Part shown: positions 1 through 64,000 of the stretch, one piece after another | How positions within the stretch are numbered: the first letter of the stretch is position 1 | Layout of the letters: each line of letters starts with the position of its first letter | Source: Eutreptiella sp. 'Long Island Sound 2002' | Lineage: Eukaryota; Protista; Euglenida | Assembly (NCBI GenBank): GCA_964036045.1 | Contig: OZ038378.1 | Coordinates: forward strand, 183,210,001 to 183,274,000 | Direction of reading: 5' to 3' | Length of the DNA: 64,000 nucleotides | Position numbers and translations under genes: made by a program | Notes under the pieces: model-generated | Databases searched by the model: none | The model's input: the letters and a program-made list of their open reading frames with translations, nothing else | What the model was told of the DNA's origin: nothing

Positions 1-2269
1 GGCGAGCTGTGGCTCAGAGCCTGAAAAGAATTCCAAAAACCTGGTGAAAATGTTCACTCCGCCCTCCTTCGCCTTCAATGAACAATACGCCCGGGGGCCT
101 TGTCTAAGAAGCGCCCGAGTTCAAAACGAAGTACGGTCCCTCCAGCGGTGGAGCAGTCCTTGCATGCGACACAAAACACTTCTCTGCCTGGCTCAAAAAC
201 ATGTGGTTGCAGTGGTAACAAGACCCACAGGGGCAGATGTGGAAAGAACTCGCCGATGCATAGGACGGTCCTCTTGGCGCAACAAAAAAACGTGGCGGAC
301 TCTGGCACATCTGGTCCTCAACAGTGCACCGGCTGGTCAGGATCTGCTGTTGGTTGCCGTCTGTGATGGGCCCCAAGCAAGGGCCGTTGCCACTACAAAC
401 AGACCATGCCTCTACGGGGCTACAATGCCGGTCCACATGCGAAGAATATCCGATGCGCAGTGTACTCTGTTTCTGTATCTTGACTCAGAACTCCCACAAA
501 GCTCAGAACCTCCACAAAGCAGGTTACCGAACCACAGTGAGCTCACAAACGAGAATTGTTTCGCACGAATCTTGCACAAATGCAACTGGCTGTATCCACA
601 TGGCCCAGGGTCTTGAATGGCTGATGAGAAAAGCTTGGCCCTTGGCTTCGAAACCTGGTTCTGCTATATCTGACATGCATATGTTCTTCCCGCACACACA
701 AAACCTGTGTGCTTCACACAAAAACAAACAAGTTCAACCACCACTTCCCAAGGAGGTTGCACCGACTATCAGAGCACATCGTCGTCAGCCACGACTACAT
801 GCAGAGCCTGAGTCTGGTGCCGCCTTTACAAGGATAAACCAAGGTCATCACGCTTCTGAACAGAGATTCACAAAACCACCGATGGGCGGGAATTGTTTTA
901 AAGGGGAGGGGGGGTCTTGCACCACATGAAAAACAACTTGTGTGGTCTATTGATGGCATCCATGTGATCAGAACTTGTGTAGGAGGGGGCAAGAGAAAAG
1001 ATGTTTGGTGGTTGTTGAGGGGTTTGGCCGACACAGTGGACACAGTTGTTATGGAGCCACCTGATGGGTGCACGGTGCGCAGTGCACACTTTTCACTCTT
1101 TTGCACCACTTTCATCCCCTTTGCCCCCACTTTGACACCAACAATGGCTTTGGCTGTGGCACTATGTTTGACTGGTTGGGTGGTCTCTGCAGGCCTAGTG
1201 CTTTGATAGTCACACTGCAGGTCAGACGGGATGGCCTTTGGAATACATGGCGTCCAAAGTCTACCGAAAAAAGGCGAGCTGAGTGACGGTGAGCCCGTTG
1301 GCAGATTGCAACCAAGGTTTGCAAAGAGGACGGGGGGATTGCCGGGGAGGAAGGATTCACAGGCGACTCCTGGGTAATTGCTCAAAGAACCAGTGTCGTG
1401 GAGTGCATGGAGTAAGTCCCCTTTGCAGACTGGCTACACCTGATACAAAATTGGTTGCAGTGGGCATTGCTACACCAAAAGGCATCCCAAAGCCTAAAAT
1501 TGCATCGAAACTGAGAACGCGGAAGCGGAACAGAACAGACATGAAAACAGCACAGAACGGACGAGAAACTAGGGAACAGGCATTTGCAATGATGACAATA
1601 CTGTACAGCCCAAGGTCTTCCAAGGGGCGTCGTTTGCTTGGGTAATACAACTTTGGGTTCCAATTTCTGCCCAGGCGGATTTTTTTTGGGGGTCTGTAAC
1701 ATCCGCCTGAGCAGAATATCCCCCCCCCCCCCCAAATTGAACTGTCAGCTGAAGCTTGCTCTGCTAGGCAGTGCCCTGTCGCCTCTGAGATGGCGTGCCA
1801 ACCTTAGGGGGTCCTAAGGGGAAGGGGTGTACAACCGCAAGCACGGGCCATGTTGGCCCGCCTCCCCCCTTGGGCGTGCACGTCCGTCAGCGATCCAGCG
1901 GTGCAGCCTCCCTCCTCCTGCTCCCTGCCTTCCCTTCCCCCCCGACACCCTCCCTTGCAGTACCAATAGTACAAGGGCTACCAAGGACAGTGCAGTGTAT
2001 ATGTATGTGTGTTGTATGTGTGTACGTGCGTGTGTCAATTTATGGGTATACAATATACAGTGCCTCTACTACAGTACCTCCCTCCCCTCCTCCCTTGCAT
2101 GTCAGTTGGCGGTCCGACGGTGCTGGCCCCTCCTTCCCTGCACGCCACTTGGCGATCCAACGGTGCATCGCTTCCCTGCTGTGTGTGTCCCTCCCTGCTC
2201 CCCTCCCGTTCCTGCTCCCTCCTGCATGATGTTGCTTTTCTTCCAAGCCCCCCAAGCAGCCGAGTCTTC

Positions 2270-3500
2270 CCCACCTGTTGGTGGGGGGAGTCGGTTGCCC
2301 CAACACGGGGAACTGGGACCCCGCTGGTTCCCAGGAGGTGGTTCTCCCTTCCTTGCCACTCCACTTTTTATACCAAGGCCAGCCACAACTGTTCACTGCC
2401 GGCCGTGTGGCTGAGCGGTTATCGAATCCTTCCTTTCCCCTCATCAACAGTACTGTAAGTAACAGGGTGTCCAGTGAGCGCACCGTATGTATTGTATGTA
2501 TTTGTGTGTTGTGAGTGTGTGTGTGCACGTGTGTATGTATGCATGCATGTATATATTCCAGCCCGACCCTACTTACCAACGACTGAGTTGCTGAGTATGA
2601 GGTATGTGTGTATGTATGTATTGTGTGTCAGGGTGACACATGTACCTTACTGCACGACCCCCATACTCCTTTTCAATCCCTCTCCCTTTCTCTTTCTTTC
2701 TACAAGCTGCAACGATATCCTCCCCCGGGCGATGGGGGAGGGCTTGACAGTGCTGCCATGGGGATCCGGGACCTCATCGGTTCCCGGCAGGTGGTCCGCC
2801 CTTCCTAACCCCCCCCCCCCCCTAGTGCCACAATCGGTTGCACCGACAAAGGGAACTGGGACCCCGCTGGTTCCCAGTAGGTGGTCCACCCTTCCCCGCC
2901 CCTTCTAGGCTTGTAGCCCTGCCAACCCCCACTATCGACCGCCGGCTGAGTGGCCGAGCGGTCAACCCCCTATGCTGCCGAGTGGTCAACGGGGGTTCAA
3001 ATCCCATTTCCTCCCTCCTCTCTACAACACCAAAGGTGAAAGGGTACCGGTGAGTGTAATGTAGGAAAGTATGTATCTACGTGTGTCGATGTATTGTATG
3101 TATCTGCGTGTGTCTATGTGTTGTATGTATATGCGTGTGTCTATGTGTTGTATGTAAATGTGTGTGTCTATGTGTTTGCGTATCTGTGTGTTTGCGAATG
3201 TGTGCATGGACATGTGTATATGTATCTGTATGTATGCATGTAACCCTAGATACATTATGCCTCCCACGCCCTATCCCACAACCCTTGTTCACGCCGTTTC
3301 TTCCCTTTAGGTTCAGATACCCCCCTCCAGAGGAAGGGGGAGTCGGCGACCCCGACACGGGGAGCTGGGACCCCGCCGGTACACGGCGGGTATGCCTCCT
3401 ATCTCCCTCCACTTCGCCATGTGTTCCACAACCTGCCCTTACTACCCGCCGACTGAGTAGTATTTATTTTTGTATTTGTGTGTTAGGGTGACACATGCAC
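2270..3500 (+). repeat. Three related copies of a short repeat (GGGAACTGGGACCCCGCTGGTTCCCAG ... GGGTGACACATG) with (TGTA/TG)n tails
   Basis: Core motif at ~2307, ~2850 and ~3360; GGGTGACACATG at ~2631 and ~3487. Confidence 0.7.
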
Positions 3501-4559
3501 TTTACTAGGTCTTCACCCCCCCCCCCCCCTATGCAGCACTCCTCCTTCCCAACACGGACAGCAGCACATGCACGACTGCACTAGGAGGGCCCCGCCCGCC
3601 GGCCGCGTGGTTGGGGTGTGTGTGAGGTGCGCCTGCGCCCGGCTTCCCCGGAGGGGCAACCCGTGGGCCCATAAGGCCCTCTTCGGTGCGGGAAGGATAG
3701 CCCAAAGCTCAAAAGCCCCCCCAAATTGAAACAACAGCGCGGGCATCCTGGCACAGCCCACACATGACAGGTTGAAAATGGGAGCTTTTGCTACAAATGG
3801 CCTTATTCTTGCCTATACAGACCATACTACACCCCCAATGTTGGACAACCCCAAAAGGAATCTTCAACTCTACTATGCATGACCTACGAACAATGAACGA
3901 TTCAATACACAGCAAACCCCAGCACCATGCCCAAAATGGCACATCCTTGACTCAAGGCACCACATGCGCGAGACTTGAAGATCGATGACAAGATCATTGG
4001 TGGCACCAATAGTGTAGTTGTGCGTACTGGTTTCAACGTTGTACTCCACAACGCTCAGAAACAATCACCGAAGAAAGTAGTAGTGCTGGTCGGCTAACAT
4101 GGAAAAATTGGCAGTGTTGCCGATCAAAATAGGGTTCACGTTGCTAGACTGTCTGGTGTTGTCCCCGGGAAAGAGAGACGATATGGCATTGCCGATAGTA
4201 ACACCCTCCCGAGCAAACACAACCAAGGCCTCTTGGGTTTCCTTTAGTTGCATTTGGGATGGCATGACTCCAATAAGAAGGTCTACATAGCAAGAGGTAG
4301 GCTCATTGTTATTGGTACTAGGCACTACCATGCTTTTGTTTTTTGGACTGATTCCAGGAGTTCAAAGAGTACTCTAGACGGTGCCTGGGAAAGTGGGCAA
4401 CTCCAGCCTATGATACAGTGGATCCCCAACGCGGGGCACATGGCAAACACCCAGAGTTCGCATGTGTACACCAGAGGGCTCTCTAATGCAGTAGGCAACC
4501 GCCACGCCATATGGCAAACCTATAATGTGTAACAATAAAGGGGGGAGAAAAGAAATGCT

Positions 4560-7500
4560 AGATCACGTGTGTGCCAGTCCCCACACATCCTCAAGGGTGA
4601 CAAGCTTTTGTCGCTTTCCACGGGCCATGTGCGGTGGCGGGCGTTGGCCGAGGATGCCGGGCCTTGTCTGGCACTGGCGCTTAGGCAGAAGTGACTCCAC
4701 CAGGCAAGCAACGCGCTCAGATGCCCACAATTGGCTCATCACGGAAAAGAGCTCAACCCGTCGGTTATGCCTCTGGTAGTGCCAGTCTGTGGAGGTTGTC
4801 CACACTCTGGCACGTCGCAAGAGGGAGTGCCAGTGCCACCATTGCCGCACCACATCATCTAGGGTGTCGCAGTATGAATCTAGCAGTGAGGCATCGAGAA
4901 CGGCACACTGATGCACAAACCAAGGCTGGGCCAGATCCTGCATCAATGAGGCCACCTGCTGTGCCTCTGGGTTTGCGGCAGTGGAACAGAGGCCTTGGTT
5001 GAGATATTTCGCTGCCCATGACTTCGTGTGGTACGACTGCAGCCGGTCCCATGCGCGCACCGCTCTGCGATGGGATGCCTCTTGAGAGAGAGAGAGAGAG
5101 AGAGCTCTCTCCCTGGACCCTGTATACCCTACTTGATTGCGGAGGACAGAGTCCATGGGGTTGGGCTGTACGGCTCGTGGGCAAAGCTTTGTGTACCAAG
5201 CCGGCACCGCTGTGGACGGCGTGGGTGGCACTTGTGGGTCGCGAGGGGGCATGATGAGTTGGCCGTGCCGTTGGCATACACCATGTAGGGTGTGGTACTA
5301 GTGCTAGGCCACACACTAGCTGAGGTCTGCCCGCAATGCTTGAGGGATGTGGTCCCATAGGGACCATGGAATGCGAATGCTGGACACATGGTGCAGGTCC
5401 GCCGCCAACGCCCTGTGTCACCATTCAGTTACCGTATCTTGCCACGGTCCCCAGGTGCTAAGCCACATGTTGCGAAATGCGACTTTCCAACGCATGCGGT
5501 GTATGAGGCGTTTGTGGACAGTGGTACCGTGATGGAGGGGACAGAGGGGACATTTGGGGGTGGTGTGGTCACCCTTACTGTCCCATCGTACCTGGCCCGA
5601 GAGCCATTTAACCCAGAGCATGCGTCGGTCCCCGCACATCGGCAGCTAAGGATACCCAGTGCGCACCATCGAAAGTGCACATGCCTCCGCTGGAGGATCC
5701 ATTTTCGCGCCGGAGTGGGGGTGGGCCCACCGCATATCGCAATATCTTCGGCACCCTGGGGGATCGTAATAAGGCACCGGTAGGCGCATGGCTATCTTGA
5801 CGAGCAAGTCTACTTCCCCGTTGCGCCAAATTTGTTCGCGTTCCTGTGCGCTGCGGGCCTCCGTCTCAAGGCGGTGGCTGGCGATCCACTCCGCGGTGAC
5901 GCGTCTGTGTGGCACTTGGTCGCACACTTTGTGGCGGATGTCGGTGTCGGAACATTCGTGCGTGGGTCGGTAGTGAGCGCATTTTGTGACGGCCATGTAG
6001 GAATGCCGTGGGCCCGCCACCCGGGTGAGGATGCAAAGAGGCCCTTTTGTCACTACGGCGCCCGCCGCCTGGTATTCCGAGCCTGCAATCTCAACTGTTT
6101 GAAGGTTACCGTCGGAGTATAGGGACGTTCTGGCTGGCGGTTGCTGGTTTGAGTAGCACAATATGCCCGCGATGGTGATAGGGTGGTATCCCACGGGCAC
6201 TGTGCCCGCCGAGGGGTCTTCGTGGCACCGGTGTGGGGCAGTGTAGTGGCGCGTGTGGAGGGCATCCCCCACCTGTTCTTTGCGGGCTGTCAGGAGGACG
6301 CCGTCATTGGAGCTTTCACTGTCAAGGGGTTGGCCCCCCCGGTTGGTCGCGGCAAAAGTGCTAGGTGAAGTGCGTTGCGAGCACCCAGCTGTGTGAGTAT
6401 AGCCGGGTAGTTGCGGATAGGCACCGGTTGGGAGGGTAGTTCTTTGCTCAGGTCGCAGCCAATGGATCCCGGATGTGAGCATAACGTGTTCTGTACCATT
6501 GTGATGAAGCGTGCCCTGTGGGCCCAAAAGAGTTGGTGCAACCCCAATCCACCCAAGCGGTGGGGGGAAGTGGCATAGAGTATGTTGTACGTCGGCCTTG
6601 TTGAGTTCCATGCCCTCCGCCATAAGCAAGAACCGCAAGCAGATGGAGTCCATAGCTTTGAACATGGAGTCGTTGGGGAGGAACAAGGTGCGGTACGTCC
6701 ACCGTGGGATCAAGATGGTGTTCAGCAGCCGCACCCGCTCGAACGCGTTCGGTGGCAGGCATTGGTATCAAGCCAGATCAGATGGGCCGTCCCCACAAAG
6801 TCATCATGTGCCTTTTGTTTCCAGGTCGGATGTGCCAAAAGGTGACCGAGGTAGTGGAAGATAGGGGGCTATAGCGGCAATCGCGTATCGCCCCACGTGA
6901 CAGCGTCCCTGGTTGGGGACTCTCTTCGCGCCACACCCTGACGGTGGGAGGGCGGGGCCCAACGGTACATTTGAAGGGTTCATCTTGAGGCCCAGTATGG
7001 CAAACAACTGACTGGCACGCTCCAAAAGGTGTTGCATCTCACGTTGGTTCGGGGGGATGATGGCGATGTTGTCCACATAGGCCAGCATGGTGCTGTTGGG
7101 AAATTCCCAAGTGTGAGTCTGGTGGAAGGCCTCATACACCAAAATCATACAACAAAATAGACTCATGACAGGGGGCAGCCCTCCTTGATGCCGCAGCGTA
7201 ACGGAAAACGGACGTCTCTGTACACCCCCGTGCTGTGTGCGTAGATACTGGCCACCATGTTGTAGATGCGGGCCGGGGTTCCAAACAGCTGGAGTCCGTA
7301 GGTGAGGCACTCATGGGGCATGCTGGGGTAAGCTTTTGCGAAATCTAGGAGGCATACCAACGCCCTGTCCCCACTTTGGTGTAGAAACATCGACATGCGG
7401 AGGGCTTGTTGCGAGGTCGTATAGCCTCCCCTACTTTGTGCTTGGGGGTTGGAGAGTGCCGCATCGATGGGCCCTCGCATGGTGTCCACTATGAGCCGGG

Positions 7501-9180
7501 CTAGAATGGAGTACTCCCCCGTGGCTACGCCGATGGACCGGTAACTACGGGCCGTCTCAAGGGGGGCGGACTTGTAGATCACGGCTATTCTGGTTTACAT
7601 CCAATGGTGCGGCACGTCACTGCTTTTCCACACGCGGTGCACTGCTATGTAAGGGTCCCACTACAATTCCCTCGGCAACCACTGGTGCAGGTGTGGTGCC
7701 ACATAGTCCATGCTTTCCGCCTTGTTCTTGGGCCGGCGTAGCGCTTTTGTGAAAGATTGCCAGGAGGGAGGATCGGGGCTTACTGGTCGACCTTGTTTTG
7801 AGACTTGTGACAGAAGAGCCTTGGCCTCTTCCGGTCTAATGGAAGATGTTCCGCGGTGGAGGTCGTGTCGGGTTGCGGGCTAGTCATGCGGAAGGGGGTG
7901 ATCAGCCACCACTTTAGGGCATTGAAGAAAGTAGAGCGGCCGTGTACCACGCATTTACGGAAGCGTCTCAGGTGTCATTGGGCCAGTTTCATATTATTGG
8001 TCGCCCTGTCATGTGCCCAATCTTTTTGGGCCCTCCTGGAGATAGGGTTGCGGTGTAGTTTGTCAGCTAGTTGTTGTTCGACAAGGTCCTAAACTGGCTA
8101 AGGGAGGGGGTGTGGTTGTACAAAGCTGGACAGTGCGGCAATGATGGCGTCCGCCCTATCTAGCGGGTGCATGATGTGATCTTGGTTAGTTGAGTGTGCC
8201 TCGGACCATTGGAACATGTGGAGCCAAAACTTGCGGAATAACGAGGAAGGCCAGTGGGACACACTGCCAATGACCGGCGGTGGCACCGGCCGCGGCCCCA
8301 ATGGATTTGTCACTGTGACTCTGACCGCTTTGTGGTCACCCGCATGGGGAAAATCGATGGTGTCTGCAGAGATGCCGGGTTCAATGTCCCATGCCGCAGG
8401 GGAAAACAGGATAATGTCCAGGCGGCGGCCCTGGCAATGTGTCGCTAGATTTTGAGGGCCAGTGCTAGGCGCATGTGCCAGCGTCGGGTCCAGCAAGTCT
8501 CCGGATTCGAGGAGTGGGTGCGAGTACCTAGTTGGCTAGGAAGGGCGTCCCCAGATGCAATCGTTAAAGTCTCCCATAAGGATGCCCAAGTCCGGCAATT
8601 GTGCCAGCCATTCATCCAGCTTTTCACGTTGGTCCTGTGAAAATGGCCCGTGGATGTCAATGACAAACGGTGTGTGGCTGAGGAGAGCGAGTTTGATGGC
8701 ACGGGTCTAGCGCCCCATGGAGGGTAGCTTGGAAACGTCTGTGAAAATAAAGTTGTGGACGAGGAATAGTGTGTTATTGGTACTGGGCACTAAGTACAAA
8801 CTTTGTGCGCAGCGCGCGCACAGTACGCAAGACGCCCCTAGCAAAACACTTCTTGTTGTTCTGACAAAAGGCACTGTTTGTGGACACCCTAAGTAGACAC
8901 AAGCGCCGCCTCAGCACCTAGTCCTTGTGTGATGACCCGTGCGCCTAGACCCAAACATGTGGCATCAAGCGGCAAGACAGTGATCGGCATCCCCAAAACA
9001 CTGTTCCCAGCCCCAATCAGTAGAAAATATTTGATCTTCATGGACAACCAGAAAAGGGAGCTACCGAATTCCACGGTTCCAGAGGTTGCAGAAGCAACAC
9101 CTCGTGTTGTTTTGTCTGGGGCGTTGTTCTCCCAAGGAGGCGGGGGGTATAGGTATAGCATTGTGTGAGTGGCTTTCAAT
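4560..9180 (-). mobile_element. Degenerate non-LTR retrotransposon (APE endonuclease, RT, RNase H)
   Basis: Frameshifted ORFs: ILMGDFNDCIW and RLDIILFS..GDHKAV (APE); CLLDFAKAYPSM, GIKEGCPLS and LAYVDNIAII (RT); LIPRWTY..LG; LYSDG..SY..WIASH..NGEVDLLVK (RNase H-like). Multiple stops; boundaries approximate. Confidence 0.85.
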
Positions 9181-11189
9181 CAAACCTTCATCAAAGGAAG
9201 CGGGGGGAGTTTGTCTTGGGGCACTAATTGTGTATTAGCTCCTAGGGCAGTGTAGCTCCATGTCATCAATCATCGTTTCGTATTAACGCTCTGCAAAGCC
9301 GGTTTCGTGTGGAGACTCGGAAGCAATTGCACACACGCTGATCAAAGTGCACATCGTGATTCACGATCACGTGCGCGCCACAATGTGAGGTGCAACTGGC
9401 GCCCTGGGCCGTCCACGCACAATCCACCACCAGCTCCGGGAGCTAATGGCCAAGTTGTTAGGGAGGAAGGAAGGAAACCACTCTGCATTTATGCAGGTGT
9501 CACAAGGGTCTTCATATCCTTGGTGGTTGGTGGGCGTGGCCAAGTGCAATCTGCTATTGCATGAGTGTGTTGGAAGATGGTGGCATCCTTGTGGGGACAT
9601 AGGCATTTTGCCTTGACCTGATTGGGGCCCGCTTGTAGCAATATGCAGCACTATGGGGGCCGTTACTGATAAGCCATGGTATTGATTTGCAATGATGTGA
9701 AAGTGCGGATGCAAGGTTCAAGTGCTGGCTCATGAAGAGAATCCACAAAGGACATTGTTTCCGTAGAGATAGCAAGGCAATGGCCATGAAGGTTGTAATT
9801 TGCTTAGGAGTGTGTAACAACCCACTTGCCGATTTGTTGCATTGTGAATGTGCACGACGTCCGGTGATTCCCATCATCATAATCCACAACCCACCCATAA
9901 CAAAGAACGTGCAGCATAACTGGGTGACAATGGGCGAAAACACTGAAAGTAGGTGAAAATGGGTGGCAATTCAAATGTGCCACATCCTCAATGCACAAGA
10001 AGCGCAAAAAACCGTGTTGTGGAACAACAAACTTGTGAAAAATGGCCAAAACTAGGGTTCAAATAATTGCCAACATACAAAACTATGCACTGCGTGCATG
10101 GTATTCCCAATGTATGCTTAGCCCCGCAGCTACCCCCAGGGAAGTATTCAGACGCAATCATGATTCCACTGCAACAGTTCGAAAGTCTTTGAGATGCTAT
10201 GTATAGGATGCATACATCTATGAACATAAAGGTGACTCATAGTTATATGGGCGTGAGGCAGAAAACCAAACATAACGATCTAGTGGCGGGCGTCATGGTG
10301 AAGCGACAGCCCTATAATATACTCGCCGTCTACATGCATAAAACTACCGTCCTACTCAGGATCTGTCGGTAAACCCCGGCACTCATTCGGCCATACAATT
10401 GCTGAGTCCTAAGCTATGTCGTGTGTGTAGTGTGTAGGCTCAAAATGGGGTTGCTGCTGATGGCTGGCACTGTGCAGTGCAGGGGGCAATCCAGGCGCAG
10501 TATAGTGCTGGGGGGCACAAGCAGGTCTCTGTGTGAAGGAGCCGTGGACTTCGCTTCCGTGGTAACTGTATTTGGACCGCGGCGACAAGATATGCCTGGC
10601 TGTAGCTTGCTGGGGGCTGGCTGCCCATAGGATAAGTTTGTGGCCACATACTGCAGCGGCTGTGCAGCCGGCCGCTACCCTGAAGACGCCGGTTTAAATC
10701 CCCAAGAGGGGAATACGAGGAGGAGATGCGGCACCCGTCGGCCGGCGGTGCCGGTGGCGGGGCGCGCTGCTACAAGTATGCGGTGCATGGTGCCTTATTT
10801 TCTACATGCTATGAATCTGGACAAAAACTGCGAAGCCAAAAAACTACGAGGACGAGACACGCCACGGTACCGATGGTGGAGGGGGATGCTGAAGGGGGCG
10901 GTGGCGGGGACCTCGCCAACGGGCCCCTGGACGGCCGGAGGAACCGGGGTTCGAACCCCCGACGACGACGATTGCCAATCCATGGCGCATACTACTAGAC
11001 CGTCCATGCCTCTTGTGTAAAATAGCGTGAAAATGTTACAAATCCAGCGGATTGATCCCTCAGGGGGGAGCAAAACTGTTAACAAATGAGGATATGTCAC
11101 CTACGTGTGACGGCCAAAGCAGGGAGGACAACCGCAGGAAGTTCACGTAAAGCCCGGAGCTCACATGTAGTGCTAGGAGGGGCCCAGCC

Positions 11190-12040
11190 CCTGTGGTTTA
11201 TGTGGGCCCATTGTGCCCAATAGTGTGCAGTTCACACGAACAGTCCGTAGAGCAGCTACAGTCACTATGGACAATGTCACGTGGGGACTCAGGCATGGGC
11301 TGCATGCCCAGAGCATCCCACAGTGCATGCGTGCTATCGCGCGGTACGAAGGCCAGCTCGGGGGACAGAATGGCAAAGAATGAAAAATCTGAGATTTTGG
11401 GTAGTAGTGGCGTGTGGGGGGCATCCGCGAGGGGATCATGCTTGGCCTTTTTCACATTAGGGGTGGCGGGTGTGGTGATGACTTACAGTGCCGGTGTGGC
11501 CTTTGTAGGAAAAAGTGGGTGGGACATGCGTCCCACTTTTGAGAGTCTGTCGGCCTCCTCATTGCTAGGGACGTCGACGTGTGACCGCACCTTGACCCAG
11601 AGGATTTCCCTGTCGGGGTTGGATAATTCGTGCAGGAGGGTTTGCCAGAGGTTGACACAGGCCGCTTTGCCGCTGGATCCCCTCCAGCCTCGGCATTGCC
11701 ACCTTTTGGCCGCCCCCTGGGCACCGACTAGGACATACTCAGAGTCTGTGCAAATGGCTATTCTGGTGTTGGATACAATTTGAAGTGCTCGGACAGCTGC
11801 GTAGAGCTCTGCCGCATTATTGGTTTGGCGGAGATGCAATGGCACATAGTTGGTCACTCGTATGCCACTTTCCGTGGCCATACCATATCCAGCTATGCGA
11901 CCGACTCCGGGCAGATCTTCTAAGGAGCCGTCGGTAAAAATTAGCAGATATCTCTGTGCCCGGAGCTCGGCAAGTTCCGTGTACAGTTCCTCCGCTCTCT
12001 GCAGCTTACGCAAATGTCGGTTTGTGGAGCGTAATTGTGC
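11190..12040 (-). mobile_element. 5'-truncated retroelement fragment with intact RNase HI domain
   Basis: ORF 11483..12013: IFTDGS, TNNAAEL, CTDSEYV, WQCRGW..NLW, KVRSH..NEEADRL; all four acidic catalytic residues are present. No upstream exon found; a downstream frameshifted tail follows. Confidence 0.75.
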
Positions 12041-12788
12041 CGCCGTGGGGGGTGGTGCAGTGGTGGGAAGTATTTAGGGAAGAGGGGCAGGCTGGGACCC
12101 AAAAGCTTGCACACCAAAAACTGGCCCGACAAGAATTTTTCTGTTGTAAATTTCGTTTTTTCCCACTATGGTCATTTTGGTCTGGGGTGTGTGGACCCAC
12201 GGCTCCTATGGTGTACAACCATTCTCATACTTCCCTGGCTACACCCTCCCCCCCCGCTGATGGACCTGCGTGCATCCGCATGTGTGTGTTTTGTGTATTG
12301 TACGTTTAATGGCTGTGATGGGCGTTGGATTCCCCACGTTTGACCAAAAGCCACAACAAGTCTGGTCGAGTCCTAGGTCCGAAACATGATGGGTTCCCTC
12401 TTTGATATTGGAAGATACCGCCCAGTACAGCAACAATTTGGACTGCAATCGACTCGTGTGCTCCTCCACTGCTACTCGCCTTCAGTGCCGATGCGGCTGC
12501 AGGGGCGCGCAACAGAGAAAGCTACCTGACAGTCCACACCAACCACGGCAATGGGGTCGGGGTAGGGGTAGGCGTGGGAGTCATGCAGCCATTGGCTCCT
12601 GCCGGTGCGCCTCAACAAGGTCCCCCATGGGATTGTGTGGAGTATTCCAACCCACCCTGTATCTGGGGATCAGGGGGTGGTACAGGATGTGCCAAGGGTG
12701 CCTTCAATCACGCTCAATGAGCTCTAGTGTCGGTGGACTCCCCCCTTGCTCTTCAAGCTGCACATCACCCCACCCCACTCCCCACCTC

Positions 12789-12963
12789 TGATATTTTGTC
12801 GATTGGGCCTTTTTTGGGCTGCGTAGCTAGTGGCGAGGCTCGTTGGGATCATGGTTTTTGAGAAAATGTGATATTTTGTTTTGCTACAGTGTTCGTAATC
12901 TGTTTTGGCATTTGCATCCTTGCTATTTCCACATTCTTGTACTAGCTCGCAAGTCAAATTGCC
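12789..12963 (+). repeat. Young dispersed ~175-bp repeat, second copy at 57656-57829
   Basis: Near-identical sequence (one substitution over the first ~150 bp). Confidence 0.9.
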
Positions 12964-12984
12964 TGTTGCAGACAGCAACACAAC

Positions 12985-14460
12985 CAGGTGTCATGCCAAC
13001 CCCCCACTGGCACAACCTCCCAAGGGAAAAGAAGGGTAAGAAGGGAGGTAAGGATAGGCCAGACTGGGAGAGGGAGGGCACAAGGTGGTGAGAGGCTGAT
13101 GGGCACCACCGCCTACGGAGGGAAAAGGTTCAAGGGAAGGGCAGCGGTAAGTGGTGAGAGGCCAATAAGCGCTGCCAGCTGCCAACAGCAGCACGACCAG
13201 GCGTCATGCCAAACCCCCTTGGCATGGTCACAGGAACCGCTGGCAATGGGACTCTGCAATGGGACTATGTCTCAGGTTTGGTGACGACCTGCCCGGGTCA
13301 AGAAGAAGGGCAGCCTGATGGATCATCGGATCGGGGGGTCGGTGGTCCTGAAGGGAGCTCACCGCACCTCCCCCCCCTCCCCCATTGTTCACCCACGGGC
13401 ACAATGCGCTTGGCCGGAAGCAATGAGGCCGGACAAATCCGCAACGCCCATGGCGATGCTTGCAGGTTCGCTGAGCGGGCCGTCGTCATGTGGGGGGCAA
13501 TGGTGTAACCCAAGGCAGTGGCCCTTGGGGCTTAGGGACAAACTTGAGGCCTACTACTTCAGATCAGGACAATGGCTGTGGCGCTCTGAGGTCAGGGCAT
13601 TGCTGTGATGCAACACAAAGCAAAGACGCCTCCTTCCAAAACTGCATGCATCCATCTCACTGCATTGTGACCCCGGTCCCGATCACAGAACGAACGGGTT
13701 TGAGTTGGGCTCTGGGGGCCTCAGTGCATTGGATGCGGGTTTGACTCAGTATGCTCCAGAGGTTGAGTTGGGGGGTGGGCCTCAGAGGGTTGAGGCGGCC
13801 AGAAGTCCACGGTCCTGGCCCCTTTCCTGGCCGGACACAACTGCCCCGAATGCCCCATCTCAACGCCGCCGGGAGTGCTGACGGCCCCCACACCCCACGA
13901 TGGTGCAGGTGGGCAGGAGTTGCGTGGGTGGGTGGGGGAGGGGGGGCTGCCATCAAGGCTGAGTGAGTATGCCGGTTGGTACTACCGGGTGTACATACAT
14001 CAAGCCTTTTTTGTGATACGGGGGGAGGGGGGGAGGAAATCTTGGAAGAGGCAGGCAGTTTTTCGGGGAAGGCACTGCTTTTGTCCTACCCCTACCCCAG
14101 GGGGGTAGGGTCAGAGTGTTCCTAGTTTGAACATGTGTCACCCAGAATTTCAAAAGGCAGGCAGGCAGGCACTCCCCACCTTTGGTGCCCACTTGGATGC
14201 ACCTGGCCAACGGCGAGGGCAGTTGCCCTCCTCTGTGTAGACCCGACACAGAGCAGTGAAACAGGGACAGTCAGGGGGCTCTGTTGGCACAACCTCCCAA
14301 GGGAAAGGAAAGGGAAGTAGAGAGGGAAAGACAGGCCAAGGAGGGAGAGGAAGGACACAGGGTAGTGAGAGGCCGATGGGCACCACCGCCTACGGAGCGG
14401 AGGGAAATAGTCCAAGGGAAGGGCAGTCAGCCAGCTGCAGACCAAGGTGTCATACCCTGG
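12985..14460 (+). repeat. Two copies of a short dispersed repeat (GCACAACCTCCCAAGGGAAA...ATGGGCACCACCGCCTACGGAG) at ~12985-13215 and ~14275-14460
   Basis: Shared motifs; spurious translations MGTTAYGG in both copies. Confidence 0.75.
13223..13650 (+). repeat. Dispersed ~400-bp repeat, second copy at 18183-18590
   Basis: Colinear, high identity, with one ~20-bp indel. Confidence 0.9.
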
Positions 14461-16592
14461 GGGAGGGTATCCGAGCCACTAAAGGAAGGCTTGATGTATG
14501 TGTTCCCCTTTTTGAGGAGGACATGCTCCACTCGTGGATGGGTCCACCCATTGGGTTGAGGGTGAGCAGGGCTGGTTCATAAAAACTGCGAGAGGTGGGC
14601 AGCCAGCTGGACTACCTAACAGCCGTGGAAAAATTGTTTTTACCGCGTGAGAGTGGGACAGTTGTGCCGCTACTGAGTGTGTGTGTGGGGGGGGGGGGCT
14701 CTCACCTTTGATATTGAGACCACTTCATCAGGGATCTGCGACACAGAGGACTATTGGGGGTGCTTCCGGGCGCACCTGTGTTCCAGCCTAACGGACAATG
14801 GGGGCACGCCCAGCACCATTCTCAGGGGCGCTCGACCTCATCCATCGTGTTGGACCCCAAACGCCCCGGCGACCCTCTCGTTTGGCACAGGAGCGAGCAC
14901 GGCCCCACGGCCGGAGGGCTTGCCACACGTCTGCCATGGCCCCACGGCGTTGATGCGGTGAAGTCAGACACATGCCACACCCATTGCAACCCAATCGCTG
15001 CGGCGGCCGCCACGCCAAACGCATCCGAAGGCGCAACAGCGCACTGAAACCCAGAAGACTAGGACAGACGTAAGAACGGAACCGAACAACCGCATGCAAT
15101 GACACCCGCCTGCGCAGGAAATGGCCGCAGAGAGGAGGGCACCGCAGCAGCTTGATGCGGCACATCGCGTCACTCATGAGCGGTCCTGCCTACTGACTCG
15201 AGAGATCTACGTGACGACTCAGCGCAAGTGGGTGTGTGTCCCGGACTGCTACCCCCACTCCAGGCAAAGACTTCTTTGGCGCCTGCGGCGCCCGTCAATT
15301 TAAAGAAAACGGGTTCCTCTGCGTGAATCAACACTGAGCAGTGCAGAAGGAGGTGGGGGGGGGTGATGAAGGATGTTGGCCCATCTGTTCCTGTTCCTGG
15401 AGGCCTTGGGTGAGGATCGGTAACGACGGGGACGTGAATGGGGGTGCGCCCACGGTGCGTGACCGCTGCACCGCGCTGTCTTGGCATGGCAACTAACCAA
15501 CACCAGTGGCAGGCCAGTCAGGCCTGAATGCCGGTAAGGCAGCATGCAACGGGTCATCCCCGGTTCGCTTGCCCTGTGCTTCATACGGGCGGTGAAGAGT
15601 GCTGCTGCGGCTGCTGCGATGCAGTCATTGTTGTTATTGTCGGGCCAGTGTCTAGCGGTGCACCGAACTGGGAGAGGCGAGCAAGGGACTCGCTGACAAG
15701 GGGGGCTAAGAGCTGTACCCGCCAAGAGGTTCTGCTGGTCGCCCACGCCCGCCGGTATGCCCGCGTCTCTCCCTAAAGATAGCAGGCACCAGGCGATCAG
15801 TAGCACAGGGACGCCCTCGCATGGCTCTAGAACAACAAATGGGGCTGGTGGGGCCGGCCACATTGCTCTTCGGCTGGGCGCCTTTCTGTAGTACAGCAGG
15901 TACACGGTCAGAAGGCACCAACGGGTGGGGCGGTCCACGTGTCGTGTCCACCCCTGCAAGCAGGAAAACAAGGTCAAGTTGTCCCCTTCCTTGCGCGGCG
16001 TGCAGACTTGCACTGACAGGAAACCGGCGAGGACGCATACGGAATCGCAGGAGAGCAGCAGCGGAGTGAGGCATGTACTCTGCCTCGATGGTAATGATCA
16101 TCCCATGTCCGGCCGTCGGTGTCGTCTCAGCGTCAACCTCCGGTCATGCACAGGATGACGTCGGCGGCTTGACTCCGGACCGGCCGACAACTACCGCGGC
16201 CCCCCGCCGAAGACTGACATACTTTGAGACCCGTCGCCAGAGGCCAAATTTGACTGAGACTTGGTGCGTTTTAGGCGGTGGCAGTGTGGCCACAGGGTTA
16301 AGGGGGCGTCTTGGGCTCCGTTCTTGGCTCATGCGGCATTTCGGGGGGGGGGGCTGCCTGGGCCACCCCCGTCCCATCCGGACGAAGGCCGAGGGCCATC
16401 GGTGTGGCCTGCGGGGGCAGACAGCTGCGGCTTTGGGGGGCGGGGGCAGGCGGGCGACGCCCGGCGGATCCCGACTGGGCCCGCTCCCCGACGCGCCGCA
16501 GCAATGGCCCGCCGGTGGTCCGATTCAACGCAGGAAGCGCGCGCGACTGTCCGGAACACGCCTTTGGGCTCTCCATCGCCGCAGTCGGGCCA

Positions 16593-16865
16593 CTAGACAT
16601 CGAAATGCCGGTCGGACACCGGGCTGCTGCCGGGCTCCATGCCCTCCGATGATATGCAGCAGCCGAACATCTTCGGCTTCCGCTTCCGCACCTTCACGGA
16701 CGTGACGTTGACCCGGTCGTAGCGGCCGTTGGAGACGAGCTGCGGCACGGGGACCAGTCGCGGGGTCTTGAGCTGCTCCATCACGACGCAGACCCGCGTC
16801 CGGCGCCGCAGCTCGTCATAAGAGAGCGGGAGCGCCAGGTCAAGCCCACGGCAGTGCGTCAAAAC
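16593..16865 (-). CDS. Receptor-ART exon 12: C-terminal tail
   Basis: Acceptor cttccag|GTTTTG after a pyrimidine tract. [51 protein letters not shown], with TAG at 16595-16593. Confidence 0.82.
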   Translation of the reverse strand, partial: VLTHCRGLDLALPLSYDELRRRTRVCVVMEQLKTPRLVPVPQLVSNGRYDRVNVTSVKVRKRKPKMFGCCISSEGMEPGSSPVSDRHFDV

Positions 16866-19800
16866 CTGGAAGTTGTGGCCGGCCGAAAGGGAGAGGGAGG
16901 GAGGGGGGATAGGGCATGGGGGGGGGGGGCATGCAGGCGGGGCAGAGGGGGCCGGGCGACAGGGAACGGCAAGCACCCGTGAGGGAGGAAGGCGGGCAGA
17001 GGGGGCAGCATTACCCAATATCCGCTGCAGGGCCAGCCACCGCTGTGGCAGACAGCGATCACAGCAAATTCGCCAAGAGCAATGACAGGGCCTGTGCTTG
17101 TTTCATCTTTCGCGACAGACAGGCAATCCAGTGGCCAGCTCATGATTTAGGCAGACAATTCAACGGTACTCGAAGGGCAACCAACGGCGGTTGGTCCGTA
17201 ACCAACGACACTTGAAGAGTGACCGACGGCGGCGGAACGAGAAACGACGGCAGTTGGGGGTCAACAATTTTTAACAAAAAAAAGTCCACTCAAAAACGCC
17301 CTGAACCCCGACCCCGAACACATCACCACTGGTTCCCAGTGGAATGCGCCCTCTTGCACAAGGTAACGTCACTGCGAGGCGCCTCGTCACGAGTGGAGAT
17401 TACTGCGAATGCGATGGGGTTGAAGGCTGAGCAAGGGTGTGTGTGAGGGGGGCGGGGTGTGGGGGGTTGGGGGTCCAAAATTCCCCGGCTTGAGGGGGGG
17501 ATTTGGGTTCCCTGTCGAGTTCTAAGCCAGTGGAATACACCGAAGTGTTGGGGCAAATCCCCGTTCCTCCTTCACCAGGTGAAGGGACGACGTGTGAACG
17601 TTCACCTGCAGCCAGTGCTCAAGCAACAGACTTTGGCCATGAACCACCGGCGGTGGGCGTCTGACCGCCCATCGCCGGGGGGCTAACTGCTGGCTCAAAG
17701 AGCTCGTGCGAAACCACACGTTTTTGGCCCAGTTTTGAAAGTGACGGTGTCCGTGCCTCTGCCAGTCCCTTGGACAGACCGGCCCCTTGCGAAGATGCGG
17801 TTTGGTTCCTGCCACAGAGCCAAAGGCGTGCCTAAGGGAAAGGGAGGGATGAGAGACCTGGGCCCATTCGCAAGGATTGTGCCCGAGGCCCAGGGTTGTA
17901 CAGCGCGGCGGTGCTGTGCGGTTGCCTGGTCCTGGTCGTGCAGGTTGTGTTGTGGGTCGCGCTCCAGCGATGGCCTGTTCAAACAACACTCGTGCGTGGT
18001 GGGCGTTAACGTGTACTGTAGGGCCCCCACGGTCACGGCGTGAGGTGGGGGTGTCTATCCTTAAGGGGCTGCCCTTAGTGAAGCACAACATCTCGCAGAG
18101 GCGACAATTCAGGAGAGCACACGGGACATCAGCCTCCCCTCCCAAATATTGCTGGCGCCAACATGTGTGAGTGTCAGCCCCGCATGATCACAGGAACCGC
18201 TGGCAATGGGACTGTGCAATGAGATTATGTCTCAGGTTTGGTGACGACCTGCCGGCCTGGGTCAAGAAGAAGGGCAGCCTGATGGATCATCGGGTCGGGG
18301 GGGTGGTGGTCCTGAAGGGAGCTCACCGCACCTCCCCCCCCCCCCACCCTCACCCGTTGAGCAATGAGGCCGGACAAATCCGCAACGCCCATGGCGATGC
18401 TTGCAGGTTCGCTGAGCGGGCCGTCGTCATGTGGGGGGCGATGGTGTAACCCAATGCAGTGGCCCTTGGGGCTTAGGGACAAACTTGAGGCCTCCTCCTT
18501 CAGATCAGGACAATGGCTGTGGCGCTCTGAGGTCAGGGCATTGCTGTGATGCAACACAAAGCAAAGACGCCTCCTTCCAAAACCGCATGCACCGACTCAG
18601 TCTTGCCTTGTGCAAGCCATGGCACAGCAACATAACACCCCGCCGCACTGCACCGCACCACCACACAATTGCCGAGCTCACCACTTCACGACACATGGGC
18701 ATGGGCATCTGTTGGCACCGCAGGAACACATGCGGGCCGATGGGCCTGGTCAACAACTGCCAGACAGAAGGTGCCCAAGCCCAGGCAGTCAGGAAGGGGG
18801 TACCTCCGTGACCTTCACCACCATGAACTCGGAGCCGGGGGGCAGCAGCAGCTCCTCTTCCTCTGGGTACTGCGAGAACGGCCCGACGTCCTCGTACGTG
18901 TGGATCTTGATCGCGTACAAGATGCCCATGGGCCTCCGCGCGAGGAACGAGTGCGCCACATCGAATGAGCAGGTGGTGCTCGTCAGGCCCTCCCACGGAA
19001 AGATGGCCCCGGGCTGGTTCTTGAAGTACGTCGCCTGGATGCATGGAGAGATGGAGAGACTGAGAGACTGAGGGAGGGAGGCCGGGAGAGACAAAAAGAG
19101 AGACACAGACAAAGATGATGTGCTTCACTAAGGGCAGCCCCTTAAGGATAGACACCCCCACCTCACGCCGTGACCGTGGGGGCCCTACAGTACACGTTAA
19201 CGCCCACCACGCACGAGTGTTGTTTGAACAGGCCATCGCTGGAGCGCGACCCACAACACAACCTGCACGACCAGGACCAGGCAACCGCACAGCACCGCCG
19301 CGCTGTACAACCCTGGGCCTAGGGCACGATCCTGACAGGCAGATGGACAGGCACACAAACACGCTGGGAAAGAGACCAACAGACAAACGAAGAGACAAAC
19401 AGACAGACAGGCAAGCAGCCAGGCATTGTGTGGCCACTCTCAGTCCTGCAGTCCTATGGTGCCAGGATGTGAGACCTGAGTGAGCTCGATGGGGAGCCCC
19501 CGAAACACCCACCGAGGCTCTGGCCATGCCACGCATGCCATCTGCTCCATCACGTAGTAGATGAATGGCCGCCAGAATCGCAGGTTCTTGCGCGTGCGCA
19601 TCGCCTCATTGCTCCTCAGATACAGTTCGCTGTCCAGAGTGTACAAGAAGAAGACAAAGATGGCCTGCGGATGCACCGGTCCGCTCTGCGCCCGCAGGTG
19701 ATGATACGGCGACTCCACATCCGATGACGCATGGGAGTCAAATCGTTGCGGGCGCGGCGAGCATAGCCCGCGCGCCACCTGCGCGCACACCTTGATCTTC

Positions 19801-20120
19801 CCCTTCCAGATCAGCTCCTCCATGGGGTCATTACCCTCCTGTGCCCCTTCCCCTTCCCCTTGCAGCTTCTTCAGCGGCCACAGAGTTGGATGCCTTCCCA
19901 GCTGCTCCAGCCAATCCTTCAGTGGGCCCGGTGTGAAACCCACTGGGAACAGGTCCTCTGAGGGGTCCTCGTCGTCCAGCAGCACCTCGCTCAGCCCTAT
20001 GCGAAGTTTGGCAGGACCAAAGCTGTCACCTCAACCACGCCCAAGCCCCAGCCTCACCAAGGTCTCTGACCCAACAAATCCCACCAGCACACGCAGGTGC
20101 ACGCACAAACAAGCGTGCGT

Positions 20121-20163
<43 letters not shown>

Positions 20164-20180
20164 CACACACGGACACACAC

Positions 20181-20241
<61 letters not shown>

Positions 20242-23200
20242 CGGGACCCTCAAGAAGCAACAACAGCGTCAAACTGGAAAGGGGCTCTTGGGTCAGGGAA
20301 TGTTGTATTTACGAGGGAGACACAAGTGCAGCCTGAGCAGGGCAGTACCATTTGGCTCAGATCACTGATCACTGATGCCTCTTTGGTGCTGGAGCCTCTG
20401 CTTTCTGTGGAGTCAGAACCTCTGGCGGCGGCGGCTTATGTGAGTTGCGTGCTGGCTCTGCCATGCTCCATCTGAAATGTGTGTGTGTGTGTGTGTGTGT
20501 GCTTTGTACTATTAACGAGGGTTGAAGGCTTTTAATGTTCTGGCCGCTCTTCAACGGGAGGGTTAGGGGTTAGCGGGTTAGAGCCTGCCTGTGGCCTGCC
20601 CTATCCCTCCCATGGCCCCCCGGTGTGTCGCGGCGCGGCGGAAGGATGTCCGCCTCGGGTTATGTGCCCTCCTCTGAGGCCCTCCCGTGACCGTGCTGCT
20701 GCTCCTGCGCGCCCCCGCGCGGCAGCACTGCTGCCCCCGGCCCTGCCGGTCCCCCGCCCCCTCCCCCAGACGAGGGAGCCGGTGCGCGCACCGGCCCTCC
20801 GAAGGGCATAGCGCCCATTTGCTGCTGCACCCCCCCCCCCCTGAACCGGCAGACACCGTTGCCCCCCCCCCCCCCAGCACCCTGGGATGCCCCTCGTGGT
20901 GGCGGCTACAGCAGTGCCGCACCCCCCTGTGCCCCTTGCATGACTTGCATGCTGGGGCCCGGTGCTCATCACACAGGGTCTGCATAGGGCGCCGTGGCTG
21001 CCCTGTTCATTTCCCCCCCACCCGCTGTGCCCTTTTTTGTGGGGGGGAGGGAGGGAGAGGCTGCCTTGGTTGCCCTGGCACAGCCCCTTGGGGAGGGCAG
21101 GTCTTGCTCCACCTGTACTGCGGAGGTCTCCGCCTCCGCCCCCTGCGCGCCGCCCCCCGAGGGATGGGGGTGGGGGTCGACCGATGTCCCCTGCTCCTGC
21201 CCCCCCCCCCCTTGGGGGGGTTCGCGGCCCCCGGGGGGGGGTCTACGCCCTCCCCTTTGGCTGATGACCCCGCCCGCGCCGCCGTCAGCTGGCGGGAGAT
21301 GTCCCCGAAAATATCCACCAGCCCTCGGGAGGGGGGGGGGGATGGGGACGCGGTTGTACCCCCCCCCCCCCCCCCACGCGTGTGTGTCCGCCCGTGACGC
21401 CTGTACTTCGTGTGCCCCCCCTTGCCCGGCGGTTCCCCCTGGGAGGAGTGGGGAGGGCGGGAAGGGCCGCTTGAGCCCTCCCCGCTCGTTTAACATACCG
21501 GAGCCGCTTAGGCTGTGCCCCCCCCCCCCCCTGGAGACAGTTGGTGGGGGGGGGGCTGAGAGCCCCTCCGGGCGTCGCGCGCACCCGTGCTCTGGGCGCG
21601 CTCGTCGCGCCACGCGCGCTGGTGAGGAAGATTGCGAGTGGGGACGTTTGCGCGCGCTTGGCGAGTCCCGTGCGGCCTGGGACGCCGCCACGGAGCCGGC
21701 TCCGGATGGCTGCTCGGGCTGCAACCACGCCCGCAGCGCTTGCGCCGCCACGCGCGCTTGTGCCGCGTCCATGCGGTGCCCTTCGTGAGCCCGCTGGCAG
21801 CAGTGCTCGGCGCCCCGCTGCACGCAGGCGGCACAGGGCGGGGCCCAGTGTCGCGCACACAGGGCCACCCGCGGCGGCGGTGCCACGCGGCCCGCGCCCC
21901 CGCCTCCTGCCCCATGCCGGTCGCGCTGCACCTGCCGGCGCAGCAAGCGTTGGAAGGGCCGCAGGGGCTGCTGCCTTGGTCCTGCCGGGGGGAGGTAATC
22001 CAATAGGAACACATCCTGCCGCCCCGCTCCCGGCTGCGCCAGGCGCCGCGTCCATAGCGCGTGGCAGTGCGCCTCCAGCTGGCGCATTTGGAACAGCATG
22101 GCGTCCGGGCGCGTGAACAGTGGGCGCGCCGCCCTCCCCACACACCTGAAGCCCCCCAGCGGCAAGAGGGATTTGGCCAGCCACACCTCCTTGCCCCGCA
22201 GAAGGTCCCCTGCTTGCAAATGCGGCTGCAGCGCATCCAGGGCCATTTTCAGCACTTGGCCCCTAGTGATAGCGGCAATGTGACCCCCCGCAGCCGGTGG
22301 TCGCTGGGGGCCGGGAGTGCCCGCTCCGCGTGGGCCTCGAAGTCCAGGGCAAGCTCCACGTACGTCACGTGGCCCTGCCCTGGTAGCCACCGCAGTCGGC
22401 TAGCCCACTGCAGGAGCGCCATCGCGAAGGACGCCTCCCACGGCCACCCCGGCGGCGGGCCGGCGCGCAAAGCTAGCGGCGCCGTTGGTGGCGCCGGGGG
22501 ATGTGGGCCCGCACCTAGTTGTCCCCAAGGGTAGCCCCGGCGCGCGTCGGGAGGGCATGTGCGCGCGATCGCAAAGACCGAGGGGCCCGCGCCCACGTCT
22601 CGACGTGCCGCAACTTCCGCTCCCATGCGTGCTGAAAGCACCGCCAAATACATGCCATACAGGCGGTACATGAGCCGCCCCGCTTGATCCACCTCCTCTG
22701 GTCGGACCAATGCTGCCGGCAACAGGCCCGTTGCGCGCAGGCACACCGGCCACGCTGACGGGAGGGCCAGTGCCGGCAAATGCGCCGCCTCGGCCCGCAC
22801 CAGCGGGAGCCAGGCGGCACGCCGTGTATGCCATTGCGGGCAGTCCCATAGGAGATGGACCTCCGTCTCCGGGGGGCCCCCGCAGTAGGGGCAGGCCGCT
22901 AAATCCGACATTTGATGCTTCCGGACCCGCGCCCCTGTCCACGTCGCCCCGGCTTGTAGTGCTCGCAGCAACGAGCGCTCCGTCTCCGAGCTGGCCACCA
23001 ACATGCCTGGGTGCAGGCGGGCCTGCATACCTCCGCCCCTAGCCCCCCAAAGGTGGCTTGTACTATTAACGAGGGTTGAAGGCTTTTAATGTCCTGGCCG
23101 CTCTTGCGACGGGAGGGTTAGGGGTTAGCGGGTTAGAGCCTGCCTGTGGCCTGCCCTATCCCTCCCCTGGCCCCCCGGTGTGTCGCGGCGCGGCGGAAGG

Positions 23201-26200
23201 ACGTCTGCCTTGGGCTTAGGTCACCTCACTCGACGCCCTCCCATGCGCCATCACCGGCGCCTTGCTGCCCCCCTGGTGCGCCGGGGCTCGCTCTAGCATC
23301 TCCATGTGGCCGGCGCGGGGGCCCACCCCCCGCCCTCCGCTGTTTCCTGTGGCCGCCAACGGTGGCAGCCCCTCCGAAATGTCCCGTGCTGCCGGTTGCA
23401 GCTAGGCTGGGAGGGGGTAATTATGATCTCCCTCCCCCGAGGAAAACCCTCTGTGACCTGATCCCGGGCCCGGGCAGCGATGTAGCCCTCCCATGACCCC
23501 TGCTGTGGGCAGGGAGCCCGAATTCTCCCCAAAGTCTCGCGTGAGACCCGGAGCGAGGCGAAGGGAGAAGGTCGTTGTCCCCCCGCCCCCCCCTCCGTCC
23601 TTTGCCGGGCCGGCGGCTACCGCCGCCAGAATTGACCCACCTGTCACACACACGGCGGGCGCCCTGAAAACCAGCGGCGGCAGTATGCCACCTCCTGCCC
23701 CCTGCCCACGTGGCCTTGGGGGCAGTGGGCTAGGGTCTGGACAGTGCAGGGCTGGGGTTAGGCCCCACCCCTCGCCCGTACATATGGAAACTGTCCCCCA
23801 TGGTGCCGCACAGTGCAGGCAGCCCGAGGGTTAGCGCAGGAAATTGAGCCGCTGGGGGGGCTACTGGGCACCCCTCCCCCTCTCAAACTGTGACTCACAA
23901 GACCTAGGCGGTGTCCTGGGCGGGTTAGCGATGCAAGCACGGGGGGGGGGGGGCAGAAAGGTGCAGCCCCCCCTCCCACAAATCCTGCAACAATAGCTCC
24001 AGCACTGCTGCATACAGCTCAGCAATGCACCTGCGGGTGCATGCCTCCTCCTCCTCCAGCGCCATCCATGCGCACCCAGAGCTCGCATAGATGCCCCCCA
24101 CCTTCCCTCGGTTCCCCTGGTGGCGCTGGGGACAAGGGGAGGGGACGGTTGCTGCACCAAGTCTGGCAGGCTGAACTCTGGAAAGTCCAGCCCTGCTTGC
24201 AGGGGGGGGGGTCAGAAATTAGGGGCTCTGCCCTACACTCTACCCCCCCCCCCCCCCCATCAACTTCCTTTTTTCGGCCGTTGCTGCAGCTAGGCCAGAG
24301 CCGGGGCCTGACAAGACTGGACCCCGGAACAGGTCAGAGCCAGAGCCGGGGCCGGGCAGAGCTAGACCCCCCAACAGGTCAGTGCCGGGGCCTGACAAGA
24401 CTGGGCCCTGGCACAGGTCAGAGCTATGGCCTGACAAGACTGGACCCTTGAATACTTCCTCGCCTACAGTGTTTGCGATGCAAACATTGGCACAGTGCGC
24501 CGCAGCCGCTTGCACCTCCAGCTTAACTTACAGGGGGCAGGGCTCATCCGCCCATGCCCCCACTAGGCCCCACAGGTCCAGGGGGTCATTGCGTTGCAAG
24601 CATACCATGGCCCCCTGCTCGATGAGGCCCAGACCGCTGCGCGCTGCCGCCGTCGACTCCACGTGGTCCAGGGCGGCGTCGGCTGCCGATGCCGCCGCCC
24701 GTGTTGTGTCCGAGACCGACACGACGATGGTTGCTGCCGCTGCCACTGCTGCCGCGGTCGCTGCCGCTGTGGATGCCGCAGCCAACGACGCGACCGCTCG
24801 ACGCACCCTGGCGCGGGCTCGCCCCTGTGCCCTCCGGCCCGGCTCGCCCCAAGAGGGCGTCGTGGGCGGGGGCACGCATGTCAGCATGTTGCCGGCAGCT
24901 CCGGCCACTCCGCCGTGGCGGGCGCTTGCCCCGGCTGGGCCCCGGCGCGCGCAATGTGCACGATAGCCTCCTCGTCCTCGACCGCTTGTTGAATATCCAC
25001 CTCCGCCTTGTGGGCCGTGATGCCCTCCTCCAGAGCCATCGTTTGCTGCAGCAGGGACACCGCGTCCTTCTTCCTCCGAGGAGGCGGGGGCAGGCATACC
25101 AAGGCCCCCCGCGCATTCATGCTGCCAATGCCGCCCCTGGCCGCCAACGCTGCCGCCGCAAGCACTGCCGCCGCCGCCATTGCTGCCGCGGCTTTCACGA
25201 CGGGCTCGGGCTGGGGCTGGACCTCCTTCGCGTAGGGCTGCTGCTGCTCACGCATTTGACGATGTTCTTCTCGCCACTGTCGCGGAGTCTGCCCCGGGGG
25301 TAGCCAGAAGTACTCCTCCCACGGGTGGGCCGTCTCCTCACTTTTGTACGCGACTCCCCCCCCCCCCAGTAGAAATGGGCCGAAGGCCCCCCCGGGGGGG
25401 GGGGGGGGGGGGGGGGGGGGCATTGGAGGGGGGGGTTCAGGGAGGGGCGATGGGGGGGGGGGGGCGGTCGGGAGGGTCAGTGGGGGGGGGTGCAAGTGGG
25501 GCGATTTGGGGTGGTGGGGGGGGGGGGGGCACAGGCTCCCGTTACCTCCCCTTGCCCTCCCTCTGGGGTGAGAGCTAGGGCTAGGGTTAGGGCTAGGGTC
25601 ACCGAGCTGGTGGAACCAGTCTTGGTTTTATAACCCTTTTTAGTGTCTAGGGTGGACCTACCAGGTTTAGCAGCAGCAGCAGCAAGCAGCAGCAAGCAGC
25701 AAGCAGCAAGCAGCAAGCAGCAGCACGCGCGAAATGGGCAAAAATCAGAACTACGTCCTGGTGGTTTTGGATTCTGCTGAAATTTTGGTGGATGATACCT
25801 ATGGGTGTGAAGTACAATCACACAAAGTTTGACAAGAAACTCAACGGTGGCGGCCGGCAACACAATTCGCAAGTGGCGGACCTCAGTTTCAAAAACTGCA
25901 GTTTAGGGCCAAAAACAGCCATTTTTGGGCCAAAACAGCCCTGGAACACATTCAAAACGGCCAAACGAAGGGAAACAGTGGGTACACTCCATGTGCGGCT
26001 TGACTTCCCCGTGTCAACAAGCTCTTTGCGGCCCTCTAACTCCAAGATATGTCCCGGAAACGGCCCAAAAAGGCCCCACAAGCTCCAAATGCCGGCAGCC
26101 ACAAACCAAGAATAGGCCATATCTTTGGCTACATGGCTCAAAATGCGATTCCGAGGGCACCTACTCCACCCGCAACCCCCCACTTTTTGTGGTTTCCACC

Positions 26201-27964
26201 CCTCAGAATTGCCCAAACGAACGCCTGGACCCCAATACCTAGGCCCACTCGGCTGCGGCAAGCTGCAAGCTCAAGCCCAAACAGGTGGGTGCCCAAATGG
26301 GTCAAAAGGGACCAGTAGGGGCAAAAAGATGATTTTGGGGCATTTTGGCCCCTCATAAGTCCAAAAAGCCTTGAAAGTGGGCCTCGTGGTGATGGTGTTC
26401 ACTTGCAAGCTGATTTCACTTTGTCAAGAGCCATCAATGTGTGAATCATTCTTCATGTCCCTCAATAGTGATAGCTGATGTTCCCTCCCCCACCAGCTCG
26501 GTCCCAATATTCAGTCTTGATTAGGGTTAGGGTTAGGGTTAGGGTCATGGGTAGGGTTAAGTGTAGGGTTAGGAGCAGGCTGAGGGTTGGGGTGGGCGTT
26601 AGAGTCAAGGTTGGGTTCAAGTATAGCGTTGGGGTGCTCCACCGCCTGGGCGGAGAGGGATGCTACGTGGGCAAGGGGAATGAAAAAAAATTTTTCGGGC
26701 GCCTTGGGCGCCACCATATGTATGGCCAGTAGCTATTGACCCTTGGTAACTAAGTGGGCCCGGAGGGCAGGGAGGGGGGGGGGGCGGGGGGGGGGGGGGG
26801 GGGTCGCGTACCCGAACCGAGGAGACGGCCCCCCCGTGACTCCTTCCCATAGTACTGGGCTCCATCGCGTACCCAACCCCCCTGGTCGGAGTCCTCCGCG
26901 ATAAGGGGGTCCCCCCACGGGGTGTGCTGCAGCAGTGGCTGCAAGGCCGCGACGATGGCCTCGGTGAGGGCCGCAGTCAGGGCCGCGGTCTGGTCCCCCA
27001 TCGGAGAGGCCCCAGCCACTCTGCCCCGGTACTAGCCGTGGAAGCCGCGGCCGCCCGCGACGTGGGGCGCGGGTCTCGGCCCTGGCGGGGGGCTGTGGGT
27101 AGCCCTCAACGCCGGGAGACGGCCGGTGCTGGCATTTTGTGGGTAAGCGCCCAACCACGGTCAAGGCGCCAGAAAAAGAGCGTGTACTATTAACGAGGGC
27201 AAGGGCCGATTAAAGCCCTGGACGCTGTGCGACGGGTTAGGCGAGGGGGTTATGGGTCAGAGATTGGCTGCACCCCTCCCCCCCCCCCGCCCCCCGCCCA
27301 CCCCTGGTGTCGCGGCGCGACGGAAGGACTAGGCGTCCAGGGTCAGGTAACCTCGCTGTTGGCCCTCCCATGTGCCAAGACCGGCGCCCCGCCGCCCCCC
27401 TGGTGCGCCGGGGCTGGACCTGGCGCCTTCTGGTGGCCTGTGCGGGGGACCGCCCCCCGCCCACTGTTGGCTCCTATGGCCGCCCTGTGCCCTGTGCCCT
27501 GTGCGGCCGACCCCGTGTGATCTTGTGATCTGACTCCGGGCTAGGGCAGCAGGCTACCCCTCCCATTAACGAGGGAGACCCATTTGCGGCAATGGGCTGA
27601 GTCGGCGTGTTGTAACCCGGCAGTGGGGCGGGGCTGTGCCAAAACGCCTGCTCTTTGCCCTTTCGTGGAGTCAGAACCTCTGAGGCGGTTCGGCTTTATG
27701 TTTGTTCCGAAGAGGCCCTGCTGTGTCCCAATGAAAACAGGGGATGTACTACATCACTGTCCCCGTCAAGCATCATGTCGTGTGGCGCTGGCGGGGAGGG
27801 GGGCACTGGTCTCCGTTGCTTTAGCGCCGGAGGAGAGGCTATTTGTGGTGAGTGAAGAAACTGTGAGTGTTGTGCGGGCCCGGCTGGCTTGAGGCATGGT
27901 CTTTTGCAGTGGCCCACTGGCGGGGGGGGGCGGGTCGCTTTCGTGTTGGTACCGGAGAGTGTGC

Positions 27965-27996
<32 letters not shown>

Positions 27997-28361
27997 ATTT
28001 CCATGCCATCATTATGTCCTGTTGACTGGGTGTGGTTGCAACCCGATGAGATTCATGGAGCTGCCTGCACCTGCCTATTTGTGGTTGGTTCAGTTGCTTC
28101 GCCTCAGTCATGCCTGTCTATGTGTACATGTGTGTGTGTGTGTGTATGTGCTTGTGTGCGTGCGTGTGTGTATGTGTATGTGTGAGACCCTATCCTGGTA
28201 CCAGGCAAAAAAAATGTCCCGACAGGAGGTGTACCAAGAGGTTTCTGCTAGCGGCTATCGGCTGTAGAGTCACACCTGCCTCATTTCCTCTCTCCCCCTC
28301 ATTGTTTCCGGAGTTTGGTACTTAGTGATGCCACCTCCAACAATTGCCCACATGTCTGCAC

Positions 28362-28458
<97 letters not shown>

Positions 28459-31400
28459 GAGAGAATGAGAGAGAGAGAGAGAGAGAGGAACAGAGAGAGA
28501 CCCAAGCACACACACATGCACGCACCGTTGGAATCCGTAGGCTGCAGAATCTCAGGGCGGTGCTTCAGGTCCAGCAGCCACTGCACATCGCTGTTGCCAT
28601 CGTACTGCCTCCGCACGGCCTCGCAGTGGCGCATAGCCTCCAAATCCTTGGCATTGGGCACAAGTTTTGGGTGTACGCTATCCCCAAGACCGCGCTCCGT
28701 CCACGTGCACCACAGCGCCGCGCTGTGCCCGTGCGGCTCCGTCACCGCTGTCGGGTTGGCCCCGGCCGCCAGCAGCTTCTGGAGCGCGTCGCGGTTGTGA
28801 CACAGGGCCGCGTGCGTGAGCAGCAACACGCTCTTGGCGTCTGAGATTGCAAAGAGCGCAGCGTGCCCGAGGGCCGGGGGCGTCGCGTCGTCGAGGGCGA
28901 GCTCGTGCCGCAGCAGGTCCGCGTCAAAGTCGTGCCCGTAGGAGATCGCCGTCATGACCTCCGCGAGCAGCCCGTCCGTGAACTCGTCGTACGCGTGCGG
29001 CTCCTTCCGGCGCGCCTTCAAGTGATTCACCAACTGCTCCGTCTCGTTCTGCTGGTCCTGAGGCCGCACGGACGGGCACTCACGGGCCGATGCCCGGCCC
29101 CACGGTCCCTGACCCGCAGATGGGGCACCGTGGGACCACGGGGACCTCTTGAGGGCCTGGTCGGCCAACAGGCAGTGTGTTTGGCCCCAGAGGCGGTCCA
29201 ACGGGGTGGCCGTCTCGGGACACATGCGGACTGCGATTTTTGGGACTGGGGGATCCAAAAATTCGACATGGGTCATTTGCGCACTTTACTGAGGCGCATG
29301 GAGTGAGACACCCCCGTTGCAAGGGTCTTGGCAGGGCCTCAAACGCCAACAACAGATGAACGGTCTCATTCGAGGCCCCAATCAAGCCTTTTTTGTGATA
29401 CGGGGGGGGGGTCTTGGAGGAGGCAGGCACTGCTTTTGTCCTACCCCTACCCTAAGGGGGGGGGCGGTCCAGTCGAGGAGGCAGGCACCCACTCACCGCC
29501 TTGTGCACCTCTAACAACATCCAGCTCAGGGGTGGAATAGATATTTCAGTTTGAAACTTTTCCCCCATAAAATCTCCACCTTGCCCAGCCTGTTGCATGA
29601 ATTACCATAGCGCCCTAGATTCGAACCCAGCACCCCTGGGGTGCAGGTATACTATAGTGCCGCTAGGGTACTTACCAGATCTGGCAACCCACTGCTGAAT
29701 ATTTTGGTTACAAATATTTCCCCCAAAAAATCCCAGCCCACTCTTGGCCTACCCCCACCGGGGGGGGGGGAGGGTGATTCCGCTGAGGGCACCCAGAATT
29801 TCACAAAAGGCAGGCAGGCACCCCCCCCTGGGGGAGGGTATCCAAGGCACTAAAAAAAGGCTTGGCCCCAATGTAGTGCAGGGTCCGAGGGAAGCTGCTG
29901 ACCCCCCCCCCCCTTACCCCTTGTCCAAGACAGTGTGGCTCAGGTGCTCCCACAGGTGAGAACCGTACAACACTACCTTTGGAACCCCATGGGGTCTAGC
30001 AACCCGTAAATGACCACAAGTCAAGAGACGTTTAGCCCATGGCTTGCATGTTGTCAGAAGAAGTGGTTTTTGGGGGGGCAAAAAATGTTTATTTCATGTG
30101 ACAACGATGTGTATTTTGCTCCACAGGTGCTGTTCTCCCTGCAAAAATGTTCACTTTCATCAACATCAACATTTTACCACCACTGGACACTTCTGACACC
30201 GCCATCCCCCCCCCCCCCCGTTGCTTTTTCAAAAGCGATGTTGTTCATTCATCACAACACTTGTCCAAAACCCCCTCCTGCCCTGGTGCAGTCCCACTCA
30301 ATGAAATAGCTTCGTGCCCCCCTGCCCCCCCCTCTCCCTGCCCTCTGCATGGACCCCTTCCGCCCCACCCCCCACCCCCTGTGCTTCAACAAATCCCTCA
30401 CAGAACAAAATGCTCCCGTGGCGCAGCAGAAGGACGGACAGTCTGGGCAGGGTGCACCAACAGGCAAGGGACGTCGGCCATCCAAGTTGACCCGCTGTGC
30501 GCTGTACCATCAGCAGCAACGGTCTGCAGCAGCTGCCGCGCATGCTGCTCACGGACTGCGACCTGGACGCCGTCAACACCCCCCGGCCGGTACCATCCCC
30601 AGCGGGCGGCACTCCCCAAGTGACGTGGCTGTGGGTGTCGGGCTGGCCTTGTCGGCGGTTCACGTCCATTCGAAGGAACGAGCAGCGCTGCCTTCGATTT
30701 TGCTTTGATTGTTTTTGTGGCGTTTCCAGGCGCCAGCAGCACCACCAAACGTGCGCAGTTAGAGAGGGGGGCCGGGAGGGGGGGTTGGCAGCAGACAAAG
30801 GTGGCCTAGGCCGTGCGGGTCTGCCAGCCGTGGCAGGCCTGCGAGGGGTCAGTGGAACACCCCGAGGGAGGGGGTCCTGCAAGCACCGCAGGCTTGCCAG
30901 GCATCAGCGCACCCTCCCACCCCGACCATCACCTGCCACACGACCCCCCAACACCACCGGCCCGCCCGGACGACCGCCGGCAATCCCTGCACCAACCTGC
31001 GGCCATTGCCATGTGGGCACGGCCACGGCGGCACGGGATCGGGGGGCACGGGGCAGCACAACACCGCCCGACGCAACACAATGAGGCATACACCCGCGGA
31101 GGGTAGGGGAGCGAGGGGAAGGCGCAACACACACACACACGCGCGCGCGCGCTCGCGCCCTGACGCCGACCGGTTTGGCGTGGTATTGGGGCAGGACGAT
31201 TTTGCGGCGAATGAAGAAACAGGGGCCGTGCGGGACCAGCGCAATGCTTCGGCATGCACAGGACACAGGCCCAACGGGCTGCGTTTATGAGGGGGAGGGG
31301 GGGGGGGCTTTGGGCCCTAAGACCGACGCACTCAAAAAAGACCCACTTTTGGACTCGGGTAAAATCACATTTTCTTTGACGACGCGATCCCTCGCAAGCC

Positions 31401-34400
31401 CCCCCCCCCCCCCCCGAACCTCCGGAATTAATTAATTCAGAGTACGGCGACAGTAAGAACTGCCCTGCATAGCCCCAGAGGGGGGGGGGGGGGGTGTTGG
31501 CATGTCACCATGGTGCGGGGGGGGGGGGGGGGGCTGTTGGGGTCGGGTATCTGAACAGGCGGCGCCACATGCGCATCACCATCCGACCCGGGCCCAGACA
31601 CGTACGCACAGGGGGCCGGCACGGCGGCACACCTCCTGCATCGAGAGCTTCCGGCCGCCTTGCCGCCTCCGGGGCTTGTTCGCCGACCTCGTGCGGTCTC
31701 GCCGGTACCGGGCCTCCTCCTTCTTGTACTGCACCTGCTCCTTTTTGTGCCGCAGCTGCAGGTGGTACAGGGGGTCCAGCCCCTTGCGGTCCGGCACGGC
31801 GGTGTCGGCGCCCCGGTCCACGAGGCGGCGGATGACGTGGGGATCGGCCTCCATGCAGGCCATATGCAGCGGCGTCCACCCATCGCCCTCCGTCTTGCAC
31901 CTGAACACCGCGAGGGAGGCCCATAGGGAACGAGGCCCACCCACAGCGTCCAATGGGTGGGGGAGAGCAATGGTCCCACGTCGCCGCCCTTGTTGGTTTT
32001 CGTTGCGACATGGACAACACCCATCCTCTGGACCTCTGCATCCACATGGCCCTCCAAAGCCACCGCGTTCATTGGCCCTCTCACGGGCGGTCCCGACAAC
32101 ACGGCCCTCTGGTGCACCGCCACGGACTCTGTAAGTGGCACGGTCGGGTGGCTGTTGGCACTGCAACATGGTGCCCTTTCAGGGTCACGGCCGGTCACCC
32201 GTGGGGGGAGTCAACAGCCCATTCAGCCCAACGGCGGAACACTGGTCATGCGGTCCCATCCGTAGCTCAATCACATGGACGACTACCTGTTCATTGGGTG
32301 ACACGCAACGCACCTTTCCTTCCGCAGAGCTGTCACTCTACCGGCGTCCACTCGCCAATACTGATGGCACATGGATCCCCCTCCCGATTGTCCAAGCTAC
32401 GCCCGGCCCCAAATCAATACGCTCTCTGCGCCCCACGTGGCTTGCACGCACCGCAAGGGGCGGCTCCAAATGCAGCCTGCGGAGTCTGGCAGTTGCATCC
32501 CATGGCCCCTGAAAAACACAGTGCCATCTACGAACTTCTCGAACATCCACCAGCACTTTACCTGAGGGACTCATCTGTGGCTAACAGGTCCAGCCACCGG
32601 TCGCACTCGTCTTGGCCCATCACGGGATTCTGCAGCGTGTAGAAGAGGGGGGTCTTGCCCTCCTTCGTGGTCAGCTCCACCAGCGACTTGTCCTTCACCA
32701 CGTGTTCGAAGACGAACGGGAATCCTTCGGGTGAGGCAGCCGCGAGGTGGATCGGGGTCTCGCCCCCGGCGTTGGGGGAGAGGTGGAGCGCGAGGTCACC
32801 GCTGGCGCTGCTGAAGCCTGAGATACGGGGCAAAGGGCTGAAGGTAAAGAGTCATGGGCATCAAATGGGTCCCGTGAGTCCACCAAGGCTCCAGCTGCGC
32901 CTGCCTCACAGCCTTCGTTACTTTCTGTCCAGGTCAAGCGCCACGTGGCGTCCAGCTGCCTCATTGCCACTGAGGTTTGCGTTGTACTTCGCTCCTCCTT
33001 CCCCATCCCTACGGGTTACTGGCCGGGGTTCTGGGGCTCACGACCGGGTTGGGTGTGCGTACAGGGGGGGGGGGGGATATCGTTTCGGGATAATTTCGTG
33101 GGGAAATTTCGTCGTTAAGGAAGGTGGCAAAATCTCTGGCGAAATCTGGGGGCTTTGGCAGTGCAGCGTGTGCGTGAGGCAGTGTAAGCTTTGGGATTTG
33201 CAAGGGGGGCGAATTTTTCCCCTTCCGAAATTTTCCCCGGCGAAATAATCCCCACACGAAATTATCCCCCCCCCTCTCTGTAGGGGTCATCCACATACCT
33301 GTGCGTGCAAGTGCTGGCCCTATTCGTCCCACACTGGTTGCGGGCGGCGGCACGGGGTGTGCCATTAAGGCTGAGTGAGTATGCCGGCTGGTACTGCCGG
33401 GTGTACGTATTTGTTCGCCTTTTGAGGAGGGAATCCTCCACATGTGGATGGATGGGTTGGTTGTCCACCCGTTGCGGTGGAGCTGAAGGGGGCGGGTTCA
33501 AACATTGCGAGCTTGCAACAGTTGCAGCATGGCGGGGGGGGGGGTGCATCGAGGCTGGGTAAGTGTGCCATTTGGTACATCTAGGTGTTCACACGGGTGT
33601 GAGCTCTTAAACATGAACTGTTCACAATGCTTGTCCCGGGTCTCTGAGAAATGCATTGCTAATAGGTGAGAGTGGGACAGTTGTCCCTCTACTCACAAGT
33701 GCTGCTTCTGCCCCTTGGCATCCCTCTCATGCCGGCGCCCCAGTCAACGGCGTGCAGGTCTCGAGTTCTCCAATCAACCTGCGCAGTGGCTAAGGGCAGC
33801 CCCGGTTGTTCTGTGTGTCGTATCCCGGGCCCTTTTTTTGTTGCCAGCCCGTTCAAGCCCCCCCCCCCCCCCCACCCCATTGTCTCTCCACACTGACCTT
33901 GTGTGGTCGTGTGTACATCGACACTGATAGACACCGGGGGTTCACTGGCGAACCAACGGCGGTTGGTGATCACTACCCGCTGGCAGTTGATGGTAACCAC
34001 CCTCAGACCGCAGCCGCAGGTACAGCTCTGGCCATGTCTGTGCATGGGCCAGACGCGGCTCCAGACGTGGTGGGGCTGTCCTTTAGGCTTGAGGACGGCC
34101 CTTGGGGCAACAGAGTGTTGTAAACACAACACACGTGAAAGATCAGACGGAAAACGAGAGCCAGACAAACGGTTGCAGTGCGTGCGCATCGCAGCTACAG
34201 GGGATACCGCGTGCAAGTGCTGCAGCGGTGATACATAGTCCCAAATGATCTGAAACACCCCCAAGTCCGAAATTGCGCAATCGTAATCTTAAATTAATTT
34301 TCCATCTAGGCACTTCTTACCGTTACCGTGTGTGCATAGAGTGCAAAGAGTCCCCCACCCCCCACCACATACACACGAAGCAGTGCAGCCTATGCACTGT

Positions 34401-37400
34401 GCCTTCAGAAACGGGGAGGGGGGGCGGGCTGGGCCATAAAACAATAGGCCGGTTGTGGAGGATGTAAGAATAGCTCCCGGGCACTCGGCCAGATCGGCCA
34501 ACTGCTGCTGCCGGGGAGTCGCCACAAACCCGCGGCGTTGAAGCCCTGTGTTGATGAAGATCACCCGGGGCCATGTCACACCCAGGCCCCTTTCACTCCT
34601 GCTGGGTCTCCAGTCGCCCGCATGACGCGCCGCGCGCGCGCCGCGTCCAGTGCTCATGTCGGCGATCTCAGGCGGTTGGTGCGGGGCCTCCTGACCGAGG
34701 CCTGGGTCATGCCCCTGCCACTCCGAATGCGTGTCGCGTGGTTTCAGGGGGGGGGGGGGGGGTTAAGGCTTGCCTCGGCAGCGGCCAAACCCCTGGATCC
34801 CACCCAGACCGAACGCGCTCGATGTCCCGCGTCCGCGAGAGGGCCCTCGTTCCAGGGGCACAAGGGCCCGGGAAGCTGGTCCTGCACTGTGCCGTGGGGC
34901 GGTTGGGGTGCTGCAGGCGAAGTGCGATGGACGGAACCTCCGGAACACCGGCGCAAACCCGTCACCAACGGCGTCTGGGCAGGTGGTGGTTCGTGCCTGG
35001 CACGCCCCAGAGGGTGCCAGGGCTGCTTTTAGGGGGTGGCGGTGGCGCCGAGTTTTAGGAGCCAAAGAAAATTGTTGATGAGCTGAAGGTCCCGACGAAA
35101 ATTTGGTCCCTCTTTTAAAGGGAGGGGGGATGCCCCCCCCACCCCCCAAGTAGTGCCGAGTTGTGAAAAGGAGCCCTGGTGCCATCCCTCGAGGGAGCAG
35201 AGACCCCACTCCCCACAACAAAGCTGCAATGCAGTCGGGGATGCGTGTGTGCGTGCGCACGTACGCGCGCGTGCGGCCGTCCGCTGAGTCCAACGCTGTT
35301 GACTGGGGGGAGGGAGAAGCCCCCAATGCCTTTGCCAACGGGTCCGGTGCGGTGGAGCCGACACCTGCGTCGCCGTACGCGGAGATGAGTTTGATGAGGT
35401 CCTGCTCCGTCACGCCCCCCGGCACGCGCTGCGGCGCGCGCGCGGCGGGCGCACGGCTCACCGTCCGCCGGAGCACCACGTGCAGCGCGTTCGCGTCGCG
35501 GTCGTTCTTGACCCGGACCTGCACGGCCGCCAGCGCCGGGCCCGGCACCTCCAGGAGGGCCTTGACGGTGGCGTAGCAGTGCGCCGGGTCCGCCTGCGTC
35601 ACCAGCGCCTGGTGCAGCGGGCTGTCGCCGCTCTTGTTCAGCACGCACAGCGTGGCCTCCACCTGCTCCGGGAGGTACGCGCTGCAGAGGCGCGCCACCA
35701 GCGGCCGCATGGCGCACACGCCGTCCGTCCGCGCCGCCGCCGCGTGGAGGGGCGTGTCGTTGGTGCCGTCCCGCTTCATGGGGCTGGCGCCGCACCGCAG
35801 CAGCGCCTCCACCACCGCCACGCGGCCGTGGCGGGCCGCGAGGTGCAGCGCCGTCTGCAGGTACGGCTTGCGCGCGTGCACGGGGACGCCGATGAAGACG
35901 AGGACGTGGACCATGGCCGCAGGGCACCAGGCGGAGGTGGCCACCAGGTGCAGCAGCGTGACGTCCTGCATCTGGAACCAGAGCATCAGCCCCACGAACC
36001 AGCCGATGACCCCCGACATGTAGTAGATCCCCAGGTGCGTCCAGCGCGCCATGTTGCACAGCAGCTCGTCGTGGGAGAAGCCCCCCATCGGCAGCTGCCC
36101 CTTGGAGCTGAGGAGGATGGAGTGCTCGATGACCTTCCAGACGAGCATCGCGAGGGCCCCCACGTACATGCTGGCGAGCGGCAGCACCGCGCCGACGACG
36201 CGCCACGGGACGAAGATGAAGGCGCGGCGCAGCAACGCCACGAGCTCGTTCGCCAGACCATTGGCGCATCCCCACACCAATCCGAACCCCATGTAGCTGG
36301 ACCCTGCGGGGTGAGTGAGGGAGTGAGGGAGGGAGGGAGGGAGGGAGGGAGGGAGGGAGGGAGGGAGTGAGTCAGTGAGGGAGGGAGGGATTTGAATTTG
36401 GAGTTGGATTTGGAGCACACAGAGTGCTCCTCAAGGGGCCATGACAGGCACCCGCGCTCACTGCCACCGAACTCAACAACTCACCAAACCCGGATTTTGG
36501 AGTCTGGGAAATGGGGAAAATGGCCAAAATGGAGAAAAGTGGAGAAAAATGGGGGGGACTGGGGGGGGGGGATAGTGGGCATAGCACACGGGATGTGGGT
36601 TATGGAGGGTTGTGGCGGGACCTGGTTGAGGAAAATGGGACGAAAATGGGAGAAAATATTCGAAAAAATTTTCAGTCCCGTTTTTCTCATTTTTTCTGGA
36701 GGTTGAAGATCTTCCCACAATTCCCTTTGTAAAAATCGGCACACCGTGCTCACCGACAGAAAAAATGGGAATTTTGGTCACTCAACCGATACTTACTGTC
36801 ACGGCGGCTAGTGCGGATACTTGCCATGAGTGCTGATGCATTCCCCTAGCCTGCCAAGCTGCTGGGAGAGGGCAGGGCCTCCACTGCCTCCTGACCTATG
36901 CGGCTGTAATTGCCTCTCCGCTTCTCCGGCTGGCCCCCGGGGGGTCGGCCAGGGCACCCCCACTAACACCAGGTGCCCACTCCCATCTTCAGTGATGGAT
37001 GGCGGAGTTCCTGGGTCCAGCCCCCATGCGCTGCTCCACTCCACACCCAGTCCCTGTCACGGACTTGGGGGTAGTCAATCCCTTGTTGCCCACGGTCCGT
37101 GTGTGCCTGTGGGTGGGTGTTTGGGGGGTACCAGCGTGACCGGGTCCACAGCTGCGCCATGCCTCAAATATCCCTCTGGAGCGGCTGTTCCCCTTGGGCC
37201 AGGTGGCTGGTCAGTTTGGCATGCAGATGCCAAGGCACTCACTGAAAGTGGTTTCCCGCACCCCATTTGGGTCCAGCGCACCGGGCTGCCCCCCTTCCTT
37301 CTCCTCGGGTCCAGGGCTGGGCCCATGCCTGCGGTGCGCTCTGCGGTGTGAGGTCGCTGAGGAGAACAGTGGATGTGTGGTTGGCCTTGAGAGGGAGGGA

Positions 37401-40400
37401 GGGAAATACGGAAGGAGTTGCAGTGGACCAGGGGTGTCCTTAACGGAAAAAAAAAGAAAAAAAAAGTGTTCCGGTACCAGTTTTCCCAAAAAAGCCCGCG
37501 GGCACTCCATGTGCTCAACCATGGTTGGTGGCAGTTGGCAGTTGGCGGTTGGCGGCGGTTGGCGGTTGGCAGTTGGCAACTGGCGGTTGGTGGTGGTTGG
37601 TGGTGGTTGGCGGCGGTTGGTGGCTGGCGGTTGGTGGTTGGAGGCGGTTGGCAGTGGTTGGCAGTTGGCAGTTGGTCGCCACTGGCGGTTGGCGGCGGTT
37701 GGTGGCTGGCGGTTGGTGGTTGGCGGTTGGTGGCGGTTGGCAGTTGATGGGAGTTGGCGGTTGGCGGTTGTCCCTTGGGGCGGTCCTTAAGGGCTGTCCT
37801 TAGCAAAAAAAAAAAAACTCGTCCCTTAAGGACCCCCCTGCAGTGGACCAAAGCACAGCAGAAGGTGTGCAAACTGCCTGCCTGCCTGCCTGGGACTGTC
37901 AGAGGGAGGTAGGGCCATGAGAGTGAGATGAAAGGCCATGGAAAGTCCACTGACATGGAGGTATGGAGGTACCAAGGGGAGTGTCATAGGAGTTGTGCGC
38001 TATGCCACACCTGTCAAGAGGAGATGAGGCAGCGAGAGCGAAACGAAAGGCTATGGAAGGTCCTTTGACATGGAGGTATGGAGGTCCCAAAGGGAGTGTC
38101 ATGGGAGTTGGCAGGTCACTGCACGAGGAAACAACAGGACAGCGGCAAATGAGAGCCGAGTAACAGGCAGTGTATGAAACAAAATACAACACACAACCAC
38201 ATAAATGGTTCCGGTCTTGGCATAGCGCGATGCCTATGACACTCCCCCTTGGTACCTCCATACCTCCATGTCCAAGAACCTTCCATGGCCTTTCGTCTCG
38301 CTCTCGTTCCCTAACCTCCCCTGGACACTTGTGGCATAGCACGCACAAACACATGCAAAGCATGTGTCACGCGGGCATGCAGTACATTGTTGCTCTTGAA
38401 TATCCTGCTGATCCAAGTGGCGACCTTGGACAATCCTTCTTGGATGCCTTTGACCATCTCTTGACCATTTTGTTCATTCCTGGGGTGGTGCCCAGGCCTG
38501 AGCGTTGCTAGTTCCTTCTTGATAGGGCACTGGGCTTGGGTTTTGCCTTTGCTCCTTTATGCTAGTTGCTCAGCTCCACCAGCGTGCATCTCAGTCATAT
38601 CCTTGTATCATGGTGGTGTGTTGTTGTTGCAGCCGGCTGTTCTCCATGTCAGACTCCGCACCTGTCATCTTGCCCTCTCTGTTTCTTGCTCCCGCATCGG
38701 CAATAATCAACCAAAGAGGTACAAATATGGACTTCGTATATCAGCAGGTATACATACCACACCACACAGGGAACAGCGGGGAACCTACGATGCCCCCCAG
38801 CTCATTCCCAGCCACCATTGTGGCCGAGCACGCATGCAGCCCGAGCAACAAGCAGGTAACAAGCAAGTTGCGAGTCACTAGAGTACTGTGTACACACAAA
38901 ACCCCGACAGGTTCAGCTCCCAGTACCAGCTGGGGTGCTTGGACTTTCGCTCAAGGGGAGGGGGGGGTCATTGTAGCCCCCTGGCTGGACACCCCAAGCC
39001 AACCTAGGAACGTCCCAAGTTTCAATGGAGGGAGGAGGCAGGGGGGGGGGGGGAAGCTGCTCCAGGGGGCAGAATGGGGACTGGAGGGGCACTTACTTAG
39101 TGAGACTACACCGAGGCAAAACTTAACGCTAACCCTAACCCTCACTCACGGACTGGTGAACAACGGCAATTGCATACCTACTGCTTGATGCCCAGGGGCA
39201 AGGTGGGGGGGGGGGCGGTTGAAAGGAAAGCGGGACACTTACTTGGGGTTAGGGTAACTAGATCAAACTCTAACGAGAATTGAATATTGGGACCGAGCTG
39301 GTGGGGGAGGAACATCGTCTAGGAGACTTCAACGACAAATGAGCCATGCACTGAAAAGCGGATGAGAGCGGCTCAAAAGGGGCTCAAAATGAGTTGTATT
39401 CATTGGTTTGGGCATGACAGCTGGATTAGGATCATTCTTGAAAAACCATGGTTTTGACCTGTTTTTGAGCCATTTGTGGTCCCCGATTGGCCCATGTTTC
39501 AGGCCCTTTCGGCCTTGAGAGGGGCCAAAATTGCTCAACATGGGCTCAAAATGGGCTCACTCCACTTGTTTGTGCACCCCAAATCGTCCAAAAATATCTT
39601 TGGAAAAACACATTTTTGATCCATTTTTGACCCATTTTTGGTCCCAAAACAGCCCATTTTCAAGGCATTTTGTGACTTTGGAGTGGCCAAAATGGGTTGC
39701 AATGGGCTCAAAAAGGGCCCATTCCACTTTTTTGTGCACCCCAAATGGTCTAGGATCATTTTTGGAAAAACACATTTTTTTTTGATCCATTTTTGACTGA
39801 TTTTTTGTCCCAAAACAACCCATTTTCAAGGCATTTTGTGACTTTGGAGGGGCAAAAATGGCTTGCAATGGGCTCAAAATGGGCTCATTCCACTTGTTTG
39901 TGCAACCCAAATGGTCTAGGATAATTTTTGGAAAAACACATTTTTGACCCATTTTTTGTCCCAAAACAGCCCATTTTCAAGGCATTTTGGGGATTTTAGG
40001 GGGGCCAAAACGGGCCACCACGAGCTCAAAACGCGCCAAAAACACTTGTTTTGGGACTCCATGTGGTCCAGGAATCGTTTTTTGAAAAAGTCATTTTTTT
40101 GCACCCGGTGGACGTTGTTGACCCATTTTGGCACCCACCTCTTTGGGCCACCTCTTGCAGCTTGCTGCGGCCCATTGGGCCTAGGTACGGGGGCCTAGGT
40201 ACGGGTGTCTAGGCGTCGGTTAGGGCAATTTTGAGGGGTGGAAACCACCAAAAGTGGGTGGTTGCGGGTGGATTAGGTGCGCTTGAAAACGTGTTTTGAG
40301 CAACATAGCCCAAGATATGGAATATTTTTGGTTTGCGGTTGTGGGCGGCCAATGTGCACAAATTCTGGGGCTTTTGGGGGCCTTTTGGGGGTAGTTCACG

Positions 40401-43400
40401 GACATATTGTGGAGTTAGAGGGCCCTAGAGGGCCCTTCGGCACGGGGATATCTAGCTGCGTGTGTAGAGTAGCCACTATTTCCCTTCATTTGGCCGTTTT
40501 CATCAGGCTCTAGGGCGGTTTTGGGCAAAAAAAGGCGGATTTTGGCCCTAAATTGCAGATTTTGAAATGGAGGTCCGCCACTTGCAACGCCCGTTCCCGG
40601 CCGCCACCGTTGAGTTTCTGGCTCATACTTTGTGTGGTTGTCCCTCACACCCATAGATAGCATCCACAAAAATTTTTGGCCGAATCCGAAGCACCACGAC
40701 GGAGCTGTGGTTCCCCCCCATTTTGCGTGTGCTTGCTGCTTGTTGCTTGCTGCTTGCTAAACCTAGTGGGTCCACCCTAGACACTAAAGAGGGTCATAAA
40801 ACCAAGACCGGTTCCACCAGCTCGATGACCCTAACCCTGACCCTAAGGCTACTTAGGTAATAAAGATAACTGCATACCTGCTGCTCAATGCATATACCCT
40901 GATGAGAACCATACCTCGCATCATTCTAGCAACACGTGGTGGACGTGCATGCATCACCTTTTTCTACGTAGACCATTGCTGACAAAATATTCTCTCTGAC
41001 ACCCTCGGAGCCAATGAAAATAAGGGCCGCGGTCATGGGCAAGGTCATGGGAGCCTTTTTCCAAGCCCCCCCTGCCCCCAGTTTTGGGGGGCTCCCGTGA
41101 GCCCCCCCCCCCCCCGGCCCCTAAAGTGAAAGTCCGACTTCCCCTGCTAGGAGAGCAGGAGAGGAATAGGGTGCCAAAAGGAGAGAACGAACCAGAAAAC
41201 CTGCAAGAGTGCAAAACAGCACATGAAAACAACACCACAGTCAGCACAGTTGGATCAGGATCTACATCTGGTGCAGGGTTCGCGGCCCAGGGGGCAAGCC
41301 CCTCCCCTGCAAGAGTGCAAGCAACAGCGTGAGGGGAGGGGGGGGTTGGCCCTCCCCTGAGCAAGACACATCGCATGCAGGCACACCAACGTACTCTGCG
41401 GCAGATGGTAAATCCTCTGCGAACAGGCGAACACCAAATCCAGATCCAAATTCGGAAACGGAGGAAGGAAGGGAAAGGAAGGGAGTGAACGAGTGAGTGA
41501 GTGAGTAAGTGAGTGGGTGGGGACAGACGGAGGGAGTGAGGAGCAGTAAGGCACCTATGACAAGGTACGCCATAGTCGTGCGGAAGATGCCGTCACCAGC
41601 CTCGCGCAGAATCTGGTGGTACGTCACGGCGAGACGAGGGGTCAACGCGTCGTCGATCATCAACACGACGGAGGCCACGACGAAAACCACGAACACAGAG
41701 TAGAGCGTACCGACCGCCTTCGCAAACTCCGAGGCATAGGTCTGCACGACCCCTCTGTGCACGTGCCGCATCGCGAATCTCCCGACCTGCCGTGCCGCAC
41801 TAGTGATGCGCTGCGCACGGGTCTGGCCGAGTGGCATCTCACCGCTGAGACTCGTGCCCAAAAGGTCGGCGTTGGGGTCGAGAAGGTAGGCCTGGGTCTT
41901 GTCCACGGCAGCCACGCTACAGCGCGGCAACCACCACCAGCGGAACAGCATGCCTGCGGACCAGCTGTCGTCCGGGTGGAGGTCGTGCATCGCCCGGACA
42001 AGGCGCACTGCGGTCGCCCCGACCATGGCCAGCACCATGCCCTGCCACACCCCGTGGGGCACCAGCACGGCCACCCACTCTCCGCAGTCCAACCCGAAGC
42101 GGACGCGGGTGGCGGCGAGGGGGAAGTACAGGGCCACCGAGAACACGATGGTGATCAGCACAGCGCAGAGCTGAGAGGCAAAGAGAGGGAGGGAGGGAGG
42201 GATTCGGATGGGAGGCAGGACCCGTTTTGACTGCAGCATTGGAGACCGGTGCATTCATCATCCTTGAGGCAAAGGATCGAAGAGTTGGCAGGCCAACAAC
42301 CGCGGTTTGCGGTTCAGCCGGCGGTAACCAGGCCATTGCTTACGGACCCAGAGGGGGGGAGGGGTTGGCCCCCAGTCAGCCCCAGCTGACCCACCCACCC
42401 ACCCACCCACCCACCCGGACGTACCCCTGGGGGGGCGCAGGGGGGCGGTCTGCTCCAGTCAGCCCAGCCCAAAACCCAAGGCACACCCATGAAACCCAAA
42501 ACCCATGTTGGCTGCAGTTCGGAGGAAGGACGCCACGCCATTTGGGACCAACAGTGGCCCCCTGTACCTCGATATGAGTGGGAGTCAAAAATTCCTCATT
42601 CGGAATGCTGCCTGCTCGAGAAAGAAGATGAACACGAAGCCTCACTGCCCAAGCCCAACAGATGACGTCCTCTGCATGAACTAAAGCCAACAACTGAACT
42701 TCTGTGGTCATCATTCCCAATCCGGCACCACCCAAGACCCCCAAAAGCGGACACGGGGGGTCCACAGGGGAAAATGGCCAAAAACGCGTCGACCTACCCC
42801 CCCTGACTAAGCAATGGCCTGCTTGGGGCAAGGGCATAACCACCTGACACTAGGGGCGCAGGCCTGTCCTCCAAACGTCTCTGTTGGGGGCGAGTCAGGG
42901 GTCAGGGGGTCGGGTAATTGTACTGACGCGCAAGTGTACTGCAGATGTTGTGAAGGTGGGCGCGTCAGTGTCACGAACACGGCACTGGCATTGCCACCCT
43001 ACATTATCACTGAGGGCGCCGCCCCCATCACACGAATCAGGCATTGTCTCCTCAGTGGCGCTGCATGGATCGGTGGTGGCATATGCATGACCTTTACACG
43101 ACCCCTAGACACGGTTGCCATCGTTGGGGCACACTGAAAATGAGTGGGAATTGTAGCTGCGTACTCCCATATTGTCTGGGGCTTATCAGTGTGAATTGTG
43201 GCTGCATATACCCATGTGTGTGCGGCAGTGATCACACCACAGGGGGCGGGGGGGGCGATAGTGTGTAGGCCCGGATGTCCCCACCCCCAAAACATGCACC
43301 AACGGAGGGAAGCAGCACACAATGCACGCTTTCTCTGAGCGGGGCCCCAGGAGGGCAGAGGTTATGTAGCCGCCGTAATTTCTCATTTCGGCCGTGGCCC

Positions 43401-46400
43401 CAAGGGGAGATGTAGCGACGTTTCCAGGCCCACTTTCAGTGTGGCCCTCAATCTGCAGGGGGCATGTAGCCGTATCCAGACTCAATTGTAGTGTGGCCCC
43501 GATACAGCACAGGTTATGCGGCCACAATCCACATTGGCATTCGGTGTGGCCCCAAGGCACTTCTTCCCTTGCTGTACCACCGCCTTACTGCGCATGATGT
43601 CCACCATCCGCCTGTTGGTAGCTCCTCGATGGACTGACCTGCATCAAGCCCGCCGGGTGCCCAGGAAGCTCCCCTTTTGATCATCCAGCGGGCGGGATGG
43701 CCGCCGGCCCCCACCCCGAAACCTCACCGACAGTATGGCCCTTTCCTGAAGCCCAGGCCTCGGGGCAGGAGAGGGCGGACCGGATGAAAGGCGGTGTTTG
43801 CGACGATGCCCGGGAAGGCGCCAAGGAAGACTGCTCCGGCCAGACTCGAGGACACGTCCCCGAACGAGACCTGCCCCGTCATCACAGAACTGACGGTGAT
43901 GGACGTGTAGATGGCGAGCACGGTCCCGCAGATGCCCGCGACGGCGCCCACGCACACCGTCCGCACGAACCCGTAGCGGGGCATCCGGAGGGGCACGCCG
44001 CGGGCCTCAATCAGGTACATAACGAGGACGGGGAAGGTGACCCAAGGGCTGACAATGATGAGAATGCCCCCTGCAAAGAGGGCGACGCATCCCACGACGG
44101 TGGCACGCCGCAGCCCCTGCCGTCCCTTGTCAGGGGCACTGGCACGCACAGCGCTATCGGCACGGAAGGTAAACCAGTGTGTCGATTCGCAACGCACAAC
44201 ACCAAAGTGAAGTTTCATCGCAACATTCTTCTGTCATGTCTCCTTATCTCAAACGGCCCACGAGTTCCACTCACGCCGTTTCCCACCAAAAACGCGAGCA
44301 AGGCGAACGTGAGCAAGACTAGTGACACTGCTGACGAGTGTGCACAATCTTTCCGTGGCGGGCGAGGGGCACGGACAAGGAAAGGGACACACCCTCGATC
44401 GGAGCCGGAGGCCTGGGGGTGAGGCTGTTATGGAACTGCCGGAACGCCACCCACACCGCGACCTGGAGGGTGAACCCCAACACCCACGCGACGGCCGCGC
44501 TGCGGTGGTACCCGGCGCACAGGAGGACGAACGCCACGAGGCAGAGGCCCGCCACCGCCAGGGACTGCGCGGCCATGACGGTCAGAAGGGCCTGGTCGAA
44601 GGTCTCGGGCTGGCCGCCGTTCAGGTAACAGTACGACACGGCCCCCGAGATGTTGAAGGAGGAGAACTCGTGGGGCGTCAGCAGCGACAGCGTTGGCAGC
44701 CCCGTGGGGAGCATGCGGAAGCGGGGGCTGATCCACAGGGGCCAGGGGTCGGCGGGGTCCGGGACGGGACACACGTACGTGTAGCTGCTGGTGCGATTGC
44801 GGAGCTTCATCGCGTCGGGGCTGTCGGGCCCCGCCTCCACGTGGAGAGTGCTGGTGGTGAGGTCGGTCGGGGGGGCGGTGAGGGAGTCCCGGTACTTGAG
44901 GGCGCAGTGCTGGTTGTAGAGTTTGCTGTGCGTGAGGCTGAAGCAGCGCACCGCTTCGCACGCGGCCTTGCACTCCTGCGGTGTGCGACGCGCGGAGGCA
45001 GGGCCTTGAGACGAGCACCAGGCGGATCCCTGGTCAATGCCCCGCGCCCGCCCCATAATGTTATCCTCCGATGTCTTCTGGTGTCGTGACAGCTGTCGTT
45101 CAGTGGCTGGGGCCCGTCTAGTGCTTGTGCTTCAATGCCGGTCGGTCCCCCCTGCCCCCTGGCACACGCACGGCCCAACACAGGGGAAGCAACGGTCAGA
45201 CGGGGATCCCGTGCCTCGACAACGCCGCGCTTGCCCGACCCACCGGCGTACCGGTTCTCACGGGGCCTGGCCCCATTGCGGGAACAGTCACATCCAAACA
45301 AGACAGAAGTGGGTTGCTGTCGCAAGACACACGCTGTTAGGAGCAGCAGCGACTCTTCACAGGAATGACCCGGCCCCTTTTGCCCACGACGACCAGATCG
45401 CAAACTGAACACTACCCGCTACGTCAGCCAACCGCCAACCGCGGGTGTCCGCGCCTGGGCTGTCCTTTCAGTGAAGGCCCTCAGGACAGCCCAGAAAGGT
45501 CCCGTAGCTCAGCTGTCGTGCATTGGACACCTGGCGGAGAGGTACCCGGGTCGAATCCCAGGGGCACGGGGTGAACAACACTCGGACCGTCCTGGCACGG
45601 CACGAGTCCAACAGCTGGGCATCCACCGTTTACAACCCACGGCCCCCGTACTAACATTGGTGGTTCGCTGAACCTGTAGACCGCCAAGCAGCAGGAACCT
45701 CCCGTTTGCGCAAGCACAGCCTTGACGAAGCACGACGGCGCCTTGTTACACTTGTTCGTCTGACCGCACTTTTTGGGGTCGAGAATGCAAGAGGACGTGT
45801 TTGTCAACTACCGGCCAATACATTGGATGCTCCTTGGCAGAAGTGGATATAAAGGGGTGGGGTCCTCCCCCTCCGATTACAAATTACCAATCACGAAATT
45901 CGGCGGACCTAAAATGTGCTCCCAAGACTCCAGGGACGGGGTCCCTAATACCGGAACGTAGACCCCTCATCATGATCCCCATTACTGATCATTTCGAGGT
46001 ACGTACATGGGAAACCTTTTTTCAAAATTTTACCTCGGGGCCGCTTTGCGGCCCACTTTATGAGCCATCACCAGTCCTCACCATGAGCCATCACCAGACT
46101 GTCCTTTTCCGAGGACTCATGTGGGAAAATCGTAAGTCGTAATTCGTAATCACGGCCCCCAGAAGAGCCCCCCCACCCCAACATAACGATTGCGTCACTC
46201 GTACGTCCACCACTGACGCCCAGGACCTCACCTCACCTCACCCTCAGGACGGCGCGAGTCCAAAGCAAAGGACCTGCAGCGTCACATCGAAGCGGGACCA
46301 GATATCATAGGGCCCCGGGCGATAGTGATGGAACCCCGTCCTGTACACGGCACTGCCCCACCCCACGTGCACGGCCGACGGCTGCCAGCAGTCAGTGTGG

Positions 46401-47743
46401 TACGTGATCCCGTCCAGACCGAGCCACTGCCCGCCAAAGCCCTGCGGCACCGTCACGTGGCCGTCGGCGGTGATGGTGACCTCGACGGGGGCACCGCCGG
46501 GGGCGAACACCCGGAGGTCCCGCGGGGGCCGGTGGCCGTGCGGGAGGGTGACGATGCGCGTCGTGTCCTGCGAGATCAGGGCGCGGCCATAGAGCGACAC
46601 GCGGGACGAAACGTTGGTGGACTGCAGGGGCCAGTCGGGGTCCTGCGCGGCGCTCGACTCGAGCTGGCGGCCGACCCCGACAGCGAAGGCGATGCCGCTG
46701 AGGCTGAGCCACGCCGCGGCCGCGGGGCCGGAGGTCCACCGGACGGCCCCATCGGGCGCGACGGTCACCTCCGCCGGGCCGGTGTCGGCGCGGACGGTGA
46801 ACACGCGGCGCGCCGGCGGGCGGCGGCCGCGCGGGAGGACGGCGACGGGGGTGACGCGGGTCGCGTTGGCCACGGCCCCTGCGAGAGCAACGGTGGGGCC
46901 GTCGGGGCCGTCTGGGCCCCAGAGGGCGGCGCGAGGGTACTCCGGTGCCGGGGCCGTCCAGGGGGGCTCCAGCGGCAGGGGCTCGGCCGCCGCCAGAGGG
47001 AACCGGACGGTGTTCAGGAACACCCAACGCGCCCCTCCCCCGGGGCCCTGCCACGTCAGGCGGCCGTCCGGCTCCACGTCGACGCGGGCTGGGCCCGCGC
47101 TGGTTGCGACGGCGAAGACCAGCCGCCCCTGGGGGCGGTGCGGCGCGGGCAGGACCGCAATGCGGGGGCCGGCGCCCGCGGCGGCCCTCACGGACCCCAT
47201 GAGCGTGACGGTGTGCCCCTCCCGCCGGGAGCTCGGCCGCAACTGGAACCGAGGCTGGACCGGAGTGGCGCTGGGCTCCCACCCTGGCCCCAACGGCAGC
47301 GCCAGCTGCGCGGCACCACCGCCGTCGGTGTCGGTGTGGGTGTCGAGGTACTGCGTGGGGTAGGGCAGGACCTCGACCTTGGCCTGGAAGTAGGGCTCGC
47401 GGGGCCACTGCACCTCCACGGCGGGGGGGCGGGGCTGTGCCTCCGGGTGCTGCTCCACCACCACGGCCTCCCCACTCCAGAATCGGAGGGAGAGATTCCC
47501 GGAGCGCCCGTGCAGGTCGTACCGCCAGTTGCAGGCCCTTTGGTGGCGGCACCTCTCGTGCAGGAGGATGGCGCTCGAAGGGGTGTCGCCGCAGCTGTCG
47601 TCGAGGCTTTTGTTATAGCGGTACGCCGTGTCGCCGCCGAGCATTTGGATCTTGACGCGGCGGTGGTAGAGACCGGCCCACGGGATGCGGATGTAAACGA
47701 CCACTGCGGCGCAGAGCCAGAACAAGTACAACACATAGTTCAT
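16593..47743 (-). CDS. Spliced gene (12 exons, ~2105 aa): putative multi-pass membrane receptor with ectodomain repeats, PAN-like domain, ankyrin repeats and C-terminal R-S-E ADP-ribosyltransferase
   Basis: Exons 47743-46274, 45029-44391, 44125-43781, 42170-41555, 36303-35365, 32817-32562, 31900-31633, 30562-30508, 29230-28526, 19996-19476, 19034-18804, 16865-16593. All introns are GT...AG; cumulative phases (0,0,0,1,1,2,0,1,1,0,0) agree at every junction; total 6318 nt is divisible by 3 with no internal stop. Exon 8 and the exon 2/3 boundaries are the least certain, and extra symmetric exons in the large introns cannot be excluded. Confidence 0.78.
17560..18093 (+). mobile_element. Probable retroelement fragment carrying one arm of the 202-bp inverted repeat
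   Basis: Coding-like remnant ([12 protein letters not shown].., reminiscent of LINE RT 'PK.K..RPI'), continuous with the repeat arm at 17886-18087. Assignment is weak. Confidence 0.35.
18183..18590 (+). repeat. Dispersed ~400-bp repeat, copy of 13223-13650, inside intron 11
   Basis: Colinear, high identity. Confidence 0.9.
18804..19034 (-). CDS. Receptor-ART exon 11: ART catalytic core (STT and E-x-E)
   Basis: 77 codons: [61 protein letters not shown]. Acceptor atccag|GCG; donor GAG|GTACCC. Symmetric, phase 0-0. Confidence 0.93.
19476..19996 (-). CDS. Receptor-ART exon 10: N-terminal half of ART domain (YT..lN.aLR helix and catalytic Arg in VFRG)
   Basis: ORF 19440..19985: [18 protein letters not shown]...FWRPFIYYV...RWVFRGL. 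Acceptor gcatag|GGCTG (phase 1, fits exon 9); donor CAG|GTCTCA. Confidence 0.9.
20120..20240 (+). repeat. (CA)n microsatellite
   Basis: Direct observation. Confidence 0.98.
20506..23040 (-). mobile_element. 5'-truncated non-LTR retrotransposon (zf-RVT plus C-terminal extension) in intron 9
   Basis: ORF 22249..23028 has [21 protein letters not shown] and [11 protein letters not shown]; it frameshifts into ORF 20969..22390. The 3' end reads ..CCTCGTTAATAGTACA with no poly(A). Confidence 0.85.
23060..24290 (-). mobile_element. Second 3'-end copy of the same LINE family
   Basis: 23061-23215 is ~95% identical by eye to 20507-20660, with the same terminus. The 5' limit is approximate. Confidence 0.7.
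24480..25560 (-). mobile_element. Retroelement ORF1/N-terminal-like coding remnant
   Basis: Pro/Ala-rich frameshifted ORFs 24881..25495 ([12 protein letters not shown]..) and 24528..25097 (..[10 protein letters not shown]). No splice sites fitting the host gene; lies among TE fragments. Confidence 0.45.
25385..25530 (+). repeat. Long poly-G/G-run tract
   Basis: More than 25 consecutive G plus further G-runs. Confidence 0.95.
25570..26590. mobile_element. Non-autonomous element with 13-bp subterminal inverted repeats (ACCGAGCTGGTGG), flanked by TTAGGG-like repeats; copy 1
   Basis: ACCGAGCTGGTGG at 25601-25613 and its reverse complement at 26490-26502. The interior is homologous to the reverse complement of 39290-40850. 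No long ORF. Confidence 0.75.
26750..27575 (-). mobile_element. Third LINE 3' end (27184-27575) joined to a putative element 5' region/ORF1 start (26750-27170)
   Basis: TACTATTAACGAGGG at 27185 with diverged downstream similarity to 20507; ORF 26750..27019 [18 protein letters not shown]... Confidence 0.5.
28365..28500 (+). repeat. (GA)n microsatellite just inside the 5' end of intron 9
   Basis: Direct observation. Confidence 0.98.
28526..29230 (-). CDS. Receptor-ART exon 9: linker and degenerate ankyrin repeats
   Basis: ORF 28299..29276: [39 protein letters not shown]. Acceptor atcgcag|TCCGC; donor AACG|GTGCGT followed by a (TC)n tract. Confidence 0.85.
30508..30562 (-). CDS. Receptor-ART exon 8 (inferred 55-nt micro-exon, [18 protein letters not shown])
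   Basis: Inferred to bridge phase 0 (exon 7 donor) to phase 1 (exon 9 acceptor). Bounded by tccag| and |GTACAG, with GC-rich codon-like content. The pyrimidine tract is weak. Confidence 0.5.
31633..31900 (-). CDS. Receptor-ART exon 7: ankyrin repeat plus basic helix
   Basis: [35 protein letters not shown] within ORF 31576..32169. Acceptor gttcag|GTGC (phase 2); donor GAG|GTGTGC (phase 0). Confidence 0.88.
32562..32817 (-). CDS. Receptor-ART exon 6: ankyrin repeats
   Basis: ORF 32558..32833 with [11 protein letters not shown] and GKTPLFYTL. Acceptor tctcag|GCTTC (phase 1); donor CTCAG|GTAAAG (phase 2). Confidence 0.9.
33062..33275. mobile_element. MITE-like element with imperfect terminal inverted repeats
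   Basis: GGGGGGGATA..GGGATAATTTCGTGGGGAAATTTCG versus ..CGAAATTTTCCCCGGCGAAATAATCCCCACACGAAATTATCCCCCCC. Confidence 0.55.
35365..36303 (-). CDS. Receptor-ART exon 5: last TM segments and ankyrin repeats 1-5
   Basis: ORF 34763..36418. Acceptor after a (TCCC)n tract, ccgcag|GGTCC. Ankyrin motifs [54 protein letters not shown]. Donor GCAG|GTGTCG. Confidence 0.92.
36315..36390 (+). repeat. (GGGA)n microsatellite forming the polypyrimidine tract of the exon 5 acceptor
   Basis: Direct observation; (TCCC)n on the coding strand. Confidence 0.95.
37520..37770 (+). repeat. Degenerate (GGCGGTTGG/GGTGGTTGG)n low-complexity repeat
   Basis: Visible short-period G-rich repeat. Confidence 0.85.
37917..38307. 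mobile_element. MITE-like element, ~74-bp inverted arms plus an internal direct copy
   Basis: Arms at 37917-37990 and 38233-38307 (GACATGGAGGTATGGAGGTACCAAGGGGAGTGTCATAGG / reverse complement); third copy at ~38052-38105. Confidence 0.75.
39280..40850. mobile_element. Copy 2 (inverted) of the subterminal-inverted-repeat element, with internal ~165-bp tandem repeats
   Basis: ACCGAGCTGGTGG at 39292-39304 and CCACCAGCTCGAT at 40814-40826, followed by GACCCTAACCCTGACCCTAA. Internal repeat units start near 39548, 39711 and 39878. Confidence 0.75.
41555..42170 (-). CDS. Receptor-ART exon 4: TM segments and loop
   Basis: ORF 41262..42254. Acceptor (tccc)n..ctctcag|CTCTGC. Hydrophobic [18 protein letters not shown] and [20 protein letters not shown]. 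Donor ATAG|GTGCCT, phase 1. Confidence 0.86.
43781..44125 (-). CDS. Receptor-ART exon 3: three to four TM segments
   Basis: ORF 43724..44218, strongly hydrophobic ([30 protein letters not shown]; [17 protein letters not shown]; [15 protein letters not shown]). Acceptor ACAAG|GGA (alternative CAG| at 44116, same phase). Donor CCG|GTCCGC. Confidence 0.8.
44391..45029 (-). CDS. Receptor-ART exon 2: PAN/apple-like Cys domain, linker and first two TM segments
   Basis: ORF 44319..45056. Acceptor GACCAG|GGATCC in phase 0. [20 protein letters not shown] motif, then [18 protein letters not shown] and [18 protein letters not shown]. The donor position (GGT|GTGTCC) was chosen to fit phase and is less certain. 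Confidence 0.82.
45498..45570 (+). mobile_element. tRNA-like SINE head (degenerate A and B boxes) in intron 1
   Basis: GGTCCCGTAGCTCAGCTG (A-box-like) and GGGTCGAATCCC (B-box-like); no clean cloverleaf. Confidence 0.4.
46274..47743 (-). CDS. Receptor-ART exon 1 (490 aa): N-terminal signal/anchor plus 3 tandem beta-rich repeats
   Basis: ORF 46244..47743. ATG is preceded by a pyrimidine tract and CAG|CC. Hydrophobic start [18 protein letters not shown]. Repeats [30 protein letters not shown] / [30 protein letters not shown] / [30 protein letters not shown]. Donor CAG|GTCCTT, phase 0. Confidence 0.88.
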
Positions 47744-47745
47744 GG

Positions 47746-47810
47746 CTGCAGAAACGTGGAGCGGCCAGGCACACTACGCAGGGGAAGAGGAAGGGACACA
47801 CAAAAAAGAC
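47746..47810 (-). promoter_or_regulatory. Polypyrimidine tract plus AG acceptor immediately upstream of the ATG (candidate spliced-leader or 5'UTR splice acceptor)
   Basis: Minus strand reads ..tgtcccttcctcttcccctgcg..gtttctgcAG|ccATG; the AG is 2 nt before the start codon. Confidence 0.5.
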
Positions 47811-50800
47811 CAGTTTCACCAGGAGTCTAGTGGCTTGGTCTGGTGCGTCATCCATGATTGCCCTCCCCCCCTTTGCGAGCGCAGCGCCTTTGTCGGAACA
47901 CGACGAGGTGGAAGATCAACCTAGCAAACAACAAACGGGCATTTGAATCAGCGATAAAGGGGCACCTTACCATTGCAACAAAAAAAATAGACAAGTAGGC
48001 CTGTTCAAAGCAGGGAGTAAAGCGGAGCAAACAGTCGAGCGCAAGTGAGTAAATCTTGGTATATTGGTAAGAAATATCGACACATTATTTCCTCAGTCTA
48101 TCAGAGAGAAGGGTAACATGTTTTTGAAATAATAAAAAAAGGCAACCCCCCCCCCCCGCCCCCGAATCCATCTGGCGCGATGTCGTTGGCCCGAACCATC
48201 ATTGTCTATTCCTGGTACAGGGGCCAAATAGGAGGTTACAAAGGGTCAGGTTTGCTCTCTGCAATTGGCTCCGACCGCGCCTGCCACACCACAGTCTTCA
48301 CTGCCCCACATGCCATGGCGCTCAACTGTGTTCAAACGCTTTGTGCACTGGATGTTCAACGGCTGGGGTCAGAGGCTTGGTTCCTTCCCCCGCCCTCTGC
48401 TCGCTGACTTAGCTGTCGCATGTTCGGTGAGTTGCACGCAAATAAACGCTGGTTGCCCGCCGTGCATGCCACCGTTGGTCTCTACTGGGACAGGGGCGTG
48501 CATAGTGTCAGAGGTCATCTGTGCGGTATCACTTGTTGGCACTGGCCCCCTTCGGCCATATTACCCTCAGACCTGGAAGGGTCCCCAGACTGAAGAGCCA
48601 GCTGGGTTCAGAAGGTGCATTTAAGTCAAAACATAACAACATACAAGGGGAGTGTTGGTGACGCTAGCCCCAAAGGTTCTGGCGTCTGACACCGTGAGCC
48701 ACCCGTACTGCATGACCACTCGTCCATCGATTGCGCAGAGGAGGTGGGAGGTAGGGGAGGGGGACATTCTTTGTACAGGTAACTGTCCCCCCACCCCAGC
48801 AAGGGCTGCAATTATGGGCCCTGCCTTTTAGGGGTTCCAACACAGGGAGAATTCAAAGTGGCAACAAAATGGCTGCCTATTTTCAGTTTTTGGACCCTTT
48901 GGACATTTGGACCCCCTTTCCAGACCCCCCACCCCTATTGGGCTCTTGCGGGGCTTAAACTACCCCCCCGAAACCTTTTTCCCATCTCCTGGGTATTGGC
49001 CACACATGGGTAGGAAACGTGAGTACGATGCAATGCCAGTGGCAGATGTGAGCTGCAGGCCAGTGACTGCAAAACGTGTGGACAGGCGCAGAGCCATTAG
49101 ACATCTCCCACGTGTCCACTAGGATCTGCTGGGATCGATTGTGGAGCGACTGAAACAACACCACGAAGAGAAATTTATGTACACTCGATGACGCTGTGTT
49201 TTTTCTCTTCTCGCAATGACGGGCAAGGGGTGCAAGCAGAGATGAAAACGGCGCATTAAGGAGAGCTCCAAACGCACAAAACGAAAATCCTGTCCTCCAT
49301 CCCCCCCCCCCCCCCGATCACCCTCAAATGGTAAAGCACTAGCTTAAGTGGGTTTTCGGCTGAGAGGCCTTTCGAGCCCGGCATACGCAGATGCTTGGCG
49401 GTCGATTGCCCTGGACACGTCTGCACACGGTCTAACCGAGGCCTCCTGGGCCGTCCACTGTATTCGCTGCACAACACTCAGGGATGTCGCATCCCTCTTG
49501 CAAATGGCACTGCACGCCTTCGACGGGGCAACATATGAGTGTCGTACACCACCCCCGATCCCTCCGGAGCCTCTTCTACCGTCCCCCAGTGCGGGCACCC
49601 AAAGAGCAACAGACAAGCAATAGCATGCCAGTTTCGGCGCAAGAAAGGGGTATGGGGCCTGCCATGCATCCAACAGACGCAATGCTGTACCTCGCCCCAC
49701 CCCCTTTTGGTGCGCGCATGGCCCAGGTCAGGGAGAAGAGCGGGATCCCATGCTCACACAAGGCCGTGCTTACGCGCAGCAAGCAGGTGGTCGGCCATAG
49801 ATCCCCAGCTGAATGTGCAGGGTGGGGCTGGCTGGTGGTCGGGTTGGTCGAGTGGTCGGGCTTGGCGTTGGAAATTCGCCGTTGGGGCGTCGGCGGCAAG
49901 AGCCCGCCCCGCGGACAGCCCCACCGTCACAAAACCGGGGCTCGATTGGCATAGTGACAATGGCATTGTTGAGCTCAGCGTGACGCGGGGGCGGCGGCAG
50001 AACAGTCATCGCCTCCTGTGGCCCAAACGAAATATGAAGGCGCCTTTGGTGCCGTGTTTCATAGTGCCTGAGTCATGTCCCGGCAATGGCGCGCCCGGCC
50101 CAGACCCTCCCACGCAAGTTTGGGGGACTCTACCCCCCCCCCCCCACACACCGCCGCCGTTGTCAGGCCACATTCGCATCTGCTGTGAAGCAAACCACAG
50201 TCATGACTCGCCCCCCTCAATCCGCCACGAAGACGAAGCTTGAACCCGCCAACGGATATGGCGTAGTGGACGCCAGGGTAACGGGAGCGAAGGGGAATCG
50301 TGGCGCATTGATGGAGGCTGGGCGCGAGGAGACGCCGAGCTGGTGGTTGGAGGCTTACGTCCTACGACGGAGGATCACCAGCCGACAAGCGAGAGCGCAA
50401 CGAGGCGTGTTCCCAACCACTGGTCCACACCTCCAGTTCAAACCCTCGACCTTGGGATCTTTGGGAGAGCTCGGAGGCTGTGGCTTTGCTTGCAGCTTCA
50501 CCCCGGCGCCGGTCCAAACACTACTGCGAACCGTGCAGATCAAACTTTGGACCATGAGTACGAAGATCATATGCTCTAAATTCTCATCGGACCGAAATCC
50601 ACATGTCCCGCGCCGTGGTATCCTGCGTGGAGCTGGGAGGCGGCGGTGGGGCCACGAGTCCAGCAGACGAGCGGCCGTCGATGGGCCGTAGCAAAGCTCA
50701 GCAGTTCCGCTGCCTTTGAAGCCATCCCCTGCCCTCACCTCCTCCGGGGGCGTCCGCCAGCCACACGGCCGTCTGCGTACCCTCCCAAGGTCCGGAACAA

Positions 50801-51071
50801 CCATTTCCCTGACCCCCACATTCTTTCTGCGGGGCTGCAGGGCCTTGTTTCCTTGGGAACTCCCCCGCGCGTGCGTAGTGTACGTCGTTCCGATTCTGTG
50901 CAGATCTCGAATGCGCATTTGGGTGACAGCTCGTGCCACAGCCTGGGACACTCGGTTGCAGCCAAAGACTATGGCACGTGGTGCATCGCCTTTGGCAAGG
51001 GGGCAAACAATCACCATCAAAGGTTGCCATACCCCTGTGCCCAGGGTGCTCAGTCCAACTTGACATTTTCG

Positions 51072-51272
51072 GGAGCCGATACCTGCGCTGCCGTACGCGG
51101 AAATGAGTTTGATGAGGTCCTTCTCCGTCGCGCCCCCCGGCGCGCGATGCGGTGCGCGCGCGGCGGGCGAGCGGCTCACCGTCCGCCAGGGCACCACGTG
51201 CAGCGCGTTCGAGTTGCGGTCGTTCTTGACCCGGAGGCGCACGGCCGCCAGCGCCGGGCCCGGCACCTCCAG
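51072..51272 (-). pseudogene. Orphan duplicate of the 3' part of receptor-ART exon 5 including its splice donor
   Basis: About 91% identical (17 differences in 190 nt by eye) to 35365-35554. Homology continues ~11 nt into the intron (gtatcggctcc vs gtgtcggctcc). No in-frame 5' continuation. Confidence 0.88.
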
Positions 51273-51403
51273 AACGTCTCACCTGAGCTCAGGTCAGCCC
51301 ACCTCATCTTGGCTCCTCTCGGCTCGCCTCGCCTAATTGCCCCAGCACCGCACCACCCCATGCCCCATTCCACCGGTGAAAGCTGACAGTCCTCAGGCAA
51401 AGC

Positions 51404-51856
51404 CTACGGCAGGCCGAGTGGCAGTTCAAAGCAGAAGTACTCTGGGTTCTGCCGCATGATCCATGGGACCGCCTGCCGCCAGATGCGCTGGGACTCGGGG
51501 CTGAGGCCGAACACTGACACTGTCCGCCACGGGCTGCCCAAAAGCCCGCGGACCGCCTGCCGATCCAGAGCCCCTGCCGCTTGTGCTATGGCAAGGGGCT
51601 GCACAGAGAGGCACGACTGGCGGCCCCCGCCTTCGATAGTGCCGCCCTCTTTGTAGAGCCGGTCCAGGGGCTCGCTCATGGACGACATGTGCATCGCACT
51701 CCCGATGGGCATGTGCAGGACCTCCGCCGACGTTCTGTATGGTTGAATGTTGCACCCGACAACGCCAGGGTACACCCGCGGGCTCGCGCCCTCCCTTAGC
51801 ACGCGGCGCAGGGTCGTCGCAACAGGTCCAGCACCCCACACTGCCTGCGCCAACTC
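51404..51856 (-). CDS. GT17 terminal exon
   Basis: Within ORF 51404..51955. Acceptor ttgcag|GAG; GSAMHMSSMSEPLDRLYK and AVPWIMRQNPEYFCFELP; TAG stop. Confidence 0.8.
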   Translation of the reverse strand, partial: ELAQAVWGAGPVATTLRRVLREGASPRVYPGVVGCNIQPYRTSAEVLHMPIGSAMHMSSMSEPLDRLYKEGGTIEGGGRQSCLSVQPLAIAQAAGALDRQAVRGLLGSPWRTVSVFGLSPESQRIWRQAVPWIMRQNPEYFCFELPLGLP

Positions 51857-54800
51857 CTGCAACAGAAGAACGCCCCACAGCAGGACGCAACACAGCCCCG
51901 CACACCATACAGCACAGAACAACAGAGTACAGTAGAAGACAGCGGGTCGCAGCACAATTCAACATCATGTAGCTGCATGCTTGCACAGCACAGCACAGCA
52001 CAGCACAGCACAGCACAGCACAGCACAGCACCACACCACACCACACCACAGCACAGCACAGCACAGCACACCACAGCACAGCACCACAGCACAGCACAGC
52101 ACCACAGTATGGAGCGCCTATGGGGGACAGCCCCCAACGGCGCGGGCCCACTGGCTGAGGTACAGGGAGTCCTGCCCAGGCGGGTGTCACAGCCTATGGA
52201 GCGCCTGTGGGGGATGGCAGCCCCTAATGGCGCGGGCCCACCAGCTGGGGGGGCGGGGACCACCGTTTCGGCAGGACTCCCCGTCCCCCAGCTTGTGGGC
52301 CTGCGCTGTTGGGGGTTGCCATCCCCCACAGGCCCTCCATAGGCTGTGACCGCCGCTTGGGCAGCATTCCCCGTCCCCCCAGCCTCTGGGCCCGCGCCGT
52401 TGGGGGCTGCCATCCATGCATCCGTGCATTGCAGGAGTTTCCCCGCCCACTGCCCCTAGGCAGTGTGGCGGTGCATTGCAAAAGTTCCACTACCCACTGC
52501 CCCCAGGCAGTGTGGCGGTGCAATATAGGAGTTCCACTGCCCACTGCCCACAGGCAGTGTGGCGGTACATTGCAAGAGCTCCACTGCCCACTGCCCTAAG
52601 GCAGTGTGGCGGTGCGTTGCAGAAGTTCCACTGCCCACTGCCCCCAGGCAGTGTGGTGGTGCGTTGCAAGAGTTCCACTGCCCACTGCCCCCATGCAGTG
52701 TGGCGGTGCGTTGCAGGTTTTCCACTGCCCGCTGCCCCCAGGTAGTGTGGCAGTGCATTGCAAGAATTTTACTGCCCACTACCCACAGGCAGTGTGGCAG
52801 TGCGTTGACCCCTTGGTCAATGGCCCGCCCCAGGTTCTACCTCCCAGTCTCCGAGATCGGCTACCCTACGGGTGAGGATTTGGCCGCTTTTCGGCTAGCC
52901 ACTTGTAAAATCATCATTTTGTGCATATTCCATTTTTTTGGCCCCTCACCCCTCACCCCCCGCTTCCGATGAAACCCTTGCAGGAGTTTCACCGCCCACT
53001 GCCTCGAGGCAGTGTGGCGGTGCACTGCGGGAATTCCACGGCCCACTGCCCCCAAGCAGTGTGGCGGTGCATTGTAGGAGTTCCACCGCCCAATGCCCAC
53101 ATGCAGTGTGGCAGTGCATTACGGGAGTTCCATTGCCCACAGCCCACAGGTAGTGTGGCAATGACTTGCAGGAGTTCCACTGCCCGCTGCCCCCGGCAGG
53201 GAGGCAGTAAATTTCAGAAGTTTCACTGCCCCTGCCCCCAGGTAGTGTGGCGATGCATTGCAAGATTTCCACCGCCCACTGCCCCTAGGCAGTGTGGCAG
53301 TGCGTTGCGGAAGCCTCACTGCCCACTACCCGCAAGCGGAGTGGCGGTGCATTGCAGGAGTTCCACCGCCCACTGCCCCCAGGCAAGTGTGGTGGTGCAT
53401 TGCAAGAGTTCCACTGCCCGATGTCCCCATGCAGCGTGGTAGCGAATTGCAGGAATTCCACCGCCTATTGCCCACGGGCAGTGAGCCGAAAAACTGCAGG
53501 AGTTCCGATGCCCCCTGCCCACAGGCTGTGTGGCGGTGCATTGCAGGATTTCTACTGACCACTGCTCACATAGGCAATGAGGCAGACAACTACAAGAATA
53601 CCCCCGCCCACTGCCCTCAAGCAGTGTGGCGGTGCATTGCAGGATTTCCACTGCCCACTGCCCACAAGCATTGTGGCGGTGCGTGCTACAAGTTCCACTG
53701 CCCGCTACCCGCAGGCAGCATGGCAGTGCATTGCAAGATTTCCACTGCCCACTGCCCCCGGGCAACGTGGCGGTGAATTGCAAGAATTCCATCGCCTACT
53801 GCCCACAGGCAGTGAGGCGGAAAACTGCAGGAGTTCCACTGCCCCTTGCCCTCAGGCAGTGTGGCGGTGCATTGCACGATTTCCACTTACCATTGCCCAC
53901 AGGCCGTGACGCAGAAAACTGCACGAATTCCACCGCCCAGTGCCCATACGCAGTGTAGCGGTGCAAAACAAGAGTTCCAGTGCCCACCCCAGGCAGTGGG
54001 GCGGTGCAAAATAGGAGTTCCACTGCCCACTGCCCTGACGTAGTGTGGCGGTGCATTGCACTTTTTCCACTGCGTTTTTTGAATTTTTTTTTGGAATTTA
54101 TTGGAATTTTTTGGTTTTTGGAATTTTTTCCACTGCGCTGCCCCCAGGCGGTGGGGCGGCACAATGCAAGATTTCCACTGCCCACTGCCCACATGCAGTA
54201 TGGCGGTGCATTGCAGTTTTTCCACTACCCACTGCCCACAGGCAGTGTGGCGGTGCATTGCAGGAGTTCCACTGCCCACTGCCCCTGGGCGCTGAGGCAG
54301 TGTGTTGCTGGTTGGCGCAGTATAGCGCACACAGTGCACTGCAGCATGGCACAAACAGTGCAGTGCAGTGCAGTGCACAGCACCAAGCAGTGCAGCACAG
54401 CACACACAGTGCAGTGAGCCCAATAGACCCTGTGTGACCGTGCACGGGCGTCGGCAGAGCAGCACCGGGCCAGTGCAACTGTGCACTGGTCCCAACTGTA
54501 CAACAACACACTTAGCAACAACACACTTAGCACTTGTCACTAGCACACAGCGCACACTTAGACACACAGCCCTCCCGTTTACCTGTACCCGTGGGTAGAG
54601 ATCCCGGCCATTGCCTTCTGGTAACAGCGCCTTTGGCACAGCACAGCACAGCACAGCACAGCACAGCACAGCACCACAGCAGCACAGCACAGCACAGCAC
54701 AGCACCACAGCACCACAGCACAGCACAGCAAGCGGAACCCATGGTGATGTGGGCTAGGGTGTGGGGCCCCCTTCTACAGGGCCTTGGTGTCTAGGGGGCA

Positions 54801-57800
54801 GCACAGTAATGGTCTCCCAAGGGCCGAAGGACCGGTAGCTGGCCGCCACGGCCTGCAATGCGCAGAGTGCCACTACCCTTGGTGTGGGTACACACAGACG
54901 GAAATGTGCAGGGAAGAGGCTATCCCTACCAGATGCCCCTGACTGTATCCACCGGGTGTGGTGCTGAGCACTGTCGGTACGCAGGGCCCAGCCTGCCAAC
55001 AATGCGGGTGCGTCACCTATTTCCTGGTGCATCGGTTAGCCCTTGAGCTGAGGCTCATCAACGAAGCTCCACAGGCATCACATGGAACCAGCAGTAGAAC
55101 GCCCCACAGGACAGCGGACCAGCGAGACGATGGGCGGGCAGAGGGTGTTTCGCGTCCAACATACGGAGGAGGACATACAAGGAGAGCGAGCCTGTGGCCG
55201 CGTCTAGATATGGCAGCCGTCCAGCGACAAGGCAGGTGCTGATGGCCTCTGGGGCAATCTAACAGCACGGTGTGGCTGGATGTCCTCCTCCTCCTCCTTC
55301 TCCTCCTATGCTCTGCTGCCTCGTACTGTGCTGTGCTGTATTGTGCTGTATTGTGCTGTACTGTGCTGTGCTGTGCTGTACTGTGCTGTACTGTGCTGTG
55401 ATGTGCTGTGTGCTGTGCGTTGTGTCGGTCGCGTTGTGTTGTGTTGTGTTGCATTGTGTTTTGCTGTGTTGTGTTGTGTTGTGTTGTGTTGTGTTGTGTT
55501 GTGTTGTGTTGTGTTGTGTTGTGTTGTGTTATGTTGTGTTGTGTTGTGTTGTGTTGTGCTGTGTTGTGTTGTGTTGTGTTGTGTTGTGTGAGGCTCCAGC
55601 TTGGCCGCAATCTGGACAGTCAGATTGGCAGTCAGCATGCCCCAAAGGCCCCCAAGAATGAAGCCAGGCACGGGAGAGGTCAGTTACAGAGGATGTATAA
55701 GGCCTGGATGAAAGGTGCTCACATGGCAAGCAGCTGTGACACGCCAATACAGTTGTGTGTTGTGCTGTGCTGTGCTGTGCTGTGTCGTGCCACACTGTCA
55801 AATCGGCTGGTAAGAAAACGCACAGCCAGCACATGACATCACACAGCACGCAACGCAACGCAACACACCACAAACACACAATACAACACAACATCGGCAC
55901 AACACACCGATGGCGGCTGCTCGTCTGCGGAACAGTTGCCGTCAGGAAGGTAATGCAGCTCTGTGAGGGACCCTTTGGTCATGAGGGTGCCAAACCACAC
56001 GAGACTATCAGTCAGATTGGGGCTGTTGCGGATCTCACAATGTGATAACTGCCACACTGCCTCGCCGCTCGCAATCTCATCCGCATCCGATGACAGCACC
56101 AGCACATCCTCGGGTCTGTCCAGGGACAAACGGGACGCCAGATCGCGAAAGTGCTGCACTGGCCGGGTGCGCATGCGCTCCTCCAACTCCCAGTCCTCCC
56201 CGAAGCAGCTTTTGAGGAGGATGCGGTCAGCCAAAATGTCGGGGATGTGGTCACATAGGAGGATGATCTTATCCCGGAAGCGACGCCAGCGGTGCATCGA
56301 GGCGTTGAGCATCATCACCTGGCGCGTGAATACCAGTTCAGAATATACTGGCAGTCTTTGTGGGGCCACAACCTCTGGAAGCCAGGACTTTGGCAATCAG
56401 CAAAAAATGGTGCTGGCCAGCAATTAGCTCGAGGTTCAGGCGGTCAGAGGCCAACTGTCTCACTTGTCGAAAATATCACACCAGAGAAAACAATTGCTAA
56501 TGTGGGTGGCAAGGTTGGCCAGGGTCCCTTGCCCTCCACGCTGTCCCGTTGTTCAGCGAACGCCTAAGCCCCCCCCCCCCGATCCTCTCTCAGCCTCTAT
56601 GGCGTGGCTAGTCTAGACTCGTCCTACCCAAAAAAGCACTAGCCCTCTGCAGCTCTCGCCCCAGGTGACGTGAGGCTATCGGGATTGCTCTTTACAACCT
56701 GCTTCCCAATGCGCACACAGCTCCGTTGGTCATAGTTCTTCACCGACTCTGCAATGTCCTTGATATTGATCATGCACAGTGCGCACCTCTACATGGAATG
56801 TTGCGTTTTTGGAAAGCTGCATTGTCACTTGCATAGGCGAAGCAAGGCCTCGACTCTTCCATTCAGTGAGTGTTGTCTTCTTGTGGTTACTCTTGAGTGG
56901 GTTCCAGTGCTTACATCCGTTGGGCAGGATTGTTGCAAGCGACGATTGCTATCATGGACGCCATTGCCCTTCCTACACTACCACTCCCCTTCCTACAGTG
57001 CCATTGCCCTTGCCCCAACCGTTTGAGGATCCACATAGAGCTCGGGAAACATTCACAACCCCACAAATAGGCCTACCTTGAGAAGAGGTGGCGTGTGAAA
57101 CAGGTGAACCATTCAGAGCAACAAGGGGAGACACAAGCAGCTGATCTTCAGAAGGCTTGTTGCTTCGCCTTGTCCCCCTTCATGTTTATTTGTGGGGATG
57201 ATGGCTCCCCTAGGTGAACATGAAGAGGGAAGGGGAGGAGGTGAAGGCAAGGCACAAGGCGGGTGCCGTTCACTGTTCACGAGCTCAACACCAAAAACGC
57301 CTGCGGTTGCACGAAGGATATTCAGGTAGAGGGGGCGCTAGGTCACAAAGGTCGCAGCCTCATATTCCCTCAAGCAAACAAACAAGGAAGGGGAGGAGAC
57401 AAGGCGGAGCAACAAGCTGGTTCCGAGGACCTTCAGAAGCGGCTTGAAAAGCGGCTTGTTGCAAAGCTGCCTCTCCCAGCCTGCAATACCCATGTCGCAA
57501 TTTTAACAAGAGAAAATTCTGTGGCACAAAATTGAAATGTTTTTTGCAGCAAATCCGACTGCTAGCTACACATTGTATGCATCATGATGTGTTGACCAGA
57601 TCTGGAGAACTTGTGGATCCTAGGTTCATTTTTACTTGTTGACACTATTGCACGTTGATATTTTGTCGATTGGGCCTTTTTTGGGCTGCGTAGCTAGTGG
57701 CGAGGCTCGTTGGGATCATGGTTTTTGAGAAAATGTGATATTTTGTTTTGCTACAGTGTTCGTAATTTGTTTTGGCATTTGCATCCTTGCTATTTCCACA

Positions 57801-59952
57801 TTCTTGCCCAACTCGCAAGTCAAATTGCCCGTAGTCAAATCTGGTGAAGGTCATTTCGTCACATGGGTATTCAAGTTATCCGAATGGTTGAAAGCTATTG
57901 TGTTGCCGCAAGTGGTGATGCTGTCACCTCATTACATGAAGCTTTTGCCACTAGCCATTTGAGCAGTTTTGGGTTGAAGGTAGGTGAGGTTAGTTATTTG
58001 AAGCTCTTGGGATGGTATGTTGCAAAGCTTTGGGATGTATTGCCTCTGATTGTGAGCCACCCTGATTTGTCGGATGAGCTTAGGAGTACAGTTGCTGCGT
58101 ACTTTAAGCCTTTGTGGGGGATTGTTTCACAGCATGTTACGTTACTCAGGTAACGCCGCCCCCCCACCACCCACCCCACCCCTTTCCGTGTTACTCAAAA
58201 ATGAGCGGAAACCAAGCCAAAATACTTTGCACCGAATAAACAATGTTACTCAATGGGTGATCTCAAACCCCCACCGAATGTTACCCGAGTAACATAAGGT
58301 GCCATGAAACAATCTCTTGTGTGCCTTTCGCCTGAGTCAAGACTTGTGAACTTGCGTTCATACTATGCGTTCCGTCTGGCCTACCCTTGACAATATGTTC
58401 CCTTGTTGGCATATGTGTGATGTTGAGCTTTCCCGCGAGTGAGCATGACGTCCTTGGTATTTGCTCATCTAGTGAGGGCATATGCGAGGATTTGTACATG
58501 ACAGCAGAGGTACCTGAGGCATGGAGTCTGTGAGTAGCCCCCCCTTAAGAGGAAGAGGAAGTATTCCTCATCCAAAAAGGAAGGCTCACAATGAGGGCAT
58601 ACCGCATCGTTCATCAAGGTGTCTAGTGATACTATGATGTGCTGCTGCATGTTGTGCCTATGGCATGAGAGGACTTTCTCTCGGGCTGTGACAAGGCCTT
58701 CTAGTGACAAGATGGGCTAATGCATGCTTGTTTTTGGATCCAGCACCCTCAAAATATAATATAAAATATGTAATATATATGTAAAAATAGGGGGGCAAAA
58801 TGTTTGTCAAGGTTCCCCCCCAACCCCTGCCTAGCCCTAACCCCGTTGACAAGTATGTGCTCAGAGATGCAGAAGACATGCGTGTTCGAAAATCCTTTGT
58901 GTCTCCAATATATCGATGAGTTTCAGAAAACTGAGGGAGGCTCTTCGTGCCCCAGATGTGCTTTTTAAGGAGCAAAAAGAACAAGGTCCTTAACACCACT
59001 GCCCTTTTCATATGACCAGTGCCTTCCTCATACTACCTTCACGGTAACTACCTTCACGAAAAATCACCCCAGGCTTGATACTGCCGTGGCCACAGTCCAC
59101 CCAGGATGTTTTGCACATGGGTGGGTCTACCCTGCCGTGGGAAGGGGGACGGATGGGTGGGTCAGGCAGGTGCTCCGATCTGTACGAGGGCAATGGCGTT
59201 GAGGGGAGGGCTCGCAAGAAAGCATGCCTTTCCTCTTGGACTTCGGTCAGAGCCCAACACTTCAACACTTTAGGACCCCCCCCCGAAAAAAAGCGCACTT
59301 CAAAGCCCTTCGCAATGTCAACACATACTTTGCGGACCCCGATCTGTGTGGCATCCGTTTCATACAGCACAAAATAGTCCACGGCGTCGTACAGCTCATA
59401 CAGCAGGGCCTCCAGCAGCCGGATGTTGTACCCTATGGGCACAAAATGCAGCACCTGCAGTCGCTTGGGCCTGTAGGCCCCCGTGAACAGCCTCCCCCAC
59501 CGAGGGTTCGAACAGTCCCCGGACTCATCCAGGGGAACTGGGCGCGTTGCGTTCAGTGTCACGCCAACCGGAGGAGCAATCATATACGGCACGAGTGCGT
59601 CCAGAAACTTGCTGTACAATCGCATGCGGTACAGACAGTCTGCGGGCTTGGGGTCCTGTGCCAGCGGTCTGAAAGCCTCCCAATCCATTTGGTTCAGAAA
59701 GGCGGTTATGGTGTGCAACTGGCAATAGTCCGTGGTCCATCGCATGTCAAGCGCCTTCTGAGCGGCCGATTTCGCACACACCCCTCGCCGGGCTCGGTGT
59801 GCGTGAGGCCGCCGCAGCGCTGCCAGCTCGGCCCGCCCCAGGCTCCGATTCCTTCGGAAGCGCCGTGATTTGATCACGAGGAAAAAGAGAAGAAGAAGCA
59901 CTGAATACAGGCTGAATCGTGTGATGTTGCTCCATGAGAAGGAACATTGCAT
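51404..59952 (-). CDS. MGAT3: Spliced GT17 family glycosyltransferase (beta-1,4-N-acetylglucosaminyltransferase III-like), ~511 aa, type II membrane protein
   Basis: Exons 59952-59329, 56318-55908, 54852-54805 (tentative), 51856-51404, all phase 0 and GT-AG. GT17 motifs: LLEALLYELYDAVDYFVLYETD..G.RK, RWRRFRDKII, W.LEERMR, VLSSDADEI, AMHMSS...K, PWIMRQNPEYF. N-terminal TM FSLYSVLLLLFFLVI. The symbol denotes family similarity, not proven orthology. Confidence 0.82.
51980..52105 (+). repeat. (CAGCA/CACCA)n pentanucleotide microsatellite; similar tract at 54635-54730
   Basis: Direct observation. Confidence 0.95.
52105..52412. repeat. Nested foldback palindrome
   Basis: ~72-bp arms at 52188-52260 and 52279-52349 around a ~20-nt loop; outer related arms at 52109-52170 and 52365-52410. 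Confidence 0.8.
52425..54303 (+). repeat. 47-bp minisatellite (~34 units; consensus CCACTGCCCACTGCCCCCAGGCAGTGTGGCGGTGCATTGCAGGAGTT), interrupted at ~52806-52977 and ~54060-54130
   Basis: Periodicity measured directly (52487 to 52534 = 47 bp); units diverged; no spacers. Confidence 0.92.
54805..54852 (-). CDS. GT17 exon 3 (tentative 48-nt exon AVAASYRSFGPWETIT)
   Basis: ttgcag| ... |GTGCTG, symmetric. Joined to exon 4 it gives TIT-ELAQAVWG..LRR, resembling the TVDMLQAVYG..LRR region I recall for MGAT3. Not required for the reading frame. Confidence 0.35.
55320..55590 (+). repeat. (TGCTG/TGTTG)n pentanucleotide microsatellite
   Basis: Direct observation. Confidence 0.97.
55908..56318 (-). 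CDS. GT17 exon 2 (SDADEI motif)
   Basis: Within ORF 55839..56396. Acceptor cgccag|GTGATG restores the K-x10-RF..F.DKII spacing of GT17. The donor TCG|GTGTGT is approximate. Confidence 0.85.
57656..57829 (+). repeat. Young dispersed ~175-bp repeat, copy of 12789-12963
   Basis: Near-identical sequence in the same orientation. Confidence 0.9.
58141..58293. mobile_element. Small MITE-like insertion
   Basis: GTTACTCAGGTAAC at 58141-58154 versus GTTACCCGAGTAAC at 58280-58293 (13/14 inverted match). Confidence 0.5.
58300..58930 (-). mobile_element. Highly decayed retroelement remnants (zinc-knuckle-like and possible GIY-YIG-like fragments)
   Basis: CPHCEPSFLDEEYFLF resembles the LINE C-terminal CxxC..EDE.HFLF.C; RYIGDTKDFRTRM resembles GIY-YIG YIG.T...R. 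Both matches are short. Confidence 0.3.
59329..59952 (-). CDS. GT17 exon 1
   Basis: Within ORF 59008..60018. Likely ATG at 59952, preceded by cttctcAG; TM anchor; ELYDAVDYFVLYE motif; donor AAA|GTATGT. Confidence 0.88.
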
Positions 59953-60299
59953 CAAAACCAGACACTGAGAAGACGCGCATGCGCAGGAGCATTCACAACG
60001 AGGTGGTACTTGCATCACGCACCTTTTGATGTGATGGTGCCCAAGAGGTCCTCGTATGTCGCCCCTGCCCCATAGATGGCCGCATGGGCCCTGACCGTCT
60101 GTTCAAATCATACAGTGTACAACAGAGGCATCATTTAGTGAGGCCTGCTTCACATGGATGCAGCTTGGAGGAATATACTCTTGCCCGCCGTGCAGCTCTA
60201 CCCCTGGAGGGCTTGGAACCAGTGAATCTTCAGTCCAACCTCAGAGCATGAAAGTTAGAGGGTGGGGGGTGCCCGTTCACATGGGCGGTGCGCTTATGG

Positions 60300-63200
60300 A
60301 CCATAAGGAGGCATATAGAAGTTCCTTGAATTGATGCATCGGGGGGTGTGGTGGGGATGCGCTTCCCATCATTGGCCTGGTCTCACGATCCATCCCAGTG
60401 ATACCATACCTGAGGTACCTGCCTTTACACTGCACTGCGTGCTACTTACATCCCCACCTACATCCCCAAACCCCCCTACACAGCCCCCCAAACGCTGCCC
60501 CAAACCAGCCCATGAATAGCCTGGTTGGGCAGTGTTGCTCCCTACATTTCCTCAGGCCAAAAAAAAAAGGCAGAGGACAACAAAACAGTTAATTGGTGGG
60601 CTGCTTGTATAGTTGAAATGCTGCACACTGACGAGGATTTGGTTGGTTCCACAACGGGAAACTTTGCTCCTTCTAGCCTCTAGGTCCCTAGTTGGGCAGG
60701 TTTTAGGGGTCTCAAGCGGAGGTCAGGGGAAGCCCAACCTTTGTACCTCAATCTGATCTTATTGTTTGGCAATTTGGTGATGGTGAGATACAGTGCGGAA
60801 GTGTGATAGATGATTGTCAGACAAAGGGTGCGCAGTGTGCATCGCGTTGTCTGGTAATTGGGTTGGCGTCCCCCTTGGCTGCCAGGTCAGTACTCAAAGT
60901 ATCAAAATATGCCTGCTTGGGGAGGAAGTACCAGTTTCATTTCTCATCTTTGTGCTGCGGAAACAATTCAGTTCTGTGGTGCTTCCCCTGGTCCAACCAC
61001 ATGAATCGACCTGCCATCAGCCGCTTTTCAAAAAAAAAAAATCCACTGAGAAAATGCTTGGGTTACAAAATATTGGAGTTGGAGTTTTCAGCGCCCTGTC
61101 TGTTTCTACAAGCAAACACAAGATAGCCAGGTTGAAAAGCATCGTTCAATCTCTGGACATGGTGCCCAAACAAGCAGCACCAGCAGCACCAGCACGTGCA
61201 CCATTTGATTGGTCCCGTGCGGTAGGTGGGGCAACTCCTCAGCCCTGCTGGGGTTGGTACCTGGTTGTGTGTACGCTTAGGAGGGGGGTATTTTCCACAG
61301 TACTAGGGCGCTAGCCCTGTGTTACATTTCTCATCAGTGGTGGTGGGCACTCTCCAGACTTCACTGCCTTGGGAATGACTGACTGTGAAGCATGCCAACA
61401 TCAGTATGGGAGGGACACCAAAGCGCAGGAGCAGGAGTTGTCAGCAAAGGAACATTTGTCCCACTCTGACCTACTCAAATTCTTTGGCTCCTATTGCGCT
61501 GTTTTCCTTCTTTTGTGTCCCTCTGGCCCCTTTTTCCTTTTGGGTGTGTGCCAAGCATGGGTGTTACCCATCAGTGGTGCACAGCATGTTGAGCCATTTT
61601 GCCAATTGTTTCATGGATTGACTGCCCGTGCAGTGTGCAGTGGGTGTTTCTCCTACCAAAGCCCTGCTGTGGGGCCTAGGCAGCACATTGTGGTGGGTGT
61701 TCGTCCCACCAAGGCCCTGCTGTGGGCCCTAGGCAGTGCTTTGCAATGGGTGTTTGTTGTATCAAATACCACTACAGTGGGGGCCTCGGCAGTGTGCTGC
61801 AGCTTTGTCCTACGAAGGTCCTGCACTGGGGCCTAGGTTTCCATACCGGTCGGGTGGGAGGGGGGGCTACCGACACCATGCGTTGGTGTCCGGGGGTTTT
61901 CCCGGGCTGCAATGGGGAGGGAGATCCGATGGTGTAGTCTCTCCTAAACATGCACCTTCACACTTGCTGTGTCTGCACTTGCAACCAGCTATGCATGCTG
62001 CTTTATGTGCAATTTGGACAGTTCTTGTGATGCTACAAGCACACTTCATAGCCCTTGCTTGATGGATACGTACAAAGGTCTTGTGACAGGCCCTCTAGGT
62101 CCCACTTGTGTGAGCTCAATGTTGCCTTCCTTCATTGATCGTCCTTCCTGCAGCATCAACATCATTCTTTCAGTTCTGGCAATACCTTGTTTTGTTACTT
62201 TGTGGAGCCCCTTGCGTGTGCGATGTTGGTTGCACAGCAGAGATATCGTTTGTTGTCAGCCCTGCCCCTTCTTGCTTTTCTGCACTGAGACCTGAGCTGT
62301 CACCTTGACCTACCGGGGGTGGTGTGGGGGGGGGTGGGCAATTCAAAATTTGGAATGGCAAAATTTGGTGCGGAGAAAATACCAATGAAATATTCGGTAC
62401 AAAGTTCCCAGATTGTGGTACAACAAGTGTAGACCGTGAATGGTGATTGTTATTTCCTAAGGGCCTTTGGGTGGTTGCTGTTATTTCCGAGAGGCTTTTG
62501 GATGGTTGCTGTTATTTCTGGGAGGCTTGGTGCCCGCCAAAGGGGACATGGAGTGCGTGGCACAAGGGAGACGTGCATGCCAAAAGCGCTACAAATGACA
62601 CCTAGAAAAATGGTGACCTACCTTGAACATGGCATAATTGGCACACTCTTATTGTGCCAAATGATGCTGTTTCAAATATCGCCTTTTCCAAACCCGCCCC
62701 CTCACCGGTAATATGGCCATGGCCGTTTCATGTCCAGTAATTTGGGACCAATTACTTGTCGCAGGAGAGGGTGCCTGCCAATGATGGTCCTTGCACATCT
62801 TGCAGTGGTGGCACATAGGAGCGCTTACTGCGCGCCGCATGGTAAGGGTAATTAGCTTTAGTGTACATTGTCCAAGAAATATACGCCGGAACAGAAAAGT
62901 TCTGTGCAAGTCAATGTGCTGACACCATCCTTGTCTATAGAGGAGAGACTCCTCCTAGTTCATCCCCAAAAAACCTTTGTGCTTGGGTCGCGGCACACAA
63001 CCTAAGTGTACAATTGGGCAAACGGATGCTCTCCACTGCCCCGAATGAAGGATTGCCCATCGTTGTACTCGGCTTGCCATCTTGGGTGATCCTTGTTCTG
63101 TGGCTTCGGATATGATATGATACCATGCTTTCTTCCGGGGAAACTGCCATCGAGTAGGATAACCTCCCCCTTATTGATCAGGCGGGGACACATGTGGGCA

Positions 63201-64000
63201 AGATGGCTACACAACCCCTGCTGTCTTGAGGGTCCCCAACGGCAAGCACGGGGATGAGATCGGAAAACGCTATTTGACCACTACCTTCTCCAGGGCCCAT
63301 GCCGTATTGAGTATGGAAAACAAGTGCACCATTCGTGAAGGAGGGAGGCCCAAAAAGGATAATGTGGCAATAAAATGGGAGAAAAAGTGGTGTATGGGGG
63401 CATATGGTATGTAAAAAAAGCGTGTATGTACGCACCACTGTTCCGACTGGATTCTGGGATAATTACCCAAACTGCACACGGCGGGTGCCATGGGATAAGC
63501 ACCCCCACGCTGTACTCGGGCGTTGTCAAGGGCAGAGAGACTAGCAGCTGCCCTGGACTCATAGCGAGCCTGTTTGGCTCGTATGTATGCACAGATTCGT
63601 GCCTGCGTGACATTTGCCACCCCAGAGGACGTGACATGCCAGGAATCATGCATACCACTGGTTTGATGCATCACCTGCAGGCCAATGCATAAGGTCCCCA
63701 GTGGCGGGTGGGGGTCATTTAGGGCCCTGCCAAACTCCAGCCGCTGACCCACCCACCCACATCAGAAAACTTTTCCCTAGGGGAAAAATGAAACTCATTA
63801 AATGGGCCCGAAATTGAGGCACACAGACTTTTCTCTGGCCTCAGACCCCCTGGGGTGGGGTTTTTGCCACAAAGCAATAGCCTGATCACCTGTGGTACTT
63901 TGAGCTCAAAAAAGAACTGCCCCCGCAGCACCTGGACGGTGTTGTTGCAAGTTACAGTCTATGATAAATTCCCTGGACCAGGGTTGCAGCACCAGGGGGC
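60300..64000. other. Lower-GC, probably TE-derived decayed sequence; no supportable gene
   Basis: Only short ORFs with stops and faint RT-like words; no exon pattern. Confidence 0.3.

Follow-up and report, generated by a model that had tools for sequence, protein, structure and literature searches.

The 64,000-nucleotide window analyzed here (Eutreptiella sp. 'Long Island Sound 2002', contig OZ038378.1) contains a gene on the minus strand (47743-16593) that spans ~31 kb, has at least 11 exons and at least 10 introns, and ends in an ADP-ribosyltransferase (ART) domain. The stretch of DNA carrying the catalytic motifs probably encodes the catalytic core of an arginine-modifying mono-ADP-ribosyltransferase of the cholera-toxin-like (ARTC, R-S-ExE) kind. 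The original prediction had recognized such an enzyme but had not seen that, instead of standing free, it forms the C-terminal domain of a membrane protein.

The ART domain is encoded by three exons, all on the minus strand. Exon A (19476..19996) encodes the N-terminal half of the domain, is collinear with paralogs elsewhere in the genome, and contains a conserved lead-in, a Y-x-x-x-N-x-A-M-R helix, W-R-P-F-I-Y, and V-F-R-G. The helix cited in the original prediction ([17 protein letters not shown]) lies inside this exon. Its likely acceptor is the AG at 19998-19997 and its donor the GT at 19475-19474; the stretch used in the tests described below was 19985-19476. A GT-AG intron of 441 nt (19035..19475) leads to exon B (18804..19034), which is 231 nt (77 codons) long, has an AG before it and a GT after it, is in phase 0 at both ends, and encodes the catalytic core, in which the L-T-S-T-T is followed by the ARTT loop and its E-x-E. 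A second GT-AG intron, of 1,938 nt (16866..18803), is followed by exon C (16593..16865; acceptor AG at 16867-16866), which is also collinear with the paralogs and completes the ART domain with its last strand and helices before adding a 50-residue tail and a TAG stop codon at 16595-16593.

All three exons align residue for residue with intronless paralogs. At the positions of both junctions, A|B and B|C, those paralogs simply read through, and the junctions are in phase 0 and neither add nor remove a residue. The earlier claim that the ART motifs are split over two exons is borne out by canonical splice sites and by paralog read-through. Exon A also holds an in-frame insertion of 81 nt, or 27 hydrophilic residues (19665..19745, minus strand), that no close paralog has. 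Its position corresponds to a surface loop that connects two helices in the N-terminal subdomain (residues 65-71 of the paralog model described below), and the insertion could be either a loop insert or an unrecognized short intron.

Reading of the sequence placed the R, S, E, and E codons where the original prediction had put them, on the minus strand in two exons joined in phase 0. The Arg of V-F-R-G (19500..19502, codon CGG), the R of R-S-E, is conserved in 21 of 21 paralogs, as is the Ser of L-T-S-T-T (18978..18980, codon AGC), the S of the triad. Four Glu codons (18863-18852) make up the center of Y-P-E-E-E-E-L-L, the second and fourth of which form the E-x-E (18852..18860), with the -2 Glu at 18860-18858, a Glu in the middle, and the catalytic Glu at 18854-18852, which is followed by L-L-L-P-P. 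This register, which had been proposed from the single copy, is fixed by the paralog alignment, because one paralog reads E-E-G-E and another reads D-E-E-E. Among the genome copies, the -2 position is Glu in 20 of 21, the middle residue varies (E, A, G, D, K, or R), and the catalytic position is Glu in 19 of 21, both exceptions being gapped, degenerate copies. The residue before the Arg on strand beta-1 is aromatic (Y or F) in all 21 copies, and the S-T-S-type motif on strand beta-2 has S, T, or A at its third position. Both the catalytic Glu, on strand beta-5, and the -2 Glu are found in the window copy; judged against the 21-copy alignment, the motifs that the family conserves, catalytic and structural alike, are all intact there. 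In the proposed reaction, NAD+ would be bound via the Arg (19502-19500) and the Ser (18980-18978), nicotinamide would be cleaved off by the catalytic Glu (18854-18852), and an arginine positioned by the -2 Glu (18860-18858) would receive the ADP-ribose on its guanidino group.

The family assignment is carried by profile searches. As a single-exon query, exon B scored 21.6 bits against PF03496 (ADPrib_exo_Tox) and 20.3 bits against PF01129 (ART), each just below the gathering cut-off (23.4 and 22.3 bits, respectively), and in the PDB it matched HopU1 (E, 9e-4) with the S-T-T and E-E-E aligned. Exon A alone gave nothing meaningful in Pfam, NCBIfam, and PDB searches. A match of exon B to the NCBIfam family XopAI does not show membership, at 17 bits versus a cut-off of 300 and with only the ExE-loop region covered. 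Against a profile built from the 21 genome paralogs, exon A scored 107 bits (E, 5e-32; positions 4-131) and exon B scored 89.7 bits (E, 1e-26; positions 134-205). The two exons match successive positions of the profile, which is more than chance. The HMM check suggested with the original prediction came out positive for uninterrupted paralogs, which are 43-66% identical to the window copy and pass PF01129 with 27.2-39.2 bits; more distant copies in the genome reach up to 59.8 bits.

The predicted fold agrees with this assignment. An AlphaFold (AF2) model of the ART domain of one paralog (L012:7024-7776, with 65% identity to the window copy in exon B and 43% in exon A) had a pLDDT of 92.9 and a pTM of 0.88. 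Foldseek matched this model with a probability of 1.0 to HopU1, Vis, Tre1, Certhrax, C3, and ART2.2. The ART fold, a split beta-sandwich that binds NAD+ and has a helical N-terminal part, was recovered in the paralog, with R-S-E ARTs among its matches; the family profile to which this paralog belongs is matched by the window exons at positions 4-205. When the 21-copy profile was searched against the PDB, the E values were 3.6e-21 for Vis, 5.8e-18 for rat ART2.2, 6.5e-18 for Tre1, 2e-14 for HopU1, and 2.4e-10 for SpvB. At the E-x-E position, the profile aligns with E-A-E in Vis and Q-E-E in ART2.2.

Overall, the best profile and fold matches are Vis from Vibrio splendidus, Tre1 (a Serratia T6SS effector), HopU1 from Pseudomonas syringae, and SpvB. 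They have in common with the window copy the aromatic-R-G, the S-T-S/T, and an E-x-E followed by hydrophobic-L-x-P, and HopU1 even has the same S-T-T and E-E-E. However, these proteins are small secreted or injected bacterial toxins and effectors, whereas the window holds a spliced nuclear algal gene in which the ART is the tail of a multi-pass ankyrin membrane protein, identity to them is only 17-20%, and the family has a conserved N-terminal extension without a counterpart in the bacterial toxins. A bacterial toxin gene or contaminant was rejected because the gene has GT-AG introns, sets the ART among ankyrin repeats and membrane helices, and lies on a 201-Mb contig. A vertebrate or human contig, to which (CA)n repeats and a high GC content had pointed, was likewise rejected given the size of the genome, its giant ORFs without introns, and the euglenid relative described next. 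A scan near the 3' end of the gene found no bacterial promoter or terminator, but such a scan has no relevance to a eukaryote. Assignment to the secreted bacterial ARTs does not fit the nearest relatives found outside the assembly, which include a transcript from the euglenid Ploeotia vitrea. This expressed relative, which carries R-S-E-K-E, came from an exhaustive search of exon A against 1.84 billion representatives that gave 11 matches, consisting of genomic ORFs of the same assembly and a few distant ones; no spliced product or transcript of the window gene was among them. Word-index protein searches with the ART region of the long paralog, a 314-aa ART region, and the 21-sequence profile returned only ORFs of the same assembly and one metagenome protein (E, 4e-10), with no transcript among them.

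The Glu at position -2 from the catalytic Glu has been described as deciding arginine specificity, with R-S-EXE as its mark, and when close ART relatives are compared two by two, arginine is modified by the E-x-E member only in all five pairs (PMC3102197). The rule underlying the original prediction, that E-x-E denotes an arginine-specific ART, agrees with that review. E-x-E correlates with arginine specificity rather than proving it, and the reading of an arginine-specific mono-ART is supported, with activity and acceptor residue predicted from the motifs. An active transferase with some other acceptor, be it another side chain, a nucleic acid, or a small molecule, is very unlikely in our estimate, given the behavior of the five pairs. 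In its favor, specificity is assigned here from the motif only, the family is <20% identical to any characterized enzyme, and the sequence of the ARTT loop is unlike those of all solved relatives. Nevertheless, the best sequence matches (Vis, Tre1, HopU1, and SpvB) have an E-x-E and, going by the names given by their depositors, modify arginine.

R-S-E ARTs hydrolyze NAD+ when an acceptor is absent, and the domain might be competent yet act mainly as an NAD+ glycohydrolase or self-modifier, its output being NAD+ consumption or self-regulation. Consistent with this are the fold and motif set common to rat ART2.2, the second-best PDB match of the family profile, and the occurrence of the domain in giant, variable multidomain ORFs at the at least 150 matches described below, a pattern that is known too for conflict-system effector domains. 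We consider such an output unlikely, since the -2 Glu, which governs transfer to arginine (PMC3102197), is kept in nearly all family copies whereas ART2.2 aligns a Gln, and since the adjacent ankyrin repeats suggest recruitment of protein partners. Transfer to arginine remains the preferred reading of the domain.

The rest of the gene gives the ART domain its context. By tblastn, residues 4-1861 of an intronless 1,866-aa paralog can be followed in order along the window gene. The first coding exon (46274..47743, minus strand) starts with an ATG at 47743-47741 that has an in-frame stop upstream, and it encodes an N-terminal hydrophobic segment and ~470 residues of presumed ectodomain, with 41% identity to residues 4-481 of that paralog. 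The exons that follow on the same strand have approximate boundaries. Three of them, found by tblastn and hydropathy, encode most of the predicted membrane helices (44984-44364, 44104-43784, and 42167-41556). Another (35237..36298) encodes the last membrane helices, as judged by hydropathy, and the first ankyrin repeats (Ank_2, 58.4 bits), and two short exons (32800-32621 and 31896-31741) continue the ankyrin repeats (Ank, 32.7 bits; Ank_4, 37.2 bits). A linker exon (28551..28874) located by tblastn, for which there was no Pfam match, then joins the ankyrin repeats to the ART domain.

Hydropathy of two full-length paralogs indicates one N-terminal segment and nine membrane segments ahead of the ankyrin repeats, and the window exons have membrane segments matching these, although the topology is based on a crude hydropathy count. 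An ESM Atlas search with the membrane region of a paralog gave no usable match. As predicted from sequence, the product would be ~1,900 residues long and would consist of a hydrophobic N-terminal segment, a domain of ~500-600 residues, about nine membrane helices, ankyrin repeats, a linker, the ART domain, and a short tail. The N-terminal domain is presumed to be extracellular; with that domain outside, the nine helices that follow would leave both the ankyrin repeats and the ART on the cytosolic side, and the ART domain is probably cytosolic. In the proposed mechanism, the repeats would bring in the substrate, and control or localization of the enzyme would fall to the membrane and outer parts.

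This architecture also bears on the resemblance to the vertebrate ecto-ARTs (ART1-5, PF01129), whose Pfam family threshold is passed by the full-length paralogs and one of which, rat ART2.2 (structure 1gxy), is the second-best PDB sequence match and a Foldseek match as well. The ecto-ARTs are small enzymes that act outside the cell, either secreted or attached by a GPI anchor. The ART in the window, in contrast, follows nine predicted membrane helices and ankyrin repeats at the C terminus of a ~1,900-residue protein and is probably cytosolic; because of this topology, assignment to the vertebrate-type ecto-ARTs was rejected. Tankyrases, in which ankyrin repeats recruit substrates, follow the same logic of placing such repeats beside an ADP-ribosyltransferase domain. 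The likeness is one of analogy only, as tankyrases belong to the diphtheria-toxin-like H-Y-E clade, are soluble, and make poly-ADP-ribose, whereas the window protein belongs to the R-S-E clade.

The introns flanking exon B contain a 221-nt inverted repeat, with one arm in each (17873-18093 and 19113-19333; 99% complementary). A genome search found no other occurrence of the arms in the 2.28-Gb genome, and the window copy is the only one among the ART-bearing ORFs of the genome to have such a repeat around its catalytic exon. The repeat raises the question of whether this copy yields an active enzyme, since it could favor an isoform without exon B. If this exon, 231 nt long with both ends in phase 0, were skipped, the reading frame would be kept but the product would be without the S-T-T and the E-x-E; back-splicing would give a circular RNA. 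The locus could also be silent or decaying; stops are present in two close ART copies on contig 17, and no transcript was found in the exhaustive exon A search. Against this stand the eleven exon pieces, all of which are open, the canonical splice sites at the three ART exons, the intact catalytic and structural motifs, and the lack of any evidence for repeat-driven exon skipping in euglenids. We therefore attach a low probability to a copy that makes no active enzyme and regard the domain as a probable arginine-modifying transferase.

The window gene is part of a large expansion. At least 150 ART-domain matches were found in the genome, many of them within giant receptor-like ORFs. The close paralogs (1,343-1,866 aa) have the same order of ectodomain, TM, Ank, and ART, with the ART at or near the C terminus and with Ank repeats and PF01129 above the cut-off, and more distant giant ORFs pair the ART with SRCR, PAN, FG-GAP, MAM, F5/8-C, or RCC1. 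The closest paralogs are single ORFs, whereas the window copy has its at least 10 introns over 31 kb. The ADP-ribosylglycohydrolase family PF03747, whose members are possible ADP-ribose erasers, has 30 matches in the genome.

The number of places with an ART domain suggests that an enzyme known chiefly from bacterial toxins is used here in receptor-like signaling. Arginine ADP-ribosylation might even be a main receptor output of this euglenid, comparable to receptor kinases in animals and plants. The 150 or more membrane or giant proteins would then have diverse binding domains on the outside (phage-tail-like heads, SRCR, PAN, MAM, and F5/8-C) and an R-S-ExE ART on the inside, with ADP-ribosylglycohydrolases as the erasers, and the inverted repeat might switch the window gene between active and enzyme-dead isoforms. 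We offer this wider picture tentatively and regard it as doubtful.

Arginine ARTs of the R-S-ExE type are familiar among the toxins of phages and bacteria and among vertebrate ecto-enzymes, and according to a 2010 review they seem to be absent from unicellular eukaryotes (PMC3102197). The window gene has an intact R-S-ExE ART in an algal membrane protein that is shaped like a receptor, on what is presumed to be its cytosolic side, within an expansion of at least 150 matches. If the domain is inactive, the result would be an ordinary domain annotation with an unusual architecture. If it is active, a toxin-type enzyme would be serving as an endogenous signaling output, and the enzyme, its ankyrin adaptor, and the candidate erasers would offer a tractable system for intracellular arginine ADP-ribosylation.

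The motifs from which the original prediction proposed an arginine-specific mono-ADP-ribosyltransferase (mono-ART) are all present on the minus strand when the sequence is read directly. They comprise a 17-residue helix in exon A (19985-19476), V-F-R-G (Arg codon at 19502-19500), L-T-S-T-T (Ser codon at 18980-18978), and a run of four Glu codons (18863-18852) that includes the two Glu of E-x-E (18860-18858 and 18854-18852). Exon A ends at 19476 and is followed by GT, and exon B (19034-18804) is preceded by AG and followed by GT. Beyond the two exons originally proposed lies a third ART exon, exon C (16865-16593), with an acceptor AG at 16867-16866 and a TAG stop at 16595-16593. The junctions of all three ART exons are in phase 0, and they match uninterrupted sequence in four intronless paralogs, with no residues gained or lost in the alignment.

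In an alignment of 21 ART domains from the same genome, the Arg and first Ser columns are invariant (each 21/21), the first Glu of E-x-E (the −2 Glu) is found in 20 copies, and the catalytic Glu is found in 19; the Glu residues are missing only from two degenerate copies. The residue preceding Arg is Y or F in all 21 copies, that between the two Glu is E, A, G, D, K, or R, and that before the −2 Glu is variable. The retention of R, S, and E-x-E while neighboring residues vary indicates that selection picks out exactly these positions. According to a review (PMC3102197), the −2 Glu sets arginine specificity among R-S-E enzymes.

Profile and fold comparisons support the family assignment. Window exons were searched singly, and uninterrupted natural paralogs stood in for the whole domain. 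Exon A had no Pfam match by itself, and exon B by itself scored just under the cutoffs for both PF03496 (21.6 bits) and PF01129 (20.3 bits). The closest paralogs, 61 to 68% identical over exon B, are single uninterrupted ORFs of 1,866, 1,804, 1,343, and 524 amino acids in the same genome (L009:2922-8519, L010:2965-8376, L011:4723-8751, and L012:6316-7887); all four exceed the PF01129 threshold (27 to 39 bits), and all four match ankyrin repeats. A family profile built from the 21 ART domains matches exon A (107 bits), exon B (89.7 bits), and, weakly, exon C in collinear order and matches nothing else in the window. Against solved ARTs, the same profile finds Vis (3.6e-21), ART2.2 (5.8e-18), Tre1 (6.5e-18), HopU1 (2e-14), and SpvB (2.4e-10), followed in order by ExoT, XopAI, VsdC, C2-I, ExoS, and Iota. 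With the 21-domain alignment as input, AlphaFold gave a model of one paralog domain (L012:7024-7776; mean pLDDT, 92.9; pTM, 0.88) that matches HopU1, Vis, Tre1, Certhrax, C3, and ART2.2 in the PDB, each with a Foldseek probability of 1.0. Exon B alone also matches HopU1 (E value, 9e-4), with S-T-T aligned to S-T-T and E-E-E to E-E-E. The profile and structure tests named in the original prediction thus both came out in favor of its reading: judged in silico, the window domain is probably an arginine-specific R-S-ExE mono-ART.

Outside the assembly, relatives are few. Word-index protein searches returned only ORFs of the same assembly and one metagenome protein, and an exhaustive search with exon A of 1.84 billion proteins returned 11; apart from the ORF of the window itself and paralogs in the genome, these were a few distant proteins, and no transcript of the window gene was among the 11. 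One of the distant matches is a transcript from the euglenid Ploeotia vitrea, which carries Y-R-G, S-S-T-S, and E-K-E and shares an N-terminal lead-in motif with the window ART domain. This relative is consistent with the contig being of euglenid origin, and the contig is not regarded as human.

The tblastn comparisons with the intronless paralogs place residues 4 to 1861 of the 1,866-amino-acid paralog in collinear order along the window gene, from 47728 down to 16611 on the minus strand, in at least 11 exon pieces, all of which are open. The gene begins with an ATG at 47743-47741 that has an in-frame stop upstream. Its first exon (46274-47743) and the ART domain are thus parts of one gene; that exon encodes about 470 residues that match no Pfam family, in addition to an N-terminal hydrophobic segment. 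Ankyrin matches lie in the exons at 36298-35237 and 31896-31741. A crude hydropathy analysis of the paralogs and window exons gives the order N-terminal hydrophobic segment, about 470 to 590 residues without membrane segments, approximately nine membrane segments, ankyrins, and ART. The context missed in the original prediction is a large, receptor-shaped membrane protein, of which the ART domain forms the tail, predicted to lie on the inner side; it would be cytosolic, provided that the N-terminal domain is outside.

The window copy has at least 10 introns over 31 kb, whereas its closest paralogs have none. Two further copies, on contig 17 (L017 and L018), contain stops, and their exon B region is broken at another position; thus, intron positions differ between paralogs. 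Exon A carries an in-frame 81-nt insertion (19745-19665) that is absent from all close paralogs and falls in a surface loop of the modeled paralog domain; either an insert in this loop or a short unrecognized intron, possibly a nonconventional one, could account for it. Exon B is 231 nt long and in phase 0 at both ends, so its skipping would keep the frame while deleting S-T-T and E-x-E. The two introns flanking it contain the arms (17873-18093 and 19113-19333) of a 221-nt inverted repeat that is 99% complementary. Neither arm occurs anywhere else in the 2.28-Gb genome, making the repeat a local inverted duplication rather than a dispersed element. The window lies on contig 1, which is 201 Mb long; GC content is 50 to 68%, and both GT-AG introns and (CA)n tracts are present. 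Just upstream of exon A, within the 8.5-kb intron that separates it from the linker exon, lies a long (CA)n/(TG)n microsatellite (20030-20270). On both strands, the very GC-rich (68%) intronic sequence at 20500-24000 has numerous long frames without stops that overlap one another, the longest of 473 amino acids; these frames look like compositional artifacts rather than genes.

The ART core has at least 150 matches in the genome (the best 150 of 358 first-look candidates), many of the listed matches being in open frames of 1,000 to 7,500 amino acids. Domain content was sampled in three such frames: one of 7,554 amino acids combines F5/8 type C, RCC1 repeats, and a C-terminal ART; one of 5,993 amino acids combines SRCR, PAN, FG-GAP, MAM, P-domain, RCC1, and ART; and the third has an N-terminal ART with LRRK2-like ARM repeats. 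The ADP-ribosylglycohydrolase family PF03747 has 30 matches in the genome, which are candidate erasers of ADP-ribosylation. Missing from the original prediction was this genomic setting, in which the window ART domain is one member of a very large euglenid expansion.

Follow-up and report, generated by a model that had tools for sequence, protein, structure and literature searches.

A transcribed and spliced gene of a marine euglenid alga, Eutreptiella sp. 'Long Island Sound 2002', encodes in its first coding exon three tandem domains homologous to the C-terminal receptor-binding heads of tail proteins from siphophages and actinophages. The domain belongs to a family that occurs as an obligate triplet, newly described here. 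We consider it likely that the three units form a pseudo-trimeric, phage-type head, and that a receptor-like membrane ADP-ribosyltransferase exposes this head to bind its ligand. The RNA evidence for this exon, the triplet rule and the asymmetry of the binding motif are all new observations.

Three repeats in the first exon of a spliced gene

The window analysed is a stretch of 64,000 nucleotides, and the gene lies on its minus strand (Table 1). An open reading frame of 499 aa (46244..47743, minus strand) holds all three repeats, which are joined by linkers of 8 and 9 aa. Smith-Waterman comparisons with 500 shuffles gave scores of 165 for repeats 1 and 2 (z 18.7), 92 for repeats 2 and 3 (z 13.1) and 65 for repeats 1 and 3 (z 7.6), and none of the 500 shuffles reached the observed values; a blastp self-comparison of the reading frame did not detect the repeats. 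When a profile derived from them was run through the six frames of the window, it returned these three copies only. A sequence-only reading had described three repeats of about 100 residues in one intronless exon of 1.47 kb with a composition like that of the other exons. Its repeats are borne out by the pairwise scores and by their exact positions in the frame, and its exon by the uninterrupted run from the ATG to the last exon base. The GC3 of the exon (0.91) falls within the range of the other exons (0.76-0.97).

The start Met of the gene aligns with those of its paralogs P0002 and P0004. The 5' edge of the exon, at an AG at 47747-47746, is suggested by an RNA contig match that ends at 47746. 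Intron 1 has its donor GT at 46273-46272 and its acceptor AG at 44977-44976, and is proven by an RNA contig (X5 record 10) that joins 46273/4 to 44974/5 with 0 mismatches. RNA contigs match the first exon exactly (47437-47599, 47603-47746 and 46273-46454, with 0 mismatches) and fall in exon 2 (44532-44746 and 44848-44974). These contigs come from environmental (estuary) metatranscriptomes, not from a culture; none of the stretch was found in the runs labelled with the species name (X7-X9). The gene has at least 10 introns over 31 kb, of which only the first has RNA confirmation.

The rest of the gene was traced with its paralogs. Residues 4-1861 of P0004, a single uninterrupted reading frame of 5.6 kb, are covered in order on the minus strand from 47728 to 16611 by tblastn, so that the two genes are colinear over 31 kb. 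They encode, after the triplet, a multi-pass region with about 11 membrane helices predicted from hydropathy alone, then ankyrin repeats and an ADP-ribosyltransferase (ART) of the R-S-E type. Identity of the window gene to P0004 and P0002 is 43-46%. The same layout recurs in paralogs on two further contigs, which belong to a single assembly (ERZ25074135), and the combination of triplet, multi-pass membrane region and enzyme is kept in at least three paralogs. Pfam searches of the neighbouring long minus-strand reading frames matched the ankyrin exon only, and an Rfam search of 44000-50500 gave no match.

Table 1. Features of the gene, in coordinates of the window
Feature	Position	Strand	Description	Evidence
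First coding exon	46274..47745	-	1470 coding bases from the ATG at 47743; 490 codons; ends with a complete codon	
Hydrophobic N-terminal segment	47678..47734	-	aa 4-22; putative signal peptide or signal anchor	hydropathy 1.87
Pre-repeat N-terminal region	47306..47674	-	aa 24-146; conserved Cys, sequons N44 and N83	paralog alignment
Repeat 1	46997..47305	-	aa 147-249; RBP-head-like; retains the R-V-D-V motif (47075-47086)	
Repeat 2	46685..46981	-	aa 255-353; motif altered to E-V-T-V	
Repeat 3	46400..46666	-	aa 360-448; most divergent unit; motif E-V-T-I	
Post-repeat linker	46274..46399	-	aa 449-490; conserved Cys452	
Intron 1	44976..46273	-	1298 nt, GT..AG	RNA contig spans both sides, 0 mismatches
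Exon 2	44364..44975	-	in frame; Cys-rich juxtamembrane stretch, then first predicted membrane helices	frame, paralog tblastn, hydropathy
Remainder of the gene	16611..44104	-	further predicted membrane helices, then the exons listed below; colinear with intronless paralog P0004	tblastn of P0004, P0034 and P0002
Ankyrin exon	35342-36298	-	ankyrin repeats	Pfam Ank, E 6e-16
ART exons	19476-19955 and 18798-19082	-	ADP-ribosyltransferase	ART and ADPrib_exo_Tox, E 1e-4, one exon alone
C-terminal exon	16611-16895	-		tblastn of paralogs

Each repeat is homologous to a phage receptor-binding head

Direct searches were silent: the reading frame had no match in a word-indexed protein search, neither it nor the single repeats matched anything in Pfam, NCBIfam or PDB sequences, and tblastn of the query against 50,697 phage genomes found nothing. 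Profiles of phage protein families revealed the relationship. The 'minor tail protein' family phrog_3639 matched the reading frame (E 1.1e-15), the triplet (E 1.3e-16) and each repeat alone (E 4e-7 to 5e-4), the match being limited to positions ~376-454 of the 474 in the profile. The same profile matched 102 of 123 family members, with a best E of 1.6e-26 among relatives, while phrog_3285 matched 101 and phrog_7127 ('receptor binding tail protein') 50 of the 123. Lactophage receptor-binding proteins (RBPs) ranked on top and made up 5/6 of the matches when the family profile was compared with PDB sequences, and hhalign aligned the family to the RBP of phage p2 (ORF18) with P = 2e-4. Relatives scored 19.7-25.8 bits (E 1e-5 to 9e-4) against PF08931, the 'Lactophage RBP C-terminal head domain', below its gathering threshold of 26.7 bits; the query itself had no match to this family even at E<=1. 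Sub-threshold matches of relatives to PF18755 (RAMA) cover the same strands and were discarded as noise.

Structure gave the same answer. An AF2 model built with 123 homologs reached a pLDDT of 91.3 and a pTM of 0.89; folding without an alignment was uninformative (pLDDT 35). In this model each repeat is a beta-sandwich of ~95 residues, for which Foldseek gave a probability of 1.00 for the head-domain fold (p2, TP901-1, bIL170). With VIA-align, repeat 1 superposed on gp15 of Listeria phage PSA (6r5w) with Z 14.1 and rmsd 1.9 over 100 aa, and repeat 2 on the Pa223 tail needle knob with Z 12.5. The heads of bIL170 (2fsd, Z 10.1-10.3), TP901-1 (2f0c/3ejc, Z 9.8-9.9) and p2 (1zru, Z 9.3) followed, over 96-97 residues; overall, the PSA, bIL170, TP901-1 and p2 heads aligned over 96-100 residues, with Z 14.1-8.8 and rmsd 1.9-2.8. 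These matches were well separated from unrelated entries, and Z fell to 5-6.7 with the fibre heads of adenovirus and reovirus. Eight PDB entries reached Z >= 8, every one of them viral, and none of the solved PDB chains matched more than one repeat. The top whole-chain Foldseek matches in the PDB, TolB and other beta-propellers, were rejected as spurious (TM 0.15).

The PHROG profiles, the profile comparison with PDB sequences, hhalign and structure thus agree on the kinship with phage minor-tail and receptor-binding proteins that had been proposed from the sequence pattern, and the best matches are phage heads and tail proteins rather than unrelated eukaryotic domains. Taken together with the predicted model, they show each repeat to be homologous to the C-terminal receptor-binding head of siphophage and actinophage tail proteins.

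The head domain comes in threes

The wider family, unnamed so far, comprises 552 representative proteins at E<=1e-3. Among 151 related proteins, 134 had a unit count divisible by three, with a maximum of 33, and the median linker measured 9 aa within triplets as against 27 aa from one triplet to the next. Bacteria, an actinophage and the dinoflagellate Effrenium have the triplet as well. Its presence in phages follows from the minor tail protein of Microbacterium phage Truong (A0A6M3SZL4, from BFVD), whose predicted structure fits the whole model, all three repeats together (TM 0.84, E 2e-17, identity 18%). Models from the ESM Atlas, of Actinomycetota and of a partly eukaryotic cluster, superposed with TM 0.87, 0.86 and 0.81 over 279-303 residues; in all these whole-module comparisons both sides are predicted models. 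A pattern scan with alignment A2 found six bacterial MAG loci and no match in IMG/VR.

Since triplets are obligate and their internal linkers have 9 aa, each triplet is probably a single-chain mimic of the phage homotrimer. We infer a three-fold pseudo-symmetric packing from the pTM of the model, the triplet rule and the trimeric state of all solved relatives. We also considered an ancient, fixed triplet whose positions 1, 2 and 3 are orthologous throughout the family, and rejected it: units at the same position of different proteins have an identity of 0.30-0.33, no higher than units at different positions, as against 0.36-0.38 within a triplet. Repeats 1, 2 and 3 keep their positional identity inside the euglenid clade only.

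One putative binding site of three

The sugar or glycerol site of p2 lies at the subunit interface and involves H232, D234, R256 and W244 (PMC6115969). In the hhalign alignment, the R-V-D of the family falls on H232-I-D234 of p2, and the equivalent of Arg256 lies outside the alignment. The R-x-D motif is retained in repeat 1 and lost in the other two copies, and a Cys pair of the wider family is absent from the euglenid copies. Because repeat 1 alone keeps the motif aligned with His232/Asp234, we expect one canonical putative binding site, probably for a carbohydrate or other surface polymer. With the Cys pair gone and only one of three R-x-D motifs kept, binding could be relaxed or changed.

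Location and role of the triplet

The N-terminal hydrophobic segment is a predicted helix, with a pLDDT of 74-89 even without an alignment, and is kept in paralogs. Positive charges sit on its C-terminal side, an unusual arrangement for a signal peptide that is cleaved. Repeat 2 carries a conserved sequon (N293-A-T, 46859-46867), and paralogs with 39-46% identity have kept this site, N44, N83 and several Cys. A Cys-rich stretch with further sequons precedes the first membrane helix. The conservation of N-glycosylation sequons and cysteines suggests that the triplet is extracellular, within a predicted membrane topology.

On this layout, the three copies, joined in one chain by linkers of ~9 residues, would most likely form one compact pseudo-trimeric head. 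Ahead of this head would come a signal peptide or signal anchor and a short region with Cys residues, and behind it ~11 predicted membrane helices, ankyrin repeats and the R-S-E-type ART. Because of this order, the head is most likely the portion of a receptor-like enzyme that is exposed and binds the ligand, and the ART may be coupled to the ligand.

It is possible, if rather unlikely, that the triplet is an adhesin and not a sensor, attaching the cell to prey bacteria, other cells or matrix while the ART works independently of the ligand. Relatives of 2,400-6,500 aa, with 9-33 units and Tectonin, ricin-B lectin or CBM6-like parts, have a typical adhesin or lectin architecture, and such giant multi-triplet proteins probably hold cells in that way. 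The euglenid layout, one triplet joined to a multi-pass membrane part and to an enzyme inside the cell, is kept in at least three paralogs and suits receptors better than adhesins. That the triplet is instead a scaffold for protein-protein contacts, in the cytosol or in the lumen of an internal compartment, resembling a head because the fold is sturdy and binding no ligand, seems to us improbable. Such a role would suit the loss of the family Cys pair and of two R-x-D motifs, the positive charges after the first hydrophobic segment and the start of paralog P0002 with MGCC, an acylation-like motif; it is at odds with the three N-x-S/T sequons and several Cys conserved across paralogs, with the sequon-bearing Cys-rich stretch, and with ankyrin and ART parts, normally cytosolic, that are preceded by ~11 predicted helices, an odd number. 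Misassembled bacterial or phage DNA, or a dead, untranscribed relic, might be suspected from the closest named profile relatives, which are phage and bacterial proteins, yet this very improbable reading is already contradicted by a GC3 like that of neighbouring exons, an open frame of 490 codons, in-frame GT..AG splicing to the next exon in RNA, and same-layout paralogs on two other contigs, with P0004 colinear over 31 kb.

We return to the receptor-like membrane ART as the reading we favour, and ask where its head came from. The sequence-only reading had proposed a module derived from phages or bacteria and co-opted as a sensor domain. Its kinship with phage heads stands, whereas the sensor role and the acquisition do not find the same support. 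As to the acquisition, a long branch (stem 0.98) leads to the euglenid clade, whose nearest neighbours share only 32-34% identity with it and whose sister group, weakly supported, contains a gene from a dinoflagellate. We refrained from naming a donor lineage, as the FastTree tree resolves poorly, with 52 of its 126 branches left open, and most of its rows are unlabelled metagenome proteins. An old transfer from a phage or bacterium is plausible.

Implications

A speculative scenario, which we hold to be rather unlikely, is that a bacterivorous (mixotrophic) alga uses a single-chain phage head as a sensor outside the cell and protein ADP-ribosylation as the output inside. A phage tool that recognises glycans of the bacterial cell wall would have been fused, then recruited by eukaryotes (in dinoflagellates independently or by transfer) to detect bacteria or other cells. 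If true, this would define a new receptor class, which could be called 'receptor ART', and bacteria, phages and protists would share a widespread lectin module, the fused triplet, that still lacks a name. The obligate triplet occurs in hundreds of uncharacterised cellular proteins, without a curated family. It offers a testable handle on the cues that the very large ART membrane proteins of euglenids sense, and on how cells re-use viral attachment modules. A single-chain trimer with one retained putative site would also be a natural scaffold for studying and engineering RBP-type lectins, a convenient one because trimerisation is not needed. Our literature search found no paper connecting euglenids, ankyrin and ADP-ribosyltransferase, and none applying 'pseudo-trimer' to RBP heads.

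Comparison with known systems

As a glycan-recognition device, the phage RBP head has been studied in depth. Three chains, each with a single C-terminal copy behind shoulder or stem and neck regions, assemble into a homotrimer with sugar sites at the subunit interfaces. To our knowledge, solved structures show this head only as a homotrimer on viruses. The heads of Gram-positive siphophages (PSA, bIL170, TP901-1 and p2, 1zru/2bsd) resemble the euglenid units in their ~100-aa beta-sandwich and in a weak but consistent sequence similarity, including the alignment of the family's R-V-D motif, and they probably share with the euglenid triplet that three heads make one functional unit. They differ in that the euglenid protein, a eukaryotic membrane protein, has three fused copies near its N-terminus and lacks the neck and shoulder: nothing in the exon resembles those regions. 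Actinophage minor tail proteins (PHROGs 3639, 3285 and 11445) are the best sequence-profile matches (E 1e-16); unlike them, the euglenid protein has no tail-attachment parts and is encoded by a spliced eukaryotic gene, not in a phage tail cluster.

The heads of adenovirus fibre knob, reovirus sigma1/sigmaC, virophage Zamilon Zav_19 and Noumeavirus NMV_189 have the same general trimeric-attachment fold. They are a much weaker structural match (Z 8.5 to Zav_19, and 6.7-4.5 to the adenovirus, reovirus and NMV_189 heads), without sequence signal, and are distant analogues or very remote relatives only.

Cellular triplet proteins are found in Pseudomonadota and Planctomycetota MAGs (L004-L009), on a low-GC bacterial contig (P0008), in Actinomycetota ESM Atlas clusters, in Effrenium voratum (P0049 = CAJ1386416.1) and among giant proteins (P0001-P0014). 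They have the same three-unit module with ~9-aa linkers, and their identity to the full-length query is 22-34%. Unlike the query, most have a Cys pair in each unit and show R-x-D in two or three of the units, and many have 2-11 triplets in a row; the continuation into membrane, ankyrin and ART parts was absent from all those checked. The paralog P0004 shares the design of the window gene: it has the same order of triplet, ~11 predicted helices, ankyrin repeats and ART and, unlike the window gene, is intronless.

Three tandem repeats related to phage receptor-binding heads

The ORF that contains the first coding exon holds three tandem repeats, which the sequence-only reading had placed at aa 147-249, 255-353 and 360-448 (R1-R3) and likened to the head domains of phage receptor-binding or minor tail proteins. 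The repeats are present with exactly these residues and coordinates. Local alignments scored 165 (R1/R2), 92 (R2/R3) and 65 (R1/R3), against means of 28-36 in 500 composition-preserving shuffles per pair (z of 18.7, 13.1 and 7.6, respectively), and 0/500 shuffles reached the real score. A repeat-derived profile found no further units in the six-frame translation of the whole window.

The proposed kinship is supported by independent tests of sequence and structure. The query exon product has no matches in Pfam, NCBIfam or the PDB sequences; in PHROGs it matches phrog_3639 ('minor tail protein', E 1.1e-15), with R1, R2 and R3 all mapping to the same positions (~376-454 of 474; singly, E 4e-7 to 5e-4). 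An exhaustive HMMER search over 1.84 billion representative proteins retrieved 552 proteins at E≤1e-3, of which 221 reached ≤1e-10 and 50 reached ≤1e-30. Among the 123 three-repeat modules of our alignment A1, matches in PHROGs were to phrog_26792 (110 modules), phrog_3639 (102), phrog_3285 (minor tail protein, 101), phrog_13022 (93), phrog_7127 (receptor binding tail protein, 50) and phrog_11445 (36), with best E-values down to 3e-29. Relatives scored 19.7-25.8 bits, below the cut-off of 26.7, with PF08931, the 'Lactophage receptor-binding protein C-terminal head domain'. Searched against all PDB sequences, the A1 profile gave six matches at E≤1, five of them lactococcal phage receptor-binding proteins (RBPs; 3d8m, E 0.016; 3da0, E 0.031; 2x53, 1zru and 2wzp, E 0.23). 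A profile of 111 single units (A3) aligned by hhalign with p2 ORF18 (sequence from GQ979703) at P = 2e-4 over 38 columns.

AlphaFold2, given A1 as input alignment, modelled aa 142-453 with a mean pLDDT of 91.3 and a pTM of 0.89, all five models reaching at least 90.6. The structural comparison proposed with the sequence-only reading returned phage RBP heads as top matches. In an exhaustive VIA-align search over 48,161 PDB representatives, the eight chains with Z≥8 were all viral, and seven were phage tail RBPs or a tail-needle knob: Listeria phage PSA gp15 (6r5w, Z 13.9, 1.8 Å over 99 aa), the Pseudomonas phage Pa223 tail needle (9nxp, Z 12.5, on repeat 2), the bIL170 head (2fsd, Z 10.3), TP901-1 (2f0c/4ios, Z 9.8), a TP901-1/p2 chimera (3da0, Z 9.3) and p2 (2wzp, Z 8.8). 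The eighth was virophage Zamilon Zav_19 (7qrj, Z 8.5). Noumeavirus NMV_189 and adenovirus and reovirus fibre heads followed (Z 6.7-4.5). A second structural comparison agrees, and Foldseek gave a probability of 1.00 for the same phage entries.

A transcribed and spliced gene

The gene is transcribed and spliced in nature, because environmental RNA contigs match it, one of them across a splice junction. This contig, from an estuary metatranscriptome (X5), omits 1298 nt whose ends are GT..AG on the minus strand. None of the stretch is present in the runs that bear the species label (X7-X9, about 4 Mb each). At the 5' edge, the contig that ends at 47746 continues for 7 letters with no counterpart in the genome there, and an AG lies just before 47745; this edge marks either an acceptor in cis or the site of a spliced leader. 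The start Met of the query aligns with those of paralogs P0002 and P0004.

Other RNA matches were also seen. Two stretches upstream of the first coding exon may belong to this gene as 5' exons or to a transcript of their own. A ~50-nt element in this region, which has no Rfam match, is probably a dispersed short repeat present in many transcripts, since the contigs matching it run into differing sequence on either side. A match within intron 1 probably reflects chance or a repeat in a transcript from another organism.

Features of the gene and its surroundings (window positions)
Feature	Position	Strand	Detail
ORF with three repeats	46244..47743	minus	499 aa
Coding part of first exon	ATG 47743 to 46274	minus	1470 nt, 490 whole codons
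Region before repeats (aa 24-146)	47306-47674		conserved among paralogs
Donor GT	46273-46272	minus	genome sequence
Acceptor AG	44977-44976	minus	frame runs on into ORF ending 44319
Spliced RNA contig (X5 record 10)	46454..46273 joined directly to 44974..44848		309 nt, 0 mismatches
Other RNA contigs	47437-47599, 47506-47649, 47603-47746, 44532-44746		0-1 mismatches
Upstream RNA contigs	48245-48613, 49055-49260		0 mismatches
~50-nt element	48238-48287		several RNA contigs, all three estuary metatranscriptomes; 4 mismatches, 1 gap
Match within intron 1	45698-45733		36 nt, 3 mismatches to abundant ~2-kb RNA contig in all three metatranscriptomes
Ankyrin exon	35342-36298	minus	Pfam E 6e-16
zf-RVT match	22252-23085		weak, in one intron
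ART exon	18798-19082	minus	PF03496 and PF01129, E 1e-4, exon alone
Colinear with P0004 residues 4-1861	47728 to 16611	minus	tblastn, at least 11 pieces

The ORF of the paralog P0004 (1866 aa), on contig ctg6626 of assembly ERZ25074135, runs for 5.6 kb without interruption, whereas the copy in the window has at least 10 introns over 31 kb (16611-47745), some of 5-9 kb. The zf-RVT match suggests retroelement remains within an intron. By Pfam, P0004 and P0034 combine ankyrin repeats with PF01129 (NAD:arginine ADP-ribosyltransferase, ART); for the window gene, each exon was searched separately. Hydropathy of the paralogs predicts a hydrophobic segment at the N-terminus and, from the end of the ectodomain to the ankyrin repeats, 10-11 helices. 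Sequons at N44 (N-K/R/T-S/T), N83 and N293 are kept among paralogs at 39-46% identity, as are several Cys; the N293 sequon (N-A-T/S, repeat 2) occurs in all five paralogs aligned there. These residues, and the Cys-rich stretch bearing further sequons with which exon 2 starts, support a predicted exposure of the triplet region to the secretory pathway. The first hydrophobic segment is followed by charges in a pattern not typical of cleaved signal peptides. P0002 starts with MGCC, resembling an N-myristoylation/palmitoylation signal, just before this segment; other paralogs do not. In the region before the repeats, the query has lost the paralogs' C-x-G-x-x-C-P-P-P motif and has 12 residues (letters not shown) in its place.

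Distribution and origin

Relatives of the triplet occur in bacterial MAGs of Gammaproteobacteria, Alphaproteobacteria/Rhodospirillales, Magnetovibrio and Planctomycetota. One 32.5%-GC bacterial contig (L002, 1-21808) has four giant ORFs in tandem (>1335, 1919, 2416 and 1502 aa), of which at least two encode RBP-head-like units, one product (P0008) also having Tectonin repeats; on a soil bacterial contig, the gene of P0096 adjoins a phage integrase. Among eukaryotes, P0049 (CAJ1386416.1) comes from the dinoflagellate Effrenium voratum, where its gene spans 50 kb, and three more E. voratum proteins share its 90%-identity cluster. P0002 and P0004 both come from ERZ25074135, taken to be an assembly of the window's genome.

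A FastTree phylogeny was built from 129 triplets, with only incomplete triplets and exact duplicates (P0151-P0153) removed. It groups the euglenid copies in a single clade (SH-like 100) whose stem is long (0.98) and places the Effrenium pair P0049/P0136 beside them as a weakly supported sister (84). Both groups fall in a part of the tree with poor resolution, together with the bacterial MAG sequences. The top identity of a euglenid triplet to any non-euglenid one is 32-34%. Base composition does not point to a recent transfer: the exon, as the sequence-only reading had noted for GC, does not stand apart (GC3 0.91, repeats 0.93, other exons 0.76-0.97; intron 1 has 59% GC). The fold is abundant in phages and bacteria and patchy among eukaryotes, which makes one or more old transfers into the latter plausible. 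The triplet may thus have a phage or bacterial origin, and it may act as a sensor.

A probable single-chain counterpart of the phage head trimer

The present analysis adds the RNA and splicing evidence, an extension of the family to Effrenium and to giant proteins with many triplets, an asymmetry of the best-conserved motif and a triplet rule that is new here. A literature search turned up no paper on these points or on the euglenid membrane ART architecture. Iterated profile searches delimited 888 units in the 150 best matches. Unit counts, which cover 151 proteins, are 3 (91 proteins), 6 (21), 9 (4), 12 (2), 15 (9), 18, 24, 27 (3) and 33 (2), and are a multiple of three in 134/151. Gaps have a median of 9 aa inside triplets (5-95%: 8-13) and 27 aa between them; the query is a single triplet whose two linkers measure 8 and 9 aa. 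In giant proteins of 2,300-6,500 aa (P0001, P0003, P0005-P0007, P0009-P0014; loci L001, L010 and L011), 5-11 triplets (15-33 units) follow one another; these proteins occupy their own half of the triplet tree. L001 has neighbours with ankyrin and WW domains; the contigs L010 and L011, both from JGI sample 3300012469, have one gene each, for a giant triplet protein.

None of the 48,161 PDB representatives matched more than one repeat in a single chain. In superpositions of predicted structures on predicted structures, the distant relatives' models coming from other pipelines, the whole three-unit model matched a minor tail protein of Microbacterium phage Truong (BFVD; TM 0.84, E 2e-17, 18% identity), ESM Atlas clusters of Actinomycetota (TM 0.87 and 0.86 over 303 and 299 residues) and one with eukaryotic (Chlorophyta) members (TM 0.81). 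Identity between same-position units of different proteins (0.30-0.33) is no higher than between different positions; units of one triplet resemble each other more (0.36-0.38). This pattern fits equivalent environments or concerted evolution; the comparison by position gave no evidence that a single triplet was fixed long ago.

All solved relatives are homotrimers with ligand sites at head interfaces (PMC6115969). The most economical reading, and one that we regard as fairly probable, is that a triplet would reproduce the phage head trimer within one chain. The family's best-conserved motif, R-V-D-V, aligns with F-H232-I-D234-I of p2, in which His232 and Asp234, with Arg256 and Trp244, hold glycerol or sugar at these interfaces (PMC6115969). 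In the wider family R-x-D is found in 70-80% of units at every position, and in all three units of 122/246 triplets. The euglenid clade (query, P0002 and P0004) keeps it only in unit 1, with E/Q/H-V-T/A/C/S in units 2 and 3, and also lacks the family's Cys pair (C-x-L-S-G ... C-R-P). From these residues we would expect the euglenid head to be asymmetric, with one canonical site.
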